A stretch of 64,000 nt of DNA. Source: Bacteroidaceae bacterium (lineage in GTDB: Bacteria; Bacteroidota; Bacteroidia; Bacteroidales; Bacteroidaceae). The notes under the pieces are model-generated. The model did not search any database. It was not told the DNA's origin and was given only the letters and a program-made list of their open reading frames with translations. The position numbers and the translations under genes are program-made. The stretch covers positions 3,013 to 67,012 of the forward strand of contig JAGBGU010000047.1 in assembly GCA_017935785.1 (NCBI GenBank). Reading direction: 5' to 3'. Below are positions 1 to 64,000 of this stretch, one piece after another; position 1 is the stretch's first letter; each line of letters begins with the position of its first letter.

Positions 1-268
1 ATTCCGGTTCCACCTTCCACTGGTGGCGTGCGGCCAACCAATCCACAATGGCAGGGCGGTAATCCTCCGGCTCCACCGTATACCCCAAAACGGGATGCTC
101 CAGACGTTCCTTCAGTGCATCCAGAATAAAATCCGGCGTGGCGAAATCCATGTCAGCCACCCAAAGCCCTATCAGGTCGTCCCTTCCGTACATCTGCTGC
201 AACGCTGCATGCTTCACATCGCCCGACCCCCTGCGGTCGACCAATGTGTCAAAATCATACTTTTTCAT
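1..268 (-). CDS. PLP-dependent C-S lyase / class I-II aminotransferase (MalY/PatB-like), N-terminal part only; gene runs off the left edge
   Basis: Hand translation of the minus strand from ATG at 268-266 gives MKKYDFDTLVDRRGSGDVKHAALQQMYGRDDLIGLWVADMDFATPDFILDALKERLEHPVLGYT..., a typical MalY/PatB family N-terminus. It is absent from the ORF track because the window edge truncates it. The + ORF 23..304 is its antisense shadow. Confidence 0.75.
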   Translation of the reverse strand, partial: MKKYDFDTLVDRRGSGDVKHAALQQMYGRDDLIGLWVADMDFATPDFILDALKERLEHPVLGYTVEPEDYRPAIVDWLAARHQWKVEPE

Positions 269-323
269 TGTTTCCGTACTGATACGTGTTCGAATACTAC
301 ATAACAACCTTTGAAAAACCATG

Positions 324-331
324 CAAAGGTA
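324..331 (-). promoter_or_regulatory. Bacteroidetes -7 promoter box (TACCTTTG on minus strand) upstream of the MalY/PatB-like gene
   Basis: The reverse complement of caaaggta is TACCTTTG, which matches the Bacteroides sigma-AB -7 consensus TAnnTTTG. It lies ~56 nt upstream of the ATG at 268. Confidence 0.45.
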
Positions 332-436
332 CCTAAAATATCTTACTTGGGCACTGCCTGCCGCAAAAAAACAGGCTTTAAAGAGCATTCTTCCCCTATT
401 TTCAGCGGTTTCTTTTGCCATGACGGGATTTTTGTT

Positions 437-444
437 TAATTTTG
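437..444 (+). promoter_or_regulatory. Bacteroidetes -7 promoter box (TAATTTTG) upstream of mutA
   Basis: Matches TAnnTTTG and lies 42 nt upstream of the ATG at 486. Confidence 0.45.
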
Positions 445-485
445 CCATCACTTTTAGCATAACACATTATTTAATTTATTAAAAA

Positions 486-2342
486 ATGGCAGATAATAAA
501 GAAAAACTTTTTTCTGATTTCACCGCCCCCAGCGCCCAGGAATGGCGCGAGAAAATTGAGGTAGACCTCAAGGGTGCAGACTATCAGAAGAAGATGGTTT
601 GGAGAACCAACGAAGGTTTCTCCGTGGAACCGTTCTACCGCAAGGAAGACGTGGACCAACTGGCCACCGTAAACGCCTTGCCCGGTGAGTTCCCCTATGT
701 ACGCGGCAACAAGGCTGCAAGTAACGAATGGCACGTTCGCCAGGACATCAAGTGCGAATGCCCCAAGGCTGCGAACGAAAAAGCCCTGGACATCCTCAAC
801 AAGGGTGTGGACAGCATCGGTTTCACCGTTCCCGCAAAGGAACTGAGCGCCGAGTACATCGCCACCCTCCTCGACGGCATTCAGGCCGAGTGCGTGGAAC
901 TGAACTTCCAGACATGCCAGTGCCAGTCCGTTGAGTTGGCAAAGATTCTGGTTGCCTACTTCCAGGAGAAGGGCTATGATCCCGCCAAGATTGAGGGAAG
1001 CATCAGCTTCGACCCCATCGGCAAGATGATCACCAAGGGCAAGGACACCACCGACAAGCTGGCCTATGCCAAGGAACTGGTGGAAATCCTGGCAGCCTAT
1101 CCCAAATTCCAGGCAATTGCCGTGAACGCATTCGCGCTCACCAACGCCGGAGCCTACAGCTATCAGGATCTGGGCTACGCGCTGGCTTGGGGTAACGAAT
1201 ACATGGCCCAGCTTACCGAGGCCGGAGTGGCTCCCGAGGTTGCCGCACAGAACATCAAGTTCAACCTGGGTATCAACGGCGTCTACTTCATGGAAATAGC
1301 CAAGATCCGCGCCGCCCGCATGCTGTGGTCACAGATTGTAAGCCAGTACACCGCCTGCAAGGAAAGCGCCAAGATGCACATCTGCGCCGTTACCACAACA
1401 TACAACCAGACCGTGTTCGACAGCTATGTAAACATGCTGCGTTCCCAGACCGAGGCCATGAGTGCCGCACTGGGCGGTGTGGACAGCATCGTGGTGGTTC
1501 CCTTCGACGCCCCCTACGAGACTCCCACCGAGTTTGCCGAGCGCATCGCACGCAACCAGCAGCTGCTGCTGAAGGACGAGTGCCACTTCGACCGCATGGT
1601 AGACGTTGCCGGAGGTTCATACTTCATTGAGCAGCTCACCACCGACCTGGCCAAGCAGGCATGGAACCTTTTCCTCGCCGTTGAGGAAGAAGGCGGTTTC
1701 CTGGCAGCTGCCAAGGCCGGTTCCGTACAGAACACCATCAACACCACCAACGCCAACCGTCATGCCGACGCCGGCAAGCGCAAGGAGTTCCTGCTGGGAA
1801 CCAACCAGTTCCCCAACTTCACCGAGACAAGCGAAGGAAAGGAACCCGTTGCATGCTGCTGCAAGGCCTGCTGCACCGAAGGCACAGAAGCACAGATTCC
1901 CGCGCTCAAGGCCGCACGCCTGGCCAGCGACTTCGAGAACCTGCGCCTGACCACCGAGAAAGCCGAAAAGACTCCCGTTGCATTCATGCTCACCATCGGC
2001 AACCTGGCCATGCGCCAGGCCCGCGCACAGTTCAGCTGCAACTTCCTGGCCGCAGCCGGATACAAGGTTGTGGACAACCTGGGCTTTGCCACCGTTGAAG
2101 AAGGTGTGGACAAGGCGCTCGAGGCCGGAGCAGACATCGTTGTCATCTGTTCAAGCGACGACGAGTATGCCGAATACGCAATCCCCGCCTACAAGTACCT
2201 GGACGGCCGCGCCATGTTCGTTGTGGCCGGTGCTCCCGCCTGCGCAGAAGACCTCAAGGCCGCCGGCATTGAGAACTTCATCCACGTTCGCGTAGACCAG
2301 CTGAAGACATTGAAAGAGTATAACGCTAAATTAGGAATCTAA
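486..2342 (+). CDS. mutA: methylmalonyl-CoA mutase small (beta) subunit
   Basis: 618-aa ORF directly upstream of the large subunit with a 4-nt gap. The N-terminal region ([43 protein letters not shown]) and C-terminal B12-domain-like region are typical of the Bacteroidales/Porphyromonas MutA arrangement. Confidence 0.85.
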
Positions 2343-2346
2343 GATT

Positions 2347-4512
<2,166 letters not shown>

Positions 4513-4538
4513 TTTCACGGCCGCAGACCATAACAGCA

Positions 4539-4580
4539 AAGGGCTGCCCTCTCTCCGGGGGCGGCCCTTTTCCGTTTCCG
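4539..4580 (+). terminator. rho-independent terminator after mutB
   Basis: GC-rich hairpin GGGCTGCCC..(loop tctctccg)..GGGCGGCCC followed by the T-rich tract ttttccgtttcc. Confidence 0.6.
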
Positions 4581-4595
4581 GGCCGGCAATAACGG

Positions 4596-4670
4596 CATTC
4601 ATCTGGCCGGCATACCCCGCCTTGTTGAATTATCCCATTCCTACGGACCGATTTTCAGATAGCCACCCAT
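4596..4670 (-). pseudogene. 5' remnant of a paralog of the gene at 28431..29177, truncated by a stop
   Basis: The minus strand reads ATG GGT GGC TAT CTG AAA ATC GGT CCG TAG (MGGYLKIGP*). This aligns with MGSYLKIDPVRLGKFNKAEYASLMND of the intact copy, and nucleotide similarity continues to ~4596 (cattcatc.ggc.ggcata.ccgccttgttgaatt). Confidence 0.6.
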
Positions 4671-4774
4671 GTTATGCACTTTTTAGCGGCAGAAAACCGG
4701 CCGGGCGACCTCTCGAAGGCCTTCCCATGCCAGATAAATATAAAAACATTCTGAAATTGGACCTTTAATCAGTA

Positions 4775-5170
4775 TGAAAGTGGAATTTCATTTTGAAATT
4801 ATACTTTCGGAGTGTCTGAAAATGGAATTTCATTTTGAAATTGTACTTTCGGAGTGTCGGGAAATGGAATTTCAATCTGAAATTGTATTTTCAGAGTGTC
4901 AGGAAATGGAATTTCAATCTGAAATTATACTTTCGGAGTGTCGGGAAATGGAATTTCAATCTGAAATTGTACATTTACATAGTGTGAAAATGGAATTTCA
5001 ATCTGAAATTGCACTTTCACATAGTGCGGAAATGGAATTTCAATCTGAAATTGTACTTTTACATAGTGTGGAAATGGAATTTCAATCTGAAATTTGGCTT
5101 TCACATAGTGTGGAAATAGAATTTCATTTTGAAATAGCACTTTTACATAGTGTGAAAATAGAATTTCAAC
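4775..5170. repeat. tandem array of ~9.5 copies of a 42-nt unit, each with a 7-bp hairpin (AATTTCA-N3-TGAAATT)
   Basis: The unit gaaatGGAATTTCAatcTGAAATTgtactttcggagtgtcgg repeats every 42 nt. The second half falls into two variant classes (..actttcggagtgtc.. and ..ttt(a)cacatagtg..). Confidence 0.9.
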
Positions 5171-5552
5171 ATAATACGCAGGCTTTTTTAACAGGAAAGT
5201 CATCAGCTTGCCCAAGAAACGCCCTGTTGCCTGAACGGAAATCACCTCCTCGCCACCGCCGGCCATCATTCTGATGCCTGTAGTGCCGTCCTGCGCCTCG
5301 GGCCACAGTACGGAACGCAGCAAAAGGTGCACGATATTTCTTTTTGTCATCCTGATAATGCGTCTGGAAGACGCGAAGCCCGTAAGGGCGAATAGCCGCG
5401 GGTTCTTGAACCCGTGGAAAAATTGATAAGGCAAAAAATGGCGTCTGCAAAGACGCGGAACGGCGACGAACTTTAATATCGTTTGATGAATCCACGTTGC
5501 CGATTCGCGTCTTTGCAGACGCCTTATTGTGCGGACGTGAGGGACACAATAA

Positions 5553-5638
5553 GTCATCCTGAACTTGTTTCAGGATCTGTCCGCGGAGAAGGGTTAATCA
5601 AAGCTCGCGGTGAGATGCTGAAACAAGTTCAGCATGAC
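5553..5638. repeat. 86-nt inverted-repeat element (GTCATCCTGAACTTGTTTCAGGATC ... GATGCTGAAACAAGTTCAGCATGAC)
   Basis: Two 25-nt arms are reverse complements with 2 mismatches. Each arm contains its own CTGAA..TTCAG mini-palindrome. The element is also present at 30119..30269. Confidence 0.8.
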
Positions 5639-5750
5639 GGAGCGAAAAGAGTGCATGACGTAGGGGGAAGAACGCATGACACAGAGAAAAGGCCACATGA
5701 CGTAATGAAACACAGTAAGAAGAACACAACAAAAAAAGACAATACGCAAC

Positions 5751-5782
5751 AAGGGCTTGGCTGCGTGTTGCTCCAAGCCCTT
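5751..5782 (-). terminator. hairpin downstream of the receptor gene (possible bidirectional terminator)
   Basis: AAGGGCTTGG-N12-CCAAGCCCTT lies ~74 nt past the stop of 5856..9002. The T-run on the minus strand is not immediately adjacent, so support is moderate. Confidence 0.35.
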
Positions 5783-5855
5783 TGTCGGCATTTATCTCCT
5801 GCCCCATTGTCCTGAAAACCTTGCGAAGCGCCCCCAATGGAGCTTTCGGGATAGC

Positions 5856-8800
5856 TTACTTCTTCTTGGGATGCTTGGCAAACTTGTACATGACGTGCAG
5901 CAGGGCATAGCGGGGCATCACGTTGGTGAAAGTCTCGGTGCGCCCCTGCGCGTTCACGGTGCGCGTTACGTTGGAGAGCTGGCCCAGGATGTCGAATCCG
6001 TCAATCATCACCAGCAGCTTGCCCTTGCAGAAGGGGCGCGACAGGCGGGCGTTCCACACCAGGTCGGCCGTGTTGAGCTGCGCGTCGGCATAGCCCGTGC
6101 GGCCGTAGAGCGTAAGGTCGCTGGTGAGGTCGAACTGCCACGGCAGACGCACGGTTCCGTCCGCCCCTATGCGGTACTGCCAGGCGGAGATGTCCTGGAA
6201 GGTGGCGCGGGTGCCTGCATAGCGGTTCCACGATACGTCCGACGTAACGTTCAGCGCATGCTTGCCCAGGGTGAGGCTCAGCTTGGGCGCCACAGAGAGC
6301 GCGGCGTTGCGCACGGTGCTGCGGGTTGCTTGTGCCGCTCCCGCTTCCGCCATCAGATCCACGCTGTTGCGGTAGTTGAAGTTGGACGTGATGCCTGTGC
6401 TGTGCTTCTTACCCTCGCCGAAGCTGTAGTTCAGCGTGTGCCGGGCCGAAGCATCCCAGTTGCCGTTCACGTTCTCGGGGCGGTAGGTGCGTATGCCCGT
6501 TGCCCTGTCGTAGGTCTGGCCCATGCCGATGGCGTTGCGGGTGAAACCGTAGTCCACATAGCACATGTTGCGCCAGCGTAGCTTGCTCGGATTCCAGGTG
6601 CCTTCCAGACCGACACCTGTACGCAGAGAAGCATGCAGGTCGGGGTTGCCAATGCGGATGTTCATGGGATCCGTGTCATCCACAACGGCGGCCTGGTTCA
6701 GCAGTTCGGGCACTTCGTTCTTCAACGACATTGACAAGCCGATATAGCGACCGTCATTTTTCCGGAACCACGGGCGAACATAAATATCGAAGGTGGGCGC
6801 CACTCGGCGGAGCGTGGTGTCTATGCTTCCCCGCTCGTATTCGTGCTCTTGTTGTGTCAGGCGGGCCGTCATGTTGGTCAGCACCAGAAACTGGCCACGG
6901 TCGGTCTTCTTGAACTCATAGCCCGCATTGACGAAGACCTTATGCTCGTTGTCAATGTAATGGCTCAGGTGGCTGTTGTTGCGGTCAATCACCTGCTGGT
7001 ATTCGCTCACGCTCGGCAACCGGTCAATCGGACGGGCAAAGGTGGAATCGGCACCCGCCAGGCGGTCAAGGCGATAGATGCTTTCGTGCTCGCGCTGATT
7101 GCGATGGGTAAAGTCATATTGTATCATGATAGACCTCCATCCCTTTCCTTGCACCTTATAATCCAAACTGGGAGTAAATACAACCTTGCGCCGTGGCGAG
7201 AGGTCGGTATACTGGTGGCGGAACAGGGGTTGTGCCGGAGCGGCATAGGCGACCGACTGGCGCGAGAACTGCTCCCGGGCGTTCTCGGAATAGTTTCCAC
7301 TCAGAGAAAAACCAAGCACATCGTTGCTGCGCTTCATCTTCAGCATTCCCCACACAATTGCGTTTGTTTCCAGATTGTGTCCCGTACCCAGTCCCTCGCG
7401 CAGCTGGCGGTTGATAAGCGTGTCGCGCAGGTCGGGCCGCTGCGTGGCGGAGGAGAAGAGGTCATCGAGCAGGCGGCGGCTCACGTCTGCCACGGGAGCG
7501 GAGAACAGACCTGACGCGCTGCCGTTCTCGTGACGGAAGCGGTGGTATGAGGCTTCGGGACTGATGTGCAGCATCAGTCTGTCGTTCGTAAACGCCACAT
7601 CGTGGCGCGATTTCAGCCTCCAGTCCTCATTGCGTGCCTGGCTGAAGAGATATTCGTATGTGTCGCCTTGCGGAAGGAAGGTCTGCGCCGTGGTGCGCTG
7701 GTCCTGCTTTTCCGTGGAGTGGCGTGCGTCTATGCCGCCATTGTATGCCCACCGGTGGTCGCGCCTTTCCACCCGAAAGTCCACGGCCGCCATCTCGTTG
7801 CGCCGGAGCGCATTGTCGGCACTGCGGTTCCACTGCCCTCCCTTGGACGGTTTGCTGCTGTCGTCCAGATTGTTGGCGTTTGCCACAACCGCCAGGCGCG
7901 AGAACTCGGAATGGCGCATGGCAAAGACGCGGCCCAGATAACGGTCGCCCGTGCCACCGCCCGCTTCGGCGTTCGCCACCCATCCGATCATGTATTCCTT
8001 CTTCAGCCTCACATCCACTACATGGCGCTGTGTGGTCTCGTCCTTGCGCCCCAGCCACTCGTTCTCCTCGGTCTGCTTGTCATATACGGCCACCTCCTTT
8101 ACGGTATAGGCCGGCAGGTTTTCCAGCAGCAGGCGGCGGTCGTGGCTGAAAAGTTTCTTGCCGTTGAGCAGCAGGTCGTCCACAAACTTCCCTTCGTGAT
8201 AGATGCGGCCGTCGCTCTTCAGTTCCATGCCCGGCAGCTGTTTGATGAGGGCATCCAGCATGGAACCTTCAGCCAGCACAAAGGCATCGGCATTGTAGAC
8301 CAGAGTGTCGCCCTTGTAATAGAACTTCACCTTGGAGGCGGTTACCACCACCTCGTCCATCGTCTTCTCCTTCGGCTTCGGTTTCAGATAGAAGGGCGGC
8401 AGTTCGCGTTCGTACTCGCGGCCGCCAATGCGCTCCAGCTTATAGTCCACACAGGCGATCTGGAACCCCTCATAGGCAATGCGGAAGATGTATCCGGCAG
8501 GCTGCGCCGGCACAGAAAAGGAGAAGTCGCTGGTGGTCCATTTAAAACTCTGCCCTCCGCCATAAGCCGAATACTCTTTCTTGGCCTCGGTCTGTTGCAG
8601 CACGGTGCTGTCAGCCGCGCTGAGCAGTTCCACCGTGGCGCCGATGAGCGGCTTGTGGGCGCGGATATCCTCCACCTTACTCTTCAGCTTCAGCTTCTTA
8701 ATCTCCCTCCGTTTGTCATACTGCACGCTGATGTCCCGCCCGCGCACCTTCACCTTTACCGGCTGGTGGCGGCAGACCAGCTTCACGGCATCGGGCACGG

Positions 8801-9002
8801 ACAGGCTGTCGGCATCGGCGGTAACACGCAGGTCGGCAAGGCCGTCCGAGAGGATGTCTATGCTATATTCCGTCTGTTCGCCACCGATGGTCTGCAAGGC
8901 TTCGAGCAACGGTGTGTTGCGAAAGGAGCGGGTAATCTGCGCCGCCACGCCAAGGCACAGGCACGCCAGAAAGGCGAGCAGGGCGAAAATGCGCTTCATC
9001 AT
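5856..9002 (-). CDS. outer-membrane beta-barrel receptor with N-terminal STN signalling domain and carboxypeptidase-regulatory-like domain (TonB-dependent-receptor-like)
   Basis: 1048 aa with a signal peptide (MMKRIFALLAFLACLCLGVAAQ). It has an STN-like segment (FRNTPLLEALQTIGGEQTEYSIDIL...VKVKVRGRDISV) and a long beta-rich C-terminus ending in an aromatic-rich barrel terminus. It is co-located with an ECF sigma and an anti-sigma factor. Confidence 0.7.
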   Translation of the reverse strand: MMKRIFALLAFLACLCLGVAAQITRSFRNTPLLEALQTIGGEQTEYSIDILSDGLADLRVTADADSLSVPDAVKLVCRHQPVKVKVRGRDISVQYDKRREIKKLKLKSKVEDIRAHKPLIGATVELLSAADSTVLQQTEAKKEYSAYGGGQSFKWTTSDFSFSVPAQPAGYIFRIAYEGFQIACVDYKLERIGGREYERELPPFYLKPKPKEKTMDEVVVTASKVKFYYKGDTLVYNADAFVLAEGSMLDALIKQLPGMELKSDGRIYHEGKFVDDLLLNGKKLFSHDRRLLLENLPAYTVKEVAVYDKQTEENEWLGRKDETTQRHVVDVRLKKEYMIGWVANAEAGGGTGDRYLGRVFAMRHSEFSRLAVVANANNLDDSSKPSKGGQWNRSADNALRRNEMAAVDFRVERRDHRWAYNGGIDARHSTEKQDQRTTAQTFLPQGDTYEYLFSQARNEDWRLKSRHDVAFTNDRLMLHISPEASYHRFRHENGSASGLFSAPVADVSRRLLDDLFSSATQRPDLRDTLINRQLREGLGTGHNLETNAIVWGMLKMKRSNDVLGFSLSGNYSENAREQFSRQSVAYAAPAQPLFRHQYTDLSPRRKVVFTPSLDYKVQGKGWRSIMIQYDFTHRNQREHESIYRLDRLAGADSTFARPIDRLPSVSEYQQVIDRNNSHLSHYIDNEHKVFVNAGYEFKKTDRGQFLVLTNMTARLTQQEHEYERGSIDTTLRRVAPTFDIYVRPWFRKNDGRYIGLSMSLKNEVPELLNQAAVVDDTDPMNIRIGNPDLHASLRTGVGLEGTWNPSKLRWRNMCYVDYGFTRNAIGMGQTYDRATGIRTYRPENVNGNWDASARHTLNYSFGEGKKHSTGITSNFNYRNSVDLMAEAGAAQATRSTVRNAALSVAPKLSLTLGKHALNVTSDVSWNRYAGTRATFQDISAWQYRIGADGTVRLPWQFDLTSDLTLYGRTGYADAQLNTADLVWNARLSRPFCKGKLLVMIDGFDILGQLSNVTRTVNAQGRTETFTNVMPRYALLHVMYKFAKHPKKK

Positions 9003-9571
9003 GGTTCTTCCTCCTCTTCGTCGGTTTCGTAAACCATGATGGTGTCGCCCTCAAGGCTGAGGCCAATGCCGTCAAAGGCATTCAGACGCTCAATCAGGTC
9101 GGCCAGCGGCGTACCGGGGCGCCAGGTCATGATCAGCATCTTGCGGCGCAGCTTCTTCTCGCTAAAGATGACGGTCTTTCCGTAATGGGCGGAAACCGCG
9201 GAAAGCAGGCTGTCCAGCCGTACATTATCAAAACGGACTGTCGTATCCGCCGGCAAAATCTCTGCGGAAACCGGCTGAAGGACTTCCGCCTGCGCTTCCG
9301 GCTGGCCGTAATGGGCGCGGACCAGCCGGACAGCGGCAAAGGATATGCCGGCCAGCAGAACGGCTCCGGCCAGCATGGCGGCAAACCTCAGCAGGGGCTT
9401 CGTGCGGCGCTTCCCTTCCGCACCGTTTCTTTCTTCAAAGCGTTTCCATGCCGCTTCGGCATCCGCTTCACGGTCTATCTCTTCCATCATGGCCTGCAAC
9501 TGCCGTTCGGAATAGTTCTCGGGGTGCTCCTGCATATCCAGGAACAGCCGCTTGTCGTCTGATTGCATCAT
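8999..9571 (-). CDS. FecR-family anti-sigma factor (short form: one TM segment plus a C-terminal DUF4974-like domain)
   Basis: 190 aa with a TM segment LLRFAAMLAGAVLLAGISFAAV and a C-terminal FDNVRLDSLLSAVSAHYGKTVIF motif. It overlaps both the sigma gene and the receptor gene by 4 nt each. Confidence 0.65.
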   Translation of the reverse strand: MMQSDDKRLFLDMQEHPENYSERQLQAMMEEIDREADAEAAWKRFEERNGAEGKRRTKPLLRFAAMLAGAVLLAGISFAAVRLVRAHYGQPEAQAEVLQPVSAEILPADTTVRFDNVRLDSLLSAVSAHYGKTVIFSEKKLRRKMLIMTWRPGTPLADLIERLNAFDGIGLSLEGDTIMVYETDEEEEEP

Positions 9572-10044
9572 AACTTCTGGGGATTAAATTGTTTCTTGAT
9601 TGCATTGATGGTGTGCGAGAGATGCTTCCATACCGCCACCTTGCTGATACCCTCGGCCAGAGCTATCTCCTCGTAAGTGTACCCTTCGGTAAAACGCAGG
9701 CGGAAGATGCGCTGTTCCTGGAGCGACAGGCGCGCCACCACAAACTCCACAATGTCCGTCAGCCGCTCGTCCCCGGCATCGCCGTCGTCGCAAAGCCCGG
9801 CCGCCGCACTCCTTATTATATCTATATGGCGCAGCCGTTTAAGGCACCGGTTGCGTACGCTTGTCAGCAGATAGCGTTCCTCAGCACCGGGTATCAGCGT
9901 AATGCGGCCATGGAGCAGTTGCTCGAAGATGTCGCTGACCACATCCTCGCTCTCCTGCACATCGTACAACAGGGTGCGCGCCACCCGTTGCATCTTGGCG
10001 TAGTGCTGTCTGAACAGCTGTTGTACCGTCTCTCGTTCCATCAC
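9568..10044 (-). CDS. ECF (sigma-70 family) RNA polymerase sigma factor
   Basis: 158 aa with region 2 (FRQHYAKMQRVARTLLYDVQESEDVVSDIFEQL) and a region 4 HTH (LSLQEQRIFRLRFTEGYTYEEIALAEGISKVAVWKHL). Confidence 0.85.
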   Translation of the reverse strand: MMERETVQQLFRQHYAKMQRVARTLLYDVQESEDVVSDIFEQLLHGRITLIPGAEERYLLTSVRNRCLKRLRHIDIIRSAAAGLCDDGDAGDERLTDIVEFVVARLSLQEQRIFRLRFTEGYTYEEIALAEGISKVAVWKHLSHTINAIKKQFNPQKL

Positions 10045-10368
10045 ATTTCTCTGACTTTCGTCGTCTCTCTTTTTATCTAATACCCTTCAGACGGAGAAAT
10101 CGCTAACCCGAAACGGAAGTTTTTTGCTCTTGCCATGTTTTTTCCCATTTTTCTTACATTATTATATATAACGGAATTCCACTCCGATTATTTTCGCTTT
10201 CCAGGGAAATGACAAACAAGTCCCACTGCCATTGGGAATCTTCTATACGTATTTGCCTTAATTAAGGGGATTTTAAGCCCCTCAAACAAGTCTATCAGAC
10301 AAAAACAGAAAACCCGTGCTAGCTTTGATTATCAACGTATTGCATTTACAATTCTGTCTCATTGAAAT

Positions 10369-10456
10369 GTAAACGGATTTACCCTTAAGTGTAAGTGGAT
10401 TTACATAGTGAGGTAAGTGCGTTTACATAGAACGGTAAATCCACTTACATAGTGAT
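10369..10456. repeat. four iteron-like 22-bp units, each starting with a GTAA-N6-TTAC palindromic site
   Basis: GTAAACGGATTTAC (10369), GTAAGTGGATTTAC (10391), GTAAGTGCGTTTAC (10413) and GTAAATCCACTTAC (10435) are spaced exactly 22 nt apart. Sites 2 and 4 are perfect reverse complements of each other. Confidence 0.85.
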
Positions 10457-10597
10457 GTAAAAATCGGCCGTCTGAAGAGCAACTTTTGCGGCAACATTAA
10501 GAAGCTGCTTAAATTTCTAAAAAGCTTTGTATTGGATAACCGTTTATTTCAAATCGCACACTTTATCAAAGTAAATTTTCTTTACAAAGTACATTCC

Positions 10598-10753
10598 CTA
10601 TAATTCAATCTCTTTAAAAAGATACATCGTCTCTCCCTTTTGAATGGCAAAACTTTCAAACAGCATCTTTGCTATTTGTTCAAAACGTTCTTCGATGTCA
10701 GATGCATTCATAGAGGCATCAAGAGTCATTAGCTGTCGGAGTTGTTCTATCAT
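10598..10753 (-). CDS. small hypothetical ORF (51 aa), possibly a gene fragment
   Basis: Hand-translated as MIEQLRQLMTLDASMNASDIEERFEQIAKMLFESFAIQKGETMYLFKEIEL*. It lies 29 nt downstream of the nuclease-like gene in the AT-rich islet and is too short for the ORF track. Confidence 0.25.
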   Translation of the reverse strand: MIEQLRQLMTLDASMNASDIEERFEQIAKMLFESFAIQKGETMYLFKEIEL

Positions 10754-10782
10754 TTGTATATTGTCATAATCTTAGTGTTACA

Positions 10783-11787
10783 CTAATCAAATCCAAAATA
10801 TACTTTCTTGTACCAACTTGACCAATCAGGCAAATAAGCAACCGCATTGTCAACAAGTACATTAGATTTAAAGTCATAGAACTTGGAAGAATTGTTAGTC
10901 AGTTGTCGATAGTCATTCATCGTCTTGTCAAGGAAAGAATTTTCGGGATGAGTGACCACCGAAAAATAGACTTCTTTAAATACTCTTCTATCTTCAAGTT
11001 CCAAAGCAAGCAACTGATTCCTCCAAAGTTGGTTCATGCCACCTCTGAATGGGCAACCATCATTTACATATTTACCAGAGAAGAACGAGTACTGTCTTTC
11101 CATGTTTTTCCAATAATAGTAGCCACAATGTTTGTGGTAATAACACTTGTCGTGATTATTTAGCAATTCTTTTATGCCACAAGATGTACAATTGGCTTCC
11201 TCAAATTTGGAAATACCTTTTGAACGATAGCCTCCACAAGTTGTAAATTCCCGTTCAGTTAACTTGTGTTCTATAAGCCAAAGGCAGAGTTCATTGTCAA
11301 AATTTCGATATGCAATGGCAACATCTGAATCTGTTCCTGCATGAGGGCTATGGTCACCAAGAAGGCCTTTGGAACCTTCCAATGAAGATTCCCAATACTC
11401 AAAGCAATAACCCTTACGAAATTGGTTTCTATCAACATGGTCAAAACCTGTAGGAGCAACTCCTGACACTTTTAATATCTTATCAGCATACTCGCTCTCC
11501 AATATTGGCACAAAAAGATTAATGCATGCAGTTTGAGAACTTGCCACATGCATAGAAGCTGCAAGATGTGGTTTATAGGCGAACTTGCTTTTTTGAATAT
11601 CTACTACTGTTGACTTAATATTCTCATAGAGCATAACTGGTATTTTTGCATCACAATATGGCTTAGGAAACAAACAATCGTGCTCAACACCTCTATTTGA
11701 AATCCCTTTACCCTTAATTTTAAGAACATCTTCTTTATACTTAATCAGGTACGAATAAACCCTCTGCTGAAAATCTCGATAAGACAT
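10783..11787 (-). CDS. hypothetical protein, PD-(D/E)xK nuclease-like (restriction-endonuclease-like) with a Cys-rich insert
   Basis: 334 aa with a candidate D...(E)xK signature (GTDSDVAIAY ... LWLIEHKLTE) followed by Cys clusters (TTCGG, CTSCG, CYYHKHCGYYYW, GCPF). It sits in an AT-rich islet with no adjacent methyltransferase. Confidence 0.35.
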   Translation of the reverse strand: MSYRDFQQRVYSYLIKYKEDVLKIKGKGISNRGVEHDCLFPKPYCDAKIPVMLYENIKSTVVDIQKSKFAYKPHLAASMHVASSQTACINLFVPILESEYADKILKVSGVAPTGFDHVDRNQFRKGYCFEYWESSLEGSKGLLGDHSPHAGTDSDVAIAYRNFDNELCLWLIEHKLTEREFTTCGGYRSKGISKFEEANCTSCGIKELLNNHDKCYYHKHCGYYYWKNMERQYSFFSGKYVNDGCPFRGGMNQLWRNQLLALELEDRRVFKEVYFSVVTHPENSFLDKTMNDYRQLTNNSSKFYDFKSNVLVDNAVAYLPDWSSWYKKVYFGFD

Positions 11788-12008
11788 AAACAGTATGTTT
11801 TATTATGAATTAAAAATACCTTGTCATTTCCCAACCTCATCCTGCGGCTTCTATGGCTTCTACTTCTCCTTTTGCTTCAAATTGAGCTAGTTACATAGTA
11901 CAGATAGGTAATTCTTGAAGTTTTCAATTTCATAGTCATCCCATTCGGGCTGTCCAAAGTCGACACTTACAAGCTCTCCATATCTATATTTGTTTTTCCA
12001 ACCTTTCC

Positions 12009-13166
12009 TCAGGCTTTGTTCGCCCGCCAGAAGAAGAGCAGATAGAAGGCGCCAAGCGCCAACACGGCTATGGCGCCGGTCTGCCCGAAGCTGTCGCTGG
12101 CCGCACCCATGAGCAGGGGGAACACCGTTCCGCCGAACAAGCCCATGATCATCAGGCCGGAAGCCTCGTTCTTCTTATCCGGGACAGCCTGCAACGCCCG
12201 CGCCATGATGATGGAAAAGGGATTGCTGTTGGCCAGTCCGAGCAATACGATGGAGGCATAAAGCACCCATTGTTCCGCACCCAGGAAAAGCATCGACAGG
12301 GCAACAAGCATCAGCACTATACTTGCCAGCAGGAAGGTCCACTCCTTCATACGCACCATCACGAAACCGCCGGCCAGGCAGCCCGCCGTGCGTGCGATGA
12401 AATAAAGGCTGGTGGCAAATCCCGCCGTCTCAAGCGTAATGCCCAGACGTTCCATCAGCACCTTGGGCGCCGTAATGTTTATGCCCACATCCATGCCTAC
12501 ATGGCAGACAATGGCCAGAAAGCAAAGCAGCACGGCGGGATTGCCCAACAGGCGCAGGGCGTTGGCAAACTGTGCAGCCGCTCCCAGCTGCTTTTCCGTC
12601 TTCTCCTCTGCCCCTTCCTTTATTTCCGTTGCATTAAGCAGGAGTATGGCGACAATGCCGACGGACATGTAAAGGGGGAAAAGGATTCGCCACCCCATTC
12701 CGAATACGTCTGCCGTTGCGCCCCAGGCGGCCAGAATGGGCGCCATAAAGGAAGCGATGGCCTTGACAAACTGGCCGAACGTAAGCGTAGAGGCCAGATT
12801 GCCGCCACGCATCACGCTGTCCACCAACGGATTAAGGGAAGTCTGCATAAGCGCATTGCCGATGCCAAGAAGCGAGAAGGCTATGAGCAGTACCCAAAAC
12901 GTATTGACAAAGACGGGTATCACCATGGCGAAGACGGTAATGAGCAGACTGAGCAGGACGGTACGCTTGCGACCGATGCGGTTCATGAGCAGGCTGGTGG
13001 GGATGGAGAAGACCAGGAACCAGAAGAACACCAGCGAGGGGAGCAGATTGGCCATGCTGTCCGTCAGCCCAAGGTCGCCCTTGATGTAATTGCTGGCAAT
13101 GCCCACAAGGTCTACAAACCCCATGGCAAAGAAGCACAGCATTACGGGTATGATTTTCCTGTTCAT
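12009..13166 (-). CDS. MFS sugar transporter (glucose/galactose/fucose permease-like)
   Basis: 385 aa with ~12 predicted TM helices and an MFS loop motif (LMNRIGRKRT). It is adjacent to a sugar kinase and an isomerase. Confidence 0.75.
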   Translation of the reverse strand: MNRKIIPVMLCFFAMGFVDLVGIASNYIKGDLGLTDSMANLLPSLVFFWFLVFSIPTSLLMNRIGRKRTVLLSLLITVFAMVIPVFVNTFWVLLIAFSLLGIGNALMQTSLNPLVDSVMRGGNLASTLTFGQFVKAIASFMAPILAAWGATADVFGMGWRILFPLYMSVGIVAILLLNATEIKEGAEEKTEKQLGAAAQFANALRLLGNPAVLLCFLAIVCHVGMDVGINITAPKVLMERLGITLETAGFATSLYFIARTAGCLAGGFVMVRMKEWTFLLASIVLMLVALSMLFLGAEQWVLYASIVLLGLANSNPFSIIMARALQAVPDKKNEASGLMIMGLFGGTVFPLLMGAASDSFGQTGAIAVLALGAFYLLFFWRANKA

Positions 13167-13175
13167 AACGTATTC

Positions 13176-14273
13176 TTATTTGTCCAACTGGCGCAGGGCA
13201 TAGGCATAGGCGCCGTACATGATGCTGGTGCTGGCGCCGTTCTTTGAAAGGCCCACACAAATGGAACGGCGGTTCAGATATGGCACTTCCTTTTCCGAGC
13301 AGGGCACCTTTACGGTTCCCATTCCCAGGGCAATGAACTTTTCCCGGTCGGCCTCATCCTCCCAGTTGAAGACGTCCATTTGGAGCAAGGGGAAGGAGTT
13401 GCCGCCGAAAGTGCCGGCCGTCCCCTTCAACGCGGCAACCACTCCGGGCAGAATGTACTTTCCGGCACCGGCCAGTCCGCCGCCAAGCACAGCCACTCCG
13501 TCTACAATATTCAGGGCACTGACCATAGCCTCGCCAGCCACCTCGCCCAGTTGGCGGAATGCCTCCCTGGCTGCCTGGGGATTGCCTTCGCGCCTGCCCT
13601 CGGCAATCTGGTAGATGTCAAAGGGGGTCAGTCCCTCCACATCCTGTCCGCTTTCTTCCTGATATACTCGGCGCACGGCACGGATGCTCACGCCCTCCTC
13701 GGCAATCATCTGGGGGTAGCGTGCGTTGCGCATACACCATACATCGCCTCCGCAGCCATTGTCTCCGCGAAGCAGCACGCCGTCGAGCACCACACCGCCA
13801 CCGAATCCTGTACCAAGCGTAATGCCGAGCAGGTTGCGGTACTGGCGAGTGACACCATGCTGCTGCAGGGTATGGTTCACCTCGGGCAGGAATCCGGCCA
13901 GCGCCTCGCCATAGGCAAAGAGGTTGCCGTCATTGTTTATATATACGGGAATGCCGAACTTCTGCTGCAGATAGGGTCCCATTGCCACTCCGCCCCGGAA
14001 AGCGGGGAAATTGCCCAGGTCGCCAATGATTCCGCGCTCATAGTCGGCGGGGCCGGGGAAGGCAAAGCTGATGGCCACCGGTTCGTCGGCAAGCTGTTCC
14101 TTGACCAGATTGAATCCGTGTACCAATACGTCCAGACAGCCCTGAATGCTGTCCGAAACGGCATCAAGTCTGATGGGTTCTGTAATCTCTTTGTATCCCT
14201 GCATGGCAGAGAAAACGAAATTTGTGCCTCCTGCGTCGAGGGTAAGCACAATGCGGTTGTCCTTTATATACAT
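13176..14273 (-). CDS. ROK-family sugar kinase
   Basis: 365 aa with the N-terminal ATP-binding motif LTLDAGGTNFVF, ITLGTGFGGGVV, and a Cys/Gly-rich ROK segment (GDNGCGGDVWCM). Confidence 0.75.
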   Translation of the reverse strand: MYIKDNRIVLTLDAGGTNFVFSAMQGYKEITEPIRLDAVSDSIQGCLDVLVHGFNLVKEQLADEPVAISFAFPGPADYERGIIGDLGNFPAFRGGVAMGPYLQQKFGIPVYINNDGNLFAYGEALAGFLPEVNHTLQQHGVTRQYRNLLGITLGTGFGGGVVLDGVLLRGDNGCGGDVWCMRNARYPQMIAEEGVSIRAVRRVYQEESGQDVEGLTPFDIYQIAEGRREGNPQAAREAFRQLGEVAGEAMVSALNIVDGVAVLGGGLAGAGKYILPGVVAALKGTAGTFGGNSFPLLQMDVFNWEDEADREKFIALGMGTVKVPCSEKEVPYLNRRSICVGLSKNGASTSIMYGAYAYALRQLDK

Positions 14274-14288
14274 AATTGTAGCGTTTTT

Positions 14289-16019
14289 TTATCCTCTCAC
14301 ACTGGCCTTGATGGCCATGCAGGGTTCGTTGTTCTTGTTATTTCCGCCGGGCGTAAGGGTGTATTCCCCTATGCAGGCAGGGATGATGAAGGTCTCGGCA
14401 TAATGTACTTCAAACGGTTCAAAGGCGTTTGTGGGGCTTTCCACCAGCGCCGACTCGCCCTGGCAGAGGTTAAGCACATTGACACCGCCTTCGGTATGAA
14501 GCGTCACAGGGCGGCTGAAGGTGTGGCGGCGGGTTTCTATAAACTCGTTGCGATGGAGTCCGGTACGTTCCTCAAGCGCTCCGTCCTCCTCCTTCAGCAC
14601 CTCAAAGCGGTTGCAAAGTTCGTTCTTCACGAATTCGGTACGCCGTTCCCACTGTATTACCTTGCTTCCGCGCTCCACGTTGATGGGACGCGGTTTGCCG
14701 TCGAGGCCCAGGCGTCCCCAATCCCACAGTTTGAATGTGAAGATGCTGGGCGTGGAACTGATTTCAAGCACCATGCTGTTATGGCCGGAGCAATGCACCG
14801 TTCCGTTGGGAATCAGGTAATGGTCGTGTTTCCTGGCATGGAACTTGTTCACGTAGCGTTCGGCATCGAACATAATTTCTCCGCGCTGCGCCCTGCGCAG
14901 GTCGTCAATCATCTCTTCGGGGCATACGTCTTCCTTCAGCCCGAGATAAACCACGGCATCGTCTCCGGCATCCAGCAGGTAGTAGCTCTCATCCTGTGTG
15001 TAGGCCAGTCCGAAGTTGCGGTGCGCAAATTCGCTTGTGGGATGCACCTGCACGCTCAGGTTGCCGCCTCCCATGGTATCCAGAAAGTCGAAACGAATGG
15101 GGAACGAACGTCCGAAACGAGACCATACATAATGCCCCAGCAATTCGCGACAGTGCCACAGCACCACGTCCTGGGAGGGCAGTTCAAAGCGTTCTCCTTC
15201 TGCCAGGAAATAGAGACTGTTCTCCTCGGGCACACAATCAAAACACCATCCGTAGTTCTCCACAGAGGGGTCCAGGCCGCACACCTCCTTCATCCACTGG
15301 CCACCCCAAGGGGCAGGGTCGAAGAAAGGCACCACCCTAAACGGCCGGCTGACGGTACGCTGCAGGCCTTGGCGGAACTGGGCATCGGTAATCATCTTGG
15401 GGCAGGCACGGCAGTTGTGGTCTATCCAGAAACTGATGCGCCCCAATTGGAACAGCTTGTCCTTGTAGGCATCGCAGATGTTCCAATCATTGAAATATCC
15501 TCTTTTATACTGAAGGCTGGGGCCCTCGGCACTGTTGTCAATGCCCAGCGCCTTCACCTCGTGCCGGCGGAAACGCTGCTGGATTTCCCAGCGTGCCATA
15601 TCGGCATACGCCACCGGTGCAGAAGGGGCTATACGCGCAGCTGCGGTTCCTATCACAACGTACTTTCCCCCGTCGGCCAAACGTGAACGCGCCTCTTCCA
15701 CCTTCTTCTCGCAGAAATATTCCTCAAGACGAATGTTAGACATATAGCCGAACAGTACGTCGTCCGTTATAAAACGGTCTGTGAGTTCCTTTACGGCCTC
15801 ATCGCCAATCATCAGGCTGCGGGTCTGAACAATCTCACGCCCGGTAGCGGCAAACGCCTCCACAAAGTCTTCTTCGTAACTTCCCACATACAAGTCTACG
15901 GCCCAAACAGGGCTGTCGCCCCATTCGTCCTGCAACCTGTTCACAATAGTTTCCCACCCCATGATGAGCTTGCCATCAATTCGGGTAGCCGGATATTTGT
16001 CAAAATTGGATGAACGCAT
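14289..16019 (-). CDS. class I mannose-6-phosphate isomerase-like (cupin) protein, long form
   Basis: 576 aa with PMI zinc-site-like motifs (GGGNLSVQVHPT; YLIPNGTVHCSG). It is embedded between the sugar kinase and a GH92 gene. Confidence 0.6.
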   Translation of the reverse strand: MRSSNFDKYPATRIDGKLIMGWETIVNRLQDEWGDSPVWAVDLYVGSYEEDFVEAFAATGREIVQTRSLMIGDEAVKELTDRFITDDVLFGYMSNIRLEEYFCEKKVEEARSRLADGGKYVVIGTAAARIAPSAPVAYADMARWEIQQRFRRHEVKALGIDNSAEGPSLQYKRGYFNDWNICDAYKDKLFQLGRISFWIDHNCRACPKMITDAQFRQGLQRTVSRPFRVVPFFDPAPWGGQWMKEVCGLDPSVENYGWCFDCVPEENSLYFLAEGERFELPSQDVVLWHCRELLGHYVWSRFGRSFPIRFDFLDTMGGGNLSVQVHPTSEFAHRNFGLAYTQDESYYLLDAGDDAVVYLGLKEDVCPEEMIDDLRRAQRGEIMFDAERYVNKFHARKHDHYLIPNGTVHCSGHNSMVLEISSTPSIFTFKLWDWGRLGLDGKPRPINVERGSKVIQWERRTEFVKNELCNRFEVLKEEDGALEERTGLHRNEFIETRRHTFSRPVTLHTEGGVNVLNLCQGESALVESPTNAFEPFEVHYAETFIIPACIGEYTLTPGGNNKNNEPCMAIKASVRG

Positions 16020-16067
16020 ATTCTTCGCTTTTATCTTTTATTCTGTAGTCTGACTGAGCAACAGACA

Positions 16068-18104
16068 TCAATACCAGAACACCAGTTCGCCGCCCTTGGC
16101 CAGTTGCGCATGCTTGATTTGGAAATTATGAAGCGCAACGCCGTTCCATGTCACACGACGCAATGTCTGACGCATGTCTTTCCGGCCAACGGTACGGATA
16201 ACGGTCTTAACCTTGGCAGCCTCGTCCATCTGCAGTTCAATGCGGTCAAAGACTGGAGAGAACAGCTCATAGACAGGTTCGCCCACGATGAGCGGATACA
16301 TACCCATGGAAGCGAACACAAACCATGCGCTCATGGTGCCGTCGTCCTCGTCCATCTCGGGACAATAGCCTCTGGGAGCATTCTTGAAGGCATGTCCCAC
16401 AAAAGGCGTCTTATAGGCGTCATTTCCGCCATAGCGGTGGGTAATGCTGTCGAGCATAAGCTCCTGTACAACCTTGCCTGTACGGAGGGGCTGGCCCAAG
16501 CGGCCGAAAAGGAAGGGCACATGAATGTCCGGCTCGTTCCCCTGATTGTACAGCTGCTCGTCAAAGAACGTATTCAATTGCTTCTGAAGTTTGTCCTTTC
16601 CGCACAAGGCTATCATGCGGTCAAGGAACATGGGAGCTCCCCAACGGTATTGCCAGCGCGTTCCCTGATAAAGTCCGTTTCCGCGCATTTTGGTGTAGTT
16701 TGCGTCAATGTTCATGAATTCCCGCGGCCAGATGGAATCGAAAAGTTCCTCGCCACGCTGTTTCCATTTCTTGCAGTCGGATTGTTTTCCCAAGTCCTTT
16801 GAAAGTTCGCTCAAAGCCCAAAAGTCTGAAGCGGCTTCCAGGCACTGGTCCGGCGACTTCAAAGGGAGCCGCTTCACCTCGGCCACCATTCCTGGATAGG
16901 CCTTCTGCAGCACGTCCTTTGTCACCACCTTCTTGCGGTAGGCATCGAGCAGAGTGGCGATGGCATGCTCCGTACGCACCGTTGGCACGCATTCATGGGG
17001 CGTGGACCAATCTTCCTTTCCGGTGGTATAAAGCTGCGCCAATGAGGCCATGATGGCCTGGCTTCTTCCTGGCTGGAACAGGGTTATGAGGGGGAATTTG
17101 GTGCGATAGGTATCCCAAAGTGACCAGGAGCTGTAATAGTCTGAACCTTGCGCCTTGTGCACCTTGCCGTCTGTGCCCAGATAGGTGTCCATCTTGTCGT
17201 CCGTCACCTTAAAGGGGCTATGGAACACACGATAGAGCGAGGTGTAGAAAAGAGGCTCTACCTGTGGCGCGCCACTAACCTTGACACGTTCCAGAATGGC
17301 ATACCATTGCGAAGCGGCATCGGCTTTCAAAGCGGAGAAGTCCTGTTTCCACACCTCCGCCTCGGACAATGCGTCAAGGGCATTCTCCAGTCCGGTTGAT
17401 ACGGCAATGCGCACCTCAACCTGACGCGATGAGAAAGCCAGCCGGACACGGCCGTCTTTTTGGGTCTCCGCCACAAAAGGCTTGTCGGCATACAGACGAT
17501 AGTAGAGATGATAGACGCCCCGGCCACAGGTGTTGCGGGATGCCACATATCCCTTGGCCACACGATCTGAAAGGACAGAGAATGAAGAACCTTCCACCCG
17601 TTCAAAGGATGAAGCGGGATTGAGCAACAATACCGGTTCCGCCGTTGAGGGGAAGGCGTAACGTTCCACGGCCATTCGGTGGGTGGCCGTTAGGCTAACC
17701 TGCACGCCGTTGCTCAAATAAGTCTCGTAATAACCAGGTTCGGCATTCTCGGTTGCCTTCAGAATGCGGATGTTCTTTCCTTCTCCGTCGGGCATCAGGG
17801 ATACGTTTCCTCCGCAACCGCTGCCTCCCACTCCGGAAAGGCGATTGATGGAAATGCCCGAAATAACAGGAACCTCATAATCGTATCCGGGATGTTGGCG
17901 GGGATTACTGTCGGGACATACCTGCACCATACCGAAAGGCACGGTGGCGCCAGGAGCCATTTGGCCGTAATCATTGGCGGTTCCCATGAAGAGGTTTACT
18001 TTCTCACGCAATGTGCGGTGTTCGTCAGACAGAGGAACACTTGCGGAAACCTGCGAGAGGGAAAACAATGCAACCCATCCGCAGAATAAAAATCGTTTTT
18101 TCAT
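16068..18104 (-). CDS. glycoside hydrolase family 92 (alpha-mannosidase-like)
   Basis: 678 aa with a signal peptide and GH92-type motifs (VNLFMGTANDYGQMAPGATVPFGMVQVCPDS; YNQGNEPDIHVPFLF). Confidence 0.75.
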   Translation of the reverse strand: MKKRFLFCGWVALFSLSQVSASVPLSDEHRTLREKVNLFMGTANDYGQMAPGATVPFGMVQVCPDSNPRQHPGYDYEVPVISGISINRLSGVGGSGCGGNVSLMPDGEGKNIRILKATENAEPGYYETYLSNGVQVSLTATHRMAVERYAFPSTAEPVLLLNPASSFERVEGSSFSVLSDRVAKGYVASRNTCGRGVYHLYYRLYADKPFVAETQKDGRVRLAFSSRQVEVRIAVSTGLENALDALSEAEVWKQDFSALKADAASQWYAILERVKVSGAPQVEPLFYTSLYRVFHSPFKVTDDKMDTYLGTDGKVHKAQGSDYYSSWSLWDTYRTKFPLITLFQPGRSQAIMASLAQLYTTGKEDWSTPHECVPTVRTEHAIATLLDAYRKKVVTKDVLQKAYPGMVAEVKRLPLKSPDQCLEAASDFWALSELSKDLGKQSDCKKWKQRGEELFDSIWPREFMNIDANYTKMRGNGLYQGTRWQYRWGAPMFLDRMIALCGKDKLQKQLNTFFDEQLYNQGNEPDIHVPFLFGRLGQPLRTGKVVQELMLDSITHRYGGNDAYKTPFVGHAFKNAPRGYCPEMDEDDGTMSAWFVFASMGMYPLIVGEPVYELFSPVFDRIELQMDEAAKVKTVIRTVGRKDMRQTLRRVTWNGVALHNFQIKHAQLAKGGELVFWY

Positions 18105-18161
18105 CGCTTATTTCTTTTTTGTTTTCATCTAAAAAATTGCTGTCTGTATTTTCGCAAAAGG

Positions 18162-19130
18162 CTACTTCACAGCCACCTTACGGCTAAAGTGGGTGAAATG
18201 CCCGTCGGCCCGTACCATATAAAGTCCGGAGGCCGGTGCCTGAAGCTTCACGTCCGTACCCTGCGCCGTAGCCACAACCTGTCCGCTGAGTGACACCAGC
18301 TGTACCGTTACCGGTTCGCAGCTCTGCACGCAGATTGTACGCCCGAAAGCACGCACGCTTGTCGCAGTCTCAAGTTCCTCGCCAATGTCGGACGGCGGAT
18401 TCACACCCAGATATTCGCCCGAAATGGTTTCAAGAAAAACATTACACTTGATACGATAGTACCCGTCCTCCTCTATTGTCCACTTGTAATCGTTGGAATT
18501 ATTATAGATAACCTTCTCGGCGGTCAGGATAGAGGCATCCTGCTTGTAGGGGTGCAAATGCTTTGGCCCCCAATCATATTGTCCGATAATTTTGAAGCGG
18601 CGCGGTTCCTCATTGGAAGAATAGGCTTTCAGCTCGCCCACCCATGTCCATTCATAAGGATCGTCCTCGCTCTGCACCATCTGCTTTCCTGCCGAGAGCT
18701 TCCAACCGCCCTGTCCGTCTTCCGTACAGCCTCCTACAATCCAGGCCTCGTACCACCAGGTGAAGACTTCACCAGTAACGAGACGCGACGGAGAAATGGT
18801 GAAACGGTAATTGTCCGCCTCGAAAAGCACTGCCCAAGCCGCATCATCAGCAGACCTTTTGAGCAATGCCTGAATGCCATTGCAAACGATGTTGCTGTTT
18901 ACCTGCTGAGGGGCATAGTACTGGGTTATAGCCCCTATTTCCGGCGTATTGATAATATAAAGGTCGCCGGGAAGAAGCGTGCCGTGGAACTTGTACGAGC
19001 CATCGTCCCACTTTTCCAACGGAATGGTTTTACCGCCAGGCACCGCGCTACCTGTAATATAATAAGATTGTGCGCTGGCACATAAGACACATAGAAAAGC
19101 TGTCAAAGAAAGTATATAGAATCTTTTCAT
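18162..19130 (-). CDS. secreted hypothetical protein with a T9SS C-terminal sorting domain (possible glycan-binding SusE/F-like protein)
   Basis: Signal peptide MKRFYILSLTAFLCVLCASAQS. I take the start at ATG 19130 rather than the ORF-track start 19151. The C-terminal ~80 aa (ICVQSCEPVTVQLVSLSGQVVATAQGTDVKLQAPASGLYMVRADGHFTHFSRKVAVK) is typical of a Por/T9SS CTD. Confidence 0.6.
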   Translation of the reverse strand: MKRFYILSLTAFLCVLCASAQSYYITGSAVPGGKTIPLEKWDDGSYKFHGTLLPGDLYIINTPEIGAITQYYAPQQVNSNIVCNGIQALLKRSADDAAWAVLFEADNYRFTISPSRLVTGEVFTWWYEAWIVGGCTEDGQGGWKLSAGKQMVQSEDDPYEWTWVGELKAYSSNEEPRRFKIIGQYDWGPKHLHPYKQDASILTAEKVIYNNSNDYKWTIEEDGYYRIKCNVFLETISGEYLGVNPPSDIGEELETATSVRAFGRTICVQSCEPVTVQLVSLSGQVVATAQGTDVKLQAPASGLYMVRADGHFTHFSRKVAVK

Positions 19131-19147
19131 CTGGAATTGTAATATTA

Positions 19148-21469
19148 TCAATGGTTAAACGCTAATGAGGGAACTGCATCATGCAAGACAATCATAATGT
19201 CCTTACTGCACGACGTGGCCGGGATTTGCAGGATAAGCTTTCCGTTCTCCTCATCAAACTGCAGCTGAGTCTGGTCCACCGCCACACCGTTCACGGTTAC
19301 AGTTTCGGGCACAGACTCCTGTCCAAGGAATACCACACGCCATGCACGCTCGGCCGGTATGCCTTCATAGCCGCCTTGGCGGGCAGCTATCTTCAGGCGG
19401 GTTTCGCCCTGTATGCGAGTTTGCGTAAAATAGGTATTCGCTACCTTGGCGTCGTCCTGGTACTCCTGGTTTGTTCCGTCATCTTCATAGAAACGTCCCG
19501 TTCCGTCAGCTCCGGGAACCACAAGCAAGACTATCTCGGACGGGGTGGTCTGCACCGTTCTCTGCACAGGATAATTGACGATTACCGAACCGGGACGGTA
19601 GTACAAGGGGAACTCGTCCGTAGTGAAACGGTCACGGAAGATGCGGTCGCCCTCTACCAGTCTGTTGTGCGTTACATCCCACCATTTCCCCTTGGGCAGC
19701 CAGATTGAACGCTCGCTGTAGCCCTTGGCGTCAGCCGGAGTATAAATGGGAGCCACAAGCATATCGTTGCCAAACATATATTCGTCTTCAAACTTGTAGG
19801 CATTGTTTTCCTCGGGCCAGTCGTAATAAAGAGGACGGTTCATGCCCACTCCCGTCTCGTAAGTCTCACGCGCCGCAGTATAAAGGTAAGGGAAGATGCG
19901 ATAACGCTGACGCACCGTCTCGCGCAGTTGTTCAAAGTTGCCGTACTTCCAGATGCGGCGTTCCAGTTTTGGGTCGTTTGTGGCATGGGTACGGAAAATG
20001 GGCGTATAGACGCCGAACTGGAGCCAGCGCTGCAAGAGTTCCGGGTCATTGTCTCCGCCCTGGTGTCCGCCAAGGTCGTGCCCCCAATAGTCATAGCAGA
20101 CATTGCTGGCGTTGCTGGTAAAGAATATCTCATAGCCCAGCATACTCCATGACGCCCATGTATCGCCGGAGAAACAAATGGGATAGCGGTGGCTGCCCAA
20201 TCCGCCCCAGCGGTGATAGATTACAGGACGGAGATGCGGGCGATTGCGACGCATATCCTCAAAGAAGACGTGATTGCACCAGAAGGTTTCGCCAAGTCCC
20301 GGCACATCCTTTGCCGTAAGATACTGCTGCCAGTCAATCCACCAGAAATCCACTCCGGTTTCCTCGTGCTCGGAAATGATGTTCTTGAACAGAGCCTTAT
20401 AGAAATCATAGTCCTCTATCTTCCATGGAATATCATCGGTATAGGACGCATCATAGCCCAGATCCTTCTTCATGGCCACATAATAGTCCTCGTGACGGCC
20501 CACGCCATCGGCGGGATGAAGGTTGAGAGCCGTTTTTACTCCGTGATTGTGCATGTAGGTGATCAGAGATTTGGGGCTGGGGATGAGACTTTTGTTCCAG
20601 CTCCAGCCGGTCCATCCGCTCTTGTGCCAGTCCATGTCCATAATAAGTACATCCATGGGCACATCGTGCGATTCCGCATCGCGTATGATACGCTGGAAAT
20701 CGCTCTGCGAATAGGCCCAATAACGGCTATACCAGTATCCGAAGATATACTTGGGGGGCATGGGTACGCGTCCGCCCACCTTTATATAATCAGCCAGACA
20801 TCCCTTATAGTCATGTCCGTAGCCAAGGAAATACCAGTCGGTGGCGTCCTTATCCACCGGTTGGTCCCACCACATAAAGCCGTCTTCATTGGGAGCCAAG
20901 GCAAAAGTGGTACTGCCGTCGCCACGGGTTGTCTTGGGGCTCTCATCAATTATAGCCCACCCGGCACGGGAGAGCAGGCCTTTCTCCAGACTGCCGCGCC
21001 GGGTATCGCCCCACGCCTGGTCCAAGGTGCGGTGTGTGCCCAACAGATTCAGCGCATCATCCTTTCCGGGATACCACATACACGACTGGCCGTTCATGTC
21101 GAAGGTTATGCAAAGATTTGCAGGCGTTTTGTCCGACGCCTTGGGAACGGACCTTTTCTTGTAACGCAAGGTCAGATGCTCTGTACGGATATACAAATAA
21201 AGGCCTTCTTCCTCCACCGTATATTCCGGAACCGGCAAACGGCGGTTTACAATGGCAAAGGTGGCACGGTCTTCAAACTTTGAAGTGTTGCTGTACTGAA
21301 TGCGGATCATCCTGCTGGTAAGTACCGTAAAGCGGACTTTTCCGCTTACCACCATGGCCGCAGAATCAGCCAAAGGATCACAACCTTCCTGTGCCGCCGC
21401 ATCTGTCATAACAGGCAAAATGCAAAGGAGAAAGGCCAGGGCTCTTGTCACAAAACGGGAATTTCTCAT
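19148..21469 (-). CDS. glycoside hydrolase family 31 (alpha-glucosidase/alpha-xylosidase-like)
   Basis: 773 aa with a signal peptide, a GH31-like catalytic region (VLIMDMDWH, VDFWWIDWQQ, CFSGDT) and a C-terminal DUF5110-like FYEDDGTNQEY. Confidence 0.75.
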   Translation of the reverse strand: MRNSRFVTRALAFLLCILPVMTDAAAQEGCDPLADSAAMVVSGKVRFTVLTSRMIRIQYSNTSKFEDRATFAIVNRRLPVPEYTVEEEGLYLYIRTEHLTLRYKKRSVPKASDKTPANLCITFDMNGQSCMWYPGKDDALNLLGTHRTLDQAWGDTRRGSLEKGLLSRAGWAIIDESPKTTRGDGSTTFALAPNEDGFMWWDQPVDKDATDWYFLGYGHDYKGCLADYIKVGGRVPMPPKYIFGYWYSRYWAYSQSDFQRIIRDAESHDVPMDVLIMDMDWHKSGWTGWSWNKSLIPSPKSLITYMHNHGVKTALNLHPADGVGRHEDYYVAMKKDLGYDASYTDDIPWKIEDYDFYKALFKNIISEHEETGVDFWWIDWQQYLTAKDVPGLGETFWCNHVFFEDMRRNRPHLRPVIYHRWGGLGSHRYPICFSGDTWASWSMLGYEIFFTSNASNVCYDYWGHDLGGHQGGDNDPELLQRWLQFGVYTPIFRTHATNDPKLERRIWKYGNFEQLRETVRQRYRIFPYLYTAARETYETGVGMNRPLYYDWPEENNAYKFEDEYMFGNDMLVAPIYTPADAKGYSERSIWLPKGKWWDVTHNRLVEGDRIFRDRFTTDEFPLYYRPGSVIVNYPVQRTVQTTPSEIVLLVVPGADGTGRFYEDDGTNQEYQDDAKVANTYFTQTRIQGETRLKIAARQGGYEGIPAERAWRVVFLGQESVPETVTVNGVAVDQTQLQFDEENGKLILQIPATSCSKDIMIVLHDAVPSLAFNH

Positions 21470-21667
21470 CTTAATATTTATCTTTTAGAACAAATTCTGT
21501 ACTAACTATGCCACAAAGATAAGTTTTTTTTCTGAAAGTACAACCCGCATTATGCATCTTATCGTTTTGCGTTATGCAAATCTGCAGTAAACTTTGTGCT
21601 TTTCCCTCGGAGCGCCATAAGGCCCAATTCTTTTTCCCTCCCGAGGCGCGAAAAATTCCCTCCCGAG

Positions 21668-21715
21668 GGAAAAAAGAAATAGCCGGGAAGGGAATGGAGA
21701 TTCCGCTGCCCGGCT
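21668..21715 (-). terminator. rho-independent terminator after the GH20 gene
   Basis: Hairpin AGCCGGG-N21-CCCGGCT at 21681..21715. On the minus strand it is followed directly by atttctttttt. Confidence 0.6.
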
Positions 21716-21741
21716 TGCATTTATCCGTTATGCCAAAGGGA

Positions 21742-23406
21742 TTATTCCAAATGGCGGCAATAGGGAACGCCAATGAGGTCGTAAATCTTCTTCAGACGGG
21801 GCAGACGGTTCTTGAACTGCTCAAAATCCTTCTGTTCGGGAAGACACCACTGCACTTCGCTGGATGCACCCAGACGGGGAAGAAGCTGATAGAACGCATG
21901 CTGGGGATAGGCCACATGCTCTGTCCACAAGTTTACCTGGGGACCCAGAATAAGTTTCTGCTGTTCCTGGGTAAGGCTGTCTGGAATAAGGGGTTCAAAA
22001 GAATACACCTTGCTGGCCGATACGATATAGCTGTCCGTGGTGCGGGGCTGCTTGCCGTAGTCCTTCAGCTGAGGATGATCGATATAGCTGTACACATTGG
22101 GGCTCATGATTACGCGGTGTCCCTGACGAGCCGCGGCAATACCGCCCTTGACGCCGCGCCATGACATTACGATGGAAGAACCGGAAAGTCCGCCTTCCAG
22201 AATTTCGTCCCAGCCGATGATGGCGCGTCCGCGTTCTTTCATGAATGTCTCAACCTCGCGATTGATCCAGCTCTGCAACTGATGTTCGGCAGAGAATTTA
22301 TGCTTGTCGTCGCCCTTTATGCCCAGTTCCTTAATCTTGGCCTGGCACTTGGCACACTTGTTCCAACGGTCCTTGGGGCATTCGTCTCCTCCAATGTGGA
22401 TATACTTTGAGGGGAATACATCACAAAGTTCGCCCAATACGGTCTTCAGGAAGGTCAATGTCTCGGGATTGCCGCCACAAAGCACTTCACGGCTTACGCC
22501 CCAATAAGTACGCACCGGATACGGACCGCCGGTACAGCCCAGATGCGGGAACACATGAAGGGCACTCTGCATGTGGCCGGGAAGGTCTATCTCGGGCACC
22601 ACATTAACATAGCGTTCGGCTGCATAGCGGACCACCTCGCGACAGTCGTCCTGGGTGTAATATCCTCCGTAAGGCACACCGTCGTAAATACCGGAGTTGC
22701 CGGGACCTACTACGGTTTCGGCACGCACGCTTCCCATGGGAGCCAGGCTGGGATAGGCCTTCACCTCGAAGCGCCATCCCTGGTCCTCGGTAAGATGCCA
22801 GTGGAGCTGGTTGCTGCCGTGCAGAGCCATAACGTCAATGAACTGCTTGATGAACTCAACCGTAAAGAAATGGCGTCCGCAATCCAGCAGCACACCACGG
22901 TATTCAAAGCGGGGCTCGTCCTTGATCTCCACAAAGGGCAGTTCCACCCCGGTTCCCTTTACCACGGGAAGAGCCTTGCGCAGCGTCTGGGCGGCACGGA
23001 ACAGTCCCACCGGCTTGCGGGCGCGGATGTCCAGTCCCTTTTTGTCCACCTTGATTACATAGGCTTCCTTCTGCTGTTCTGTCAGTTCCGCCTCCGATTC
23101 ATCCTTTGAGGCAGGATAATCCAGGGACAGGCGGACAGCCGCCTTCTTATCTTCCGGAGTCAGTCTCAGGCGAATGCCAGTCATATCCTCAACCCACTGG
23201 CAGAGGAACTGCACGTTACGGAATACCTCGGGGTCTGCGGCATCGTAGGCCACACCCATTCCCTGCTGAAGCGTAAACACTTGTGTAGAATCCTCCTTCA
23301 CTTCCTTGGGAAGAGGGATTACATCATAATCGGCGCGCTCCGTCTTGGCCATGGCATTACCGGCCAAAACCAGGAGCACTAAAAACAATGGAAAAATTTT
23401 CTTCAT
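21742..23406 (-). CDS. glycoside hydrolase family 20 beta-N-acetylhexosaminidase
   Basis: 554 aa with a signal peptide and GH20 motifs (LHWHLTEDQGWRFE, IHIGGDECP). Confidence 0.85.
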   Translation of the reverse strand: MKKIFPLFLVLLVLAGNAMAKTERADYDVIPLPKEVKEDSTQVFTLQQGMGVAYDAADPEVFRNVQFLCQWVEDMTGIRLRLTPEDKKAAVRLSLDYPASKDESEAELTEQQKEAYVIKVDKKGLDIRARKPVGLFRAAQTLRKALPVVKGTGVELPFVEIKDEPRFEYRGVLLDCGRHFFTVEFIKQFIDVMALHGSNQLHWHLTEDQGWRFEVKAYPSLAPMGSVRAETVVGPGNSGIYDGVPYGGYYTQDDCREVVRYAAERYVNVVPEIDLPGHMQSALHVFPHLGCTGGPYPVRTYWGVSREVLCGGNPETLTFLKTVLGELCDVFPSKYIHIGGDECPKDRWNKCAKCQAKIKELGIKGDDKHKFSAEHQLQSWINREVETFMKERGRAIIGWDEILEGGLSGSSIVMSWRGVKGGIAAARQGHRVIMSPNVYSYIDHPQLKDYGKQPRTTDSYIVSASKVYSFEPLIPDSLTQEQQKLILGPQVNLWTEHVAYPQHAFYQLLPRLGASSEVQWCLPEQKDFEQFKNRLPRLKKIYDLIGVPYCRHLE

Positions 23407-23627
23407 GAACTTTTATCTTTTTATAACTATGTTCGGAATGTCCAGCCGCAAAAGTAAGAAAAAATCACCGATTTACGATGCAGATTCATAACTTTTTAAT
23501 AGAATAGCCGCACAGAAAGGCTGTATTCGGCCATTCATCTCGCACTTAGTTTGGATAAGAAGGAAAAAATAAGTATTTTTGTATCGGCAACACAACATTA
23601 ACAGCAATCAAATCTTTTGTAAGAGAT

Positions 23628-26600
23628 ATGAATACCGTTTTTCCGAAAATTGACTGTTTCATCCCCTGGACCGATGATGACCAGGCTTGTGAAACCATAG
23701 CCCAGCTGAGCGCAGACGAACACGTAGCCGCCATACACTACCTGAAAGAGGAGGGTGGCACCGGCAGCACACGGACTATCCGCCACATTGCGCAACTGGC
23801 TTCAGCGCCTTACATATTATTATATACAAAATATGACACGCTAAAACTGGGATTCCACGCCCTGCACCGCCTGCTTTCCGTGGCGGAAGACAGCAAAGGG
23901 GCCATGTGGTATGCCGACCACTATATTGTCACGCCAGACGGGGAGCGCCGCGCCATGCCGCTGATAGATTATCAGGAGGGTTCCGTGCGCGACGACTTCC
24001 AAATGGGTTCCGTACTGCTCATCAAGACAGAAGCGCTGAAGGAATACGTCAGCCAGGACCATCTGCACACCTACCAGTATGCCGCACTGTACGACCTCAG
24101 GCTTTTCATCAGCCGCCGTTCCCTTCCTGTTCACGTAGACGAGTTTCTGTACACCGAAGTGGAGCGCGACACGCGTCTGAGCGGACAGAAGCAATTTGAC
24201 TATGTAGACCCCAGAAACCGTTCGCGCCAAGTGGAGATGGAGCGTGCCGTCACCCGTCATCTGCGTGCCATAAACGCTTATCTGCACGGCAACGAGAACG
24301 ACGAGCTGGACCTGAAGGAAGGGGAATTTGCCGTGGAGGCCTCTGTCGTCATACCCGTGCGCAACCGTGTCCGCACCATTGAAGATGCCATCAGAAGCGT
24401 GCTGGAACAGGAGACCAGCTTCCCCTTCAACCTGATTGTCGTGGACAACGGCAGTACAGACGGCACCACGGAGGCCATAGACAAATATGCCGAAGACAAA
24501 CGCGTAATACACATCATACCGGAACGCGACGACCTGGGCATTGGCGGATGCTGGAACATGGCCGTGCATCATCCCCAGGCCGGACGCTTTGTTGTGCAGC
24601 TGGACAGCGACGACCTGTACAGCGGCAGACAGACGCTGCAACGCATTGTGGATGCCTTTTACGAACAGAAGGCCGTTATGGTTATCGGGGCTTACCGGAT
24701 GTGCAACTTCCAGCTGGAGACGCTGCCCCCGGGCCTCATCGACCACCGCGAATGGACTCCGCAGAACGGCCGCAACAATGCGCTCCGCATTAACGGACTG
24801 GGGGCGCCGCGCGCATTCTTCACCCCCCTGCTGCGCAAGATTCACATCCCCAACACCAGTTATGGAGAAGACTATGCCCTGGGGCTGATGATAAGCCGCC
24901 GCTACCGGATTGGGCGCATCTATGACGAGCTGTATCTGTGCCGCCGGTGGGAGGGCAACAGCGACGCCGCGCTGAGCCAGGACAAGATAAACAGGAACAA
25001 CCTGTACAAGGACCATCTGCGCACCTTGGAAATCCGCGCGCGCCAACAGCTGAACAAGAAATGGCAGCACCATGTAGACACGGACGAGATGAAGGCGTTC
25101 TTCAGCCAGGAAACGGAAAACTGGCCGCTTGCCGCGCAGAACTACAAGGCCATCGGCAATATCCGCACCAAGGAACTGCACATAGGCGACCGCTCACTGC
25201 AGGCCCAGTGGAACCCGGCACGCATCGTCAGCACAGGAGCGAAAACCGATGCTAAGAGCATTGCCGAACGCCCCTGTTTCCTCTGCGACCTGAACCGTCC
25301 CAAGGAGCAGCATTCGCTGATGGTGGAGAAGCATTATCAGATTCTGGTAAACCCCTTCCCCATTCTGCCGGAACACTTTACCATCCCTACACGCAGACAC
25401 ACACCGCAAAGCATCTACAGCCACTTCAACACCATGCGCCGCATGGCCTGGGACATGAACGGCTACATCATATTCTACAACGGACCGATGTGCGGCGCCT
25501 CGTGCCCCGACCACATGCACCTGCAGGCCGGAAGCCGCGGTCTGGTCCCCATTGAGCGCGACTGGGACATGTACCAGCAACGGCTGGAAAAGCTCTACCC
25601 CCTTACCGGAAAGGAAGCGGCGTCCATGGAGGAAGCCGGCTATGTGGGTTCGCAGTGCGGACTGTACATCCTGCACGACTATCCCTGCCCGGTATTTGTC
25701 ATCAGAAGCATGCCCACCGAGACGGACAGCATCCTGTGCCAACGCATCTACAAGGCCTTGCCCACAACAGAAGGCGAGGAAGAGCCGCGCATGAACCTGA
25801 TTGCCTGGCACCAGGAGGGCGGTGCGGGCAAACCCGATGAAATCATCACACTGATTTTCCCACGGTCTAAGCACAGGCCCGACTGCTACTATGCCGAAGG
25901 GGATGAGAAGCTGCTCATCAGTCCGGGAGCGCTGGACATGGGCGGACTCTTCATCACACCGCGCGAGGAAGACTTCAACAAGATAACGCCGGAAACCGCG
26001 GCAAGCATCCTGAAGGAAGTGACCTTGGATGACGACCGGCTGGAAGAGGTGATACACAAGATCAAGGACAGGCCGAAGCAGGAGGCGCAGGCCGAGGAGG
26101 ACACCCCACAGAGCATACTGGAAAACGCCACGGAGCCCGTGGTGAAAGTGGGGCTGATGTCCGCCACCCACATAGCCTTCCAGCTGCAAGGCCACTACAA
26201 GGCCAAAGGCAACCAAGTGAGCGGTCTGCAGACCGTGCAGTACCACGAGGGCAGCATCATGTGGAACGGCAGCCTCTACCACCACCTTACCTTCCACCCC
26301 TTGCAGGAAGATTCCGCCTTCTCGCTGCAGCAAGTGACCATAGGCAAGCAGTTCCACTGGGAGCGCACCGAGACACAGACCTTCCGCGGCGCGCTGCGTC
26401 TGATCGTTGACGAGGAGAAGATTCTGGCCATCAACGAGATTCCGATGGAGGAATACCTGACCAGCGTAATCAGCAGCGAGATGAAAGCCACCTGCAGCCT
26501 GGAATTCCTGAAGGCGTCGGCCGTTATCAGCCGCAGCTGGATTATGGCGCAGCTTGAACACCGCCGCCGGCACGAAGGGCAGCACAACACGTTCTTCTCC

Positions 26601-27362
26601 TTCAGCAAGTCGGACAACGAGCTGGTGCGCTGGCACGACCGCGAGGAGCACACCCTCTTTGACGTGTGCGCCGATGACCACTGCCAGCGCTATCAGGGCA
26701 TAACACGCTCCTTCAGCCCGCAAGTGAAACAGGCTGTCGAGGCCACACGCGGACAGATTCTCATGAACGGCGGCGAAGTGTGCGACGCCCGATTCGGCAA
26801 ATGTTGCGGCGGCCGCACCAACACCTACCGCTACTGCTGGGACAACAAGGACCTGCCCTATCTGCAACACGTGGACGACCCCTATTGCAGCCAGGCCACG
26901 CCCGAGGTGCTGGACCAGGTGCTGAACGACTATGACCGCGAGACCACCGACTTCCTGGAGTGGACAGTGGAATACAGCCAACAGGAAATGCAGGAGCTGA
27001 TCAGCGAAAACCTCCGCCCGGATCTTGGCCAGATTGTGGACTTCCAGGATGTGGAGCGCAGCCCGAGCGGACACCTGAGCAAACTCAAGATTGTGGGAAC
27101 GCAAAAGGAATTTACCATAGGGAAGGAACTTGAGATACGCCGCACGCTCAGCCGCACCCATCTGAAGAGCAGCGCCTTCCGCGTGGAATGCCTGGACATT
27201 GCGGACGGCATTCCGCAACGGTTCCGTCTCTGCGGCCGCGGATGGGGCCACGGTGTGGGCATGTGCCAGATTGGCGCCGCCGTAATGGGCGAGCAGGGAC
27301 ACAAGTTCCAGTCCATCCTACATTATTACTATAAGGAAGCAGAAATCAGGAAAATCTATTAG
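23628..27362 (+). CDS. multidomain fusion: N-terminal uncharacterised region + GT2 glycosyltransferase + DUF4922/HIT-like (GalT-type HxHxQ) + SpoIID/LytB domain
   Basis: 1244 aa. The GT2 part has [45 protein letters not shown]. The HIT-like part has [35 protein letters not shown]. The SpoIID-type part has [11 protein letters not shown] and [11 protein letters not shown]. Confidence 0.7.
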
Positions 27363-27367
27363 CCTAC

Positions 27368-28324
27368 ATGAGAAAAACCATTGTTAAAGGGATGCTGTGC
27401 GCATGCGCCCTGCTCCCCTCCGCACTGACGGCACAAGAAGCCGCCGATGTGAAAACCACCAGTTATGACGGTCCGGCCATCGTAATGAAGCCTCACACCC
27501 TCGACGCACATTGCCTGGGCAAGCTGAAAGGGCAGGAGAAACAAAGCTATCAGGGCATGGACGTATGGAACGACTACATCTTCAGCTTTCAGAACACCGG
27601 ATACCTGTCGGTCTACACCACAGACGGGAAGACACTGAAGCAGGCGGTAAAGCCTTTCAGGATTGCCAGCCACCACGAGAAGAACCACTGCAACGAGGTT
27701 ACGTTCGGCCGCATCCGGTATGAAAAGGACGACCCCTTCCCGCTCATTTACGTGGCGCAATGCCAGCGGGGCAGCATCAACGGGCGCAAGGATGTGCTGT
27801 ACGTTGAACGCATCGCCCCCGACATGAAGTCGACCACACTGGTGCAGACCATCGTGTTCAAGGACCGCAACAAGCTCTTCGGCTATGCGCTGAACTGGGC
27901 GGTAGACGCTGAAAGAAACTATCTTTACGGCTACGGCAACACGGTAGACAACACCAACCCCACCAACCGCCACCGCATTGTAAAGTTCCGCATTCCCGAA
28001 CTTTCCGAATCAACAGACGGGATTGTTACCCTTACAGAGGAAGACCTGCTGGAGAACTACCTTATAGAGGACACCTACCAGGCTCCCTTCAACCCCATCG
28101 GGCAAGGGCTGATGATCAGGGACGGACTGCTGTATATGCCTACCGGATTCGGCAACGAGAAGTACCCCTCCGAGCTGTACGTATGGGACCTGGACACCCG
28201 CACCATGCGCAACGTGATAGACCTGAGCCAGGTAACGAAGGGCGAGCTGGAAGACTGTTCGCAATGGCGCGACAAGATGCTGATCCAGACGCAAGGCGAA
28301 ATGTACCTGCTGGATTTCAAGTAG
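27368..28324 (+). CDS. secreted hypothetical protein
   Basis: 318 aa with signal peptide MRKTIVKGMLCACALLPSALTAQ. It is beta-rich and I recognise no family motif. Confidence 0.5.
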   Translation: MRKTIVKGMLCACALLPSALTAQEAADVKTTSYDGPAIVMKPHTLDAHCLGKLKGQEKQSYQGMDVWNDYIFSFQNTGYLSVYTTDGKTLKQAVKPFRIASHHEKNHCNEVTFGRIRYEKDDPFPLIYVAQCQRGSINGRKDVLYVERIAPDMKSTTLVQTIVFKDRNKLFGYALNWAVDAERNYLYGYGNTVDNTNPTNRHRIVKFRIPELSESTDGIVTLTEEDLLENYLIEDTYQAPFNPIGQGLMIRDGLLYMPTGFGNEKYPSELYVWDLDTRTMRNVIDLSQVTKGELEDCSQWRDKMLIQTQGEMYLLDFK

Positions 28325-28349
28325 AAGTGCCGCACACGGTATACAACAA

Positions 28350-28386
28350 GGGCAACCCTCTCTCCGGGGGCTGCCCTTTTTTCGTT
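28350..28386 (+). terminator. rho-independent terminator after 27368..28324
   Basis: Hairpin GGGCAACCC-loop-GGGGGCTGCCC followed by ttttttcgttt. Confidence 0.6.
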
Positions 28387-28430
28387 TGCGTTATGAAATT
28401 TCGGAGCGGAACGGATTCCGCTTTCCGCGC

Positions 28431-29177
28431 TCAGTCCATCTTCCGCCGTGTGCGCTGTACGGTGCGCTGCCTGTATGCCGTCTCCGACTCGGCAATCGTG
28501 GCGTTCATCAGCGAGACAAAGCGCGTGGCCTCGGGGCTGGGATACGCCACGCTGGTGACAAAGGCTATGGTCATGATGTCGTCGAACTGCTCGTCCATCT
28601 CGGCACGCACGGCCTTTGCCGGCTCAGTCCTCTCGGCGGCACGCAGCGAGGTGCGCTGGCTGATCAGCTCGCCAAAGCGCCCGGCCACAGCGCCCAGCTC
28701 GTCCACCACATCAGCCAGGTGGAGCGTCTGCACATGGGCGTACATCCCTTCCGTGGTCAGGTCGGTCAGCAGCGCGCGTATCATCACCAGCTTCTGCCCC
28801 TGCGGCATATACTGGCAGCCCACATAGGGCTTGGTTTCCAGATAGAGCGCCTCGGCGGCAACGCGCATCTGTTCCAGAGGTGCCGAGCGGTTGGCGCGGA
28901 TGGTGGCCATCAGATAGACGACAAGCCCGTCCGCCTTGCGGTCCTCCTCGGCAATCTGCATCGTCTCAATCCGGGCGCGGCTTTCCGCTATGATGTCCGT
29001 CAACTTCTCCACATTGGCGGAAAAAGCGTCCAGCAGAGCCTGGCTCACGCCTATCTTCTCCGCCCCAACCTCCAAAATAAGCAATTTTGTGTCATTCATC
29101 AGGCTGGCATACTCCGCCTTGTTGAATTTTCCCAGTCTGACGGGATCAATTTTCAGATAACTTCCCATGTTGTACAC
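28431..29177 (-). CDS. hypothetical protein (helical; intact paralog of the remnant at 4596..4670)
   Basis: 248 aa with no signal peptide, possibly of the Bacteroidales DUF6261 type (recalled from memory only). Alternative start MGSYLK at 29168. Confidence 0.5.
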   Translation of the reverse strand: MYNMGSYLKIDPVRLGKFNKAEYASLMNDTKLLILEVGAEKIGVSQALLDAFSANVEKLTDIIAESRARIETMQIAEEDRKADGLVVYLMATIRANRSAPLEQMRVAAEALYLETKPYVGCQYMPQGQKLVMIRALLTDLTTEGMYAHVQTLHLADVVDELGAVAGRFGELISQRTSLRAAERTEPAKAVRAEMDEQFDDIMTIAFVTSVAYPSPEATRFVSLMNATIAESETAYRQRTVQRTRRKMD

Positions 29178-29274
29178 TTTTTAGCGGTTGAAACTCAGTC
29201 GGGCGACCTCTCGAAGGCCTTCCCATGCCACGAAAATATAAAAAAAATCTGAAATTAGACATTTAATCCGTATA

Positions 29275-29542
29275 AAAATGGAATTTCATTTTGAAATTAT
29301 ACTTTCGGAGTGTCTGAAAATTGAATTTCATTTTGAAATTGTACTTTCGGAGTGTCGGGAAATATAATTTCAATCTGAAATTTCACTTTCGGAGTGTCGG
29401 GAAATGGAATTTCAATCTGAAATTGTATTTTCAGAGTGTCAGGAAATAGAATTTCAATCTGAAATTGGGCTTTCACATAGTGTGGAAATGGAATTTCATT
29501 TTGAAATAGCGATTTTACATAGTGTGAAAATAGAATTTCAAC
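29275..29542. repeat. tandem array of ~6.5 copies of the same 42-nt hairpin unit
   Basis: The same GGAATTTCA-N3-TGAAATT unit as at 4775..5170, lying ~100 nt upstream of the start of 28431..29177. Confidence 0.9.
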
Positions 29543-30118
29543 ATAATACGCAGGCTTTTTTAACAGGAAAGTCATCAACTTGCCCAAGAAACGCCCTGTT
29601 GCCTGAACGGAAATCACCTCCTCACCACCGCCGGCAATCATTCGGACGTTTTAAGTGCCATCCTGCGCCCCGGGCCGCAGTACGGGGCGCCGCAAAAGGT
29701 GCACGATATTTCTTATTGTCATCCTGATAATGCGTCTGGAAGACGCGAAGCCCGTAAGGGCGAATAGCCGCGGGTTCTTGAACCCGTGGAAAAATTGATA
29801 AGGCAAAAATGGCGTCTGCAAAGACGCGGAACGGCGACGATCTTTAACATTGAACAAATATCGTTTGATGGATCCACGGTGCCGATTAGTGTCTTTGCAG
29901 ACGCCTTATTGTGCGGACGTGAGGGACCGAGGGCTTAAAAGCCCCCGGCTATTCATGTTCACGTCTTCCAGACGTCCATCATTCGGATGCCCTAAGGGCC
30001 GTCCTGCGCCCTTTAAGTCATCCTGACCATACCTTAATACATAAAAAGATGTTCTCGATGAGCGAATGCGAATAACTTGTTTGGTTTGACTTCGTTCTTT
30101 TTGCACACGGTTCAATAA

Positions 30119-30269
30119 GTCATCCTGAACTTGTTTCAGGATCTGTCCGCGGAGAAGGGTCAATCAAGGCTCGCACACAATAAGTCATCCTGAACTTGTT
30201 TCAGGATCTGTCCGCGGAGAAGGGTCAATCAAGGCTCGCGGTGAGATGCTGAAACAAGTTCAGCATGAC
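30119..30269. repeat. inverted-repeat element with duplicated left half (two GTCATCCTGAACTTGTTTCAGGATC arms, one GATGCTGAAACAAGTTCAGCATGAC arm)
   Basis: Left arms start at 30119 and 30184 (a 65-nt duplicated unit). The right arm is at 30245..30269. Confidence 0.8.
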
Positions 30270-30391
30270 GTAGGGGGAAGAACACAACAAAAAAAGACAA
30301 TACGCAACAAGGGCTTGGCAGCGTGTTGCTCCAAGCCCTTGTTGGTTTTATTGATGTTGGAATGTTGTGTGTATTCCGCGTCGGATTCAGA

Positions 30392-32512
30392 TTACCAGAT
30401 GTCTTCCGGTTCTTCGGGGTTGTCGTACACTTCCTTGGCACACCACTCCAGGTGGTCCATGTAAAGCTCCTTACGGTCAGAGTCGAGCACTGACTTCAGA
30501 CGCAGGTAGTAGGTCTTGTCCGCATCGATGTGCTGGCGCAGAAGAATGTGGCGCACGATGTGCGAGTTGCTGCTCTTACGTGCAGAGCCTCCGCTGTTGG
30601 CAATGGCCTCGGCTCCCTTCATTCTCATATTGTTGCGCATGCGCTTGTCCACCTCGGCGTTGTAGTCCATGTCTTCGGTATCGTCTTCCCAACCGGTTGA
30701 CTGGTGGCGGCATCCGATGGTCAGGTCTACAGGGATTCCGGTGGGCTGCATGAAGTTCTTGTTGTCACCGAAGTAGAACTGTACCACACCGCGGTCGCCG
30801 TTGGCCAGTACGCGGTAACGCAGTTCGTATGTACCGCTGCGGGGAACGGGCGGAAGCTTGATTGTCACTTCATAGCGTCCCACGGCCTTCACCTCGTCGG
30901 CCTGCAGGTTACACCAGTCGTAGCCGTATGAGTTCAGGTAAACCATGTTGGTCTCCTCGTTCATGTCCATATTCTCAAAGTAGTGGTACACGGCATTCTT
31001 GGGGATGTGGACAAACTGGTAGCGGTAGTCAGTATCGTCGCGTTTGCGGATGTCGTTGCTCATGGCTTCGGGGAAGAGGCTCATGCTCTCGAATCGGATA
31101 CGGTTCTTGGCCAGGTTGGTACGCACAGCATCTGTGTATGCAAGAGGACGGTCGATGGCATAGATGATACCGTTCACGGCCTCGTATTCGAGTACGCGGT
31201 CAGACTTGCTGTCAATCAGGTTTCCGCGCTTGTCGTCGTCGCAGGATGCCTCGTGATAGTCTTCCTTACGTCCGTTTCTGAGATTGGGGAAACGGTTCAG
31301 ATAGATTCCGTTGCTCTCCTTGCTCTCGTATATCTTGAGCAGACGGCGCTTGCCCATGGTGGCGTAGAATTCCATTACGGGAATGGTGAGGGTCTTGCTG
31401 TTCAGCGAGTATCCCTTTTCGTTCACGTGATATACAAGCTTGTTTGCGGGAGTCTTGAAGGGAAGGATGTGATAGGTTATCCACTGGTTGAGCAGGTTGT
31501 TGGGCGACTTGAAGTTATTGTCAGCCTCGAACTTGTCTTCGGCAGAATACTGCTGGTTGGCCAGCACCCAGTTCTGCACGTCCTCGGGATAGATTTCCAA
31601 TGCGGGCTTGCCGATGGCCTCTGTCCAGAAGCTGTCGGTCTCGGCGAAAATGGTGAAACCGTACTTGCGGTGCTTGGGCGCACGGGCCAGCTGGTATCCT
31701 GATGCTCCGTGGAACACCCAGCTGTTCTTTGTGGCGTCATAATCGGGGATAAGTCCCTGTCGGTAGAGCTTCTCGTATTTTTCGTCCTGGATTTTGCTCA
31801 AGGTGTCGAGCAGTCCGCAGGCGTCCAGCACTCTGGCTGCCACCAGGAATCCCTCTTTCTTGGTTTCGAGGATTTTTCCCACAAGCGTGGCCATGCTGAT
31901 GTCGCTTGGCGCGAGCACCTTTTCCAGACAGTGGATGGTTCCGTTGATGGCGGGGATGTCGCGGTTGCGCACGCTTACGGCGCAGTCATAGTTCAGGTAG
32001 ATGGAGTCGGGGTCGTTCACGTATCTTACCGTCAGACGGCGGTCGTTCATGTTGGACAGGGGGAACTCGCCGTTAGTCTCCTGGGGGAAATCCCATGTAT
32101 TGTACTGTGTAACGTCGCCTCCGTCGATGATGCTGTTCAGTACGATGACGGCACGGATGGAGTCAAGCTTGTGCTGGCTGGGGAACGACTCCCAGTTGGG
32201 GGCGGTAATCAGCCCCTCTTCTACCAGTTTCTCCAGATACTTGGTGATGGCCTCGTTTGTGGGGGCGAAACAAGTGTAGTTTCCGCGTGCGGCGAGCAGC
32301 TGTCCCACCGTTGACTGGCTCATTTCGCTCACCGGCACCATATTGAGCAGTTTCACAAACTCGCTGTACTGTTCATTCTTGGCCAGATAGCTTGCAATGG
32401 TCTCTTCCTTGAAAACATAGCGGGCGGATGTGTCCACATGCTCTGTACAGGCACTCAGTGTGGCTGCAACAAGGATAATTACGCTTAAGAAGCGTTGGAA
32501 TTTTCTTTTCAT
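30392..32512 (-). CDS. fasciclin (FAS1) domain-containing lipoprotein
   Basis: Start taken at MKRKFQRFLSVIILVAATLSAC (ATG 32512, lipobox Cys). It carries the FAS1 signature (NYTCFAPTNEAI). The ORF-track start 32569 adds 19 unlikely residues. Confidence 0.65.
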   Translation of the reverse strand: MKRKFQRFLSVIILVAATLSACTEHVDTSARYVFKEETIASYLAKNEQYSEFVKLLNMVPVSEMSQSTVGQLLAARGNYTCFAPTNEAITKYLEKLVEEGLITAPNWESFPSQHKLDSIRAVIVLNSIIDGGDVTQYNTWDFPQETNGEFPLSNMNDRRLTVRYVNDPDSIYLNYDCAVSVRNRDIPAINGTIHCLEKVLAPSDISMATLVGKILETKKEGFLVAARVLDACGLLDTLSKIQDEKYEKLYRQGLIPDYDATKNSWVFHGASGYQLARAPKHRKYGFTIFAETDSFWTEAIGKPALEIYPEDVQNWVLANQQYSAEDKFEADNNFKSPNNLLNQWITYHILPFKTPANKLVYHVNEKGYSLNSKTLTIPVMEFYATMGKRRLLKIYESKESNGIYLNRFPNLRNGRKEDYHEASCDDDKRGNLIDSKSDRVLEYEAVNGIIYAIDRPLAYTDAVRTNLAKNRIRFESMSLFPEAMSNDIRKRDDTDYRYQFVHIPKNAVYHYFENMDMNEETNMVYLNSYGYDWCNLQADEVKAVGRYEVTIKLPPVPRSGTYELRYRVLANGDRGVVQFYFGDNKNFMQPTGIPVDLTIGCRHQSTGWEDDTEDMDYNAEVDKRMRNNMRMKGAEAIANSGGSARKSSNSHIVRHILLRQHIDADKTYYLRLKSVLDSDRKELYMDHLEWCAKEVYDNPEEPEDIW

Positions 32513-32599
32513 CGGAAAATGTGTTGTTAAAATTTGTTGCAAAAGTATAAAATTTATGTCTATCGGCAAAGCGTATGGTTATAAATTTATTGATTTTAT

Positions 32600-33352
32600 T
32601 TATAATGTGTGCTTTTTCAGATTATTTATCTTGTAACCACGGCGTTTCAGCTCGCGAATGAGCATTTTAAGATGGGAGCGGTAAAACTTGTCCGTGCGCG
32701 CTTCCACGGTACCGATGTGGAAGAGGAGCAGATGGCCGTTGAGCCCTTCTTTCTGTTCCAGGGACAGGATGTTCTCATAGATGGTTTGCGAACTGCGGTA
32801 GTTCTTCATCTGCGGCGTGGTATAGTCGGCATTGCTGGTGCTTCCGGGCGTAAAGTTGATGAGTTTCAGCCCCATGTCGGCAGCCCATGCGGACACCGTG
32901 TCGTTGTAGTGTTCGTAAGGCGGCACAAAATAGGGAGCCTTTTCAATGGTGATGCCGTAAGGCTCAAGTGCGCTGTAACTCTTTCGGATATCCTGTTCAA
33001 ACTCTTCCCTGGTAACATTCATGCGCGAGCCGTCCCAGGGGAAATAAAGCAGATGGCCGTAACTGTGGCTGCCCACATAATGTCCCTGGCGCACAAGCCG
33101 GCGCACAATGTGGGGATAGTTTTCCACAAAATGGCCGGTAAGGAAAAAGGCGCCCTTAACACGTTCCTGCCGCAGGGTCTTCAGAATGGCGTCTGCCCCG
33201 TCCGCATGATGGGCGCCGGTGAAAATCAGGGTTATGCGCTTGGCTGTGGTATCAGAACGGACCATGCCGCCACGGCTCCACACTGCATGGCGCTGCGACA
33301 ATGCCGCCAGCGCCGGCAACAAAAGAAAAAAGACAAGGCACAAACGTTTCAT
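32600..33352 (-). CDS. polysaccharide deacetylase (CE4/NodB-like)
   Basis: 250 aa with a signal peptide and NodB-like segments (ITLIFTGAHHADGADAILKTLRQERVKGAFFLTG, GSHSYGH). Confidence 0.7.
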   Translation of the reverse strand: MKRLCLVFFLLLPALAALSQRHAVWSRGGMVRSDTTAKRITLIFTGAHHADGADAILKTLRQERVKGAFFLTGHFVENYPHIVRRLVRQGHYVGSHSYGHLLYFPWDGSRMNVTREEFEQDIRKSYSALEPYGITIEKAPYFVPPYEHYNDTVSAWAADMGLKLINFTPGSTSNADYTTPQMKNYRSSQTIYENILSLEQKEGLNGHLLLFHIGTVEARTDKFYRSHLKMLIRELKRRGYKINNLKKHTL

Positions 33353-33380
33353 TTTTGTTTTTATTTCTGTTTACCAGAGA

Positions 33381-33431
33381 CCTAGAAAATCTAGAAATAC
33401 TAGAATCTCTAGAATCTCTAGAACCTCTAGA
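33381..33431. repeat. CTAG-rich short tandem repeat (six CTAGA motifs)
   Basis: cCTAGAaaatCTAGAaataCTAGAatctCTAGAatctCTAGAacctCTAGAcc, located in the 91-nt spacer between two co-directional minus-strand genes. Confidence 0.85.
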
Positions 33432-33443
33432 CCACCAAAAAAA

Positions 33444-34403
33444 TCATCCGAATCCTTCTATCTCAGCAGCATAGCGCCCATGTACATAATGAACCATGAA
33501 CTTGCCGGAACGTCCCTGTTCTGACAACATCACAGCCACCATTCCCATGGTCATGCGCCAGTTAATCTCCACACAGGGGCAGATACCTTCGCGGCAGAGC
33601 ATCATGTCCACGCCCACAGGTCCCTTGTAGGGAATTTCCTTCAGATAGGATATCCACCAGCGGCAGATGTCATCCAGCAAATCGAGCGACACATACTGCC
33701 CCAGCCACTGGCGCTTTACCTCCTCAGGGGCAAGCCAGTTGCCTACATACGCACCGGATGGCGTGTTATGGAAGAGCGACAAACCGCAGTATTCCACTCC
33801 TCCGCAACCGTCGCAACGGAATTCCATGGCAAAATCCACCGTCTTGTAGAGCCAGCGCTCCGCCACCACGCTGCCCTGCTGGCGGATGATGCGCTTTGCC
33901 CATGCATGGAAGTGAGGGTCGGTGTCGGGCATCAGTCCCTTTCCGCTGCTGCTCCAGGGCGCTTTGAGCAAAGTGTGGGGCCAGCGTTGACGGCAGATGT
34001 CCAGTTGCTCCAAAGTGCTGCACACTTCCGACTCTCCGCATATCCACTCACCCGCCACCCCGTCGGCACGCAGGTGTTTCAAGGCCTCTACGGCTGTACG
34101 GCGGTTTGAGAGGGCGCGCAGACTGTGCATTTCCTCATCCGACGGCAAAAAACTGTCGTCCGCCCCTGCCTTACGGAGTTGGTGGATAAGCGCAGGGCTC
34201 CATCCCCAGGGCACAATCTCATCGCCCGGATTCAGATGAAGAGGCTCCTCTCCGTCCCATACCCGGTCGCCCTCATCCGCCCACCACTCAGGCAACCAAT
34301 ACAGTTCGCTACGCATCTGCCTTGCGCTGGCAGGGGCGGTAAAGCCGGGACGTCCGTCGGCCAGCGCCAAATCATTCTCTGGATTAAATATATGCAGTTT
34401 CAT
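33444..34403 (-). CDS. hypothetical protein, possibly ATP-grasp fold
   Basis: 319 aa. The only hint of function is LLKAPWSSSGKGL, which resembles an ATP-grasp P-loop-like segment. Confidence 0.35.
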   Translation of the reverse strand: MKLHIFNPENDLALADGRPGFTAPASARQMRSELYWLPEWWADEGDRVWDGEEPLHLNPGDEIVPWGWSPALIHQLRKAGADDSFLPSDEEMHSLRALSNRRTAVEALKHLRADGVAGEWICGESEVCSTLEQLDICRQRWPHTLLKAPWSSSGKGLMPDTDPHFHAWAKRIIRQQGSVVAERWLYKTVDFAMEFRCDGCGGVEYCGLSLFHNTPSGAYVGNWLAPEEVKRQWLGQYVSLDLLDDICRWWISYLKEIPYKGPVGVDMMLCREGICPCVEINWRMTMGMVAVMLSEQGRSGKFMVHYVHGRYAAEIEGFG

Positions 34404-34639
34404 AGTACAAAGGTAGTGATAATTGACCGTTCAGCCAAAAACTACGTCTCCGAAATGGTATGCCGAAAGCACAAGCCGCCATATCAGAAACACTGCCATA
34501 CAGTCCTTTTCAGACATTTCGGGAGGCGGTTTCTGGTAATAAAAACATAGGACAAAGGCATAAAACGGATTCATCTGTTGTGAAATACAGATTATTTCCC
34601 TACATTTGTGGGCAAATAACCATTAGCCCCACAAATATA

Positions 34640-36367
34640 ATGATGAAAACATTACACTTACGGACTGTCCTGCTGTTATGCCTGCTCATAACCGCATCGG
34701 CAAGCATGGCCGGACGCATTGAAAAGGACAAGGAAAAGGTGGTGGTGGCCTACGTCACCTCGTGGACAGAAGTCATTCCCGACCCGCATTCCATGACGCA
34801 TATCAACTATGCCTTTGCCCTGGTGAACGACTCGTTCGACGGCATCCGCATCTCCAACCCCGAGCGTCTGCATCGCATTGCAGCCCTGAAAAAGGATGCG
34901 CCCCACCTGCGTGTCATGCTTTCCGTTGGCGGTTGGGGAGCTGGCAATTTCAGCGAAATGGCCGCTTCTCCCAAACTGCGCAAGGCTTTTGCAAAAGATT
35001 GCCTCAAGGCTGTGGAAGAATTCGGTCTGGACGGCATAGACATAGACTGGGAATACCCTACACAAAACAGCGCCGGCATATCCTGCTCGCCAGATGACAC
35101 AAAGAACTTCACCCTTCTGATGCGCGACCTGAGAAAGGCACTGGGAAGCAAACGGTTACTGACCATAGCCACCGTGGCAAGCGGAGAATACATCGACTTT
35201 CCCTCTTGCATCAAATACCTCGACTTTGTGAACGTAATGGCATACGACATGGGAAATCCGCCCGTCCACCATGCCCCGCTCTACAGCAGCCCCATTACAG
35301 GGTGGATGAGCACATCGAAAGCCATTGAATCGCATCTGCAGAAAGGAATCCCGGCCCGGAAACTGGTCATGGGCATGCCCTTCTATGGCCGCGGGCCAAA
35401 GACATATGACTATTATCACGGTCCGCAGCAGAAGCTTCCACCGGGTATCAGCGAGCGCTGGAGCGACAAGGCACAGGTGCCCTACCTGGCAAACCAGGGC
35501 GACACACTGGTCTACGGCTACGACAACACACGCTCGCTGGCCATCAAGTGTCAGTATGTAATGGATCACGGCCTACTGGGAGGAATGTACTGGGAGTATG
35601 CCGACGATACGCCACAAGGTGACAAACGGCGCACCCTGCAGCTCAGCCTCATGCAGCACAAACGCGGCACGGAAGCCCCGCAGCGCATACTGGCCATTGC
35701 AGAAACCGGCAACGAACACGAAGCCTTCAGCCGCGCCGCCCTGGCATGGCTCCAGGCACGCAAGGACTCGCTCAACATCCAGGTGGACCACGTTACCAGC
35801 CTGCGCGACATGCCTGCCGGAAGCCTTCAACAGTACCATCTGATTCTACAACTCGACTACCCGCCATACGCCTGGAGCGACGAGGCCAAGGCCGATTTCA
35901 TACAATATATCGAACACGGAACGGGTGCCTACATCGGTTTTCACCATGCCTCGCTTCTGGGCGACATCTTCGGTGCGGGTCCCATGTGGGACTGGTTCAG
36001 CAAGTTCATGGGCGGCATCCGTTGGAAAGGCTATATCGAAAAGCCCACGGACGGCACCATCTGCCTGGAAGACCGCACACACCCCGTCACCGCCAACCTT
36101 CCGGACACCATACGCATCCCACAGGACGAGTGGTACACATATCACAGCAGTCCGCGCCCCAATGTGCATGTGCTGGCACATGTGGACGAGCACAGCTACT
36201 CCCCTGCATCGTCCGTACGTATGGGCGACCATCCTGTCATTTGGACAAATCCCTCCATACCCGCCCGTAATGTATATTTCCAGTTCGGCCATTCCGCATC
36301 TCTTTTCCAACAACCAGCCTTCGTGCAGATGTTCTCCAACGCCATCCGTTGGGCGTTAGGCAAATAA
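34640..36367 (+). CDS. GH18 glycosidase (chitinase / endo-beta-N-acetylglucosaminidase-like) fused to a C-terminal ThuA-like domain
   Basis: Start taken at MMKTLHLRTVLLLCLLITASASMAG (ATG 34640). It has the GH18 catalytic motif LDGIDIDWEYP. The C-terminal ~230 aa resemble the downstream ThuA-like ORF (RILAIAETGNEHEAF.., HPVIWTN, FQFGH). Confidence 0.75.
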   Translation: MMKTLHLRTVLLLCLLITASASMAGRIEKDKEKVVVAYVTSWTEVIPDPHSMTHINYAFALVNDSFDGIRISNPERLHRIAALKKDAPHLRVMLSVGGWGAGNFSEMAASPKLRKAFAKDCLKAVEEFGLDGIDIDWEYPTQNSAGISCSPDDTKNFTLLMRDLRKALGSKRLLTIATVASGEYIDFPSCIKYLDFVNVMAYDMGNPPVHHAPLYSSPITGWMSTSKAIESHLQKGIPARKLVMGMPFYGRGPKTYDYYHGPQQKLPPGISERWSDKAQVPYLANQGDTLVYGYDNTRSLAIKCQYVMDHGLLGGMYWEYADDTPQGDKRRTLQLSLMQHKRGTEAPQRILAIAETGNEHEAFSRAALAWLQARKDSLNIQVDHVTSLRDMPAGSLQQYHLILQLDYPPYAWSDEAKADFIQYIEHGTGAYIGFHHASLLGDIFGAGPMWDWFSKFMGGIRWKGYIEKPTDGTICLEDRTHPVTANLPDTIRIPQDEWYTYHSSPRPNVHVLAHVDEHSYSPASSVRMGDHPVIWTNPSIPARNVYFQFGHSASLFQQPAFVQMFSNAIRWALGK

Positions 36368-36398
36368 ACTTCCAGGAAATCCAAAAAAATAAATAAAG

Positions 36399-37196
36399 AT
36401 GAAACATTTCCTTCTCCTTCTCTTCCTGGCCAGTCTATGGCTTGTCCCGGCAAAGGCACAACAGGGATACCCCGCCAGTTATGCCGGTGCGCCCCGCTTC
36501 CGTGCATTGCTCGTATGGAGCCCCCATGTGGAAGAAGCGCACGTACAGTTCTCACAAGACGCCATCCGTTTTTTCCACAAACTAAGCTACGGCGAGGGTT
36601 TCCTTATGGACACCACCACTCACTTCAGCCAATTTGCCGACAGTCTGGAACGCTACAATATCATCGTCATGCTGAACACACAACCCCACGGTGAAAAGGA
36701 ACGCCAGGCATTCCAGCGCTACATGGAACAAGGCGGCGGCTGGATGGGGTTCCACGCTGCAGCCTATAATGACAAAAACACAAAATGGCCATGGTTCAAC
36801 GAATTCCTGGGTTGCGGTGCTTTCTACTGCAACAACTGGCCTCCGCAACCGGCTCTGGTAGACTGCGACACCACACACACCGTCACACGCTCCCTGCCAC
36901 AATCGTTCGTTATCCCCGAATCTGAATTCTATATGTGGAATCCCTCGCCTCGCGCCGACAAGGATGTGCGCATTCTGCTCTCCATCTCGCCCAAGATGTA
37001 CCCCTTCGGCATCAAGGACATTATACGGTGGGGCGATTTCCCCGTGGTCTGGACAAACACTCGCTACCGAATGATTTACCTGAACATGGGACACGGCGAT
37101 ACAGGCTTTACCGATGCCACACAAAATCTGCTCTACGTGAATGCCTTCCGCTGGGTTGTGAGCCGCCACCCCAAAGGGAATCCTTTTGGCGACTAA
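36399..37196 (+). CDS. ThuA (trehalose-utilisation-like) domain protein, secreted
   Basis: 265 aa with a signal peptide. It is paralogous to the C-terminal half of the upstream gene (FPVVWTNTRYRMIYLNMGHGD). Confidence 0.6.
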   Translation: MKHFLLLLFLASLWLVPAKAQQGYPASYAGAPRFRALLVWSPHVEEAHVQFSQDAIRFFHKLSYGEGFLMDTTTHFSQFADSLERYNIIVMLNTQPHGEKERQAFQRYMEQGGGWMGFHAAAYNDKNTKWPWFNEFLGCGAFYCNNWPPQPALVDCDTTHTVTRSLPQSFVIPESEFYMWNPSPRADKDVRILLSISPKMYPFGIKDIIRWGDFPVVWTNTRYRMIYLNMGHGDTGFTDATQNLLYVNAFRWVVSRHPKGNPFGD

Positions 37197-37220
37197 ACGA
37201 CAACCGTCTCTGTCCGCTGT

Positions 37221-37682
37221 TTATTTCTTACGGAAAATCACCCACTCGTTCATCACAAAATTGAACAGGCCGGAGAACACAAGTGCCAGCAGATTACAGA
37301 CTACCACATTAAGTCCCGCAAAATGGCGGATAAGTACAAACGGCACCATTTTTATCAGAAAGGCCGCCACGCAAGATACATTATAGGGGAAAAAGCGAAG
37401 GAAAAAATTGCGCACGGAGCGCTGTGACACCCTGTCCTTCCAGACAAAGAAGTAAGCCAGTACATAGTTGGTAAACACGGCACACTCAAACGATACGGAC
37501 GGCGCGACAAAAAGTTGCGCCGCTTCGTTTCCCACAAACAGCCGCTCTGCAAGAAGCCACATTACGATACAGTCTACAGCCGTCCCGGCAAGTGTAGACA
37601 ACATAAACTTTACGTATCTGAGGATTTTCTCCATGTAGCTCACACCCAAGGAGAGCGGCGGAGACGCCATATAGTCATCCAA
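37221..37682 (-). CDS. GtrA-family membrane protein
   Basis: 153 aa with 4 TM helices and the GtrA-like N-terminus RYVKFMLSTLAGTAVDCIVMWLL. The true start may be the MEKIL Met at 37634. Confidence 0.6.
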   Translation of the reverse strand: MDDYMASPPLSLGVSYMEKILRYVKFMLSTLAGTAVDCIVMWLLAERLFVGNEAAQLFVAPSVSFECAVFTNYVLAYFFVWKDRVSQRSVRNFFLRFFPYNVSCVAAFLIKMVPFVLIRHFAGLNVVVCNLLALVFSGLFNFVMNEWVIFRKK

Positions 37683-37701
37683 CTGCCCTCCCTACGTTTC
37701 C

Positions 37702-38400
37702 TTACTTATTCAGCGGATCTATTTTTGCAAAGAACTTACCGTCCTTCACCAGGCTGTTGACATAGATGGCAAAAAGAGTCAGGGCAACTGCCATGCCCCC
37801 CACATCCATGCTGAGCAAATCGGCATTCAACGGTCCCAATTCCACATGCAGGCTGAAACTGTGCAGAGGCTCCACAAAATACCAGACCGTATTTATCAGT
37901 ATCATGAACACGCGGAACTCTGTTGGTCCCATAAAGCCGTAGGTCAGTTTGAACTCATTTTTCAGATGGGCGCATATCATTACATATACCTCCAGCGCCA
38001 GATAGACTGCCAAAATCAGCATCGCGGACCACAGGTGCATATAGGCAGAGAATCCCATACCGCCGATAATGAAGAACTGGGCAACGCAATCCACATTGTG
38101 GTCTATATAAAAGCCGTACAAGGGGCGTGACTGATTTCGGACCCGAGCCAGCGTGCCGTCAAGCGAATCGCCGAACCAGTGGAGCACCACGCCAAAAGAA
38201 CATAGCCACAACCATTCGTGCGCATAATTCGTAAGCAGATAACCGGCAGCAATCAGCACTGCCGCAAAAAGGCTGAACCATGTCAGCATGTCTGAAGTGA
38301 CCCATGCCGGCATCCGCTCCGCCATCCAAATCAGCACTTTCTTCTCGTACGGGTTCAGCAAGGATGTCTGTATCCTGTTGGAATTCTCATTCTTGTTCAT
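37702..38400 (-). CDS. CDP-alcohol phosphatidyltransferase family protein
   Basis: 232 aa, multi-TM, with the signature D-G-x2-A-R-x8-G-x3-D-x3-D (GDSLDGTLARVRNQSRPLYGFYIDHNVD). Confidence 0.8.
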   Translation of the reverse strand: MNKNENSNRIQTSLLNPYEKKVLIWMAERMPAWVTSDMLTWFSLFAAVLIAAGYLLTNYAHEWLWLCSFGVVLHWFGDSLDGTLARVRNQSRPLYGFYIDHNVDCVAQFFIIGGMGFSAYMHLWSAMLILAVYLALEVYVMICAHLKNEFKLTYGFMGPTEFRVFMILINTVWYFVEPLHSFSLHVELGPLNADLLSMDVGGMAVALTLFAIYVNSLVKDGKFFAKIDPLNK

Positions 38401-38482
38401 AACCTCAATCTTTCTTCTTTACCTAAACAAATAATAAAGACTGCCCCGACAAACGCGGAGCAGTCTGCACGTATTTAAAATA

Positions 38483-39328
38483 TTATGAATTAACAAGCAA
38501 CATATAGATCGTAACTGCAGGGATGGCCAGCAGACTGCTGTCAAAACGGTCCAGCATGCCTCCGTGTCCGGGAAGCACATTGCCGCTGTCCTTTATGCCC
38601 AGCTGGCGTTTCAGCATACTCTCCACCAGGTCGCCCCAAGTGCCGAAAAGCACCACTACCAGGGCAAAGCCTATCCACTTGGGCAGAGAAAGCAGACCCG
38701 GGAAGAAATGGGATACTGTCACGGCCGCAGCCACAGTCAGCAATCCGCCGCCGATACTGCCCACCCACGATTTGTTGGGCGAGATACGGGGAAACAGCTT
38801 GGCTGTAAAATACTTGCGGAGCGAGCAGCCGAACAGGTAGGCACCCGTGTCATTGACCCAAATAAAAAGGAACAGCGCCATAGGATAAATTTCCTCGTAC
38901 ACACAACGGCCGTTCTCGTCATACACCACACTCATCATGGGCAAAAGTGCAAAAGGCAAAGCCACATAGAGCTGAGAGGCAAAGATTAGCGACCAGTTTT
39001 TGAGCGGATCTGCAGCCTTGCGATACAGTTCACTGACGAGCAAATAGAGCAACAACAGGCCATATAGGGCAAAAGCCTCGCGCGTACCGCTTCCGCCCAC
39101 CAGCCAAAGCCATACAGAAGAGGTAAGCAGCATTCCGGCAAAGGCATTGAGATAAGGAACCAGCGAAGCACCGTAATGACGGTTCATCAGAGTGCTGAAC
39201 TCCCATAAAGTAGCCATGGTTACGACGGCAAAAAACAAGTATGCCGATACTGGCCCATAGAGGGTACATCCAGCCAAAAGTACCACATATATAGCCCCGG
39301 TAAGGGCTCTGACTATAAAATTCTTCAT
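38483..39328 (-). CDS. cdsA: phosphatidate cytidylyltransferase
   Basis: 281 aa with the CdsA signature SMLKRQLGIKDSGNVLPGHGGMLDRFDS. Confidence 0.9.
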   Translation of the reverse strand: MKNFIVRALTGAIYVVLLAGCTLYGPVSAYLFFAVVTMATLWEFSTLMNRHYGASLVPYLNAFAGMLLTSSVWLWLVGGSGTREAFALYGLLLLYLLVSELYRKAADPLKNWSLIFASQLYVALPFALLPMMSVVYDENGRCVYEEIYPMALFLFIWVNDTGAYLFGCSLRKYFTAKLFPRISPNKSWVGSIGGGLLTVAAAVTVSHFFPGLLSLPKWIGFALVVVLFGTWGDLVESMLKRQLGIKDSGNVLPGHGGMLDRFDSSLLAIPAVTIYMLLVNS

Positions 39329-41313
39329 GCTTCTTCCGATTCTATGTTCTTTTCATTATCGTTTATCATTTCCGCAGCCCCCTGGTTCTCCTCCGTTGCA
39401 AGCAGTTCCTCTGTACGGCTGGTCCAGGGACGAGGGCCGAAAATTTCCTCAACATCCTCTGCAAAGACCACCTCGCGCTCTACCAGACGCTCAGCCAGCT
39501 GGGCGTGCTGTTCGCGGTGTTCGTTCAGGATACGGCAGGCACGGTCGTACTGTTCCGCTATCATTTTCTTCACATCCTCGTCTATGAGCTGTGCGGTAGT
39601 CTCGGAATAAGGACGGTGGAAGGCATACTCGTCCGTGTTGTAATAGCAGAGATTCTGCAAGCCCTCACCCATTCCCATATAGGCAATCATGCCATACGCC
39701 TGCTTGGTCACACGCTCCAGGTCGTTCATGGCACCGCTGCTGATATGTCCGGTACAAATCTGTTCGGCAGCCCTTCCGGCCAATGTGGCGCACATCTCAT
39801 CAAGCATCTGCTCGCGGGTGGTAATCTGCCGTTCCTCAGGCAGATACCATGCAGCTCCCAAGGCGCGTCCCCTGGGGACTATGGTAACCTTCACCAGCGG
39901 ATTGGCATATTGCAACAGCCAGCTGATGGCGGCATGGCCGGCTTCATGAAGGGCTATGGTTTTCTTCTCCTCTGCTGTCATAACCTTGGTCTTCTTCTCC
40001 AGACCTCCTATGATACGGTCCACCGCAGCCAGGAAATCCTCACGGCTCACATGCGTTTTATTGTGACGGGCCGCAATCAGTGCAGCCTCATTACATACAT
40101 TGGCTATGTCGGCACCGCTGAAGCCCGGTGTCTGTCGTGCCAAAAAATCTATATCAAGCGAACTGTCTGCCTTGATGGGACGCAGATGCACCTGGAAAAT
40201 TTCCTTACGCTCGTTCAAATCGGGCAGATCCACATATATCTGACGGTCGAAACGTCCCGCACGCAACAGCGCCTTGTCCAGCACATCCGCACGGTTGGTG
40301 GCAGCCAGAATAATCACTCCGCTGTTGGTGCCGAATCCGTCCATTTCGGTGAGCAACTGGTTCAGCGTACTCTCGCGCTCATCATTTCCGCCCATGGCAG
40401 AACCCTTTGAGCGGGCACGTCCCACGGCATCAATCTCGTCGATGAATATGATACAGGGACTCTTCTCCTTTGCCTGTCGGAAGAGGTCGCGCACACGACT
40501 GGCTCCCACGCCCACAAACATTTCCACAAAGTCGGAACCGGACATGGAGAAGAAGGGTACGTCCGCTTCGCCGGCAACAGCCTTGGCCAGAAGGGTCTTA
40601 CCCGTTCCCGGAGGGCCCACCAGCAATGCGCCTTTGGGTATCTTACCTCCCAGTTCCGTAAACTTCTTGGGATTCTTCAGAAACTCTACTATCTCCTGCA
40701 CTTCCTGCTTGGCACCGGCCTGACCCGCTACATCGGCAAACGTCACACGCCCCACCTGATCCTTCTCTACCAGTCTGGCGCGACTCTTCCCCACGTTAAA
40801 TATACCCATGGGACCGCCGCCGGAGCCTCCGCCGCCCATTCGGCGCATTACCAGCATCCACATTACCAGGATAAAAATCAGAGGTCCGAAGCTCCATAAG
40901 AAATTGCCGAACATGCTGCTGTTCTTCTTATAGGTGATGTCGCCGTTGAAGTTGCCCAAATCCTGCTGGTCGGCCAGAAACTCGTCCAGCTTGTCGTTGG
41001 AAGGATACTGGGTTTCCACATAAGGAACCTTTCCCTTTTCCACGGGCACGTTCTTGAACACATCGCGTATGTGTTCCGCATTTACGTACATTTGCAGCTC
41101 TCCATCGTCCTTGTTGGCTATGATACGCTGCGCATATCCGCTTTCCACATACGTCTTGAACTCGCCGTATGCCACAAGTTTGCTGCTTCCGCCCATTACA
41201 ACGGTAGCATTGTCACTGGTGAGCACCAGATAGCCCAATACGGCCGCAATAATCACATAAATCCATGTCAGATTTATCTTGGGCCCGTTATTCTTCTTGT
41301 TATTTTCTTCCAT
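39325..41313 (-). CDS. ftsH: ATP-dependent zinc metalloprotease FtsH
   Basis: 662 aa with an N-terminal TM, Walker [19 protein letters not shown], Walker [10 protein letters not shown] and the zinc motif HEAGHA. Confidence 0.95.
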
Positions 41314-41349
41314 GTATTCTTCTGTCTGATTTTCAATTCTTAACAGGTA

Positions 41350-41715
41350 TCAGTCCAAATCGGGTACAGCAACCAGTTCCGCATCGGCCCACAGATGTTC
41401 TATGTCGTAGAAATCGCGTTCCTCCTGCAGGAATATATGCACCATTACATCAGCATAGTCAATGGCCACCCAATGGGCATAATGCATGCCGTCCACCGCC
41501 AAGGGATGAACATGAAGTTTCGTGCGCACCTTGTCATCCACGCTCGATGCCAAGGCATGGAGTTGTGCGGGAGAGCCTCCTGTACATATTATCATGTGCT
41601 TGCAAATGGTGTCGGGGATAACGCTCAGGTCCACATCCACTATGTTGTGCCCTTTCTTGTCCTGAAGAGCGTCTATAATTGTCTGCACCAATATTTTTGT
41701 GTTGTCTGACTGCAT
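41350..41715 (-). CDS. rsfS: ribosome silencing factor RsfS
   Basis: 121 aa, RsfS/iojap-like (DVDLSVIPDTICKHMIICTGGSPAQLHALASSV; DYADVMVHIFLQEERDFYDIEHLW). It is followed on its strand by ftsH. Confidence 0.85.
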   Translation of the reverse strand: MQSDNTKILVQTIIDALQDKKGHNIVDVDLSVIPDTICKHMIICTGGSPAQLHALASSVDDKVRTKLHVHPLAVDGMHYAHWVAIDYADVMVHIFLQEERDFYDIEHLWADAELVAVPDLD

Positions 41716-41837
41716 TTTTTCCGTCTATAATATTATATAAGGTGTAAAAAGTCGCACAAAGGTAGTGATTGTTACGTTAAAAAACAAATAATTTAAATTT
41801 TTTTGACATAATCGTTTGCAACATCAAAAAAAGTATG

Positions 41838-41845
41838 TAAATTTG
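41838..41845 (+). promoter_or_regulatory. Bacteroidetes -7 promoter box (TAAATTTG) upstream of the tRNA pair
   Basis: Matches TAnnTTTG and lies 30 nt upstream of the first tRNA. Confidence 0.45.
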
Positions 41846-41874
41846 CACCGCGTTTGAGGAAAACAACAGCAAAT

Positions 41875-41945
41875 TGGGCTATGGTGTAATGGTAACACTG
41901 CAGATTCTGGTCCTGCCTTTCCTGGTTCGAGTCCGGGTAGCCCAA
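41875..41945 (+). tRNA. tRNA-Gln (anticodon CTG)
   Basis: Folded by hand into a 71-nt cloverleaf. Acceptor TGGGCTA/TAGCCCA has the U1-A72 pair typical of bacterial tRNA-Gln. D stem is GTGT/ACAC, anticodon stem GCAGA/CCTGC, loop TT-CTG-GT, and T arm CCTGG-TTCGAGT-CCGGG. Confidence 0.8.
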
Positions 41946-42002
41946 CCTCTTAAAGCGCAGGCAAGCGTTGGGCTGGAGCCCCCTTGCAGAGACACAAACG
42001 AT

Positions 42003-42073
42003 TGGGCTATGGTGTAATGGTAACACTGCAGATTCTGGTCCTGCCTTTCCTGGTTCGAGTCCGGGTAGCCCAA
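42003..42073 (+). tRNA. tRNA-Gln (anticodon CTG), identical second copy
   Basis: Identical 71-nt sequence, 57 nt downstream of the first copy. Confidence 0.8.
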
Positions 42074-42077
42074 CAAA

Positions 42078-42116
42078 AAAGAGAACCCTTCCAAGTGATG
42101 CGGTTCTCTTTTTTGT
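42078..42116 (+). terminator. bidirectional rho-independent terminator (tRNA pair / lipoprotein gene)
   Basis: aaaaAAGAGAACC-N14-GGTTCTCTTtttt has an A-run before and a T-run after the hairpin. It sits between the convergent tRNAs and the gene at 42120..43157. Confidence 0.6.
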
Positions 42117-42119
42117 TAT

Positions 42120-43157
42120 TCATTCCGGAATGTCCCGCCGGTTCTCTTCCTCGTATTCAAATGTACGTTCCACTTCCTGAATCTCTTCGGCGGTTTTGCG
42201 CACAAAGGGGTGATCTTCCGGATAAGGCCAGCCAGACTTGTCCTTGAGCACCAGCAGAGTATCAGGACCCAGCACACTGGTATATCTGATGGAATCCTGA
42301 AAATAGCTGTAATCATACTGGCGCCACAGGCTGTATCCGTCCTGTAAAGCCTCTGTAACGGAATGCACATCCAGCGCCAACGGGCCGCTGAAGTAGTCCG
42401 TCCCTCTTGAGTCAAGCAGGAAAGTAAGCGTATCACCGGCCATGCCTATGTCCTGCATCCGCCATACTGAAAAGCCAGGATAAAAGCCCTCTCGGGCACT
42501 GTAAAACTCATCGCTTGTACCCCAAAAGAAGCCGTCCACTACCACGCTGTCCCTGAATCTGAGTTCTATTACGTTGTCTTCGTCGTGCAGATTGCTTGCA
42601 TCATATTCCCACAAATAATATGCAATGGAGTCTGCGGCATATCCCCTTGCCATGCGGGCAATGGAAAACGGTTCGTCCCGATGCGGATGAATGATGTCAT
42701 CGACATACCAGTCGAGGTTGCCCCGCAAACTTTCGCGTACTGTCCTTATCTGCACCGAATGGAGGTCGTCACCGAATGCCCGGAACCGCACCGTTACCAT
42801 GGCCGTATCCTCATTCTGGCAGTCCAGACTGACCATTTCTACCGCCAGGCTGTCAAAATCCTGCAAGTCTGTCCAGATGTTCGCGCTGTACACCAGCTCG
42901 TTGTCGGGAAGCTGGCTCCAGAGCCCCCTCAGACGGGCAGAAAACACAAAGCGGACACTATAGGAAAAGTCGCCGCGGTTATAGTGTGAGAAGATATCCT
43001 CGTACAATGTCCGGATACGCGACACCACGTCCGTTCCGCTGTCCGAAGTCATAACCGCCGCCGGTGCAGCCACGGTCTTCACCTCGGTCTTCTCCCGCTT
43101 GCATCCCATGCAGGCAAGTACCGCAAGCAAGCAGATTATTCTGACGTTCTTCATCAC
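42120..43157 (-). CDS. hypothetical lipoprotein
   Basis: 345 aa with the lipoprotein signal MMKNVRIICLLAVLACMGC. I recognise no catalytic motif. Confidence 0.5.
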   Translation of the reverse strand: MMKNVRIICLLAVLACMGCKREKTEVKTVAAPAAVMTSDSGTDVVSRIRTLYEDIFSHYNRGDFSYSVRFVFSARLRGLWSQLPDNELVYSANIWTDLQDFDSLAVEMVSLDCQNEDTAMVTVRFRAFGDDLHSVQIRTVRESLRGNLDWYVDDIIHPHRDEPFSIARMARGYAADSIAYYLWEYDASNLHDEDNVIELRFRDSVVVDGFFWGTSDEFYSAREGFYPGFSVWRMQDIGMAGDTLTFLLDSRGTDYFSGPLALDVHSVTEALQDGYSLWRQYDYSYFQDSIRYTSVLGPDTLLVLKDKSGWPYPEDHPFVRKTAEEIQEVERTFEYEEENRRDIPE

Positions 43158-43354
43158 TTTTTTCGCTCTTCAATGTCTTTCAGCGGACAAAGATAGCCTA
43201 TAATTGTATACCCCACAAATGAAAAAGCAAAATTTAGTACGTTTTAACATTACCGCACCCCTCTTTTTATTTTCCTCGGGAGGGAAAAAGAACGCCGTCC
43301 CGAGGGAAATGAAAATACCCCTTCTTTCCGCTTGTCACTTTAGCCATATTTTAT

Positions 43355-43362
43355 TACCTTTG
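43355..43362 (+). promoter_or_regulatory. Bacteroidetes -7 promoter box (TACCTTTG) upstream of truA
   Basis: Matches TAnnTTTG and lies 55 nt upstream of the ATG at 43417. Confidence 0.45.
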
Positions 43363-43416
43363 CAGTACTATTTCAAATTTATAACTGCCCCCCAATAAGG
43401 AAAGGCTAAAGTTGCA

Positions 43417-44142
43417 ATGAGATACTTCATATATTTTGCGTATGACGGAACACGCTACCACGGATGGCAGATTCAGCCCAACGGCATCAGCGTACAGGAG
43501 ATGCTGCAAAACGGACTGTCCACGCTTCTGCGCCACAACGTGGAAGTGGTGGGAGCCGGGCGCACTGATGCCGGAGTACACGCCAGGATGATGGTGGCAC
43601 ACTTCGACGCCGAAGACGTGGACTGTCCCCAGCTGGCATATAAGCTGAACAAGATTCTTCCGCCGGACATTTCCGTATTCAGAGTAGAGCCGGTGGCAGA
43701 CAGCCTCCATGCCCGCTTCAGCGCCACAAGCCGCACATACCATTATTATATCCACACACACAAGTCGCCCTTCCTGAACGCCTACAGTTGGCAGGTATAC
43801 GGACAACTCGATTTCCGGCGCATGAACGAGGCCGCGCAGACTCTGATGGAATACCGCGACTTTACCAGTTTCAGCAAGGTCAATACAGACACCAAAACAA
43901 ACGACTGCACCATCACCCAGGCTTTTTGGGAAGAGACGGAGCCAGGGGTGTGGCGGTTCACCGTCACGGCAAACCGCTTCCTGCGCAACATGGTGCGTGC
44001 CATTGTGGGTACGCTCATAGAAGTGGGAAGGGGCAGACTTACCGTGGAAGAATTTCGGAGAGTGATTGAACAGAAAGACCGGTGCAAGGCCGGAGAGAGC
44101 GTACCGGGAAAGGCTTTGTTCCTGGTGGATGTAACATATTAG
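43417..44142 (+). CDS. truA: tRNA pseudouridine(38-40) synthase TruA
   Basis: 241 aa with [23 protein letters not shown] and the catalytic [11 protein letters not shown] motif. Confidence 0.95.
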
Positions 44143-44152
44143 AAGACAGACT

Positions 44153-45070
44153 ATGTGGTTGGCATTCGCTTTTCTCAGTGCAGCCTTGTTAGGTTGCTAT
44201 GATGTTTTCAAGAAACGTTCCCTGAACGGCAACGCCGTCATCCCCGTGCTGTTCCTCAACACGTTGTTCTGCAGCCTCATCTTCCTGCCTTTCGTCTTCC
44301 TGTCCGCCACTGGAGCCATCCCTACAGACCATCTGCTCCATTCCGATTTCGGAGGATGGGAGGTACAGAAGTTCATTGTACTGAAGAGCTGTATCGTACT
44401 GGGCAGCTGGCTTTGCGGATACTTCGGCATGAAACATCTTCCCCTCACACTGGTAGGCCCCATCAACGCCACACGCCCCATCATGGTTCTGTTGGGCGCC
44501 ATGCTTGTTTTTGGCGAGCAGCTCAACCTGTACCAGTGGATCGGAGTTACGCTTGCCGTCGTCAGTTTCTTCCTGCTGAGCAGAAGCGGGAAGAAGGAGG
44601 GCATCGACTTCAAACACAACCGTTGGGTGGCCATGATTGTGGCGGCAGCCATTCTGGGCGCCATCAGCGGGCTTTATGACAAATATCTGATGGCTCCGCC
44701 AGAAAACGGTGGTGTGGGACTGCAGCCCATGACCGTGCAGAGCTACTATAACTTCTACCAGTTGCTGATGATGAGCGCCATGGTGCTGTGCCTTTGGTAT
44801 CCTACCCGCCACCGCACTACCCCATTCCGTTGGAAAGGCTCCATTGTCTGGATCAGCGTATTCCTCAGCATGGCAGACTTTGCTTATTTCTACGCCCTCA
44901 GCATGGACGGAGCCATGGTAAGCATCGTAAGCATGGTACGCCGTGGCAGCGTGGTGGTCAGCTTCCTGCTGGGCGCCTATCTCTTCCGTGAAAAGAACCT
45001 CAAGAGCAAGGCTATCGACCTGCTGCTTGTATTGCTAGGACTGATTTTCCTCTATTTGGGTAGTAAATAA
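44153..45070 (+). CDS. EamA/DMT-family transporter
   Basis: 305 aa with ~10 TM helices in two EamA-like halves. Confidence 0.7.
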   Translation: MWLAFAFLSAALLGCYDVFKKRSLNGNAVIPVLFLNTLFCSLIFLPFVFLSATGAIPTDHLLHSDFGGWEVQKFIVLKSCIVLGSWLCGYFGMKHLPLTLVGPINATRPIMVLLGAMLVFGEQLNLYQWIGVTLAVVSFFLLSRSGKKEGIDFKHNRWVAMIVAAAILGAISGLYDKYLMAPPENGGVGLQPMTVQSYYNFYQLLMMSAMVLCLWYPTRHRTTPFRWKGSIVWISVFLSMADFAYFYALSMDGAMVSIVSMVRRGSVVVSFLLGAYLFREKNLKSKAIDLLLVLLGLIFLYLGSK

Positions 45071-45084
45071 ACACACACAAAACA

Positions 45085-45696
45085 ATGAGAACATTTATCC
45101 TCATCATGTTGGCAATGAGCGGGCTTTCCGCCTTCTCGCGAACAAAGGCCAAGGACGTCTTCGCCGCCGCGCCCGACAGCATTTTCCCCTTGCTGACCAC
45201 CAACAATCGGCTGGACTGCATAGACCTCATCGAAAACAACATGAAAGCTACGGTGAAGAACAAGCTGGAGCAAAAGGCGGAAATGACCGCGCTCACCGAT
45301 TCTTACCTCCAAATTAAGCCCAGCGAAAGAAGCGTGGTGGAAATCAAGATGCTGAACGATTCTGTGTTCTGTCTAATCAACACTTGCCTGGGCCCTGCGC
45401 CTGACAGCCGGATCTTATTCTTCACCCGCGGCTGGAAACCTTACGAAACAACATTTCCAATGCCCCATGCCACCGACTTCTGGGCATCCGTACCAGACAG
45501 CCTCGCAAGAGATGCAAGCTTTGCACAACGTTCCCAGGAAGACATCCTGCTGATCCAAATTTCCGCAGACAAGGAAAGCACAGAACTGACGCTAACCATA
45601 CAGACATCTGAGCTCTCGGGTAAAGAAAAAGAAATAGCACAGAAATATGTCAAACCCCTACGCTACAAGTGGAACGGGAAAGATTTCACACGCTAA
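45085..45696 (+). CDS. secreted hypothetical protein (DUF3256-like)
   Basis: 203 aa with a signal peptide. The family assignment is from memory of Bacteroides annotations only. Confidence 0.4.
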   Translation: MRTFILIMLAMSGLSAFSRTKAKDVFAAAPDSIFPLLTTNNRLDCIDLIENNMKATVKNKLEQKAEMTALTDSYLQIKPSERSVVEIKMLNDSVFCLINTCLGPAPDSRILFFTRGWKPYETTFPMPHATDFWASVPDSLARDASFAQRSQEDILLIQISADKESTELTLTIQTSELSGKEKEIAQKYVKPLRYKWNGKDFTR

Positions 45697-45769
45697 ATTC
45701 CTTTAGGATACAGAAAATGCGCGGTCTCCCCCGCGCATTTTCTGTATAAGGACCTCTTACAAAGAAAAC

Positions 45770-47944
45770 CTACTTGACAGGCGTTGCACCCATTGTGAAT
45801 TCTAGCGTTCCGCCAGCCTTTATCTGATCGTATGTGATGCTTGTTCCGGCATGAGGCTTTCCATTGAGCTTAACATCCTGTATATAAATATTTTCCATGG
45901 AGTTGTTGTGGGCAATCACAGTAAAATTCTTTCCGCCGCCCACATTCAATGTAGCCTTATGCACGATGGGTGAACCGAACTGGAATTCTCCTGCCGCCGG
46001 GTCTACCTGATACAAGCCTATTGCAGAAAGGACATACCAGGCAGACATCTGACCGGCATCTTCGTTTCCACACACACCGCTATGGTCGTCAAAGTAAAGT
46101 TCAGTAAGAATCTGGCGCACCCTTTCCGCACATTTCTCCTGATGGCCTACATAATTATAAAGGTAGGCAATGTGGTGGCTGGGCTCGTTACCGTGAGCGT
46201 ACTGGCCGATAAGGCCAGTTACATCAACACCGAAGTTGCTTCTGTCACCCTCTTCCACAAAAAAGGTATCAAGCTTTGCGGTAAAGTGTTCGGGACCGCC
46301 CAGAGTGTCCACCAGTGTTTGCACATCATGGGGCACAAGCCAGGTATATTGCCAGGCGTTACCCTCGCTGAAGTCCGCATAATGTCTGGCCAAATAAGGG
46401 TCGAAAGGCTCGCGCCATGTACCGTCAGCCGCCCTGGCACGGACAAGGCGCACCGAGGGGTCATAATATTTCTCCCAAGACTTGCTGCGATTGCCAAAGT
46501 ATTCAGCAGCCTCGGCATCGCCCTGCATCTTGGCCACTTTTGCCAGCGAGGCATCGGCAATGGCGTGTTCCATACATCTTGACACCACTTCGGGTTCGTC
46601 ACTCTTGTCATAGGGGATGAAGCCGTATTCCTTAATGTAGCCCACACCACGGTCTTCGCGCATGGAAGACTTCTTCATCGCCTCCAGTGCTGCAGGCACA
46701 TCCTTCACATAGCCCTTCAGGCAAAGGTCGGCCAGACAGATCACCGCAGGATTGCCAGGCATACAGTTGGTTTCCCAACCCTGCAAGTGCCAGACGGGGA
46801 GCGTGCCTTGCTGTTCATAGATATTCATGAAGGTAGACACCAGCGATGTGGACATCTCTTCATTGATTAGGGTGAAGAGAGGATATGCCGCTCTGTAAGT
46901 ATCCCAAAGAGAAAGCATGGTATATTGCTTCTCCTCGGCTTGGTGATTCTTGCCGTCGGCACCACGATACTCGCCGTTCACATCACTGAAGAGCGAGGGT
47001 GCAATCATCGAGTGATACATGGCGGTGTAGAAGATACGCTGCTGCTTCTCGTCCATAGGTTCAATGTCAATGCGGCCAAGTTCTTCGTTCCACTTATTCT
47101 TGGTCTCCGCATATACACGGTCAAAGTCCCAACCGAGAAGTTCAGCGGCAAGGTTTTCGGCGGCATTCTCACAACTTACGGCAGAGATGCCCACCTTTAC
47201 AAGAACCTTCTTTTCCTTAGACGTGTCGAATTTTAATGCTGTGGCATATTCATCATGCACGATATGCATTTCTTCCTGACCGATAATAGGTTCAGAGAAT
47301 TCTGCCACAAAATACACAATATGGTTTGCCCAACCCTCTGAATGTCTGAAACCCTTTACATGTGTGGGGTCTACCACCTCAAGGCTCCAGTCGGTGGTTC
47401 TGTCACCGCAAACTCCAGTACAGGGGTCTATCAGGATGGCCGATTGTTCATCGGTAAAAGTATATTCATGCAAGCCAGTCCGGTCTGTAGTTGTCAGACG
47501 TACATTCACGCCATAGTCGGGCAATTCCACGGTATAGAGACCAGGTTTCACACTCTCCAGATTATGGTCAAGTCTTGCGAACAAATGCTTGCAATCTGCT
47601 TCCCTAGAATCCAGATAACGGTTGTCAATCTTCTCCTTTCCGGGGGCAAAAGGCATAAAAAGGATGTCTCCAAGATCGCCACAGCCCGTACCGGTGAGGC
47701 GGGTATGGGAGAATCCGAAAACCAGCGAATCACTGTAATGATAACCCGAGCACCAATCCCAGTCCTCTACAATCTGATGGGGACCGAGCTGCACCATGCC
47801 GAATGGAGTGCTGGCACCAACAAAGACATGTCCATGACCACCCGAGCCAATGTAGGGGTCGACAAAGGCAGTGTAATCCTTCTTGTCGCCGCATGAAGCG
47901 AGAAGCATTACCGCACACATTACACTAAATAAGATTTTATTCAT
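45770..47944 (-). CDS. glycoside hydrolase family 92 (alpha-mannosidase)
   Basis: 724 aa with a lipoprotein signal (LLASCG) and GH92 motifs FVDPYIGSGGHGHVFVGASTPFGMVQLGPHQ and HGNEPSHHIAYLYNY. Confidence 0.85.
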   Translation of the reverse strand: MNKILFSVMCAVMLLASCGDKKDYTAFVDPYIGSGGHGHVFVGASTPFGMVQLGPHQIVEDWDWCSGYHYSDSLVFGFSHTRLTGTGCGDLGDILFMPFAPGKEKIDNRYLDSREADCKHLFARLDHNLESVKPGLYTVELPDYGVNVRLTTTDRTGLHEYTFTDEQSAILIDPCTGVCGDRTTDWSLEVVDPTHVKGFRHSEGWANHIVYFVAEFSEPIIGQEEMHIVHDEYATALKFDTSKEKKVLVKVGISAVSCENAAENLAAELLGWDFDRVYAETKNKWNEELGRIDIEPMDEKQQRIFYTAMYHSMIAPSLFSDVNGEYRGADGKNHQAEEKQYTMLSLWDTYRAAYPLFTLINEEMSTSLVSTFMNIYEQQGTLPVWHLQGWETNCMPGNPAVICLADLCLKGYVKDVPAALEAMKKSSMREDRGVGYIKEYGFIPYDKSDEPEVVSRCMEHAIADASLAKVAKMQGDAEAAEYFGNRSKSWEKYYDPSVRLVRARAADGTWREPFDPYLARHYADFSEGNAWQYTWLVPHDVQTLVDTLGGPEHFTAKLDTFFVEEGDRSNFGVDVTGLIGQYAHGNEPSHHIAYLYNYVGHQEKCAERVRQILTELYFDDHSGVCGNEDAGQMSAWYVLSAIGLYQVDPAAGEFQFGSPIVHKATLNVGGGKNFTVIAHNNSMENIYIQDVKLNGKPHAGTSITYDQIKAGGTLEFTMGATPVK

Positions 47945-48040
47945 GACATTGTAAAATTAAACAATCCTTAAAAGAAAAACAGGTGCTAATACCAGAAGGT
48001 ATCCACACCTGTTTTTGTTTCTCGATATCCAAATGCCAGA

Positions 48041-48292
48041 TTACTTCTTGGCTTTGGCGTAGCGGCTCATGAACTTGTCCACACGACCTGCGGTGTCCAC
48101 CAACTTGCTCTTACCGGTATAAAAGGGGTGAGAGGTGTTAGAGATTTCCAACTTAACTACGGGATAAGTTTCGCCCTCAAACTCAACGGTATCGTTGGTC
48201 TTGCAAGTAGAGCGGCTCAGGAACATATCGCCGTTGCTCATGTCCTTGAACACAACGGGACGATAGTTTTCGGGATGAATGCCTTGTTTCAT
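48041..48292 (-). CDS. rpmE: 50S ribosomal protein L31, type B (no zinc-binding Cys pairs)
   Basis: 83 aa: [17 protein letters not shown]...[20 protein letters not shown]. Confidence 0.9.
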
Positions 48293-48589
48293 ATCTTTAA
48301 TATTTTTATTTGTTATCTTATTGATATATAGCTGGTAACTATATGTGTAATGGTCTGCTTTACGAGTTGAAATATATTTTCAGCATGCAAAGGTATAGGA
48401 TTTTGCCGAATCAGCCAAAGTTTTTCAGGATAATTTTCTGATTTTCCCCTTGTTTTGTATTTCGAAAACGCTACCGCCCATGCATCTGCAAGCCCGGAAA
48501 AAGGCACGGACAAGGCTGCAGCACGCCCGATTCTTGCAACGTATTCTAAAAAAAAGAGCAAAAGATGCCCGAATTCGTGCAGATTTATG

Positions 48590-48597
48590 TACCTTTG
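48590..48597 (+). promoter_or_regulatory. Bacteroidetes -7 promoter box (TACCTTTG) upstream of fba
   Basis: Matches TAnnTTTG and lies ~52 nt upstream of the ATG at 48650. Confidence 0.45.
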
Positions 48598-48649
48598 CAC
48601 ACAGAAAGTCATTTCATTATTAATATAATAACAAATTCTACAAACGATT

Positions 48650-49648
48650 ATGACAAGTTACAAGGAATTGGGTCTGGTGAACACCCGTGAAATGTTTGCC
48701 AAGGCAGTAGCCGGCGGTTATGCCATCCCCGCTTTCAACTTCAACAACATGGAGCAGATGCAGGCTATCATCTCTGCCGCTGTAGAGACCAACTCTCCCG
48801 TTATCCTGCAGGTATCTAAGGGTGCCCGTCAGTATGCCAATGCCACTCTGCTGCGCTACATGGCTCAGGGTGCTGTTGAATACGCAAAGGAACTGGGTTG
48901 CCAGAATCCTCAGATTGTACTGCACCTGGACCACGGTGACACCTTCGAAACCTGCAAGAGCTGTATCGACTCTGGTTTCTCTTCAGTGATGATCGACGGT
49001 TCTCACCTCCCCTACGAAGAGAACGTTGCCCTCACCAAGAAGGTTGTTGAATATGCTCATCAGTTCGATGTAACCGTTGAAGGCGAGCTGGGTGTATTGG
49101 CTGGCGTTGAGGATGAAGTTTCTTCAGACCACCACACCTATACCGACCCCGAAGAAGTAATCGACTTCGCTACCCGTACCGGATGCGATTCACTGGCCAT
49201 CTCTATCGGTACCAGCCACGGTGCTTACAAGTTCACTCCCGAGCAGTGCACCATCGATCCCGCTACCGGCCGCATGGTTCCTCCTCCATTGGCTTTCGAC
49301 GTTCTGAAGGCTGTTGAAGAGAAGCTCCCCGGATTCCCCATCGTACTGCACGGTTCTTCTTCAGTTCCCCAGGACGAGGTTGAGACCATCAACAAGTTCG
49401 GCGGTGCCCTGAAGGCTGCCATCGGTATCCCCGAAGAGTGGTTGCGCGAGGCTGCAAAGAGCGCTGTTTGCAAGATCAACATCGACTCTGACTCTCGTCT
49501 GGCCATGACCGCTGCTATCCGTCAGACCTTCGCCGAGAAGCCCGCTGAGTTCGACCCCCGCAAGTATCTGGGTCCCGCTCGCGACAACATGAAGAAGCTG
49601 TACACCCACAAGATTATCAACGTGCTCGGTTCTAACGACAAGTTATAA
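48650..49648 (+). CDS. fba: class II fructose-1,6-bisphosphate aldolase
   Basis: 332 aa with typical class II FBA segments (YAIPAFNFNNMEQMQAII, LHLDHG, HGSSSVP). Confidence 0.9.
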   Translation: MTSYKELGLVNTREMFAKAVAGGYAIPAFNFNNMEQMQAIISAAVETNSPVILQVSKGARQYANATLLRYMAQGAVEYAKELGCQNPQIVLHLDHGDTFETCKSCIDSGFSSVMIDGSHLPYEENVALTKKVVEYAHQFDVTVEGELGVLAGVEDEVSSDHHTYTDPEEVIDFATRTGCDSLAISIGTSHGAYKFTPEQCTIDPATGRMVPPPLAFDVLKAVEEKLPGFPIVLHGSSSVPQDEVETINKFGGALKAAIGIPEEWLREAAKSAVCKINIDSDSRLAMTAAIRQTFAEKPAEFDPRKYLGPARDNMKKLYTHKIINVLGSNDKL

Positions 49649-49684
49649 TCAATCCCTATTTTTGCCGGTTTCGGCATGAGGCCA

Positions 49685-49731
49685 ACCCTCGCAACAATCC
49701 TCACACGGATTTTGCGAGGGTTTTCTTTTTT
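49685..49731 (+). terminator. rho-independent terminator after fba; marks the core/island boundary
   Basis: AACCCTCGCAA-N16-TTGCGAGGGTT followed by ttcttttttg. Confidence 0.75.
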
Positions 49732-49750
49732 GTCAAGCCAAATAGGACTA

Positions 49751-49943
49751 AAGGGATGTCCTAAAAATTATGTCGTGTTGATTTACGTTCTATTTTCGTG
49801 TGTGCTTTTGTAAGTTGAAGAAGGAGCATAGCGGGCTATGTGACTGATGAGATTTGACAAAATGACACCATAAGAGACGAAAAGCGGCCGAAACCGAGAA
49901 CACCAGAATAGGTAAAAACTTAAATCCTGGATTTTTAGAACAT
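49751..49943. repeat. 193-bp repeat, copy 1 (direct repeat of 50981..51173), with ~9-bp terminal inverted repeats
   Basis: Near-identical blocks (ctaaaaattatgtcg..tcgtgtgtgcttttgtaagttgaagaa.gagcatagcgggctatgtgactgatgaga.ttgacaaaatgac..aaaagcggccgaaac.gagaaca.cagaat.g.taaaaacttaaatcc.g.atttttagaaca). Termini are CTAAAAAT / ATTTTTAG. Confidence 0.85.
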
Positions 49944-50015
49944 CTCTTATGCCTTTTAATGTTAAAAACACAAAAGAAAAGCACAACTATCAGTTGTATT
50001 ACAGAAATTATTTAC

Positions 50016-50023
50016 TAACTTTG
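50016..50023 (+). promoter_or_regulatory. Bacteroidetes -7 promoter box (TAACTTTG) upstream of the toxin-like gene
   Basis: Matches TAnnTTTG. It is only 11 nt before the ATG at 50034, so the real start may be ATG 50046 (MKFDRIL). Confidence 0.4.
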
Positions 50024-50033
50024 CAGCTGAAAC

Positions 50034-50597
50034 ATGGAATGCCATATGAAATTCGATAGAATTCTCGACAATAACACTTTATGGGCTGTACGATACAACG
50101 GAGCCAAGGACAATGCCCTTCAGACTTTGTTTGAACAATGGAGCGACCCAGAATGGTTGGTTGATTTCTTCATTAAAAACATCTCCGACCTTGCGTCATA
50201 CTTCAAGATTACAGACATCAACCAAGCCATCTATGATACGATTGAAGACAACCAAAGGATGCAATGTTTAATACTTGACATCTCTCCCGATGCTGATCTT
50301 GACCAACTTTTCAGACCTTTGGAGAATAGTCGGATTAATGAAATACTTCTTGGTAAGGAAAAAGCTAGGATTAAGAATCGCCCACAACACACATCATGGC
50401 TTCGTATCTATGCGATTAAACTTGAACCAGGATGTTACATAATCACTGGAGGCGCCATCAAACTGACCAGAACCATGCAGGAAAGGGAACATACGTTGGA
50501 AGAACTCAGAAAAATGGAAACCGTACGTCACTTCCTTTTGGAAAGTGGAGCGATAGACGCAGATGGATTTACAGATTTCTTATCAGAAATTCAATAA
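50034..50597 (+). CDS. hypothetical protein; putative RelE/HigB-like toxin core with a long N-terminal extension
   Basis: 187 aa. The C-terminal segment WLRIYAIKLEPGCYIITGGAIKLT resembles RelE/ParE-superfamily toxin cores. It lies directly upstream of an XRE-HTH gene, which is the HigBA gene order. Confidence 0.4.
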   Translation: MECHMKFDRILDNNTLWAVRYNGAKDNALQTLFEQWSDPEWLVDFFIKNISDLASYFKITDINQAIYDTIEDNQRMQCLILDISPDADLDQLFRPLENSRINEILLGKEKARIKNRPQHTSWLRIYAIKLEPGCYIITGGAIKLTRTMQEREHTLEELRKMETVRHFLLESGAIDADGFTDFLSEIQ

Positions 50598-50610
50598 AGG
50601 AAGAAACATT

Positions 50611-50952
50611 ATGAAACAAAAAACGCTTGAATTCCTTGAAACGCACAAGAGCGAAACTTCCTCAACCTGGAGGAAGGAAGCAGAATGGAGACGTGAAAAT
50701 TGGTCATGGCTCCGCCATTCCCAGATGATTGCTGTAAAGGTTCTGCTCCAGATGAAACTGCTTGGGCTGACACAAAAAGCGCTTGCAGATCGAATGAACT
50801 GTACGCAACAATATGTTTCAAAAATCCTGAAAGGACGGGAAAACATGTCTCTTGATACCCTATCCAAACTTGAGGATGCGCTTGGCATCAACCTGATTTA
50901 TGACGAGCAGACAACCTATCCAACCATAGTTGCGGAAGAAGAGCTTGTATAA
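50611..50952 (+). CDS. XRE-family helix-turn-helix protein (putative HigA-like antitoxin/regulator)
   Basis: Start at MKQKTLEF (ATG 50611). HTH segment: LGLTQKALADRMNCTQQYVSKILKGRENMSLDTLSKLEDALG. Confidence 0.7.
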   Translation: MKQKTLEFLETHKSETSSTWRKEAEWRRENWSWLRHSQMIAVKVLLQMKLLGLTQKALADRMNCTQQYVSKILKGRENMSLDTLSKLEDALGINLIYDEQTTYPTIVAEEELV

Positions 50953-50980
50953 TGTTTCTGGTCAAACTATATGTTGTTAT

Positions 50981-51173
50981 AAGGTATGTTCTAAAAATTA
51001 TGTCGAGTTGGTTTTCGTTCTTCTTTCGTGTGTGCTTTTGTAAGTTGAAGAAAGAGCATAGCGGGCTATGTGACTGATGAGACTTGACAAAATGACGCCG
51101 AAAAAGTCGAAAAGCGGCCGAAACGGAGAACATCAGAATCGATAAAAACTTAAATCCAGAATTTTTAGAACAT
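50981..51173. repeat. 193-bp repeat, copy 2
   Basis: See copy 1. Same orientation, 1230 nt downstream. Confidence 0.85.
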
Positions 51174-51294
51174 ACCATAAGTAATATCACTGCAAAGATT
51201 GCAGTTTATCCTTATAGAAAAATCTTTTTATAAAAAAGTTTTTTAACCCAAATCGGTCATTAGCACATAACAGAAAGAATCCGGGAATGAACAT

Positions 51295-52077
51295 TCACAC
51301 ATCCATGCCACCTTCTCTCATTTCTCGTTTAAGGCTTTCCACAAATGAAACATAAAAGATAAAATCATTAACAAACCAATCGCCACGTTCTTTGCACATA
51401 TCCAGCTCCATTCTCGACATCACAACCCCATCCCTGTTAAGAGTCCCAAATGTTGCCCAAACTGTAGCCCGATTAGCATTCAGTTCTACAACCTCAACTT
51501 TATGTAAATGTTGCGTAGAATGATCTTGACCATCGGTAAATGGGCAAACTGTTGGAGGATAATCGTTGCCACTGGCAAATTTTATGAAATCGCAAAACTC
51601 TTCGCTACAATATAGCGCAAAAAAATCACGTTCCGATTCTACATTATGCAAATAATTATGAGTTTCTAAAAAATCATCATATATACATTGAACTCGTTTT
51701 GCCAATTGTTTTTCCTCTTTATTTGAGTAGGACAAAATAACATCCGGTTTTGGGTATATAACAGTCATCATTAATGAATCAAATATATTGGTTTGCGTCC
51801 AATAATCCGAATCTGGCAAATTTACACAAAGACTTTCTGATAATTTATATACACTATCGATCAAAGGACCATAGTTGTACGATTCTTTCCATAAGATTGA
51901 ATCGTAATAAGCTTCATCATCATTAACTATTTCTATTATAGAATCCTTTACAGAAACAACTTCTGATGCCATCTGTTCATCATCAGATAAATGTATTTCA
52001 GATGTAGCATGTTGAGTTTGGTGCTGACAAGCATAACACAAAAAGGCCAACACATACAAAGTAATTACTATTTTCAT
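51295..52077 (-). CDS. hypothetical lipoprotein
   Basis: Start taken at MKIVITLYVLAFLCYAC (ATG 52077). AT-rich codon usage and no recognisable motif. Confidence 0.45.
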   Translation of the reverse strand: MKIVITLYVLAFLCYACQHQTQHATSEIHLSDDEQMASEVVSVKDSIIEIVNDDEAYYDSILWKESYNYGPLIDSVYKLSESLCVNLPDSDYWTQTNIFDSLMMTVIYPKPDVILSYSNKEEKQLAKRVQCIYDDFLETHNYLHNVESERDFFALYCSEEFCDFIKFASGNDYPPTVCPFTDGQDHSTQHLHKVEVVELNANRATVWATFGTLNRDGVVMSRMELDMCKERGDWFVNDFIFYVSFVESLKREMREGGMDV

Positions 52078-52177
52078 GTCAATGTTTATTGATCCTAAAT
52101 TCCGCAATACTTTAATTTAAACATCTTCATAAGTGCCATGTCAGTTTTTCACTGACCTTAGTGCTGCAAAAAAATCA

Positions 52178-52300
52178 ATGCAACTGAAAATCATCAACGA
52201 CAAAGCAAAGTTACAAATAATATCCGAAAAGCTCACACCTTTTGGCGGTATTTTCCCGATCATGGAGCAATTTGACTCCGCCATGTCATCAGTTATATGG
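52178..52300 (+). pseudogene. remnant of an IS transposase N-terminus (IS1380/IS4-like)
   Basis: MQLKIINDKAKLQIISEKLTPFGGIFPIMEQFDSAMSSVI resembles (from memory) the conserved N-terminus of Bacteroides DDE transposases (..KSEKLTPFGG..). The rest of ORF 52133..52465 runs antisense into the neighbouring gene, so only a fragment survives. Confidence 0.3.
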
Positions 52301-52348
52301 TTAATCTTTATGAGATTCGAGCAAGTTCCATACATTCCAAATTGGCAA

Positions 52349-53008
52349 TTACTTTGCCTCATAAATTCGGAAAGGCATTACCCACATCCCGTTATCCAAA
52401 TAAAACGAAGGAGCCATACTTTCGCTTCCTCTCCATTTGAATATATGATTTTTACTTTCTTCTAATGTCAGCAATGTTTCATATTTATTGAATTCATCCA
52501 AATTGACTTTTACATTATCAAAAAGAAAAAAATAGTTTCCTGCTTTCAATGAAAAGTCATACCCGGTAGTCAGCCACCATTCATGCTGCTCTTGGGGATT
52601 AGTTCTGAATCTCCATGGTTTGAATTTATCTATATCAATAGGATTGGGATTCCCCACCTCATACAAAGAAATCCTAACATATCCTTTTCCCGTCTTTGTT
52701 TCTGAAAAATGAATGGTTTGCAGAAAGTGGTCACATTCGCAACCATACGCCTTTCCTGTAGATTCTTTCAAAACTTTCGGGAAGTCATCCAGTTCACGTG
52801 TAAGAAGAACTTTATCTTCATCTGAACGATAGAACAGATGTATTGCCTCAAACATGAAGGGCTTGTTGAATATTTTGGGCGGGATATTATATAGGATTCC
52901 ATCTATTGGATATGGGAACAACTCAACTGTTGCAGTCTTTCTCTCATATTTATCGGTCTTCCAATTATACGGAAGATTTTCTTTTTCTTTATACTTCATG
53001 TTAACCAA
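52349..53008 (-). CDS. hypothetical protein, translationally coupled to the radical-SAM maturase
   Basis: 219 aa with no TM and no signal peptide. Its start overlaps the maturase stop by 8 nt. Confidence 0.5.
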   Translation of the reverse strand: MVNMKYKEKENLPYNWKTDKYERKTATVELFPYPIDGILYNIPPKIFNKPFMFEAIHLFYRSDEDKVLLTRELDDFPKVLKESTGKAYGCECDHFLQTIHFSETKTGKGYVRISLYEVGNPNPIDIDKFKPWRFRTNPQEQHEWWLTTGYDFSLKAGNYFFLFDNVKVNLDEFNKYETLLTLEESKNHIFKWRGSESMAPSFYLDNGMWVMPFRIYEAK

Positions 53009-54113
53009 TGGAGCAATTATTTGTTTCTGTATGGGTTATTATTCTTTTTGCTGCAGCAAGCTCCAGATATTCCTCCTGACTAATCTCTGCTACATCTTTC
53101 CTTAAAATTTGTTTTATTCTGTAATAACTTAGAGCTTCTTTTTCTGCCATTATAAAAGGGCACAACCTCTTGTCTCTTTTTCCAATAGAACCTCTCTCAA
53201 TAAAATTATTCCCATAGCATGTTGGACAAATATTGTGGATCAAACACTTTTTACATGAGACGTCATCGTAAAGGGAGTCTTCATTTTCAAAATCCAGATT
53301 TGAGATATCATTCCAACGTTTTTTATCAAGCGTGTTGGGGATAAACATTTGGCACGGATATGCATTACCTTCGACATCAAACGCCATCATGTTTTTTCCT
53401 GTTCCGCAATGTCTGACTATAATATCCTTCTCCAATATAGGGGTAAGATGTTTACTGAAAATCGGTATTGTCTCCACATCTGGGTTTTGTAGGTAGAAAT
53501 CAGCTAATTTAAATAACTCATTGCGATAGGTTTCCACTTGTGTATTTTCCCATTCTAATCCGTAAGCTAAATTTGCATTAACTTTTAGCCCATATGAATG
53601 AATATACTTCACACCTTCAGCAAAGCCAGAAAGAGTTTCTTTCGAGACTGTCATTTTTACTGGTTGTTCCGGCCACAAATCACAAAAGAAGCGAATTGTA
53701 TCCTCAGACAATCTTGTTCCTCTGTTTTGATAGTTCATTTCCAATGTTCCATCCAAACTCAAGGCTGCAGCAAAACGTTTTTTGTTTTCTGTTAACCATT
53801 CTTTTACTTCTTGAGTCAATATAGTTCCATTGGTGGTGGCAAAGAACTTTATCGTATACGAGGGAAATTCATTCCAGCACCATTCGCACAATTCTCGGAT
53901 TAATTGAAAGTTCATAAATGGTTCTCCACCATGAAAATCAATCTCCAAATCTTCATTCCCATGTAGTTTTATTCTCTCCCTTATAATTCGTTGTGCAGTG
54001 GAAATGTGCATACGCCGCAAATCTTTACTTCCTTCATAGCAATATATACACTTCAAATTACATTGGTTTGTAATGGTCAGCATTAAACAAAATCGTTTCA
54101 TAATAAATAGCAA
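53001..54113 (-). CDS. radical SAM / SPASM-domain peptide maturase
   Basis: 370 aa with the N-terminal CxxxCxxC motif (TNQCNLKCIYCYEG). The C-terminal auxiliary-cluster region has HCGTGKNMMAFDVEGNAYPCQMF and CKKCLIHNICPTCYGNNF (Cx2Cx5Cx2C), then RLCPF. Confidence 0.8.
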   Translation of the reverse strand: MLFIMKRFCLMLTITNQCNLKCIYCYEGSKDLRRMHISTAQRIIRERIKLHGNEDLEIDFHGGEPFMNFQLIRELCEWCWNEFPSYTIKFFATTNGTILTQEVKEWLTENKKRFAAALSLDGTLEMNYQNRGTRLSEDTIRFFCDLWPEQPVKMTVSKETLSGFAEGVKYIHSYGLKVNANLAYGLEWENTQVETYRNELFKLADFYLQNPDVETIPIFSKHLTPILEKDIIVRHCGTGKNMMAFDVEGNAYPCQMFIPNTLDKKRWNDISNLDFENEDSLYDDVSCKKCLIHNICPTCYGNNFIERGSIGKRDKRLCPFIMAEKEALSYYRIKQILRKDVAEISQEEYLELAAAKRIITHTETNNCSIG

Positions 54114-54179
54114 TTTAGGATTTCTTTGTTTAAGTTATCCGAAAAATGGCCCAGAACAGTCTGAACAATTATCGGAATC

Positions 54180-54347
54180 TTAAGAGTCAATCATAGCCAT
54201 TGTCCCTTTGCAAAAATTGCATTCATCGCCGCCAGAAGTATAAGCACAACCACTTTCTGGATGTAAAGTTTCGTTCTTTTCCTGTACGTCATCTACAGCC
54301 CCGTATTTAATTCCCAAATCATCCAATACTTTATTCAATTTTTCCAT
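54180..54347 (-). CDS. candidate RiPP precursor peptide 2 (55 aa, not in ORF track)
   Basis: Hand-translated as MEKLNKVLDDLGIKYGAVDDVQEKNETLHPESGCAYTSGGDECNFCKGTMAMIDS*. It shares leader and core motifs with the peptide at 54440..54604. Confidence 0.55.
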   Translation of the reverse strand: MEKLNKVLDDLGIKYGAVDDVQEKNETLHPESGCAYTSGGDECNFCKGTMAMIDS

Positions 54348-54392
54348 ATCCTCAATATAAGTATTAATACGACAAACACTTTAAACTTAAAA

Positions 54393-54432
54393 CTGGTGTT
54401 GTGCCAAATTCCAAAAAGAAGCACAACACCAG
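54393..54432 (-). terminator. 12-bp perfect hairpin + T-run between the two precursor genes (possible attenuator/partial terminator)
   Basis: On the minus strand: CTGGTGTTGTGC-16 nt-GCACAACACCAG followed by TTTTAAGTTT. It starts 8 nt after the stop of precursor 1. Confidence 0.6.
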
Positions 54433-54439
54433 TAATTAA

Positions 54440-54604
54440 TTATCCAAACATGCCACCTTTACAACGTTCGCATTCATCGTCACCAAACATTGCTCCGGTA
54501 CATTTGTCGCATGGAGAATAATTAGCTTTCACAGAACCTAAAACCTCATTTACTTTGCCATACTTTCCTTCAAGCAAATTCAATGTCAAATTTAAGTCTT
54601 TCAT
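54440..54604 (-). CDS. candidate RiPP precursor peptide 1 (54 aa, not in ORF track)
   Basis: Hand-translated as MKDLNLTLNLLEGKYGKVNEVLGSVKANYSPCDKCTGAMFGDDECERCKGGMFG*. Confidence 0.55.
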   Translation of the reverse strand: MKDLNLTLNLLEGKYGKVNEVLGSVKANYSPCDKCTGAMFGDDECERCKGGMFG

Positions 54605-54667
54605 GATTGTATTGTTTAAAAGTTTCTCCTACTCTATTTAGGCTTTTCGGATTCCGCCATATAATGT

Positions 54668-55411
54668 TTATTTTCCTGTTCTTAATGCTGTTATTTCATT
54701 CTTTACACGTGAAATATCCGCAGATGCATCAACGCCATATTTCTGAGACTCTTGATAATACAGGATTGACCGGGAGAGCATGGTAACAGCCCATTCATTC
54801 ACTTTTTTTTGGTTCTTCTTTCTCGACACATCCGGCACATCCTGTGCAAATTTCTCAAATTCACTGGCTGCCTGATACAACAATGTAGCTTGTGCCTTTA
54901 CTGCTTTCTTCAATTGTTCTTCCTGGGCACTTAACTGTTGTCCTTGTTGTTCAATGGTTGACTTCTGTTCTGTGATAGTCGTATTCTGACTTTCGATTAT
55001 TTCCTTAAGTGAATTGATTTCCGCTTCTTTTTCTTTAATAATTGTCTTCAGGTTTGCCACAATTTTCTTATAAGCACTATCGTTTCCTATCTGCTTTTCT
55101 AAGGTTGAAATCTTATTTTTGATGGCCTTGATGTTATTACTTATTTGTTCTGCTTGCGTTACGCGCGCTGTACCATTTTCAATGTCCCCGCGCAATACCA
55201 TTGTACTTCCTGATATTTGGGCCAACTCGCTAAGCGTTTTGTTTATGGTTGCTGCTTGATTCAAATTTGACTGTTGAGTGGCATCAAGTGATTCTTTCAG
55301 TTCTTTATATTCATTGTATATTTCGTCATATTCCTCTTGGGGAACACCTCCACCGCAAGACCATAACAATCCTGCCAATACTAACAAACTTATTACTTTG
55401 TTAATTCGCAT
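54668..55411 (-). CDS. coiled-coil lipoprotein
   Basis: 247 aa with the lipoprotein signal MRINKVISLLVLAGLLWSCGG. The rest is Q/E/K-rich with heptad character. Its start overlaps the upstream gene by 19 nt. Confidence 0.6.
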   Translation of the reverse strand: MRINKVISLLVLAGLLWSCGGGVPQEEYDEIYNEYKELKESLDATQQSNLNQAATINKTLSELAQISGSTMVLRGDIENGTARVTQAEQISNNIKAIKNKISTLEKQIGNDSAYKKIVANLKTIIKEKEAEINSLKEIIESQNTTITEQKSTIEQQGQQLSAQEEQLKKAVKAQATLLYQAASEFEKFAQDVPDVSRKKNQKKVNEWAVTMLSRSILYYQESQKYGVDASADISRVKNEITALRTGK

Positions 55412-56682
55412 ATTCTTTCTCCTTGTTTAAATGTTAATGTTATTTTATCTAATTTCTCATTATATGTGATTTCTCCTTTCCCCAGTTGTTCTGATTCTAT
55501 ACTTCCACTCGCATCCAGCGAAAATTCATATATTTCCGGACCATATTCGGAAACCACCAATATCCGAGCTTGAATATCTGATGTTTTCTTTATGGCAGCA
55601 GTACGAATACCGTTAACTAAGACACCGGCATTCTTTTCGCGTAGTGTATAATTACCCTCAAGTCGACTTATCGCAGTGGAAAGATTCACCTCTGTTTTTA
55701 CAGGTTCCCCAACATTCTTATTATTACTATCAGATTTGCCGAAAGTAAAATAAAGGAATGCCATTAATATAGCAGCACCTACCCATGTATACCATTGTTT
55801 GTACCATGGGGTTCCTTTTGTCTTGGAACCTCCCGCATTTGGCAATGGATTCTCTATTGGCGTCTGTCTTTCATCTTCCGTGGATGATGTGGGAGGCAAA
55901 ATAGGAGTTGATTCTATAGAGGGCTTTAGACTGATTTCAAATGTTGTTTTATATAAACAATTTTCACCTTCATAGAATTCCACTCTCCAGGTACCAGATG
56001 CCTCATAACAGTTTTTGTCCGTGTTTCCAAAACCGTCTAAAATTGCTGTTTGCTTCACCATTGTGCTACATTGAACACTTCCTTTCCAAGTGAACCCTGT
56101 TTTAGAACCTTCTATTGAAAGCAACTCACCTTCAGGAGAATAAATCTTATACCAAATATCTATAGGATCTCCTGTCCGAAGAACTTGATACGTAATTTGT
56201 GGAATCAAATACTCTACATCAGTATAAAGTTTACTGCCAAAATTTCTTATGGTATTTCCGTTTCTATCTGAGTCTCCAAATTTTACATCTATAATTTCAA
56301 TAGCTGCATTTTTTATTATAACAAAATGTTTAAGTGAACCATGTTCGTCTTCTTGTAACAATGTTTCTATAAAATCTTTGTATTTAGATTCGTCAACTAC
56401 CATTATTCTTTTAGCAAACAGACTCGCAGCGTCTTTAACATCTAATTTTTCGCCAGAAGCATTGTACTCTTGGGTTACTTCTATCAGTTTATTACAAGTA
56501 TCCTCAATATCCTCTCTTTTAGGAAAATCAGCTGACAATTGATTAATTATCTCACTTACAAGTTGATTTATGTCGGAATATGTGTTTTTATTTTCTTCTG
56601 AACTTGAAATGATTTTTGCCAAAAAATCTAGGTCCTTTATACATTGTCTTACTTTTAACTTTAGTACATCTTCAACAGCCAT
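55393..56682 (-). CDS. single-pass membrane protein, unknown function
   Basis: 429 aa. One TM segment (WYTWVGAAILMAFLYFTFG, around aa 300) sits between a ~290-aa N-terminal domain and a ~110-aa C-terminal domain. Confidence 0.55.
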   Translation of the reverse strand: MAVEDVLKLKVRQCIKDLDFLAKIISSSEENKNTYSDINQLVSEIINQLSADFPKREDIEDTCNKLIEVTQEYNASGEKLDVKDAASLFAKRIMVVDESKYKDFIETLLQEDEHGSLKHFVIIKNAAIEIIDVKFGDSDRNGNTIRNFGSKLYTDVEYLIPQITYQVLRTGDPIDIWYKIYSPEGELLSIEGSKTGFTWKGSVQCSTMVKQTAILDGFGNTDKNCYEASGTWRVEFYEGENCLYKTTFEISLKPSIESTPILPPTSSTEDERQTPIENPLPNAGGSKTKGTPWYKQWYTWVGAAILMAFLYFTFGKSDSNNKNVGEPVKTEVNLSTAISRLEGNYTLREKNAGVLVNGIRTAAIKKTSDIQARILVVSEYGPEIYEFSLDASGSIESEQLGKGEITYNEKLDKITLTFKQGERICELTK

Positions 56683-56713
56683 AATCGTAAGTTTTTAGGT
56701 GCTAATTAATAGC

Positions 56714-58228
56714 TTATACTCTTTTCGTTTCTAATTCTTTTCGCATATTTTCTATTTCTTGCTCGGAATACATGCCTTTGTACTTTATAATAAAATCAAC
56801 TCGTTTTCCTTGACACTCTCCCCAAATCCGTACTGTGCTATCAGAACTTCTTGAAACATGTACTATTACGGGAGTGCCTTTTTCTACGGGAAACCCCCAA
56901 ACTAGTTTCTTTTCATCCACTAATGTACATTTACCCAAATCTATTGCATCTTTTTCACTTATGTTTTCATATATTGCCACAAGAACTTCTGTCTGCCCAT
57001 CACTAATTGTGCAGAAATTATGTGTACCTTGGTATATCATATCATCTGTTCTTTTTATAACATTGGCTACATATCTTTTATCTTCCGCATTATCGTAACA
57101 ACGGACGCCATATGAACGACTTGCCAAATCAGTACCAATGAAAACTTTAGGAGAAGTGTTACCAACTAACTTGGCAGCATGAAGAGCTGCACCTTTAGCG
57201 ACAGCTCTATCTGGCTCGAGATTATCCAATCGAATAGGGCACGAAAACTCTCGCTGTAACCTTTTCTTTACCATTGGCATATATGACGATCCTCCAACCA
57301 ATATTACTTCATCAATTTTCACGTTTGGTTCACGAGATATTTTTATTGCGTGATGTATTATATCAACCGTTTTCTCTAATAATTCTGATGTTAGTTCTTC
57401 AAAAACATCCCTACTGATTTCTGTAATATATTGTTTGCGTTTGTACACCAATTTGAAAGATGCTTTTTCGCTTTTAGACAGATTTTTTTTGCAATTTTCT
57501 GCTGCTAAAAGCATTTTCCCTGATTCTCGTTCCTCTTTTATGTCTTCGTATGTAACATCCAAATTGTTTCTCATAAAAACATAATCAAGCAGAGATGTGT
57601 CCCAGTCTACACCACCAAGATGATGGTCTCCATTGGTTGAGAGGGTATTAAGTTCTCCGTTTTTCATCCTCATGATACTCACATCAAATGTTCCTCCTCC
57701 CAAGTCATATATTAGGAAAGTTTTTCCTTCTAATCCATTAGTACCATAGGACAATGCTGCCGCCGTGGGTTCGTTCAATAAATCCAAAACCTCTAAACCA
57801 GCAATTCTACCTGCTTGTTTTGTCAATTCACATTCCATATTCCCAAAATATGCAGGAACCGTGATTACGGCTTTGTGGATAGGAGGGAGACCGTCATAAC
57901 TTCTTTGTTCATTAGCATCATCTACAACCTTTTTTAGAATTAAAGCTGAAACATCAACTGGAGATATTTTTTTTCCGTCAATGGTTCTATTGAAATCTTT
58001 ATTAGACATTTCGCGCTTTATAAATGCAACTATTCTGTCCACCTCTACAGACATTCCACTTTTGGCTTCTTTGCCTACATAATATTCATTCCCTTCATCA
58101 TAAAAAACGACTGATGGTGTAGTGAACTCATCATCTAAATTTTTAATTACTTGAGGCAAACCATCTTCACCAATTGTTGCGATACAAGAATTGGTAGTAC
58201 CTAAATCTATTCCAAAAACTGCGTCCAT
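56714..58228 (-). CDS. Hsp70-family ATPase, non-canonical (NBD + beta-sandwich SBD, no helical lid)
   Basis: 504 aa with Hsp70/actin-fold motifs FGIDLGTTNSCIA, DLGGGTFDVS and VILVGGSSYMPMV. The SBD-like part has DLASRSYGV and VIKRTD...VLVAIYEN. The protein ends right after the beta domain. Confidence 0.85.
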   Translation of the reverse strand: MDAVFGIDLGTTNSCIATIGEDGLPQVIKNLDDEFTTPSVVFYDEGNEYYVGKEAKSGMSVEVDRIVAFIKREMSNKDFNRTIDGKKISPVDVSALILKKVVDDANEQRSYDGLPPIHKAVITVPAYFGNMECELTKQAGRIAGLEVLDLLNEPTAAALSYGTNGLEGKTFLIYDLGGGTFDVSIMRMKNGELNTLSTNGDHHLGGVDWDTSLLDYVFMRNNLDVTYEDIKEERESGKMLLAAENCKKNLSKSEKASFKLVYKRKQYITEISRDVFEELTSELLEKTVDIIHHAIKISREPNVKIDEVILVGGSSYMPMVKKRLQREFSCPIRLDNLEPDRAVAKGAALHAAKLVGNTSPKVFIGTDLASRSYGVRCYDNAEDKRYVANVIKRTDDMIYQGTHNFCTISDGQTEVLVAIYENISEKDAIDLGKCTLVDEKKLVWGFPVEKGTPVIVHVSRSSDSTVRIWGECQGKRVDFIIKYKGMYSEQEIENMRKELETKRV

Positions 58229-58234
58229 ATTTTT

Positions 58235-59155
58235 TTAATCTTCTTCGTTTTCTTTATATTCCAATTTCACTATTTCTTCAGGCCTAACGACATATGAGAA
58301 TAATTGGGGAACATTATTATCTTCCAATATTTTGCCCAATTGCACTTCTGAATTTATTACAAGATATGGTATACTCCATTCATATCCAGGAGAAACAGTT
58401 TTGTAAGTGTTATGTTCCTCTACAATATTAGTTTCCTCTTTATTTACCAAAACTTGTCTTTTACGATTCATTGTAGTTGAATCCAGGTCAACATCTTGAA
58501 ATTTTCTAACGGAATTATTGTTCAACGAGGCATCTACCCACTTCTCTAAGTCCTTTACAGCACCAAGTAAATCATAGTCAGTATCCGTTTCTGAATTTTG
58601 TATAATCATCCGAATGTTATCCGCAATTCCTATCAATTCCATAATGAGACTTTTCTGTGTCTTATAAATCACATCTTCTTGAAATTTCAACGCTGCATTA
58701 TGTTGTTTCTGTATAGTTCTTTCCTGTGCTTCTAACACATTCCCTACCTTATCTTGCAAAAAAAGCAAAACATTTTGAATAGTTTCATTTTGATGATGAT
58801 TAAAATTTATTTCGCCAATCAATTGATGTAGCGAAGATATATTAGTAGCAATTGGTGATACTATTTCCTTTATTTCCGGTAAAACAGTTTTATACAATTC
58901 ATGTTGAATATTATCAACCAACTGATAGATTAGTTTCTCATTTAGGCTATAACCTTCCGTTAGATTATTTAAAGTTCCTTTTGAGATTCCCTTTTGGGGA
59001 GTTTCCTCTTTGTTTTGAATGTTTTCTTGTTTATCATTTTCTTGAACGATTCCTTGCCTCCCAATAGTACAATGTGATTCCTTAGGAGTAGGAATAGATT
59101 GCGATGTGTCGTTTGATTCCGCACCTCTAAATAGATTCGTTAATATATTACTCAT
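58235..59155 (-). CDS. hypothetical protein, possible divergent GrpE-like nucleotide exchange factor
   Basis: 306 aa. A central helical region has LIMELIGIADNIRMI (compare GrpE LLPVLDNLERAL) and a C-terminal small beta domain ends ..VVRPEEIVKLEY (compare GrpE RPAMVVV). It lies 6 nt upstream of the Hsp70 gene. The call is weak and motif-level only. Confidence 0.35.
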   Translation of the reverse strand: MSNILTNLFRGAESNDTSQSIPTPKESHCTIGRQGIVQENDKQENIQNKEETPQKGISKGTLNNLTEGYSLNEKLIYQLVDNIQHELYKTVLPEIKEIVSPIATNISSLHQLIGEINFNHHQNETIQNVLLFLQDKVGNVLEAQERTIQKQHNAALKFQEDVIYKTQKSLIMELIGIADNIRMIIQNSETDTDYDLLGAVKDLEKWVDASLNNNSVRKFQDVDLDSTTMNRKRQVLVNKEETNIVEEHNTYKTVSPGYEWSIPYLVINSEVQLGKILEDNNVPQLFSYVVRPEEIVKLEYKENEED

Positions 59156-59159
59156 ATTA

Positions 59160-60092
59160 CTAATATTTTATTCCATTATTCCAGATTTCATTTTCATAAG
59201 AACCATCTTTCTTGTAATGTAAACACTTACCATCAGGCCCATTCATTGTCATATACCCAATAATACATGACCCATCCTGCAAATAATACACTCCGGTTCC
59301 CTGTTGCAACAAACCATTCGAGAAACGGGCACAAAGTCGTTCTCCGTTCGGGAAAAACAAGGTACCGAGACCATGCATCTTACCATTTTTCCATTCCCCA
59401 GAATAACGTATGCCATCTGTTTGTATTGTAGTCCCTATGCCATTTTTACGATTGAAGTTCCATTCTCCTACGTATTTACTATTTACAGAGTTTACTTCCA
59501 TTCCAACACCATTTCTCATATCTAACTTCCACTCTCCTACATAGTAGCTTTCGTCTTCATTTTTACAAATACCAAATCCAGAACGTTCGTTATCCACGCT
59601 AATATCTCCACAATATTTTATACCATTCATTTCCTTAAAAGATAATTCTCCTGCTTTACATGTAGAACTTTCTAAACTTTCGATTTCCCTCTTCAATGAC
59701 TGATTTTGCGAAGTAAGTCTTTGTACTTTATCTACAAGACCTTGGTTCTCTTCCTTCGCTGTAGCCAATTCTTCGGTTGTTTTATCAACTTGATCTCTAT
59801 AACGTTCTTTTTCTTGTTCCTGTGCTCTTGTCTTTGCCTTTTCTTCTTTAAGGTTATCCTCTAAAGTTTTATTTTTAGAGACTTCGGCTTCATAATTCTT
59901 TTTGAACCTTTCAACCCCCTGATTATGTTCTTCCCACACCTTTTTGCATGCCTTAATGCGTTTTTCTTCATATATCCTTACTTCGTTTGAAACAGGTTCT
60001 GGAAGAATATGATGCTCGAAACCGCATTTGGGACAGAAAGAATCTGATAGGTTTAAATCTCCTCCACAAACTTTACATTTATCCATTGACAT
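59160..60092 (-). CDS. zinc-ribbon / coiled-coil / MORN-repeat protein
   Basis: 310 aa. The N-terminus has CKVCGG..N10..CPKCG, followed by a ~110-aa charged coiled coil. There are 4-5 MORN-type repeats (YVGEWKLDMRNGVG, YVGEWNFNRKNGIG, YSGEWKNGKMHGLG). Confidence 0.75.
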   Translation of the reverse strand: MSMDKCKVCGGDLNLSDSFCPKCGFEHHILPEPVSNEVRIYEEKRIKACKKVWEEHNQGVERFKKNYEAEVSKNKTLEDNLKEEKAKTRAQEQEKERYRDQVDKTTEELATAKEENQGLVDKVQRLTSQNQSLKREIESLESSTCKAGELSFKEMNGIKYCGDISVDNERSGFGICKNEDESYYVGEWKLDMRNGVGMEVNSVNSKYVGEWNFNRKNGIGTTIQTDGIRYSGEWKNGKMHGLGTLFFPNGERLCARFSNGLLQQGTGVYYLQDGSCIIGYMTMNGPDGKCLHYKKDGSYENEIWNNGIKY

Positions 60093-60113
60093 AATAGTTG
60101 TATTTATTTGTTC

Positions 60114-63100
60114 TTAAATTTCCAATTGTGCAAACAATTGTCGTATATCAGTTATCAGGCGAACTTGAACTTGTTCAAAACCGCCCTGTAAAAGACCTAT
60201 CACTTGATAGTTGTCCTGACGGACGACAGGGCCTCCGCTATTTCCATGCGTGGCGTTTATATCCGACATATAAGTATCAAAGCTTCTGTCGTTATTTTGC
60301 TTGTTTGCTTCATAATTAGTGATTTCACCAGAGTTGACCATCAGATTACGGGATACGGCTTCTCCCAAAGGGTATCCTGCCAATGTAATCTTCGTGGTTT
60401 TTCCTACGGGTTTCTCATCTTTACATAATTGTAGATAACGGGCTTCCTGTGGCAATATACCCACTTGAAGCAATGCCATATCGTATTGGGGATTGTTCCA
60501 CAGCAGGCGTGCAGTCGTTTCAAACTGAAGTTCACTAATACTAAAGGTAAACTTAGTTTTCCCTTCCACCACATGACTGCATGTAAGCAGATAATGGTTA
60601 TGAAGTGAAATGATGAACGCTGTTCCTTGGGCCTTTTCTGAATTGGTTCCACCCTCACAAGTCAGTAATCCAACAGAATGTTCAAGGTGCTCAACGCATG
60701 TTGCCCTATGTGCTTCGTCCTCCTTTGTCAAATCCAAAGAGACCATAGGCTGCTCAGCACCGTTTCCGGATGCTTCTACCCTATCCTCCAACGATTGTCC
60801 TTCGGAACCTTTGTGCAAATTCAAAACCTCATAGGCTGCTTTTGGGAAATCCTCAGGTCTGTATTCATTCATAAGATCAGTGGATTCATTATTCGCAGCA
60901 CGCAATCGTTTGTCATTATTCTGTTCCAAAATGCCTAACAATTTTTCACTTTCGCTGGCATTGCCGAACTTATTGGTACGAGGAATCAAACCAAACCAAG
61001 CTAAAGCCAATTGGTGACATAATTCCTCGTCAACAAAATGTCGTTTCAGCCTTCTCATGTTAAACTGCAGAATTTGCCATAGCTCTTCATTTGAATAATT
61101 GTCGAATTGGATTATATGTTTCACCCTGCGCGTCATACCGTCATTCATACTTAAAAACTGGGACATATCATCAGGATAACCGGCCAAAACAAGCGCCATT
61201 TTTCGTTTATATCTTTCATCGGTCAGCAATCCTACAATTTGGGTTACTACACTTTTATTGTTATTTTCACAAAGAGCGTATGCTTCATCGATGAATAGAG
61301 TTTTTCCCACATTGTCAGCAAACAATTTTTCAACATTCTTTTCTGTTCCACCTGCGAAATTATCAACAATGTCTCCCTTCTTTTTTTCTACACAATCACC
61401 GCTCGTCAGTAAGCCCAAGTCATGAAGAATACCGCCCAGCATTCTGGCCACTGTGGTTTTACCCGTTCCAGGAGAACCGGCAAAAACGAACACCAAGTCT
61501 TCTTCTTCAACAGGCAGGCCGGCATTCATTCTAAGTCGGTCACGCCTCATTTTGTAATAGATTTCTTTCAGTTTCTCTTTTACATTTCTCAAGCCGATAA
61601 GTTCATGGAGATTTTGAAGCACTTCTTCATCTGTTTTCTCTTTAGTGTCAATCATCTTGCTGAACATTTCCGGAATATGCGAAAGTTCCAATGTTCCATT
61701 GTTTTTTTTGTAAAATTCCTTGTAGATTTGAGCTGCAAGTTGCTCCATTTCTCTGGCATTACCCCAAGTACGAAGATTACGTTGGGCAAACATTACTTCT
61801 ACGAGCATACGTATAGCATTGCTGAATTCATCAGTCTTTGGATACGTCAGTTTGCGATTCAACATTTTTAGCAGTTCAGATGGTTCATAGTCGTCAAACA
61901 TGATAAGTTGGTCATCGTTGATTCGGCTCCGAAGGCCTGGATTACTATTCGTCAGAAGATCCTCCATCTCATGCTTATAACCAGCCAATACCAACATAAA
62001 GTCTGGTTTTGTCATATATTGTATCAAGACTTCAACAGCCTCGGCCGCATAGTTTGCGCCATGCCCTGTTTTATCTTCACGCAATCCATAAGCTTCATCA
62101 ATGAAAAGCATGCCCCCTTTGGCCCTTTCACATAAAGCTTGTGCCTTAATACGTGTTTCTCCGACGTATTGGCCGACAATGTCACCTACTGTCGCCGAGA
62201 TAAATGTTCCCTTACTCAGTACATTTTCTTCGCGGAACCATTGGGCTACCAGTCTTGCTACAGTTGTTTTGCCCGTCCCCGGATTTCCCATAAATACCAT
62301 ATGAGGGTACACCGGTATTGCACTATGTCCTGTTTCTTCCTTTTGTCGACGAGTGTTAACAATAAGATTCTTAAGACTTTCTATCTTATCCAGAACTTTT
62401 CCAATCCCGTCCATTTGTCTTAATTGGGACAAAGCATTATCTGCGCTGACTGTACTTACCAAATGATTCATGTCTAATCTGTTTAAGTTTATTATCAGTC
62501 TGTCATCCATCTTGGCAAAATCAAGTCCACCGTCTTTACCAAACACTTTAAAATTCCCCATGGCAACACTTCGTCTTAACAAGCCAAAAGGCTTTGGCGA
62601 TAACGTACAATCAACATTCTCACAGATACGTTTTCGGATAAGCCAATTTGCGATTTCGTCTTCTTGCGGCAAGTCTATGCAAAACAGGTTCTTTTCAAAA
62701 TTAACCATGTTCACATCACGTTCTGTATAGTTTTGTTGGCTTGAAGGCGCCAAGCCAAAACGAGTAGCAAAAGAGTTTCTAAAAAACACTCCACCTTGTC
62801 CACCATGTTCATGGTCAAATGCCGCTGCCAATTGTCCGTTCGTCTTGAATCCGAAAAGCACAATCATCTTTAGCTGCCGGTTTTCCTCACCATACACCTT
62901 TGACAACTCGCTGAATTTATTTTCAACTTGTGCAGGGTTTTCTGGAAGTATGTTTTCCGGATTTTCAAATATAACCGCCATTCGTTCATGGGGATTATTG
63001 TCAGAAAAACCTATCACGTCATCAAAAACAGTCAAAGAAGATTGTCTTTTAAAAAAGGTGTTCAAACCATTCTTATGTATATATATCTGAGGATAATGGC

Positions 63101-63593
63101 AGACCAACGAAGTGGAATTACCGTCATGTGACGCGTCGGATGAAGAACCATGGGTTGGGCTTAAAGGCGGTCTGCCGCCTTTCGTATTATTTACTTGATT
63201 TCGGGCTCCAAACCGAGGCTTCATTGCCCCCATCGGGGTCTTTATCTTTGGCACGTAAGATGTGTGTTCACCTTGACGCACATAACTACCGCTTGTCTGC
63301 AAGTTCTCATTTGTTTGTGCCTGATTTGTTTTTGGTGAGTGTGAAGCATTTGTAAAACCTGAAAATACAGCCAAGTCTTCTTCTGTATAGCTGTAAAATC
63401 CGATATTATCAGTCGGATTGTAGAAAACCACACGGTATCCTTCTCCCTTCAGGTATAAGAAAAGAGCCTTTGATATGTTATAGCGACAAAGATCGCCATC
63501 TATAAAATACTCTGAATTACGCGTATTTCCATAGATTCCCGAGAGCAAGCCTCGGTGAGAAACATTGAAATCTGATATACGTCTTACAGCCAT
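60114..63593 (-). CDS. giant fusion protein: unknown N-terminal ~400 aa + two SpoVK/CbxX-type AAA+ modules + C-terminal trypsin-like (S1) serine protease domain
   Basis: 1159 aa. AAA-1 has GNPGTGKTTVARLVAQWF and GMLFIDEAYGL..VLAGY. AAA-2 has GSPGTGKTTVARMLGGIL and TLFIDEAYAL..VLAGY. The protease triad context is LLTCSHVV (His), YDMALLQV (Asp) and THGNSGGPV (Ser). Confidence 0.8.
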   Translation of the reverse strand: MAVRRISDFNVSHRGLLSGIYGNTRNSEYFIDGDLCRYNISKALFLYLKGEGYRVVFYNPTDNIGFYSYTEEDLAVFSGFTNASHSPKTNQAQTNENLQTSGSYVRQGEHTSYVPKIKTPMGAMKPRFGARNQVNNTKGGRPPLSPTHGSSSDASHDGNSTSLVCHYPQIYIHKNGLNTFFKRQSSLTVFDDVIGFSDNNPHERMAVIFENPENILPENPAQVENKFSELSKVYGEENRQLKMIVLFGFKTNGQLAAAFDHEHGGQGGVFFRNSFATRFGLAPSSQQNYTERDVNMVNFEKNLFCIDLPQEDEIANWLIRKRICENVDCTLSPKPFGLLRRSVAMGNFKVFGKDGGLDFAKMDDRLIINLNRLDMNHLVSTVSADNALSQLRQMDGIGKVLDKIESLKNLIVNTRRQKEETGHSAIPVYPHMVFMGNPGTGKTTVARLVAQWFREENVLSKGTFISATVGDIVGQYVGETRIKAQALCERAKGGMLFIDEAYGLREDKTGHGANYAAEAVEVLIQYMTKPDFMLVLAGYKHEMEDLLTNSNPGLRSRINDDQLIMFDDYEPSELLKMLNRKLTYPKTDEFSNAIRMLVEVMFAQRNLRTWGNAREMEQLAAQIYKEFYKKNNGTLELSHIPEMFSKMIDTKEKTDEEVLQNLHELIGLRNVKEKLKEIYYKMRRDRLRMNAGLPVEEEDLVFVFAGSPGTGKTTVARMLGGILHDLGLLTSGDCVEKKKGDIVDNFAGGTEKNVEKLFADNVGKTLFIDEAYALCENNNKSVVTQIVGLLTDERYKRKMALVLAGYPDDMSQFLSMNDGMTRRVKHIIQFDNYSNEELWQILQFNMRRLKRHFVDEELCHQLALAWFGLIPRTNKFGNASESEKLLGILEQNNDKRLRAANNESTDLMNEYRPEDFPKAAYEVLNLHKGSEGQSLEDRVEASGNGAEQPMVSLDLTKEDEAHRATCVEHLEHSVGLLTCEGGTNSEKAQGTAFIISLHNHYLLTCSHVVEGKTKFTFSISELQFETTARLLWNNPQYDMALLQVGILPQEARYLQLCKDEKPVGKTTKITLAGYPLGEAVSRNLMVNSGEITNYEANKQNNDRSFDTYMSDINATHGNSGGPVVRQDNYQVIGLLQGGFEQVQVRLITDIRQLFAQLEI

Positions 63594-63612
63594 GATTTAT
63601 TCTGTTTAAAAC

Positions 63613-64000
63613 CTAAAGAGAACCACGAAGCTGATTGGCAGCACCGCGTTTTCGCATTTGCTGTCCTGACTGCATTTGGGGTATTACCTCATTGCCTCCA
63701 TTGGCAGGAGTCGTTATCGGACCTGGATCATAGCCGCTCCTACGCATTTCCTGACGTATGCGTTCAATACTCTGGCGCAATTGTTGTTCAGTAATCGCTT
63801 GGTAGGGATTATCTACATGTATGGCAATATCGTTTGATTTCTCATCCGGATTAGGCTGTAACACAACCGTAATCTCCTCGCCGGTATTAGGATGACGAAG
63901 AATGGCAAAAACACCCTCTCGTTGGTCACTTTCTATTTGGCCTCCCATATAGTCGAAATCGTCATTACCATTTTCAACCTTTATCTCATATCCCTGCCGA
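63613..64000 (-). CDS. hypothetical protein, first visible gene of the operon; reading frame open to the window edge
   Basis: The ORF track gives 111 aa from the Met at 63948. The frame upstream (..RQGYEIKVENGNDDFDY-MGGQIESD..) has no stop up to position 64000, so the true start may lie outside the window. Confidence 0.45.
   Translation of the reverse strand, partial: RQGYEIKVENGNDDFDYMGGQIESDQREGVFAILRHPNTGEEITVVLQPNPDEKSNDIAIHVDNPYQAITEQQLRQSIERIRQEMRRSGYDPGPITTPANGGNEVIPQMQSGQQMRKRGAANQLRGSL

Follow-up and report, generated by a model that had tools for sequence, protein, structure and literature searches.

We found that a cysteine-rich peptide of 54 residues (in the following called pepA) and a radical SAM (rSAM)/SPASM enzyme are an evolutionarily fixed pair. 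A gene for a pepA-type peptide lies directly upstream of the maturase gene in 7/7 close lineages with enzyme identities of 48–100% (loci L001-4, L090, L114-117, L118-119, L120, L121-124 and L125-127). These include a Bacteroides cellulosilyticus assembly, and the result answers in the affirmative the first check set by the preliminary description of this DNA, conservation of the small ORF beside homologous maturases. The enzyme most likely cross-links the peptide, and the module is probably a new family within a well-known type of modified peptides, the thioether class.

Gene arrangement and distribution

The window, by which we mean the whole analyzed stretch of 64,000 nucleotides from contig JAGBGU010000047.1, belongs to a gut Bacteroidaceae metagenome-assembled genome (MAG). 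The two short ORFs, the rSAM ORF and the fourth ORF of the preliminary description are all present where it had placed them, all on the minus strand, accompanied by RNA features:

54626-54660, minus strand: Rfam DUF805b RNA element (5′ leader), covariance-model score 48.9 bits
54440-54604, minus strand: pepA, 54-aa precursor ORF
54388-54438, minus strand: strong stem-loop right after the pepA stop, folding z = -6.4
54180-54347, minus strand: pepB, 55-aa paralogous precursor ORF
54149-54166, minus strand: weak terminator-like hairpin after pepB from a pattern scan, folding z = -1.3, not significant
53001-54101, minus strand: radical SAM/SPASM peptide maturase, 366 aa from the likely ATG start, no N-terminal RRE
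52349-52999, minus strand: 216-aa beta-rich protein from the likely ATG start, a facultative neighbor

Two gene starts deserve correction. Read from a TTG, the rSAM ORF spans 53001-54113, but the ATG at 54101 is the likelier start and yields 366 aa; similarly, the last ORF has 219 aa if begun at a TTG (52349-53008) and 216 aa from the likelier ATG at 52999. Because this ATG lies 1 nt past the maturase stop codon (TAA-C-ATG), the two genes abut, and the overlap reported earlier gives way to a 1-nt gap. Nor is the cluster unannotated, as had been stated, since all four genes are called in the GenBank record of the MAG, three as hypothetical proteins (MBP3373988.1, MBP3373987.1 and MBP3373985.1) and one as a '4Fe-4S cluster-binding domain-containing protein' (MBP3373986.1), none with a function assigned.

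A metagenome scan with the enzyme added a single close locus, L090, and no maturase relative above 41% identity was found in GTDB representative genomes. Searching 80 GTDB loci with distant maturases (≤41% identity) by tblastn with pepA and pepB gave no match; those loci carry other types of Cys-rich peptides, and maturase relatives at 33–41% identity adjoin peptides of the CxxxC-repeat and CxCxxxC types. For another four peptide and maturase clusters the lengths of the longest contigs agree, which suggests that they have contigs in common.

Genes recurring in the neighborhood encode MORN-repeat, Hsp70-like, kinase, vWA and ubiquitin-like-conjugation proteins. We rejected a link to DnaJ/Hsp70, considered for the DnaJ-like knuckles of the peptide and an Hsp70-family gene 2 kb upstream, as loci L001-4, with identical peptide and enzyme genes, have a kinase and vWA genes at that place and no DnaJ model matched the peptides. 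Assignment to a known defense system was dropped as well, PADLOC matches being at the domain level only, and so was the idea of a phage-borne module, as no viral contig contained a relative above 37% identity.

Precursor peptides and RNA elements

The pepA peptide consists of the leader MKDLNLTLNLLEGKYGKVNEVLGSVKANYSP and the core CDKCTGAMFGDDECERCKGGMFG, the latter with two C-x-x-C-x-G-x-M-F-G repeats and DDE between them. Residues L8, L11, G16, C32, C35, T36, D43, C45, C48, G50 and G54 are invariant in the family, the leader keeps the helical motif L-x-x-L-E-x-[KR]-[YF]-G, and pepA-type peptides also keep an [FYW]-G-D motif ahead of the third Cys and an aromatic residue two positions from the C-terminus. 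In a Rikenellaceae locus (L133, with a 44% identical cluster) the leader motif is kept and the core differs. Between lineages, pS is 0.5–0.9 (near saturation), pN 0.07–0.3 and dN/dS 0.04–0.24, and these low dN/dS values indicate a real coding gene under strong purifying selection. For the window and L121, pN amounts to 0.43 in the leader and 0.08 in the core. The family is small: clustering at 90% identity yields 22 groups, and at 50% identity 12 representatives remain.

The common leader and core claimed for the two peptides are beyond chance: pepA and pepB are 38% identical across 52 aa, and an hhalign comparison of profiles built from 16 pepA-type and 6 pepB-type sequences gave a probability of 98% (E 1.8e-13). 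The pepB peptide has the same type of leader and the core ESGCAYTSGGDECNFCKGTMAMIDS with three Cys only. It is confined to the window lineage (L001-4 and L090; P0245, P0301, P0302, P0304 and P0307), where some relatives are short of further Cys; pepB and several relatives keep three or two of the four. Such losses imply that not every Cys is essential. By the profile match, pepB is a genuine pepA paralogue, though a degenerating one. Neither peptide matched an NCBIfam family, and the only Pfam match was a sub-threshold EGF domain on pepA, in agreement with the earlier remark that the leaders are not of a known GG type.

The DUF805b element (RF02914) ahead of pepA scores above the gathering threshold (48.9 versus 35.6 bits, E 7e-11), begins 8 nt past the stop codon of an upstream lipoprotein gene and ends 21 nt before the pepA ATG. 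Copies of 38–48 bits lie 19–22 nt ahead of the precursor ORF in L001, L003, L090, L114-116, L121-122 and L125-126, with a weaker one in L118, and the stem covaries (one pair is CG in seven and AU in five cases). The window element shares the short stem and conserved loop of RF02914. The motif was named after DUF805 membrane-protein genes, whereas the window copy precedes a gene for a small Cys-rich peptide. The element also occurs ahead of three other precursor types (L015, L023 and L043). We rejected a regulatory role confined to rSAM-RiPP precursors because an exact-pattern scan of phage contigs returned 83 matches before unrelated genes or long leaders; it is a general Bacteroidales/phage element and not RiPP-specific.

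The stem-loop after pepA, CUGGUGUUGUGC...GCACAACACCAG followed by UUUUAAGUUU, has a folding energy of -24.6 kcal/mol, and none of 200 shuffled sequences folded as well. In L090, L114, L118, L121, L125 and L133, the precursor gene is likewise followed by a hairpin at this place, though of unlike sequence. The structure is a putative attenuator or mRNA-stabilizing hairpin, which could keep the precursor transcript above that of the enzyme. The conserved unit reads leader RNA, precursor gene, hairpin and maturase gene, with the precursor doubled in the window lineage.

The maturase, its proposed reaction and alternative readings

The maturase carries the rSAM motif CX3CX2C as CNLKCIYC at residues 14-21, and Pfam assigned Radical_SAM (E 1e-10) and Fer4_12. 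It has a full seven-Cys SPASM motif with the family-wide spacing C232-x12-G-x4-C250, C283-x2-C286-x5-C292-x2-C295 and C314, although the Pfam SPASM model gave no match at E ≤ 0.01. Across 38 maturase relatives, C14, C18, C21, C232, C250, C283, C292, C295 and C314 are invariant and C286 nearly so. The AF2 model (pLDDT 93.9) opens straight into beta-strand 1; its best PDB match is CteB (5wgg; Foldseek E 1e-16, TM 0.69), and it superposes on CteB and an anaerobic sulfatase maturase (anSME), with ChlB (9gm3, E 6e-12) also matching well. There is no N-terminal RRE domain, the rSAM motif starting at residue 14 and CteB being aligned from its residue 99. An RRE is not universal among rSAM/SPASM thioether RiPPs.

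Among curated models, that of PapB (NF047865) scored best with 140.3 bits against a cutoff of 340 and covered profile positions 4-327 of 330, followed by the CXXX-repeat maturase model (TIGR04115) with 110.9 bits against 350. All 38 relatives score highest on these two models (best PapB E-value 1.7e-49) and all miss the TIGR04115 cutoff. The SCIFF maturase model (TIGR03974) reached 88 bits against 425, with the rSAM core alone aligned. Membership in the anaerobic sulfatase maturase clade, raised earlier as the competing assignment, does not apply: the corresponding model (TIGR03942) gave 53 bits where 349 are required, well behind the PapB and CXXX-repeat models, the fold is closest to that of CteB, and a scan of island genes turned up no sulfatase. 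Of the earlier proposal of a precursor with an rSAM/SPASM maturase making a thioether RiPP, the constant pairing and the separation from the anSME clade thus stand, while the thioether chemistry itself we infer, as none of the curated families of thioether maturases has a cutoff that the enzyme reaches.

We consider it reasonably probable that the genes form a minimal RiPP module, in which an RRE-less rSAM/SPASM enzyme would make intramolecular thioethers in pepA and pepB. RRE-less SPASM enzymes such as ChlB recognize the leader by a non-RRE surface, and by analogy the maturase may bind its precursor through such a surface via the helical leader motif. A core Cys might then serve as ligand at the open coordination site of auxiliary cluster I, as happens in CteB with its seven Cys, and the 5′-deoxyadenosyl radical would abstract hydrogen from the acceptor residue at one of its side-chain carbons. 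Candidate acceptors are two invariant residues, Asp43 (PapB-type Cys-Xn-Asp) and Thr36 (CteB-type), and the C-terminal residue. The Cys sulfur would subsequently close the thioether, giving up to four cross-links of -2 Da each in pepA and fewer in pepB. Several observations count against this reading: the scores below all curated cutoffs, a core spaced CxxC where PapA has Cys-X3-Asp and the TIGR04115 system CXXX repeats, knuckles that might just as well hold a metal, an [FYW]-G-D motif that would suit a three-residue cyclophane too, and the Cys lost in pepB relatives.

The module is not accompanied by any conserved gene for a protease, an exporter or immunity. The earlier observation that transporter and peptidase are missing holds for the conserved module, as the gene for an AAA-trypsin protein ~6 kb upstream lies outside the conserved part. 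Lacking a dedicated protease or exporter, the product may stay intracellular in a SCIFF-like manner or be handled by unlinked factors, and there is no sign of a secreted bioactive product. A bolder reading, which we regard as unlikely, is that the pepA family represents a new RiPP structural class, its twin CxxCxG knuckle being stapled by the RRE-less SPASM enzyme into a compact multi-thioether or mixed thioether/cyclophane fold. Inside the cell or at the envelope, this product would be a signal or take part in conflicts on behalf of hypervariable Bacteroidales islands. If true, this would explain the recurrent neighbors, the missing exporter and the leader shared by Bacteroidales and phages.

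The same pair could perform other chemistry, such as a C-C cyclophane at aromatic-Gly-Asp (triceptide-like), an epimerization or an ether link, with the Cys as cluster ligands or in a structural or metal-binding role. The conserved [FYW]-G-D motif before the third Cys and the aromatic residue near the C-terminus would suit it, as do the match to ChlB, a cyclophane synthase that is likewise an RRE-less SPASM enzyme of similar size, and weak hits of the cyclophane families YhhB and AmcB. Nevertheless, we judge this decidedly unlikely. The scores of YhhB (NF041707, 54 bits versus a cutoff of 445) and AmcB (NF041718, 38 versus 425) rank well below the 140 and 111 bits of the PapB and CXXX-repeat models, the best fold match is a thioether synthase, conservation within the core is highest at the four Cys, and the peptides next to distant relatives are all Cys-rich and not aromatic-rich.

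The 216-aa protein had been described as a coupled component. It follows the maturase in two of the six lineages with a visible downstream gene (the window lineage and L125-127) and is missing there in L114, L116, L118 and L121; homologs in other contexts (L005-9 and L128-132) include 60%-identical ones among unrelated small mobile-element genes with no rSAM gene nearby (L128-132). It is probably a facultative island neighbor and not core machinery. An integral role, be it as a discrete leader-binding element in place of the RRE, as an additional tailoring enzyme or in immunity, could draw on the 1-nt spacing in the window lineage, on the homolog of 58% identity after the maturase in L125-127 and on the clustering of the L005-9 homolog with four other radical SAM genes. 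The patchy occurrence makes this quite improbable, and so does the failure to find an RRE-like or enzyme-like fold or family: Pfam, NCBIfam, PADLOC and PHROGs gave no match, and the AF2 model (pLDDT 67) matched no PDB fold and nothing wHTH-like. Assignment as an enzyme or RRE was rejected for want of such matches.

Two CxxCxG knuckles nine residues apart are a classic metal-binding arrangement, so the small proteins might not be substrates at all but Cys4 mini-proteins (zinc-knuckle- or rubredoxin-like) serving as electron donor or partner of the rSAM enzyme or in an unrelated role. A core that is unusually conserved for a RiPP, next to a more variable leader, and the missing protease and exporter fit this picture. 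We hold it to be very improbable, as Pfam returned no DnaJ zinc-finger, rubredoxin or zinc-ribbon match, the Cys losses in pepB and several relatives would break a Cys4 site, the division into leader and core and the leader motif kept over a differing core in L133 are the pattern of a RiPP, and the enzyme is related to peptide maturases. It is hardly credible that the substrate is another, larger nearby protein, such as a MORN-repeat protein, with the small ORFs being incidental. MORN-repeat proteins do recur beside this enzyme family, encoded immediately upstream of the enzyme in L037, L040, L044, L054 and L075 and at a short distance in L115, L118, L120 and the window (59160-60092). Nevertheless, the MORN-adjacent loci inspected downstream of the enzyme (L037, L044 and L075) still carry a Cys-rich small ORF just there, B. 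cellulosilyticus and L125-127 lack an adjacent MORN gene, and the peptide is the sole universally conserved partner.

Significance and comparison with known systems

The module is tiny, a 54-aa peptide with a 366-aa enzyme, and its conserved core is very well defined; study of it could establish a new cross-link pattern. The maturase could also furnish a compact and leader-light enzyme for peptide stapling, akin to PapB. PapB is already under development as a macrocyclization catalyst. Should the chemistry consist of ordinary Cys-Asp or Cys-Thr thioethers, the module would add one further ranthipeptide family. Few Bacteroidales RiPPs have been characterized experimentally (PMC10352776), and the two large-scale approaches to counting rSAM-RiPPs pick their candidates by an associated RRE or by an ABC transporter encoded next door (PMC10288494). 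Having neither, the pepA/maturase family slips through both filters.

The PapB/freyrasin system, a ranthipeptide, provides the best-scoring curated model over nearly the whole window enzyme and resembles the module in combining an rSAM/SPASM enzyme with an adjoining Cys-rich precursor gene and in conserved acidic residues near the Cys, represented in the window peptide by Asp43. PapB links Cys to Asp/Glu and to the C-terminal residue and is active without the leader (PMC9413430, PMC12373016, PMC12715619), the leader-free activity in vitro and the C-terminal link being described in two of these reports (PMC12373016, PMC12715619). It differs in possessing an N-terminal RRE (residues 1-85; PMC12715619), whereas the CX3CX2C motif of the window enzyme begins at residue 14. 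In PapA the CSANDA unit (Cys-X3-Asp) occurs six times, in contrast to the two CxxCxG units of the window core, which lacks Cys-X3-Asp and has a nearest Cys-to-Asp spacing of 7. The hosts are Paenibacillus and Bacteroidales, respectively.

The CXXX-repeat family (TIGR04115) is similar in that distant relatives of the window enzyme (33–41%) adjoin CxxxC-repeat peptides, and its model, which aligns from profile position 6, apparently lacks an N-terminal RRE; the window peptides, however, are spaced CxxC and not CXXX. We know of no established product chemistry for this family. CteB/thermocellin and the SCIFF systems (TIGR03974) share the seven-Cys SPASM, and CteB is the nearest solved structure (5wgg). 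Like the window module, these systems make do with two genes, conserve their Cys-rich core strongly and include neither an exporter nor a protease of their own. CteB joins Cys to Thr, and pepA has an invariant Thr after its second Cys. On the other hand, CteB is only 23% identical to the window enzyme and has an RRE of ~95 residues, and SCIFF differs in Cys pattern and in its clostridial distribution. The ChlB-type synthases of three-residue cyclophanes (triceptides), with the mechanism of ChlB cited in PMC12912966, are RRE-less SPASM enzymes of ~370 aa that still recognize a leader, but they form C-C cyclophanes on aromatic-X-X motifs in substrates that are not Cys-rich.

Putative precursor peptide genes and their pairing with a radical SAM enzyme

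The candidate cluster lies within a low-GC island (~36% GC, starting near 49.7 kb and reaching the window's end; ~52% before the island) and comprises the following features:

54626-54660, minus strand: Rfam DUF805b motif (48.9 bits), 21 nt ahead of the pepA start
54440-54604, minus strand: pepA, ORF of 54 aa
54180-54347, minus strand: pepB, ORF of 55 aa
53001-54101, minus strand: radical SAM enzyme, 366 aa counted from the ATG; residues 14-21 read CNLKCIYC
52349-52999, minus strand: ORF of 216 aa, its ATG one base past the enzyme stop codon

The coordinates and peptide sequences in the preliminary description were correct. Its term "unannotated" holds at the functional level but not for the genes themselves, which the GenBank record of this Bacteroidaceae MAG already lists (MBP3373985-88) as hypothetical proteins and one "4Fe-4S cluster-binding domain-containing protein".

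Both small ORFs are real and related to each other. PepA and PepB are 38% identical, and a profile-profile comparison of 16 pepA-type with six pepB-type sequences gave an hhalign probability of 98% (E 1.8e-13). Between lineages, pepA shows a dN/dS of 0.04-0.24, with synonymous sites near saturation while the protein was kept. The family is small: a search of 5.8 billion sequences gave 22 clusters at 90% identity, and one of 1.84 billion gave 12 representatives at 50% identity. Invariant residues of the pepA type are L8, L11 and G16 in the leader and C32, C35, T36, D43, C45, C48, G50 and G54 in the core, which is built from a tandem C-x-x-C-x-G-x-M-[FY]-G unit with a G-D-[DE]-x linker. The pepB-type peptides are confined to the window lineage and keep at most three cysteines.

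The preliminary description had made its proposal depend on the peptides being conserved beside homologous maturases. They are: a pepA-type ORF lies directly upstream on the same strand in every close enzyme homologue with retrievable context.

Enzyme identity in loci with a pepA-type ORF upstream (L numbers denote loci fetched for comparison)
Window, L001-4, L090: 90-100%
L114-115, L125-127: 76%
L116-117: 72%
L121-124, Bacteroides cellulosilyticus GCA_019128935.1: 55%
L118-119: 54%
L120, Tannerella: 48%

For four further peptide clusters, longest contigs of equal size suggest that each shares one contig with a maturase cluster. Enzyme relatives at 33-41% identity, from many phyla, adjoin other Cys-rich peptides of the CxxxC-repeat or CxCxxxC type.

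A rival explanation takes the small peptide as a metal-binding mini-protein instead of a substrate. One Rikenellaceae cluster, whose enzyme is 44% identical, retains the leader motif (LNAKLAELEAKFG), with a different core and an additional YcaO gene; a constant leader with differing cores is the RiPP signature. At that locus (L133, 2886-6650), the YcaO gene clusters with those for a 48-aa peptide (core CNNCDGHC), the rSAM/SPASM enzyme and a 181-aa MORN-like protein, which makes it a hybrid YcaO and rSAM relative of the window system.

RNA elements around the precursor gene

The DUF805b element is found at equal distance in ten related loci, with a weaker copy in L118, and its short stem shows covariation. 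Using a model built in this analysis, we also detected it ahead of three other precursor types beside radical SAM genes (L015, L023, L043). L015 holds, 3 kb away from its maturase homologue, a second cluster unrelated to the first (10182-11608). It combines a DUF805b element with a 30-aa peptide (MKDFEIISIPLNAQECEVSSRCCPGEYIGV), a hairpin resembling a terminator and an rSAM/SPASM enzyme that carries a ~90-residue N-terminal extension.

An exact-pattern scan of IMG/VR phage contigs yielded 83 matches (L135-L217), located ~21 nt before unrelated ORFs or heading ~105-nt leaders. Most are near-identical and lie in roughly 100-kb contigs, where the structured leader is followed by an ORF; the others are found 20-24 nt ahead of genes for XRE-type HTH or membrane proteins. 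These phage copies rule out an element specific to precursor/radical SAM clusters, and the most fitting reading of DUF805b is a general 5' leader element or expression signal shared by Bacteroidales and phages.

A strong hairpin (-24.6 kcal/mol, z -6.4) follows the pepA stop codon, and hairpins of differing sequence occupy the same post-precursor position in six other lineages. This fits a common device yielding more precursor than enzyme transcript.

The 216-aa protein and the surrounding island

The preliminary description had coupled the 216-aa protein to the maturase. We found no family, defence or phage-protein match for it, and a structure model of middling quality (pLDDT 67) returned no fold neighbour. 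In the window lineage the gene comes after the maturase, as does a 58%-identical copy in L125-127; in L114, L116, L118 and L121 it is absent from that position. Homologues of ~60% identity occur in two other settings: within a run of small hypothetical genes lacking a radical SAM enzyme (L128-132), and in cargo resembling that of a conjugative element, together with peptidases and four other radical SAM genes (L005-9). A genuine role in the system is the rival explanation here. Given the patchy presence after the maturase and the homologues elsewhere, we treated the protein as a facultative island neighbour. The cargo in L005-L009 (1-9700), from human-gut Bacteroidales, encodes three MiaB-like and one further radical SAM protein, M42 and S9 peptidases and an LRR protein, with the 216-aa homologue at its end and a tyrosine integrase adjoining; it is a multi-rSAM cluster separate from the window system.

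Upstream of the cluster, the listed genes of the island (~49700-64000) all share one orientation:

60114-63593: 1159-aa double-AAA+ ATPase fused to a trypsin-like protease
59160-60092: zinc-ribbon/coiled-coil/MORN protein
58235-59155: 306-aa protein without assigned function
56714-58228: Hsp70-family protein
55393-56682, minus strand: 429-aa membrane protein
54668-55411: coiled-coil lipoprotein

No PADLOC system matched the island genes. In L001-4, where the peptide and enzyme genes are identical, vWA and Ser/Thr kinase genes take the place of these island genes. The last 180 residues of the 429-aa protein, spanning a linker, a transmembrane helix and a ~120-aa domain beyond it, share 80% identity with the C-terminal end of a protein kinase-domain protein in L001-4 (L001, 2453-3982). 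The two proteins thereby show swapped cytoplasmic heads on a common membrane-anchored module.

MORN-repeat proteins recur beside this radical SAM family in Bacteroidales (L037, L040, L044, L054, L075, L115, L118, L120, L133 and the window). In five loci a ~195-aa MORN protein ends 17-47 nt ahead of the enzyme gene; in the three of these whose downstream region was examined (L037, L044, L075), it is the region after the enzyme that holds the Cys-rich precursor. Alternatively to the peptides, the enzyme might act on another substrate, such as these recurrent neighbours.

At the island edge, adjoining a fructose-bisphosphate aldolase gene, a 193-nt direct repeat (90% identical; 49751-49943 and 50981-51173) flanks a two-gene unit (50034-50952) encoding a 187-aa protein without assigned function and an XRE-type HTH protein. 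Elsewhere in the window, a second sharp GC dip (10001-12000; 36.5% within a region of 55-60%) around the ORF at 10783-11787 suggests another small acquired segment, and two tRNA genes with equal Rfam scores, 128 nt apart (41875-41945 and 42003-42073), are probably a tandem duplicate.

Enzyme family, putative chemistry and known systems

The enzyme matches Radical_SAM and Fer4_12 in Pfam. Its best NCBIfam models are PapB (140 bits, cutoff 340, nearly the whole profile aligned) and, at 111 bits (cutoff 350), the CXXX-repeat maturase family. Scores are far lower for SCIFF (88 bits, cutoff 425), the cyclophane synthases (38-54 bits) and the anaerobic sulfatase maturase (anSME; 53 bits, cutoff 349). 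This ranking is identical across all 38 relatives. The enzyme is thus no anSME; it belongs to a family for which no model exists and whose nearest neighbours are thioether-forming maturases. The seven SPASM cysteines are conserved in canonical spacing. The AF2 model is confident (pLDDT 93.9) and starts straight at the first barrel strand, and its closest PDB neighbour is CteB (E 1e-16), then anSME, ChlB, TigE and SuiB. The alignment begins at CteB residue 99; hence the enzyme lacks an N-terminal RRE, a leader-binding domain.

The conserved unit comprises leader RNA, precursor, hairpin and maturase; the pairing, the cluster-binding motifs and the lack of an RRE were observed directly. In the mechanism we propose by analogy to the biochemistry of CteB and PapB (PMC9413430, PMC12373016), the leader would guide binding of the precursor to the enzyme, a core cysteine would ligate the open site of auxiliary cluster I, a hydrogen would be abstracted from the side chain of Asp43, of Thr36 or of the C-terminal residue as acceptor, and up to four intramolecular thioethers might be closed. 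Chemistry other than a thioether, at the conserved [FYW]-G-D motif, is the rival to thioether formation. No conserved protease, exporter or immunity gene was found; the product may stay inside the cell as with SCIFF, or depend on unlinked factors for its processing. No sign of unusual biology emerged beyond the putative cross-link pattern.

The architecture is classical, and this family has been neither characterised nor modelled. Bacteroides cellulosilyticus goes unmentioned in a survey of RiPPs from Bacteroidales (PMC10352776); for the rSAM cluster described there in detail, the CX3CX2C motif is located at residue 80, compared with residue 14 in the window enzyme. The family would escape censuses keyed to RRE or transporter association (PMC10288494). 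Unlike the window enzyme, PapB carries an N-terminal RRE (residues 1-85), which is dispensable in vitro (PMC12715619).

Follow-up and report, generated by a model that had tools for sequence, protein, structure and literature searches.

Tandem AAA+ modules fused to a trypsin-like protease in a modular operon of Bacteroidaceae, a probable accessory conflict system

The NTP-dependent ternary conflict systems of Kaur, Burroughs, Iyer and Aravind (2020), which in the passages drawn on here include MoxR-vWA, FtsH-type and GTPase-Hsp70-GrpE versions, combine a chaperone-type NTPase with a peptide-binding co-factor (vWA or Hsp70/GrpE), and they can carry swappable effectors, including trypsin-like peptidases, together with radical SAM peptide modules. 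According to Gao 2020 (cited in PMC11090510 and PMC7699616), TerY-P acts against phages as a system of its own. An ATPase is paired with a serine protease in defence by IetAS and by the protease-bearing Lamassu, Hachiman and retron XI effectors. The same grammar recurs in an operon of the DNA stretch analysed here (64,000 nucleotides in full, hereafter the window), one gene of which encodes a fusion of AAA+ modules and a protease. We propose, at a probability of roughly 55%, that this fusion forms the central subunit, ATPase and effector in one, of an accessory conflict system of several genes that spreads by horizontal transfer and is most likely directed against phages.

The fusion is encoded by a single open reading frame (60114..63593, minus strand), and its 1159-aa product consists, in order, of an N-domain, the AAA+ modules D1 and D2, a linker and a trypsin-like protease (Table 1). 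All motifs quoted by the initial annotation for this unusual single-polypeptide architecture were located, namely the Walker A boxes (GNPGTGKTTVAR, aa 436-447; GSPGTGKTTVAR, aa 706-717), the Walker B boxes (LFIDEAYGL, aa 496-504; LFIDEAYAL, aa 766-774), two copies of VLAGY (aa 535-539 and 802-806) and the protease motifs TCSHVV (aa 1004-1009), DMALLQV (aa 1038-1044) and GNSGGPV (aa 1117-1123). Profile searches supported both the AAA+ folds in the middle of the protein and the S1 fold at its C-terminus, and no catalytic residue is missing in an alignment of 28 homologs (31-96% identity). Since the domain assignments hold and these residues are invariant, the architecture withstands both objections that the annotation had raised against itself, unsupported folds and lost catalytic residues. 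It is confirmed at the level of sequence that the protein joins two active-looking ATPase motors to a trypsin-like protease.

Two complete modules of the CbbX/SpoVK/EccA type had been claimed, and Pfam, NCBIfam, PDB profiles and the Walker residues all agree. Pfam AAA (PF00004) matches two stretches of the fusion (E=1.4e-25), NCBIfam returns SpoVK (E=1.6e-90), CbbX (1.5e-80) and EccA (1.9e-77), and PDB profiles return CbbX (3zuh, E=9e-35, aa 386-617) and EccA1 (9lur, E=5.8e-28). D1 and D2 align with one another at E=2.5e-62 (hhalign) and are, on this similarity, clearly duplicates. Across the 28 sequences, the Walker A lysines (K442 in D1, K712 in D2) and the Walker B acidic pairs (D499/E500 and D769/E770) are invariant. 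The D1 pore loop QYVG(ET) aligns with QYIG of CbbX ("gqyight"), with Y476 retained in at least 90% of the sequences and G478 invariant, and R557 of the D1 NPGLRSR region is likewise invariant. The arginine region of D2 contains N817 and R823, the latter retained in at least 90%, and the D2 pore-loop position (NFAG) shows no conservation across the family in the same alignment. Walker A and B boxes, the QY[VI]G pore loop, NPGxxSR and an AAA_lid_6 lid are thus shared with the CbbX/SpoVK/EccA clade. Orthology to any of its three members was considered and rejected, as the scores fall below the NCBIfam equivalog cutoffs (302.7 against 422.95 for SpoVK, 270.5 against 459.25 for CbbX and 261.1 against 466.65 for EccA); the window and 10 related loci (designated by L numbers below) also showed no genes for sporulation, Rubisco or ESX/type VII secretion.

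Table 1 Features of the fusion operon, in window coordinates
Feature	Position	Strand	Basis
"Z", C-terminal 128 aa (coiled-coil; full length ~450-540 aa)	63613..64000	-	Open frame, matches to Z C-termini
Fusion: N-terminal family-specific domain, aa 1-385	62439..63593	-	AF2 model, profile search
Fusion: AAA+ module D1 (CbbX/SpoVK/EccA type), aa 386-650	61644..62438	-	Pfam, NCBIfam, PDB, alignment
Fusion: AAA+ module D2 (AAA_lid_6-type lid), aa 651-935	60789..61643	-	Pfam, NCBIfam, alignment, hhalign
Fusion: variable low-complexity linker between D2 and protease, aa 936-975	60669..60788	-	Length variation and poor conservation in alignment
Fusion: trypsin-like serine protease (PA clan, S1 fold), aa 976-1159 and stop	60114..60668	-	Trypsin_2, triad
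Zinc-ribbon, coiled-coil and MORN-repeat protein, 310 aa	59160..60092	-	Pfam MORN E=3.6e-16, zinc-ribbon matches
Divergent GrpE-type nucleotide-exchange factor, 306 aa	58235..59155	-	Pfam matches of family, AF2 and Foldseek
Hsp70/DnaK-family ATPase, 504 aa	56714..58228	-	Pfam HSP70 E=1.7e-95, profile positions 1-516/599
429-aa protein with TM-like segment, ~aa 296-314	55393..56682	-	tblastn, hydrophobic stretch
Coiled-coil lipoprotein (LLWSC lipobox), 247 aa, last operon gene	54668..55411	-	Lipobox, homology

The C-terminal domain, proposed earlier to be an S1/chymotrypsin-fold protease, matches Pfam Trypsin_2 (PF13365, aa 990-1134, E=5.4e-19, 69.8 bits against a cutoff of 27.6) and, by PDB profile, HtrA (aa 976-1138), and its triad H1007/D1038/S1119, in His-Asp-Ser order, is invariant in the 28 homologs. 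The nearest PADLOC profiles are the defence-associated RT-Protease_XI (2.5e-21) and the LmuA and HamA protease domains. The protease had been described as hard-wired to the ATPase, which is true of this protein but not of its family: only 37 of 97 full-length members carry the trypsin domain, about 45 of the 97 have no C-terminal effector, and others bear a PIN or an NB-ARC+TPR tail in the same position. The protease is therefore an optional effector rather than the hallmark of the family, and family comparison shows the C-terminal position to be, by its predicted domains, a swappable effector slot. Given the variable linker and the optional protease, a stacked ATPase/peptidase ring of the Lon/FtsH type should be assumed only with caution; "unfold and degrade" is no more than an analogy, because a chamber for degradation does not necessarily arise from an S1 domain that is flexibly attached.

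For the N-domain, the annotation had noted low complexity and suggested a sensor. The low-complexity stretches are real (aa 90-102 and 139-160) and lie within a variable insert (~aa 83-160) that the AF2 model (pLDDT 77.4, pTM 0.78) renders as disordered at aa 83-109 and 130-160; the sensor role found no support, and the region is a conserved, family-specific domain with weak AAA+-like fold signals. The Foldseek search proposed with the annotation returned nothing at E<=1e-3, and its weak top matches are nearly all AAA+ proteins (Rpt, Msp1, p97, Vps4, FtsH and RFC). A PDB profile search gave no match for this domain, and its alignment to the fusion's own AAA modules is not significant (hhalign E=0.1-0.34). 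The strand and helix order predicted by the model is compatible with an AAA+ core and lid, and the Walker A lysine is absent, so that the N-domain may be a degenerate, P-loop-less AAA+-like module. In an exhaustive profile search, it was found in 179 clusters among 1.84 billion representatives, always from residue 1, and two peptide patterns derived from it gave no confirmed relative among 185,579 species-representative genomes. The family is extremely rare and patchy; its home is gut Bacteroidaceae and possibly gut methanogens.

Upstream, related loci share a core in the order X, Y (~140 aa, helical), an NrdG-like radical SAM enzyme and the coiled-coil protein Z, followed by the fusion. Because the window stops 407 bp upstream of the fusion start codon, X, Y, the radical SAM enzyme and most of Z lie outside it; the Z frame is open to base 64000, the window edge, beyond its listed 111-aa ORF, and matches the Z C-termini of L007 (94.5%), L006, L008, L004/5 and L002/3. 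Z stands directly upstream of the fusion gene in 10 of 10 distinct loci, and this tight coupling, together with its conserved C-terminal tail, marks it as the foremost candidate to interact directly with the ring or to serve as its substrate. The radical SAM enzyme and Y are present in all eight loci that reach far enough upstream. In seven loci the enzyme has invariant CxxxCxxC (C35/C39/C42), GGEP and RGSxNQ motifs, and it matches NrdG (TIGR02491) at E=1e-26 to 1e-33 with 93.7-113.3 bits, below the cutoff of 126.1. Enzymes of the NrdG type act as protein-radical activases and are not typical of RiPP maturation, and no glycyl-radical motif (RVxG[FWY]-like) is conserved in Y or Z.

RiPP-type genes nearby nevertheless keep a peptide-maturation reading in play, in which the protease would be a leader peptidase, the AAA+ ring an unfoldase or exporter-coupling factor, and the peptides would be modified by radical SAM and YcaO enzymes. 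Besides the ubiquity of the NrdG-like enzyme, this reading can draw on the YcaO, radical SAM and PqqD genes directly upstream of X in the closest relatives (L007 and L010), on a radical SAM/SPASM maturase (PapB family, E=8e-41) with two paralogous Cys-rich ORFs of 54-55 aa just downstream of the window operon, and on peptide-processing modules attached to conflict systems in the passages of Kaur et al. 2020 considered here. However, the SPASM cluster lies 554 nt away from the operon, and YcaO and SPASM genes are missing from the distant core-bearing loci L001, L002, L004, L009 and L011. The enzyme's relationship to protein-radical activases also sits poorly with RiPP maturation, and a protease that is replaced by PIN, NB-ARC+TPR or nothing is a poor match to a leader peptidase. 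We regard this explanation as quite unlikely.

Downstream of the fusion, genes are tightly packed (spacings of 19, 21, 4, 6, 31 and -19 nt from the Z-fusion junction to the overlap of the lipoprotein gene with the one before it). A zinc-ribbon/coiled-coil protein usually follows the fusion directly, and its N-terminal ~60-130 aa are kept beside it in L010, L007, L001, L009, L002/3 and L006; the MORN C-terminus is specific to the locus type of the window. Next comes one of two interchangeable modules, and comparison of the loci shows a partner set that is modular by predicted function, with either a TerY(vWA)-PP2C-kinase triad or a GrpE-like factor and a lidless Hsp70. The triad occurs in the sister loci L007, L010, L001, L002 and L004 (PADLOC: TerY 4.1e-14, PP2C 1.9e-21, STK_OB 3.8e-34) and is absent from the window locus by Pfam and PADLOC, so that modules differ despite fusion identities of 96% and 88%. 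In the window, the MORN and Hsp70 neighbours named by the annotation are real. The Hsp70 has DLGTT, NEPTAA and DLGGGTFD motifs, a nucleotide-binding and a beta substrate-binding domain, and no C-terminal helical lid; homologous Hsp70s occupy the same position in L006 and L009, where the fusions are 70% and 35% identical. As no J-domain protein stands beside it (no HPD motif in the operon proteins and no DnaJ Pfam match), a canonical chaperone cycle is not certain. The GrpE-like copy of the window falls below Pfam detection by itself; 12 of 26 members of its family match GrpE (PF01025, best E=2.5e-8), and the ten top PDB matches of its AF2 model in Foldseek are all GrpE or GrpEL1 (probability ~0.6-1.0, target-normalised TM <=0.61). 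The C-terminal ~160 aa of the 429-aa protein are homologous to the TerY-P-type kinase protein (aa 270-429 are 70% identical to the C-terminus of the 497-aa STK protein of L007 by tblastn, with a match in L010 too), and the lipoprotein is 73% identical to the product of the last gene of the L007 operon.

These chaperones raise the alternative that the operon serves proteostasis or envelope stress, as Hsp70-assisted, Lon/FtsH-like quality control for the host cell that is unconnected with conflict. An AAA+ protein and a protease in one chain follow Lon/FtsH logic, Hsp70 and a GrpE-fold factor are co-encoded, and the operon includes a membrane-anchored protein and a lipoprotein. Against it stand the rarity and patchiness of the family, the position of the operon in a low-GC island, the dispensability of the protease in most members, the replacement of the Hsp70 module by the TerY-P triad even where the copies are nearly identical, and the canonical FtsH that the host already encodes in the window (39325..41313). 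On balance, host quality control appears unlikely.

GC content falls from 52-58% to 35-42% at ~50 kb of the window, and this drop, the restriction of the family to the 179 clusters, the lack of confirmed relatives by peptide pattern and the module exchange between near-identical fusions together argue for an accessory system. Such island-like composition, the rapid shuffling of modules, the HTH/unknown gene pair at the island edge and the possible spread of the family over bacteria and gut archaea MAGs could also fit a selfish or offensive mobile-element module for addiction, inter-bacterial antagonism or anti-defence, in which the ATPase-protease would act on proteins of the host or of competitors to the advantage of the element and not the cell. 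Neither the window nor the fetched loci showed genes for conjugation, integration, secretion or phage structure, and the links to TerY-P and Hhe/PDC genes point rather to defence, which leaves this reading improbable. PADLOC gave no system-level match for the whole operon, and neither an integrase nor a classical defence gene was seen beside it in the window; some related loci are flanked by defence genes (Hhe/PDC-S37, 3.6e-292; PDC-S31; PDC-S01). The annotation's suggestion of regulated proteolysis of a host or invader target is compatible with the TerY-P linkage, the swapped effector slot and these defence-island loci.

Within the preferred reading of an anti-phage conflict system, the fusion would assemble into a ring, as other classical AAA+ proteins do, and the CbbX-like D1 pore loop (QYVG) would take hold of a substrate protein. 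When the ring is activated, its six protease domains, held on flexible tethers, would cut either that substrate or bystander proteins. The switch would be supplied by the two interchangeable peptide-binding modules: Hsp70 and its own GrpE in the window locus, and a vWA protein under kinase/phosphatase control in sister loci. Both are apparently coupled to the membrane-anchored protein and the lipoprotein, which could report on the envelope. The upstream core of radical SAM enzyme, X, Y and Z is invariant. By cleaving a target of the invader or the host, the system would either stop infection or trigger dormancy or death. A bolder version, which we consider rather unlikely, would make this a new class of immune machine, the first S1-peptidase AAA+ protease under private Hsp70-GrpE control and dependent on a radical SAM modification. 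Here, the interchangeability of Hsp70-GrpE with the vWA-kinase-phosphatase switch would mean that chaperone occupancy is itself the infection sensor, and the NrdG-like activase would install a protein radical or another radical SAM modification on a core partner such as Z.

As an immune system, the operon would extend the known repertoire by a new effector machine, in which trypsin-like proteases are tethered to a tandem AAA+ ring, and also by a new principle of sensing, since the TerY-P phospho-switch can take the place of the dedicated Hsp70/GrpE pair. The exchange also offers a route to the actual role of TerY-P, as both modules should do the same job. Should the bolder version be true, oxygen-sensitive radical chemistry would be tied to anti-viral proteolysis in gut anaerobes, hosts whose phage defences are little explored and which allow anaerobic radical chemistry. 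Even the conservative reading defines a new protein family, with an N-domain, a CbbX-type AAA array and a swappable effector, along with its invariant partners and catalytic residues. We found no earlier description of the fusion operon in the literature, and no described precedent for a conflict system whose core includes an NrdG-like radical SAM enzyme.

Compared with known systems, the fusion resembles Lon and FtsH by analogy, in that an ATP-driven ring and a peptidase in one polypeptide would imply ATP-coupled proteolysis, but its peptidase belongs neither to S16 nor to M41, having instead the chymotrypsin fold (S1, Trypsin_2) and being attached through a variable linker, and its family has two to four AAA modules with the peptidase optional. 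Unlike CbbX, SpoVK and EccA, it carries its modules in tandem (fourfold in relatives), with its own N-domain before them and a protease after. Its AAA modules match IetA weakly (45 bits), a resemblance at domain level only, and IetS is a separately encoded S8 (subtilisin-like) protease; neither IetAS nor the Lamassu, Hachiman and retron XI effectors have the N-domain, the tandem CbbX-type modules, the radical SAM enzyme, Z, or Hsp70 or TerY-P partners. Relative to the systems in the passages of Kaur et al. 2020 used here, the ATPase belongs to a different AAA+ clade and the NrdG-like enzyme with its X, Y, Z core is not among them, and SpoVK, CbbX and MORN have no occurrences in that paper. The nearest link is to TerY-P (vWA, PP2C and Ser/Thr kinase), known as three genes with neither an AAA+ protease nor a radical SAM enzyme: the triad sits directly downstream of 88-96% identical fusions in sister loci, and the window retains the kinase protein's C-terminal part as well as the lipoprotein that ends the operon, with the GrpE-like factor, Hsp70 and a new N-terminal region replacing TerY, PP2C and the kinase domain.

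The fusion is encoded by a single open reading frame in which every motif quoted in the initial annotation was found (see table). Pfam AAA matches it in two stretches (E=1.4e-25) and Trypsin_2 matches aa 990-1134 (E=5.4e-19, well over the gathering score), and the NCBIfam models SpoVK, CbbX and EccA score E=1e-77 to 1e-90, each under its equivalog cutoff. Searches against PDB sequences returned CbbX (3zuh, E=9e-35, aa 386-617), EccA1 and, over aa 976-1138, HtrA. These profile searches back the AAA+ folds in the middle of the protein and the S1 fold at its C-terminus. Modules D1 and D2 align with each other at E=2.5e-62 (hhalign) and by this comparison are duplicates. In an alignment of 28 full-length homologs (31-96% identity), the AAA+ residues K442, K712, D499/E500, D769/E770, N551, R557 and N817 and the protease triad H1007/D1038/S1119 are invariant, so that both Walker motif pairs and the His-Asp-Ser triad are intact and the architecture originally proposed is correct. 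In the same alignment, Tyr476 of the D1 pore loop occurs in at least 90% of homologs and Gly478 is invariant, and the equivalent position of D2 has no conservation. At the level of sequence, the domain identities, the integrity of the catalytic residues and the conserved partners of the fusion are well established. An exact look-up of the 1159-aa protein found no identical protein on record.

Coordinates and properties of the fusion, its partners and neighboring features (window positions unless marked aa)
Feature	Position	Strand	Description
Fusion	60114..63593	-	1159 aa
Walker A motifs of fusion	aa 436-447 (first), 706-717 (second)		
Walker B motifs of fusion	aa 496-504 (first), 766-774 (second)		
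VLAGY motifs of fusion	aa 535-539, 802-806		
Protease contexts of fusion	His aa 1004-1009, Asp 1038-1044, Ser 1117-1123		
X			284-574 aa; first gene of upstream core
Y			~140 aa; helical
rSAM protein			~190-212 aa; best-conserved core member
Z			454-537 aa; N-terminal coiled coil, conserved C-terminal alpha/beta domain, conserved tail
Apparent 111-aa ORF	63613..63948		
Cys-rich ORFs (54-55 aa)	54440..54604, 54180..54347	-	paralogous pair, directly upstream of rSAM/SPASM gene
rSAM/SPASM maturase	53001..54113	-	PapB family, NCBIfam E=8e-41
219-aa ORF	52349..53008	-	no assigned family; overlaps rSAM/SPASM gene
187-aa protein, then HTH_3 (XRE-type) protein	50034..50952	+	overlapping pair; second protein 129 aa
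GC fall	49700..50000		
Class II fructose-bisphosphate aldolase gene	48650..49648		
tRNA-Gln(CTG) genes	41875..42074		two genes
Second low-GC patch	10001..12000		GC 0.365 vs ~0.58 flanks
Cys/His-rich ORF	10783..11787	-	334 aa
ECF-sigma-like ORF	9568..10044		

The N-terminal ~400 aa had been described as lacking any recognizable motif, and Pfam, NCBIfam and PADLOC were indeed empty for aa 1-385. This N-domain is conserved across the family, with R5, R14, G22, Y53, S68, L74, P120, F209 and E313 invariant, and the low-complexity stretch reported within it proved to be a length-variable insert interrupting the conserved residues. An AlphaFold2 model built on a 23-sequence alignment has a confident fold (pLDDT 77.4, pTM 0.78), with disorder at aa 83-109 and 130-160. 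The domain profile found no match among PDB sequences, hhalign gave no significant match to the AAA1, AAA2 or protease profiles of the fusion itself, and Foldseek searches of the model against PDB and viral libraries gave none at E<=1e-3. The weak top PDB matches are almost all AAA+ proteins (Rpt subunits, Msp1, p97, Vps4, FtsH, RFC, ORC), the viral library gave a sub-threshold RFC large subunit (E=1.6e-3), and the predicted strand-helix order is compatible with an AAA+ core and lid; as a lead, not a result, the modeled domain may be a degenerate, P-loop-less AAA+-like module. When 1.84 billion representatives were searched exhaustively by HMM, it was found in only 179 clusters (114 at E<=1e-10), beginning at residue 1 in every case, and we therefore consider it a rare signature domain of the fusion family. 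Two N-domain peptide patterns run over 185,579 species-representative genomes gave 48 pattern matches and 0 confirmed relatives.

Full-length relatives reached down to ~30% identity in the first homology search, which also recovered versions of ~1,680 aa carrying four AAA modules; in one four-module homolog, P0021, the N-domain again starts at residue 1. We used local HMMs to sort the 97 N-domain proteins with a length of 800 aa or more by their tails. A trypsin domain is present in 37, ~45 end directly behind the last AAA module, and ~15 have other tails, which as sampled comprise PIN nucleases (PF13638, 1e-5 to 1e-6), NB-ARC/STAND domains with TPR arrays, and a helical domain without assignment. 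Because the tails differ in this way, the protease occupies a swappable C-terminal effector position, a pattern typical of conflict systems. Its nearest PADLOC profiles are defence proteases, namely RT-Protease_XI (2.5e-21) and the LmuA and HamA protease domains.

Upstream of the fusion start codon, the window continues for another 407 bp. An apparent 111-aa ORF there has a frame open through base 64000, and is therefore the C-terminus of a longer protein; the frame over 63613..64000 matches the end of a 496-aa protein from a sister contig at 94.5% identity. As a query for homologs, the window Z fragment recovered a single fragment. Across ten distinct loci (fusion identity 96% to 32%, plus an effector-less member), the gene order X, Y, rSAM, Z and then fusion recurs. 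The rSAM protein has invariant CxxxCxxC, GGEP and RGSxNQ motifs and resembles NrdG-type glycyl-radical activases (TIGR02491, E=1e-26 to 1e-33, under cutoff). A search for a glycyl-radical substrate among Y and Z found no conserved Gly motif, and the alignment of Y has no conserved Gly or Cys. In one distant locus (L002, 5749..7473), X has a C-terminal domain with matches to Pfam MIT_C (PLD-like, E=4.9e-24) and to the C-terminal part of PADLOC BrxL (E=4.7e-17); among close relatives, the X proteins have neither match.

Downstream, the fusion is usually followed by a zinc-ribbon/coiled-coil protein, whose N-terminus the window MORN protein shares. In the related loci L007 (fusion 88% identical), L010 (96%), L001, L002 and L004, the next genes encode vWA, PP2C phosphatase and kinase proteins; PADLOC calls in sister loci (TerY 4.1e-14, PP2C 1.9e-21, STK_OB 3.8e-34) identify these as the TerY-P triad. 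Gao et al. 2020 are cited in PMC11090510 and PMC7699616 for TerY-P as a stand-alone anti-phage system. In the window, L006 (70%) and L009 (35%, with four AAA modules), this slot is filled by a protein of ~290-306 aa and an Hsp70. Searched directly with the 306-aa protein, Pfam and PDB sequences gave no GrpE match; Pfam GrpE is matched by 12 of 26 members of its family (best E=2.5e-8), and its model, a single long helix with a C-terminal beta domain, has GrpE or GrpEL1 as all ten best PDB fold matches. Its identification as a divergent GrpE comes solely from the family-member Pfam matches and this fold search. A 100% identical protein is annotated at NCBI from a ‘Bacteroidaceae bacterium’ MAG and was traced to short sister contigs only. 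The 504-aa Hsp70 has the ATPase motifs and beta substrate-binding domain without the helical lid, and no J-domain was found among the window operon proteins. The 429-aa window protein retains the C-terminal ~160 aa of the sister-locus kinase protein, including a TM-like segment, and the terminal coiled-coil lipoprotein is common to window and sister loci; GrpE, Hsp70 and a new N-terminal region have thus taken the place of the TerY, PP2C and kinase parts. Intergenic distances from Z to the lipoprotein in the window are 19, 21, 4, 6, 31 and -19 nt, indicating one transcription unit.

Over its left 50 kb, the window is an ordinary stretch of Bacteroidota-type chromosome (50-60% GC; GH92, DUF3256, DUF4922, FtsH, class II aldolase, two tRNA-Gln), and the last 14 kb has 34-42% GC, the content falling sharply from about 50-58% directly past the aldolase gene. 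No integrase or tRNA lies at this junction; the distance to the tRNA-Gln(CTG) genes is 8 kb. At the island edge, the 187-aa and HTH_3 proteins resemble a toxin-antitoxin or regulator pair; Pfam and PADLOC gave no match for the 187-aa protein. A second low-GC patch, which may be another small inserted element, holds a Cys/His-rich ORF adjoining an ECF-sigma-like ORF. Housekeeping proteostasis is an unlikely role for the operon, being at odds with its rarity, its island composition and the shuffling of its modules. We consider it quite improbable that the operon is a selfish or offensive module of a mobile element; neither mobility nor secretion genes turned up in the window or the loci compared.

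Defence genes adjoin some related loci (Hhe/PDC-S37 helicase, 3.6e-292; PDC-S31; PDC-S01). Just upstream of the operon, L004 (1..4695) encodes a Peptidase_M64 and two further stand-alone CbbX/SpoVK-type AAA + AAA_lid_6 proteins of 746 and 522 aa. One cluster at 36% identity (that of homolog P0060; L001, GCA_024712465.1) is annotated from Candidatus Methanomethylophilaceae (archaeal) MAGs. Peptidoglycan-type genes on the contig make the binning uncertain, and bacterial-looking transglycosylase, M23/LysM and PEGA proteins are encoded there; the explanation is either transfer between domains or faulty binning.

In the window, the genes at 52349..54604 (-) look like a ranthipeptide/sactipeptide-type RiPP cluster, with two Cys-rich peptides ending ...SPCDKCTGAMFGDDECERCKGGMFG and ...GCAYTSGGDECNFCKGTMAMIDS, both of which are among the gene calls of sister contig L013. 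Immediately upstream of X, L007 (1881..5769) and L010 (2..2271) carry a second RiPP-like module of rSAM (455 aa), PqqD-like, 140-aa and YcaO (612-618 aa) genes, a set that may also lie beyond the right window edge. These YcaO/rSAM/PqqD genes of close relatives and the rSAM-SPASM gene with its two Cys-rich ORFs would suit a peptide (RiPP) maturation machinery; we find this improbable, because YcaO and SPASM genes are missing from distant loci that retain the core and because PIN and STAND swaps of the protease do not fit it.

We infer that the operon is a conflict or defence system with an ATP-gated protease effector (probability roughly 0.55), and place much lower confidence in each single step of its mechanism. 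The modular exchange of Hsp70/GrpE with TerY-P, the effector swap and the accessory distribution of the operon are shown by the data. In the proposed mechanism, the fusion would assemble into an AAA+ ring and take hold of a protein substrate with its D1 pore loop; upon activation of the ring, that substrate or bystander proteins would be cut by the tethered S1 domains. Gating would come from Hsp70/GrpE, or from the vWA protein under kinase/phosphatase control, both modules serving as peptide-binding devices with a possible link to the envelope by way of the membrane protein and lipoprotein. Z would be the likeliest direct partner or substrate of the fusion, and the radical SAM step is presumably essential to the core.

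By sequence, the AAA modules fall into the CbbX/SpoVK/EccA clade; judged by scores under cutoff and the wrong context, they are orthologues of none of the three. By analogy the fusion would work in principle like Lon and FtsH, although its peptidase is of the S1 type and optional within the family. It shares the ATPase-plus-protease logic of IetAS without being a member. The CoCoNuT type III-A SpoVK extension was likewise ruled out, as that protein has an inactive first module and LRR and biotin-carrier-like C-termini, and its gene lies between vWA genes in McrBC operons. PADLOC v2 gave no system-level match, and full-text literature searches turned up no description of fusion or operon; the original 2012 TerY-P paper, outside this scope, may mention it in passing. 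Genes recurring downstream of the operon (Tubulin_2, FGE-sulfatase, WG_beta_rep, PEGA and LRR; L008 13608..14586, L006 11759..15567, L001 16830..18666) belong to the vocabulary of the diversifying conflict systems of Kaur et al. 2020. The ternary systems presented there have a similar grammar without including our operon: both the FtsH-type and the GTPase-Hsp70-GrpE systems use another ATPase clade, and the window operon lacks MoxR and GTPase genes. SpoVK, CbbX and MORN are nowhere named in that paper. We rate the operon as a putative conflict system that centres on an NTPase and has a swappable effector, a kind already known, with unusual ingredients in its S1-type AAA+ protease, private Hsp70/GrpE pair and NrdG-like radical SAM core, a context that makes the fusion more interesting than a lone odd fusion.
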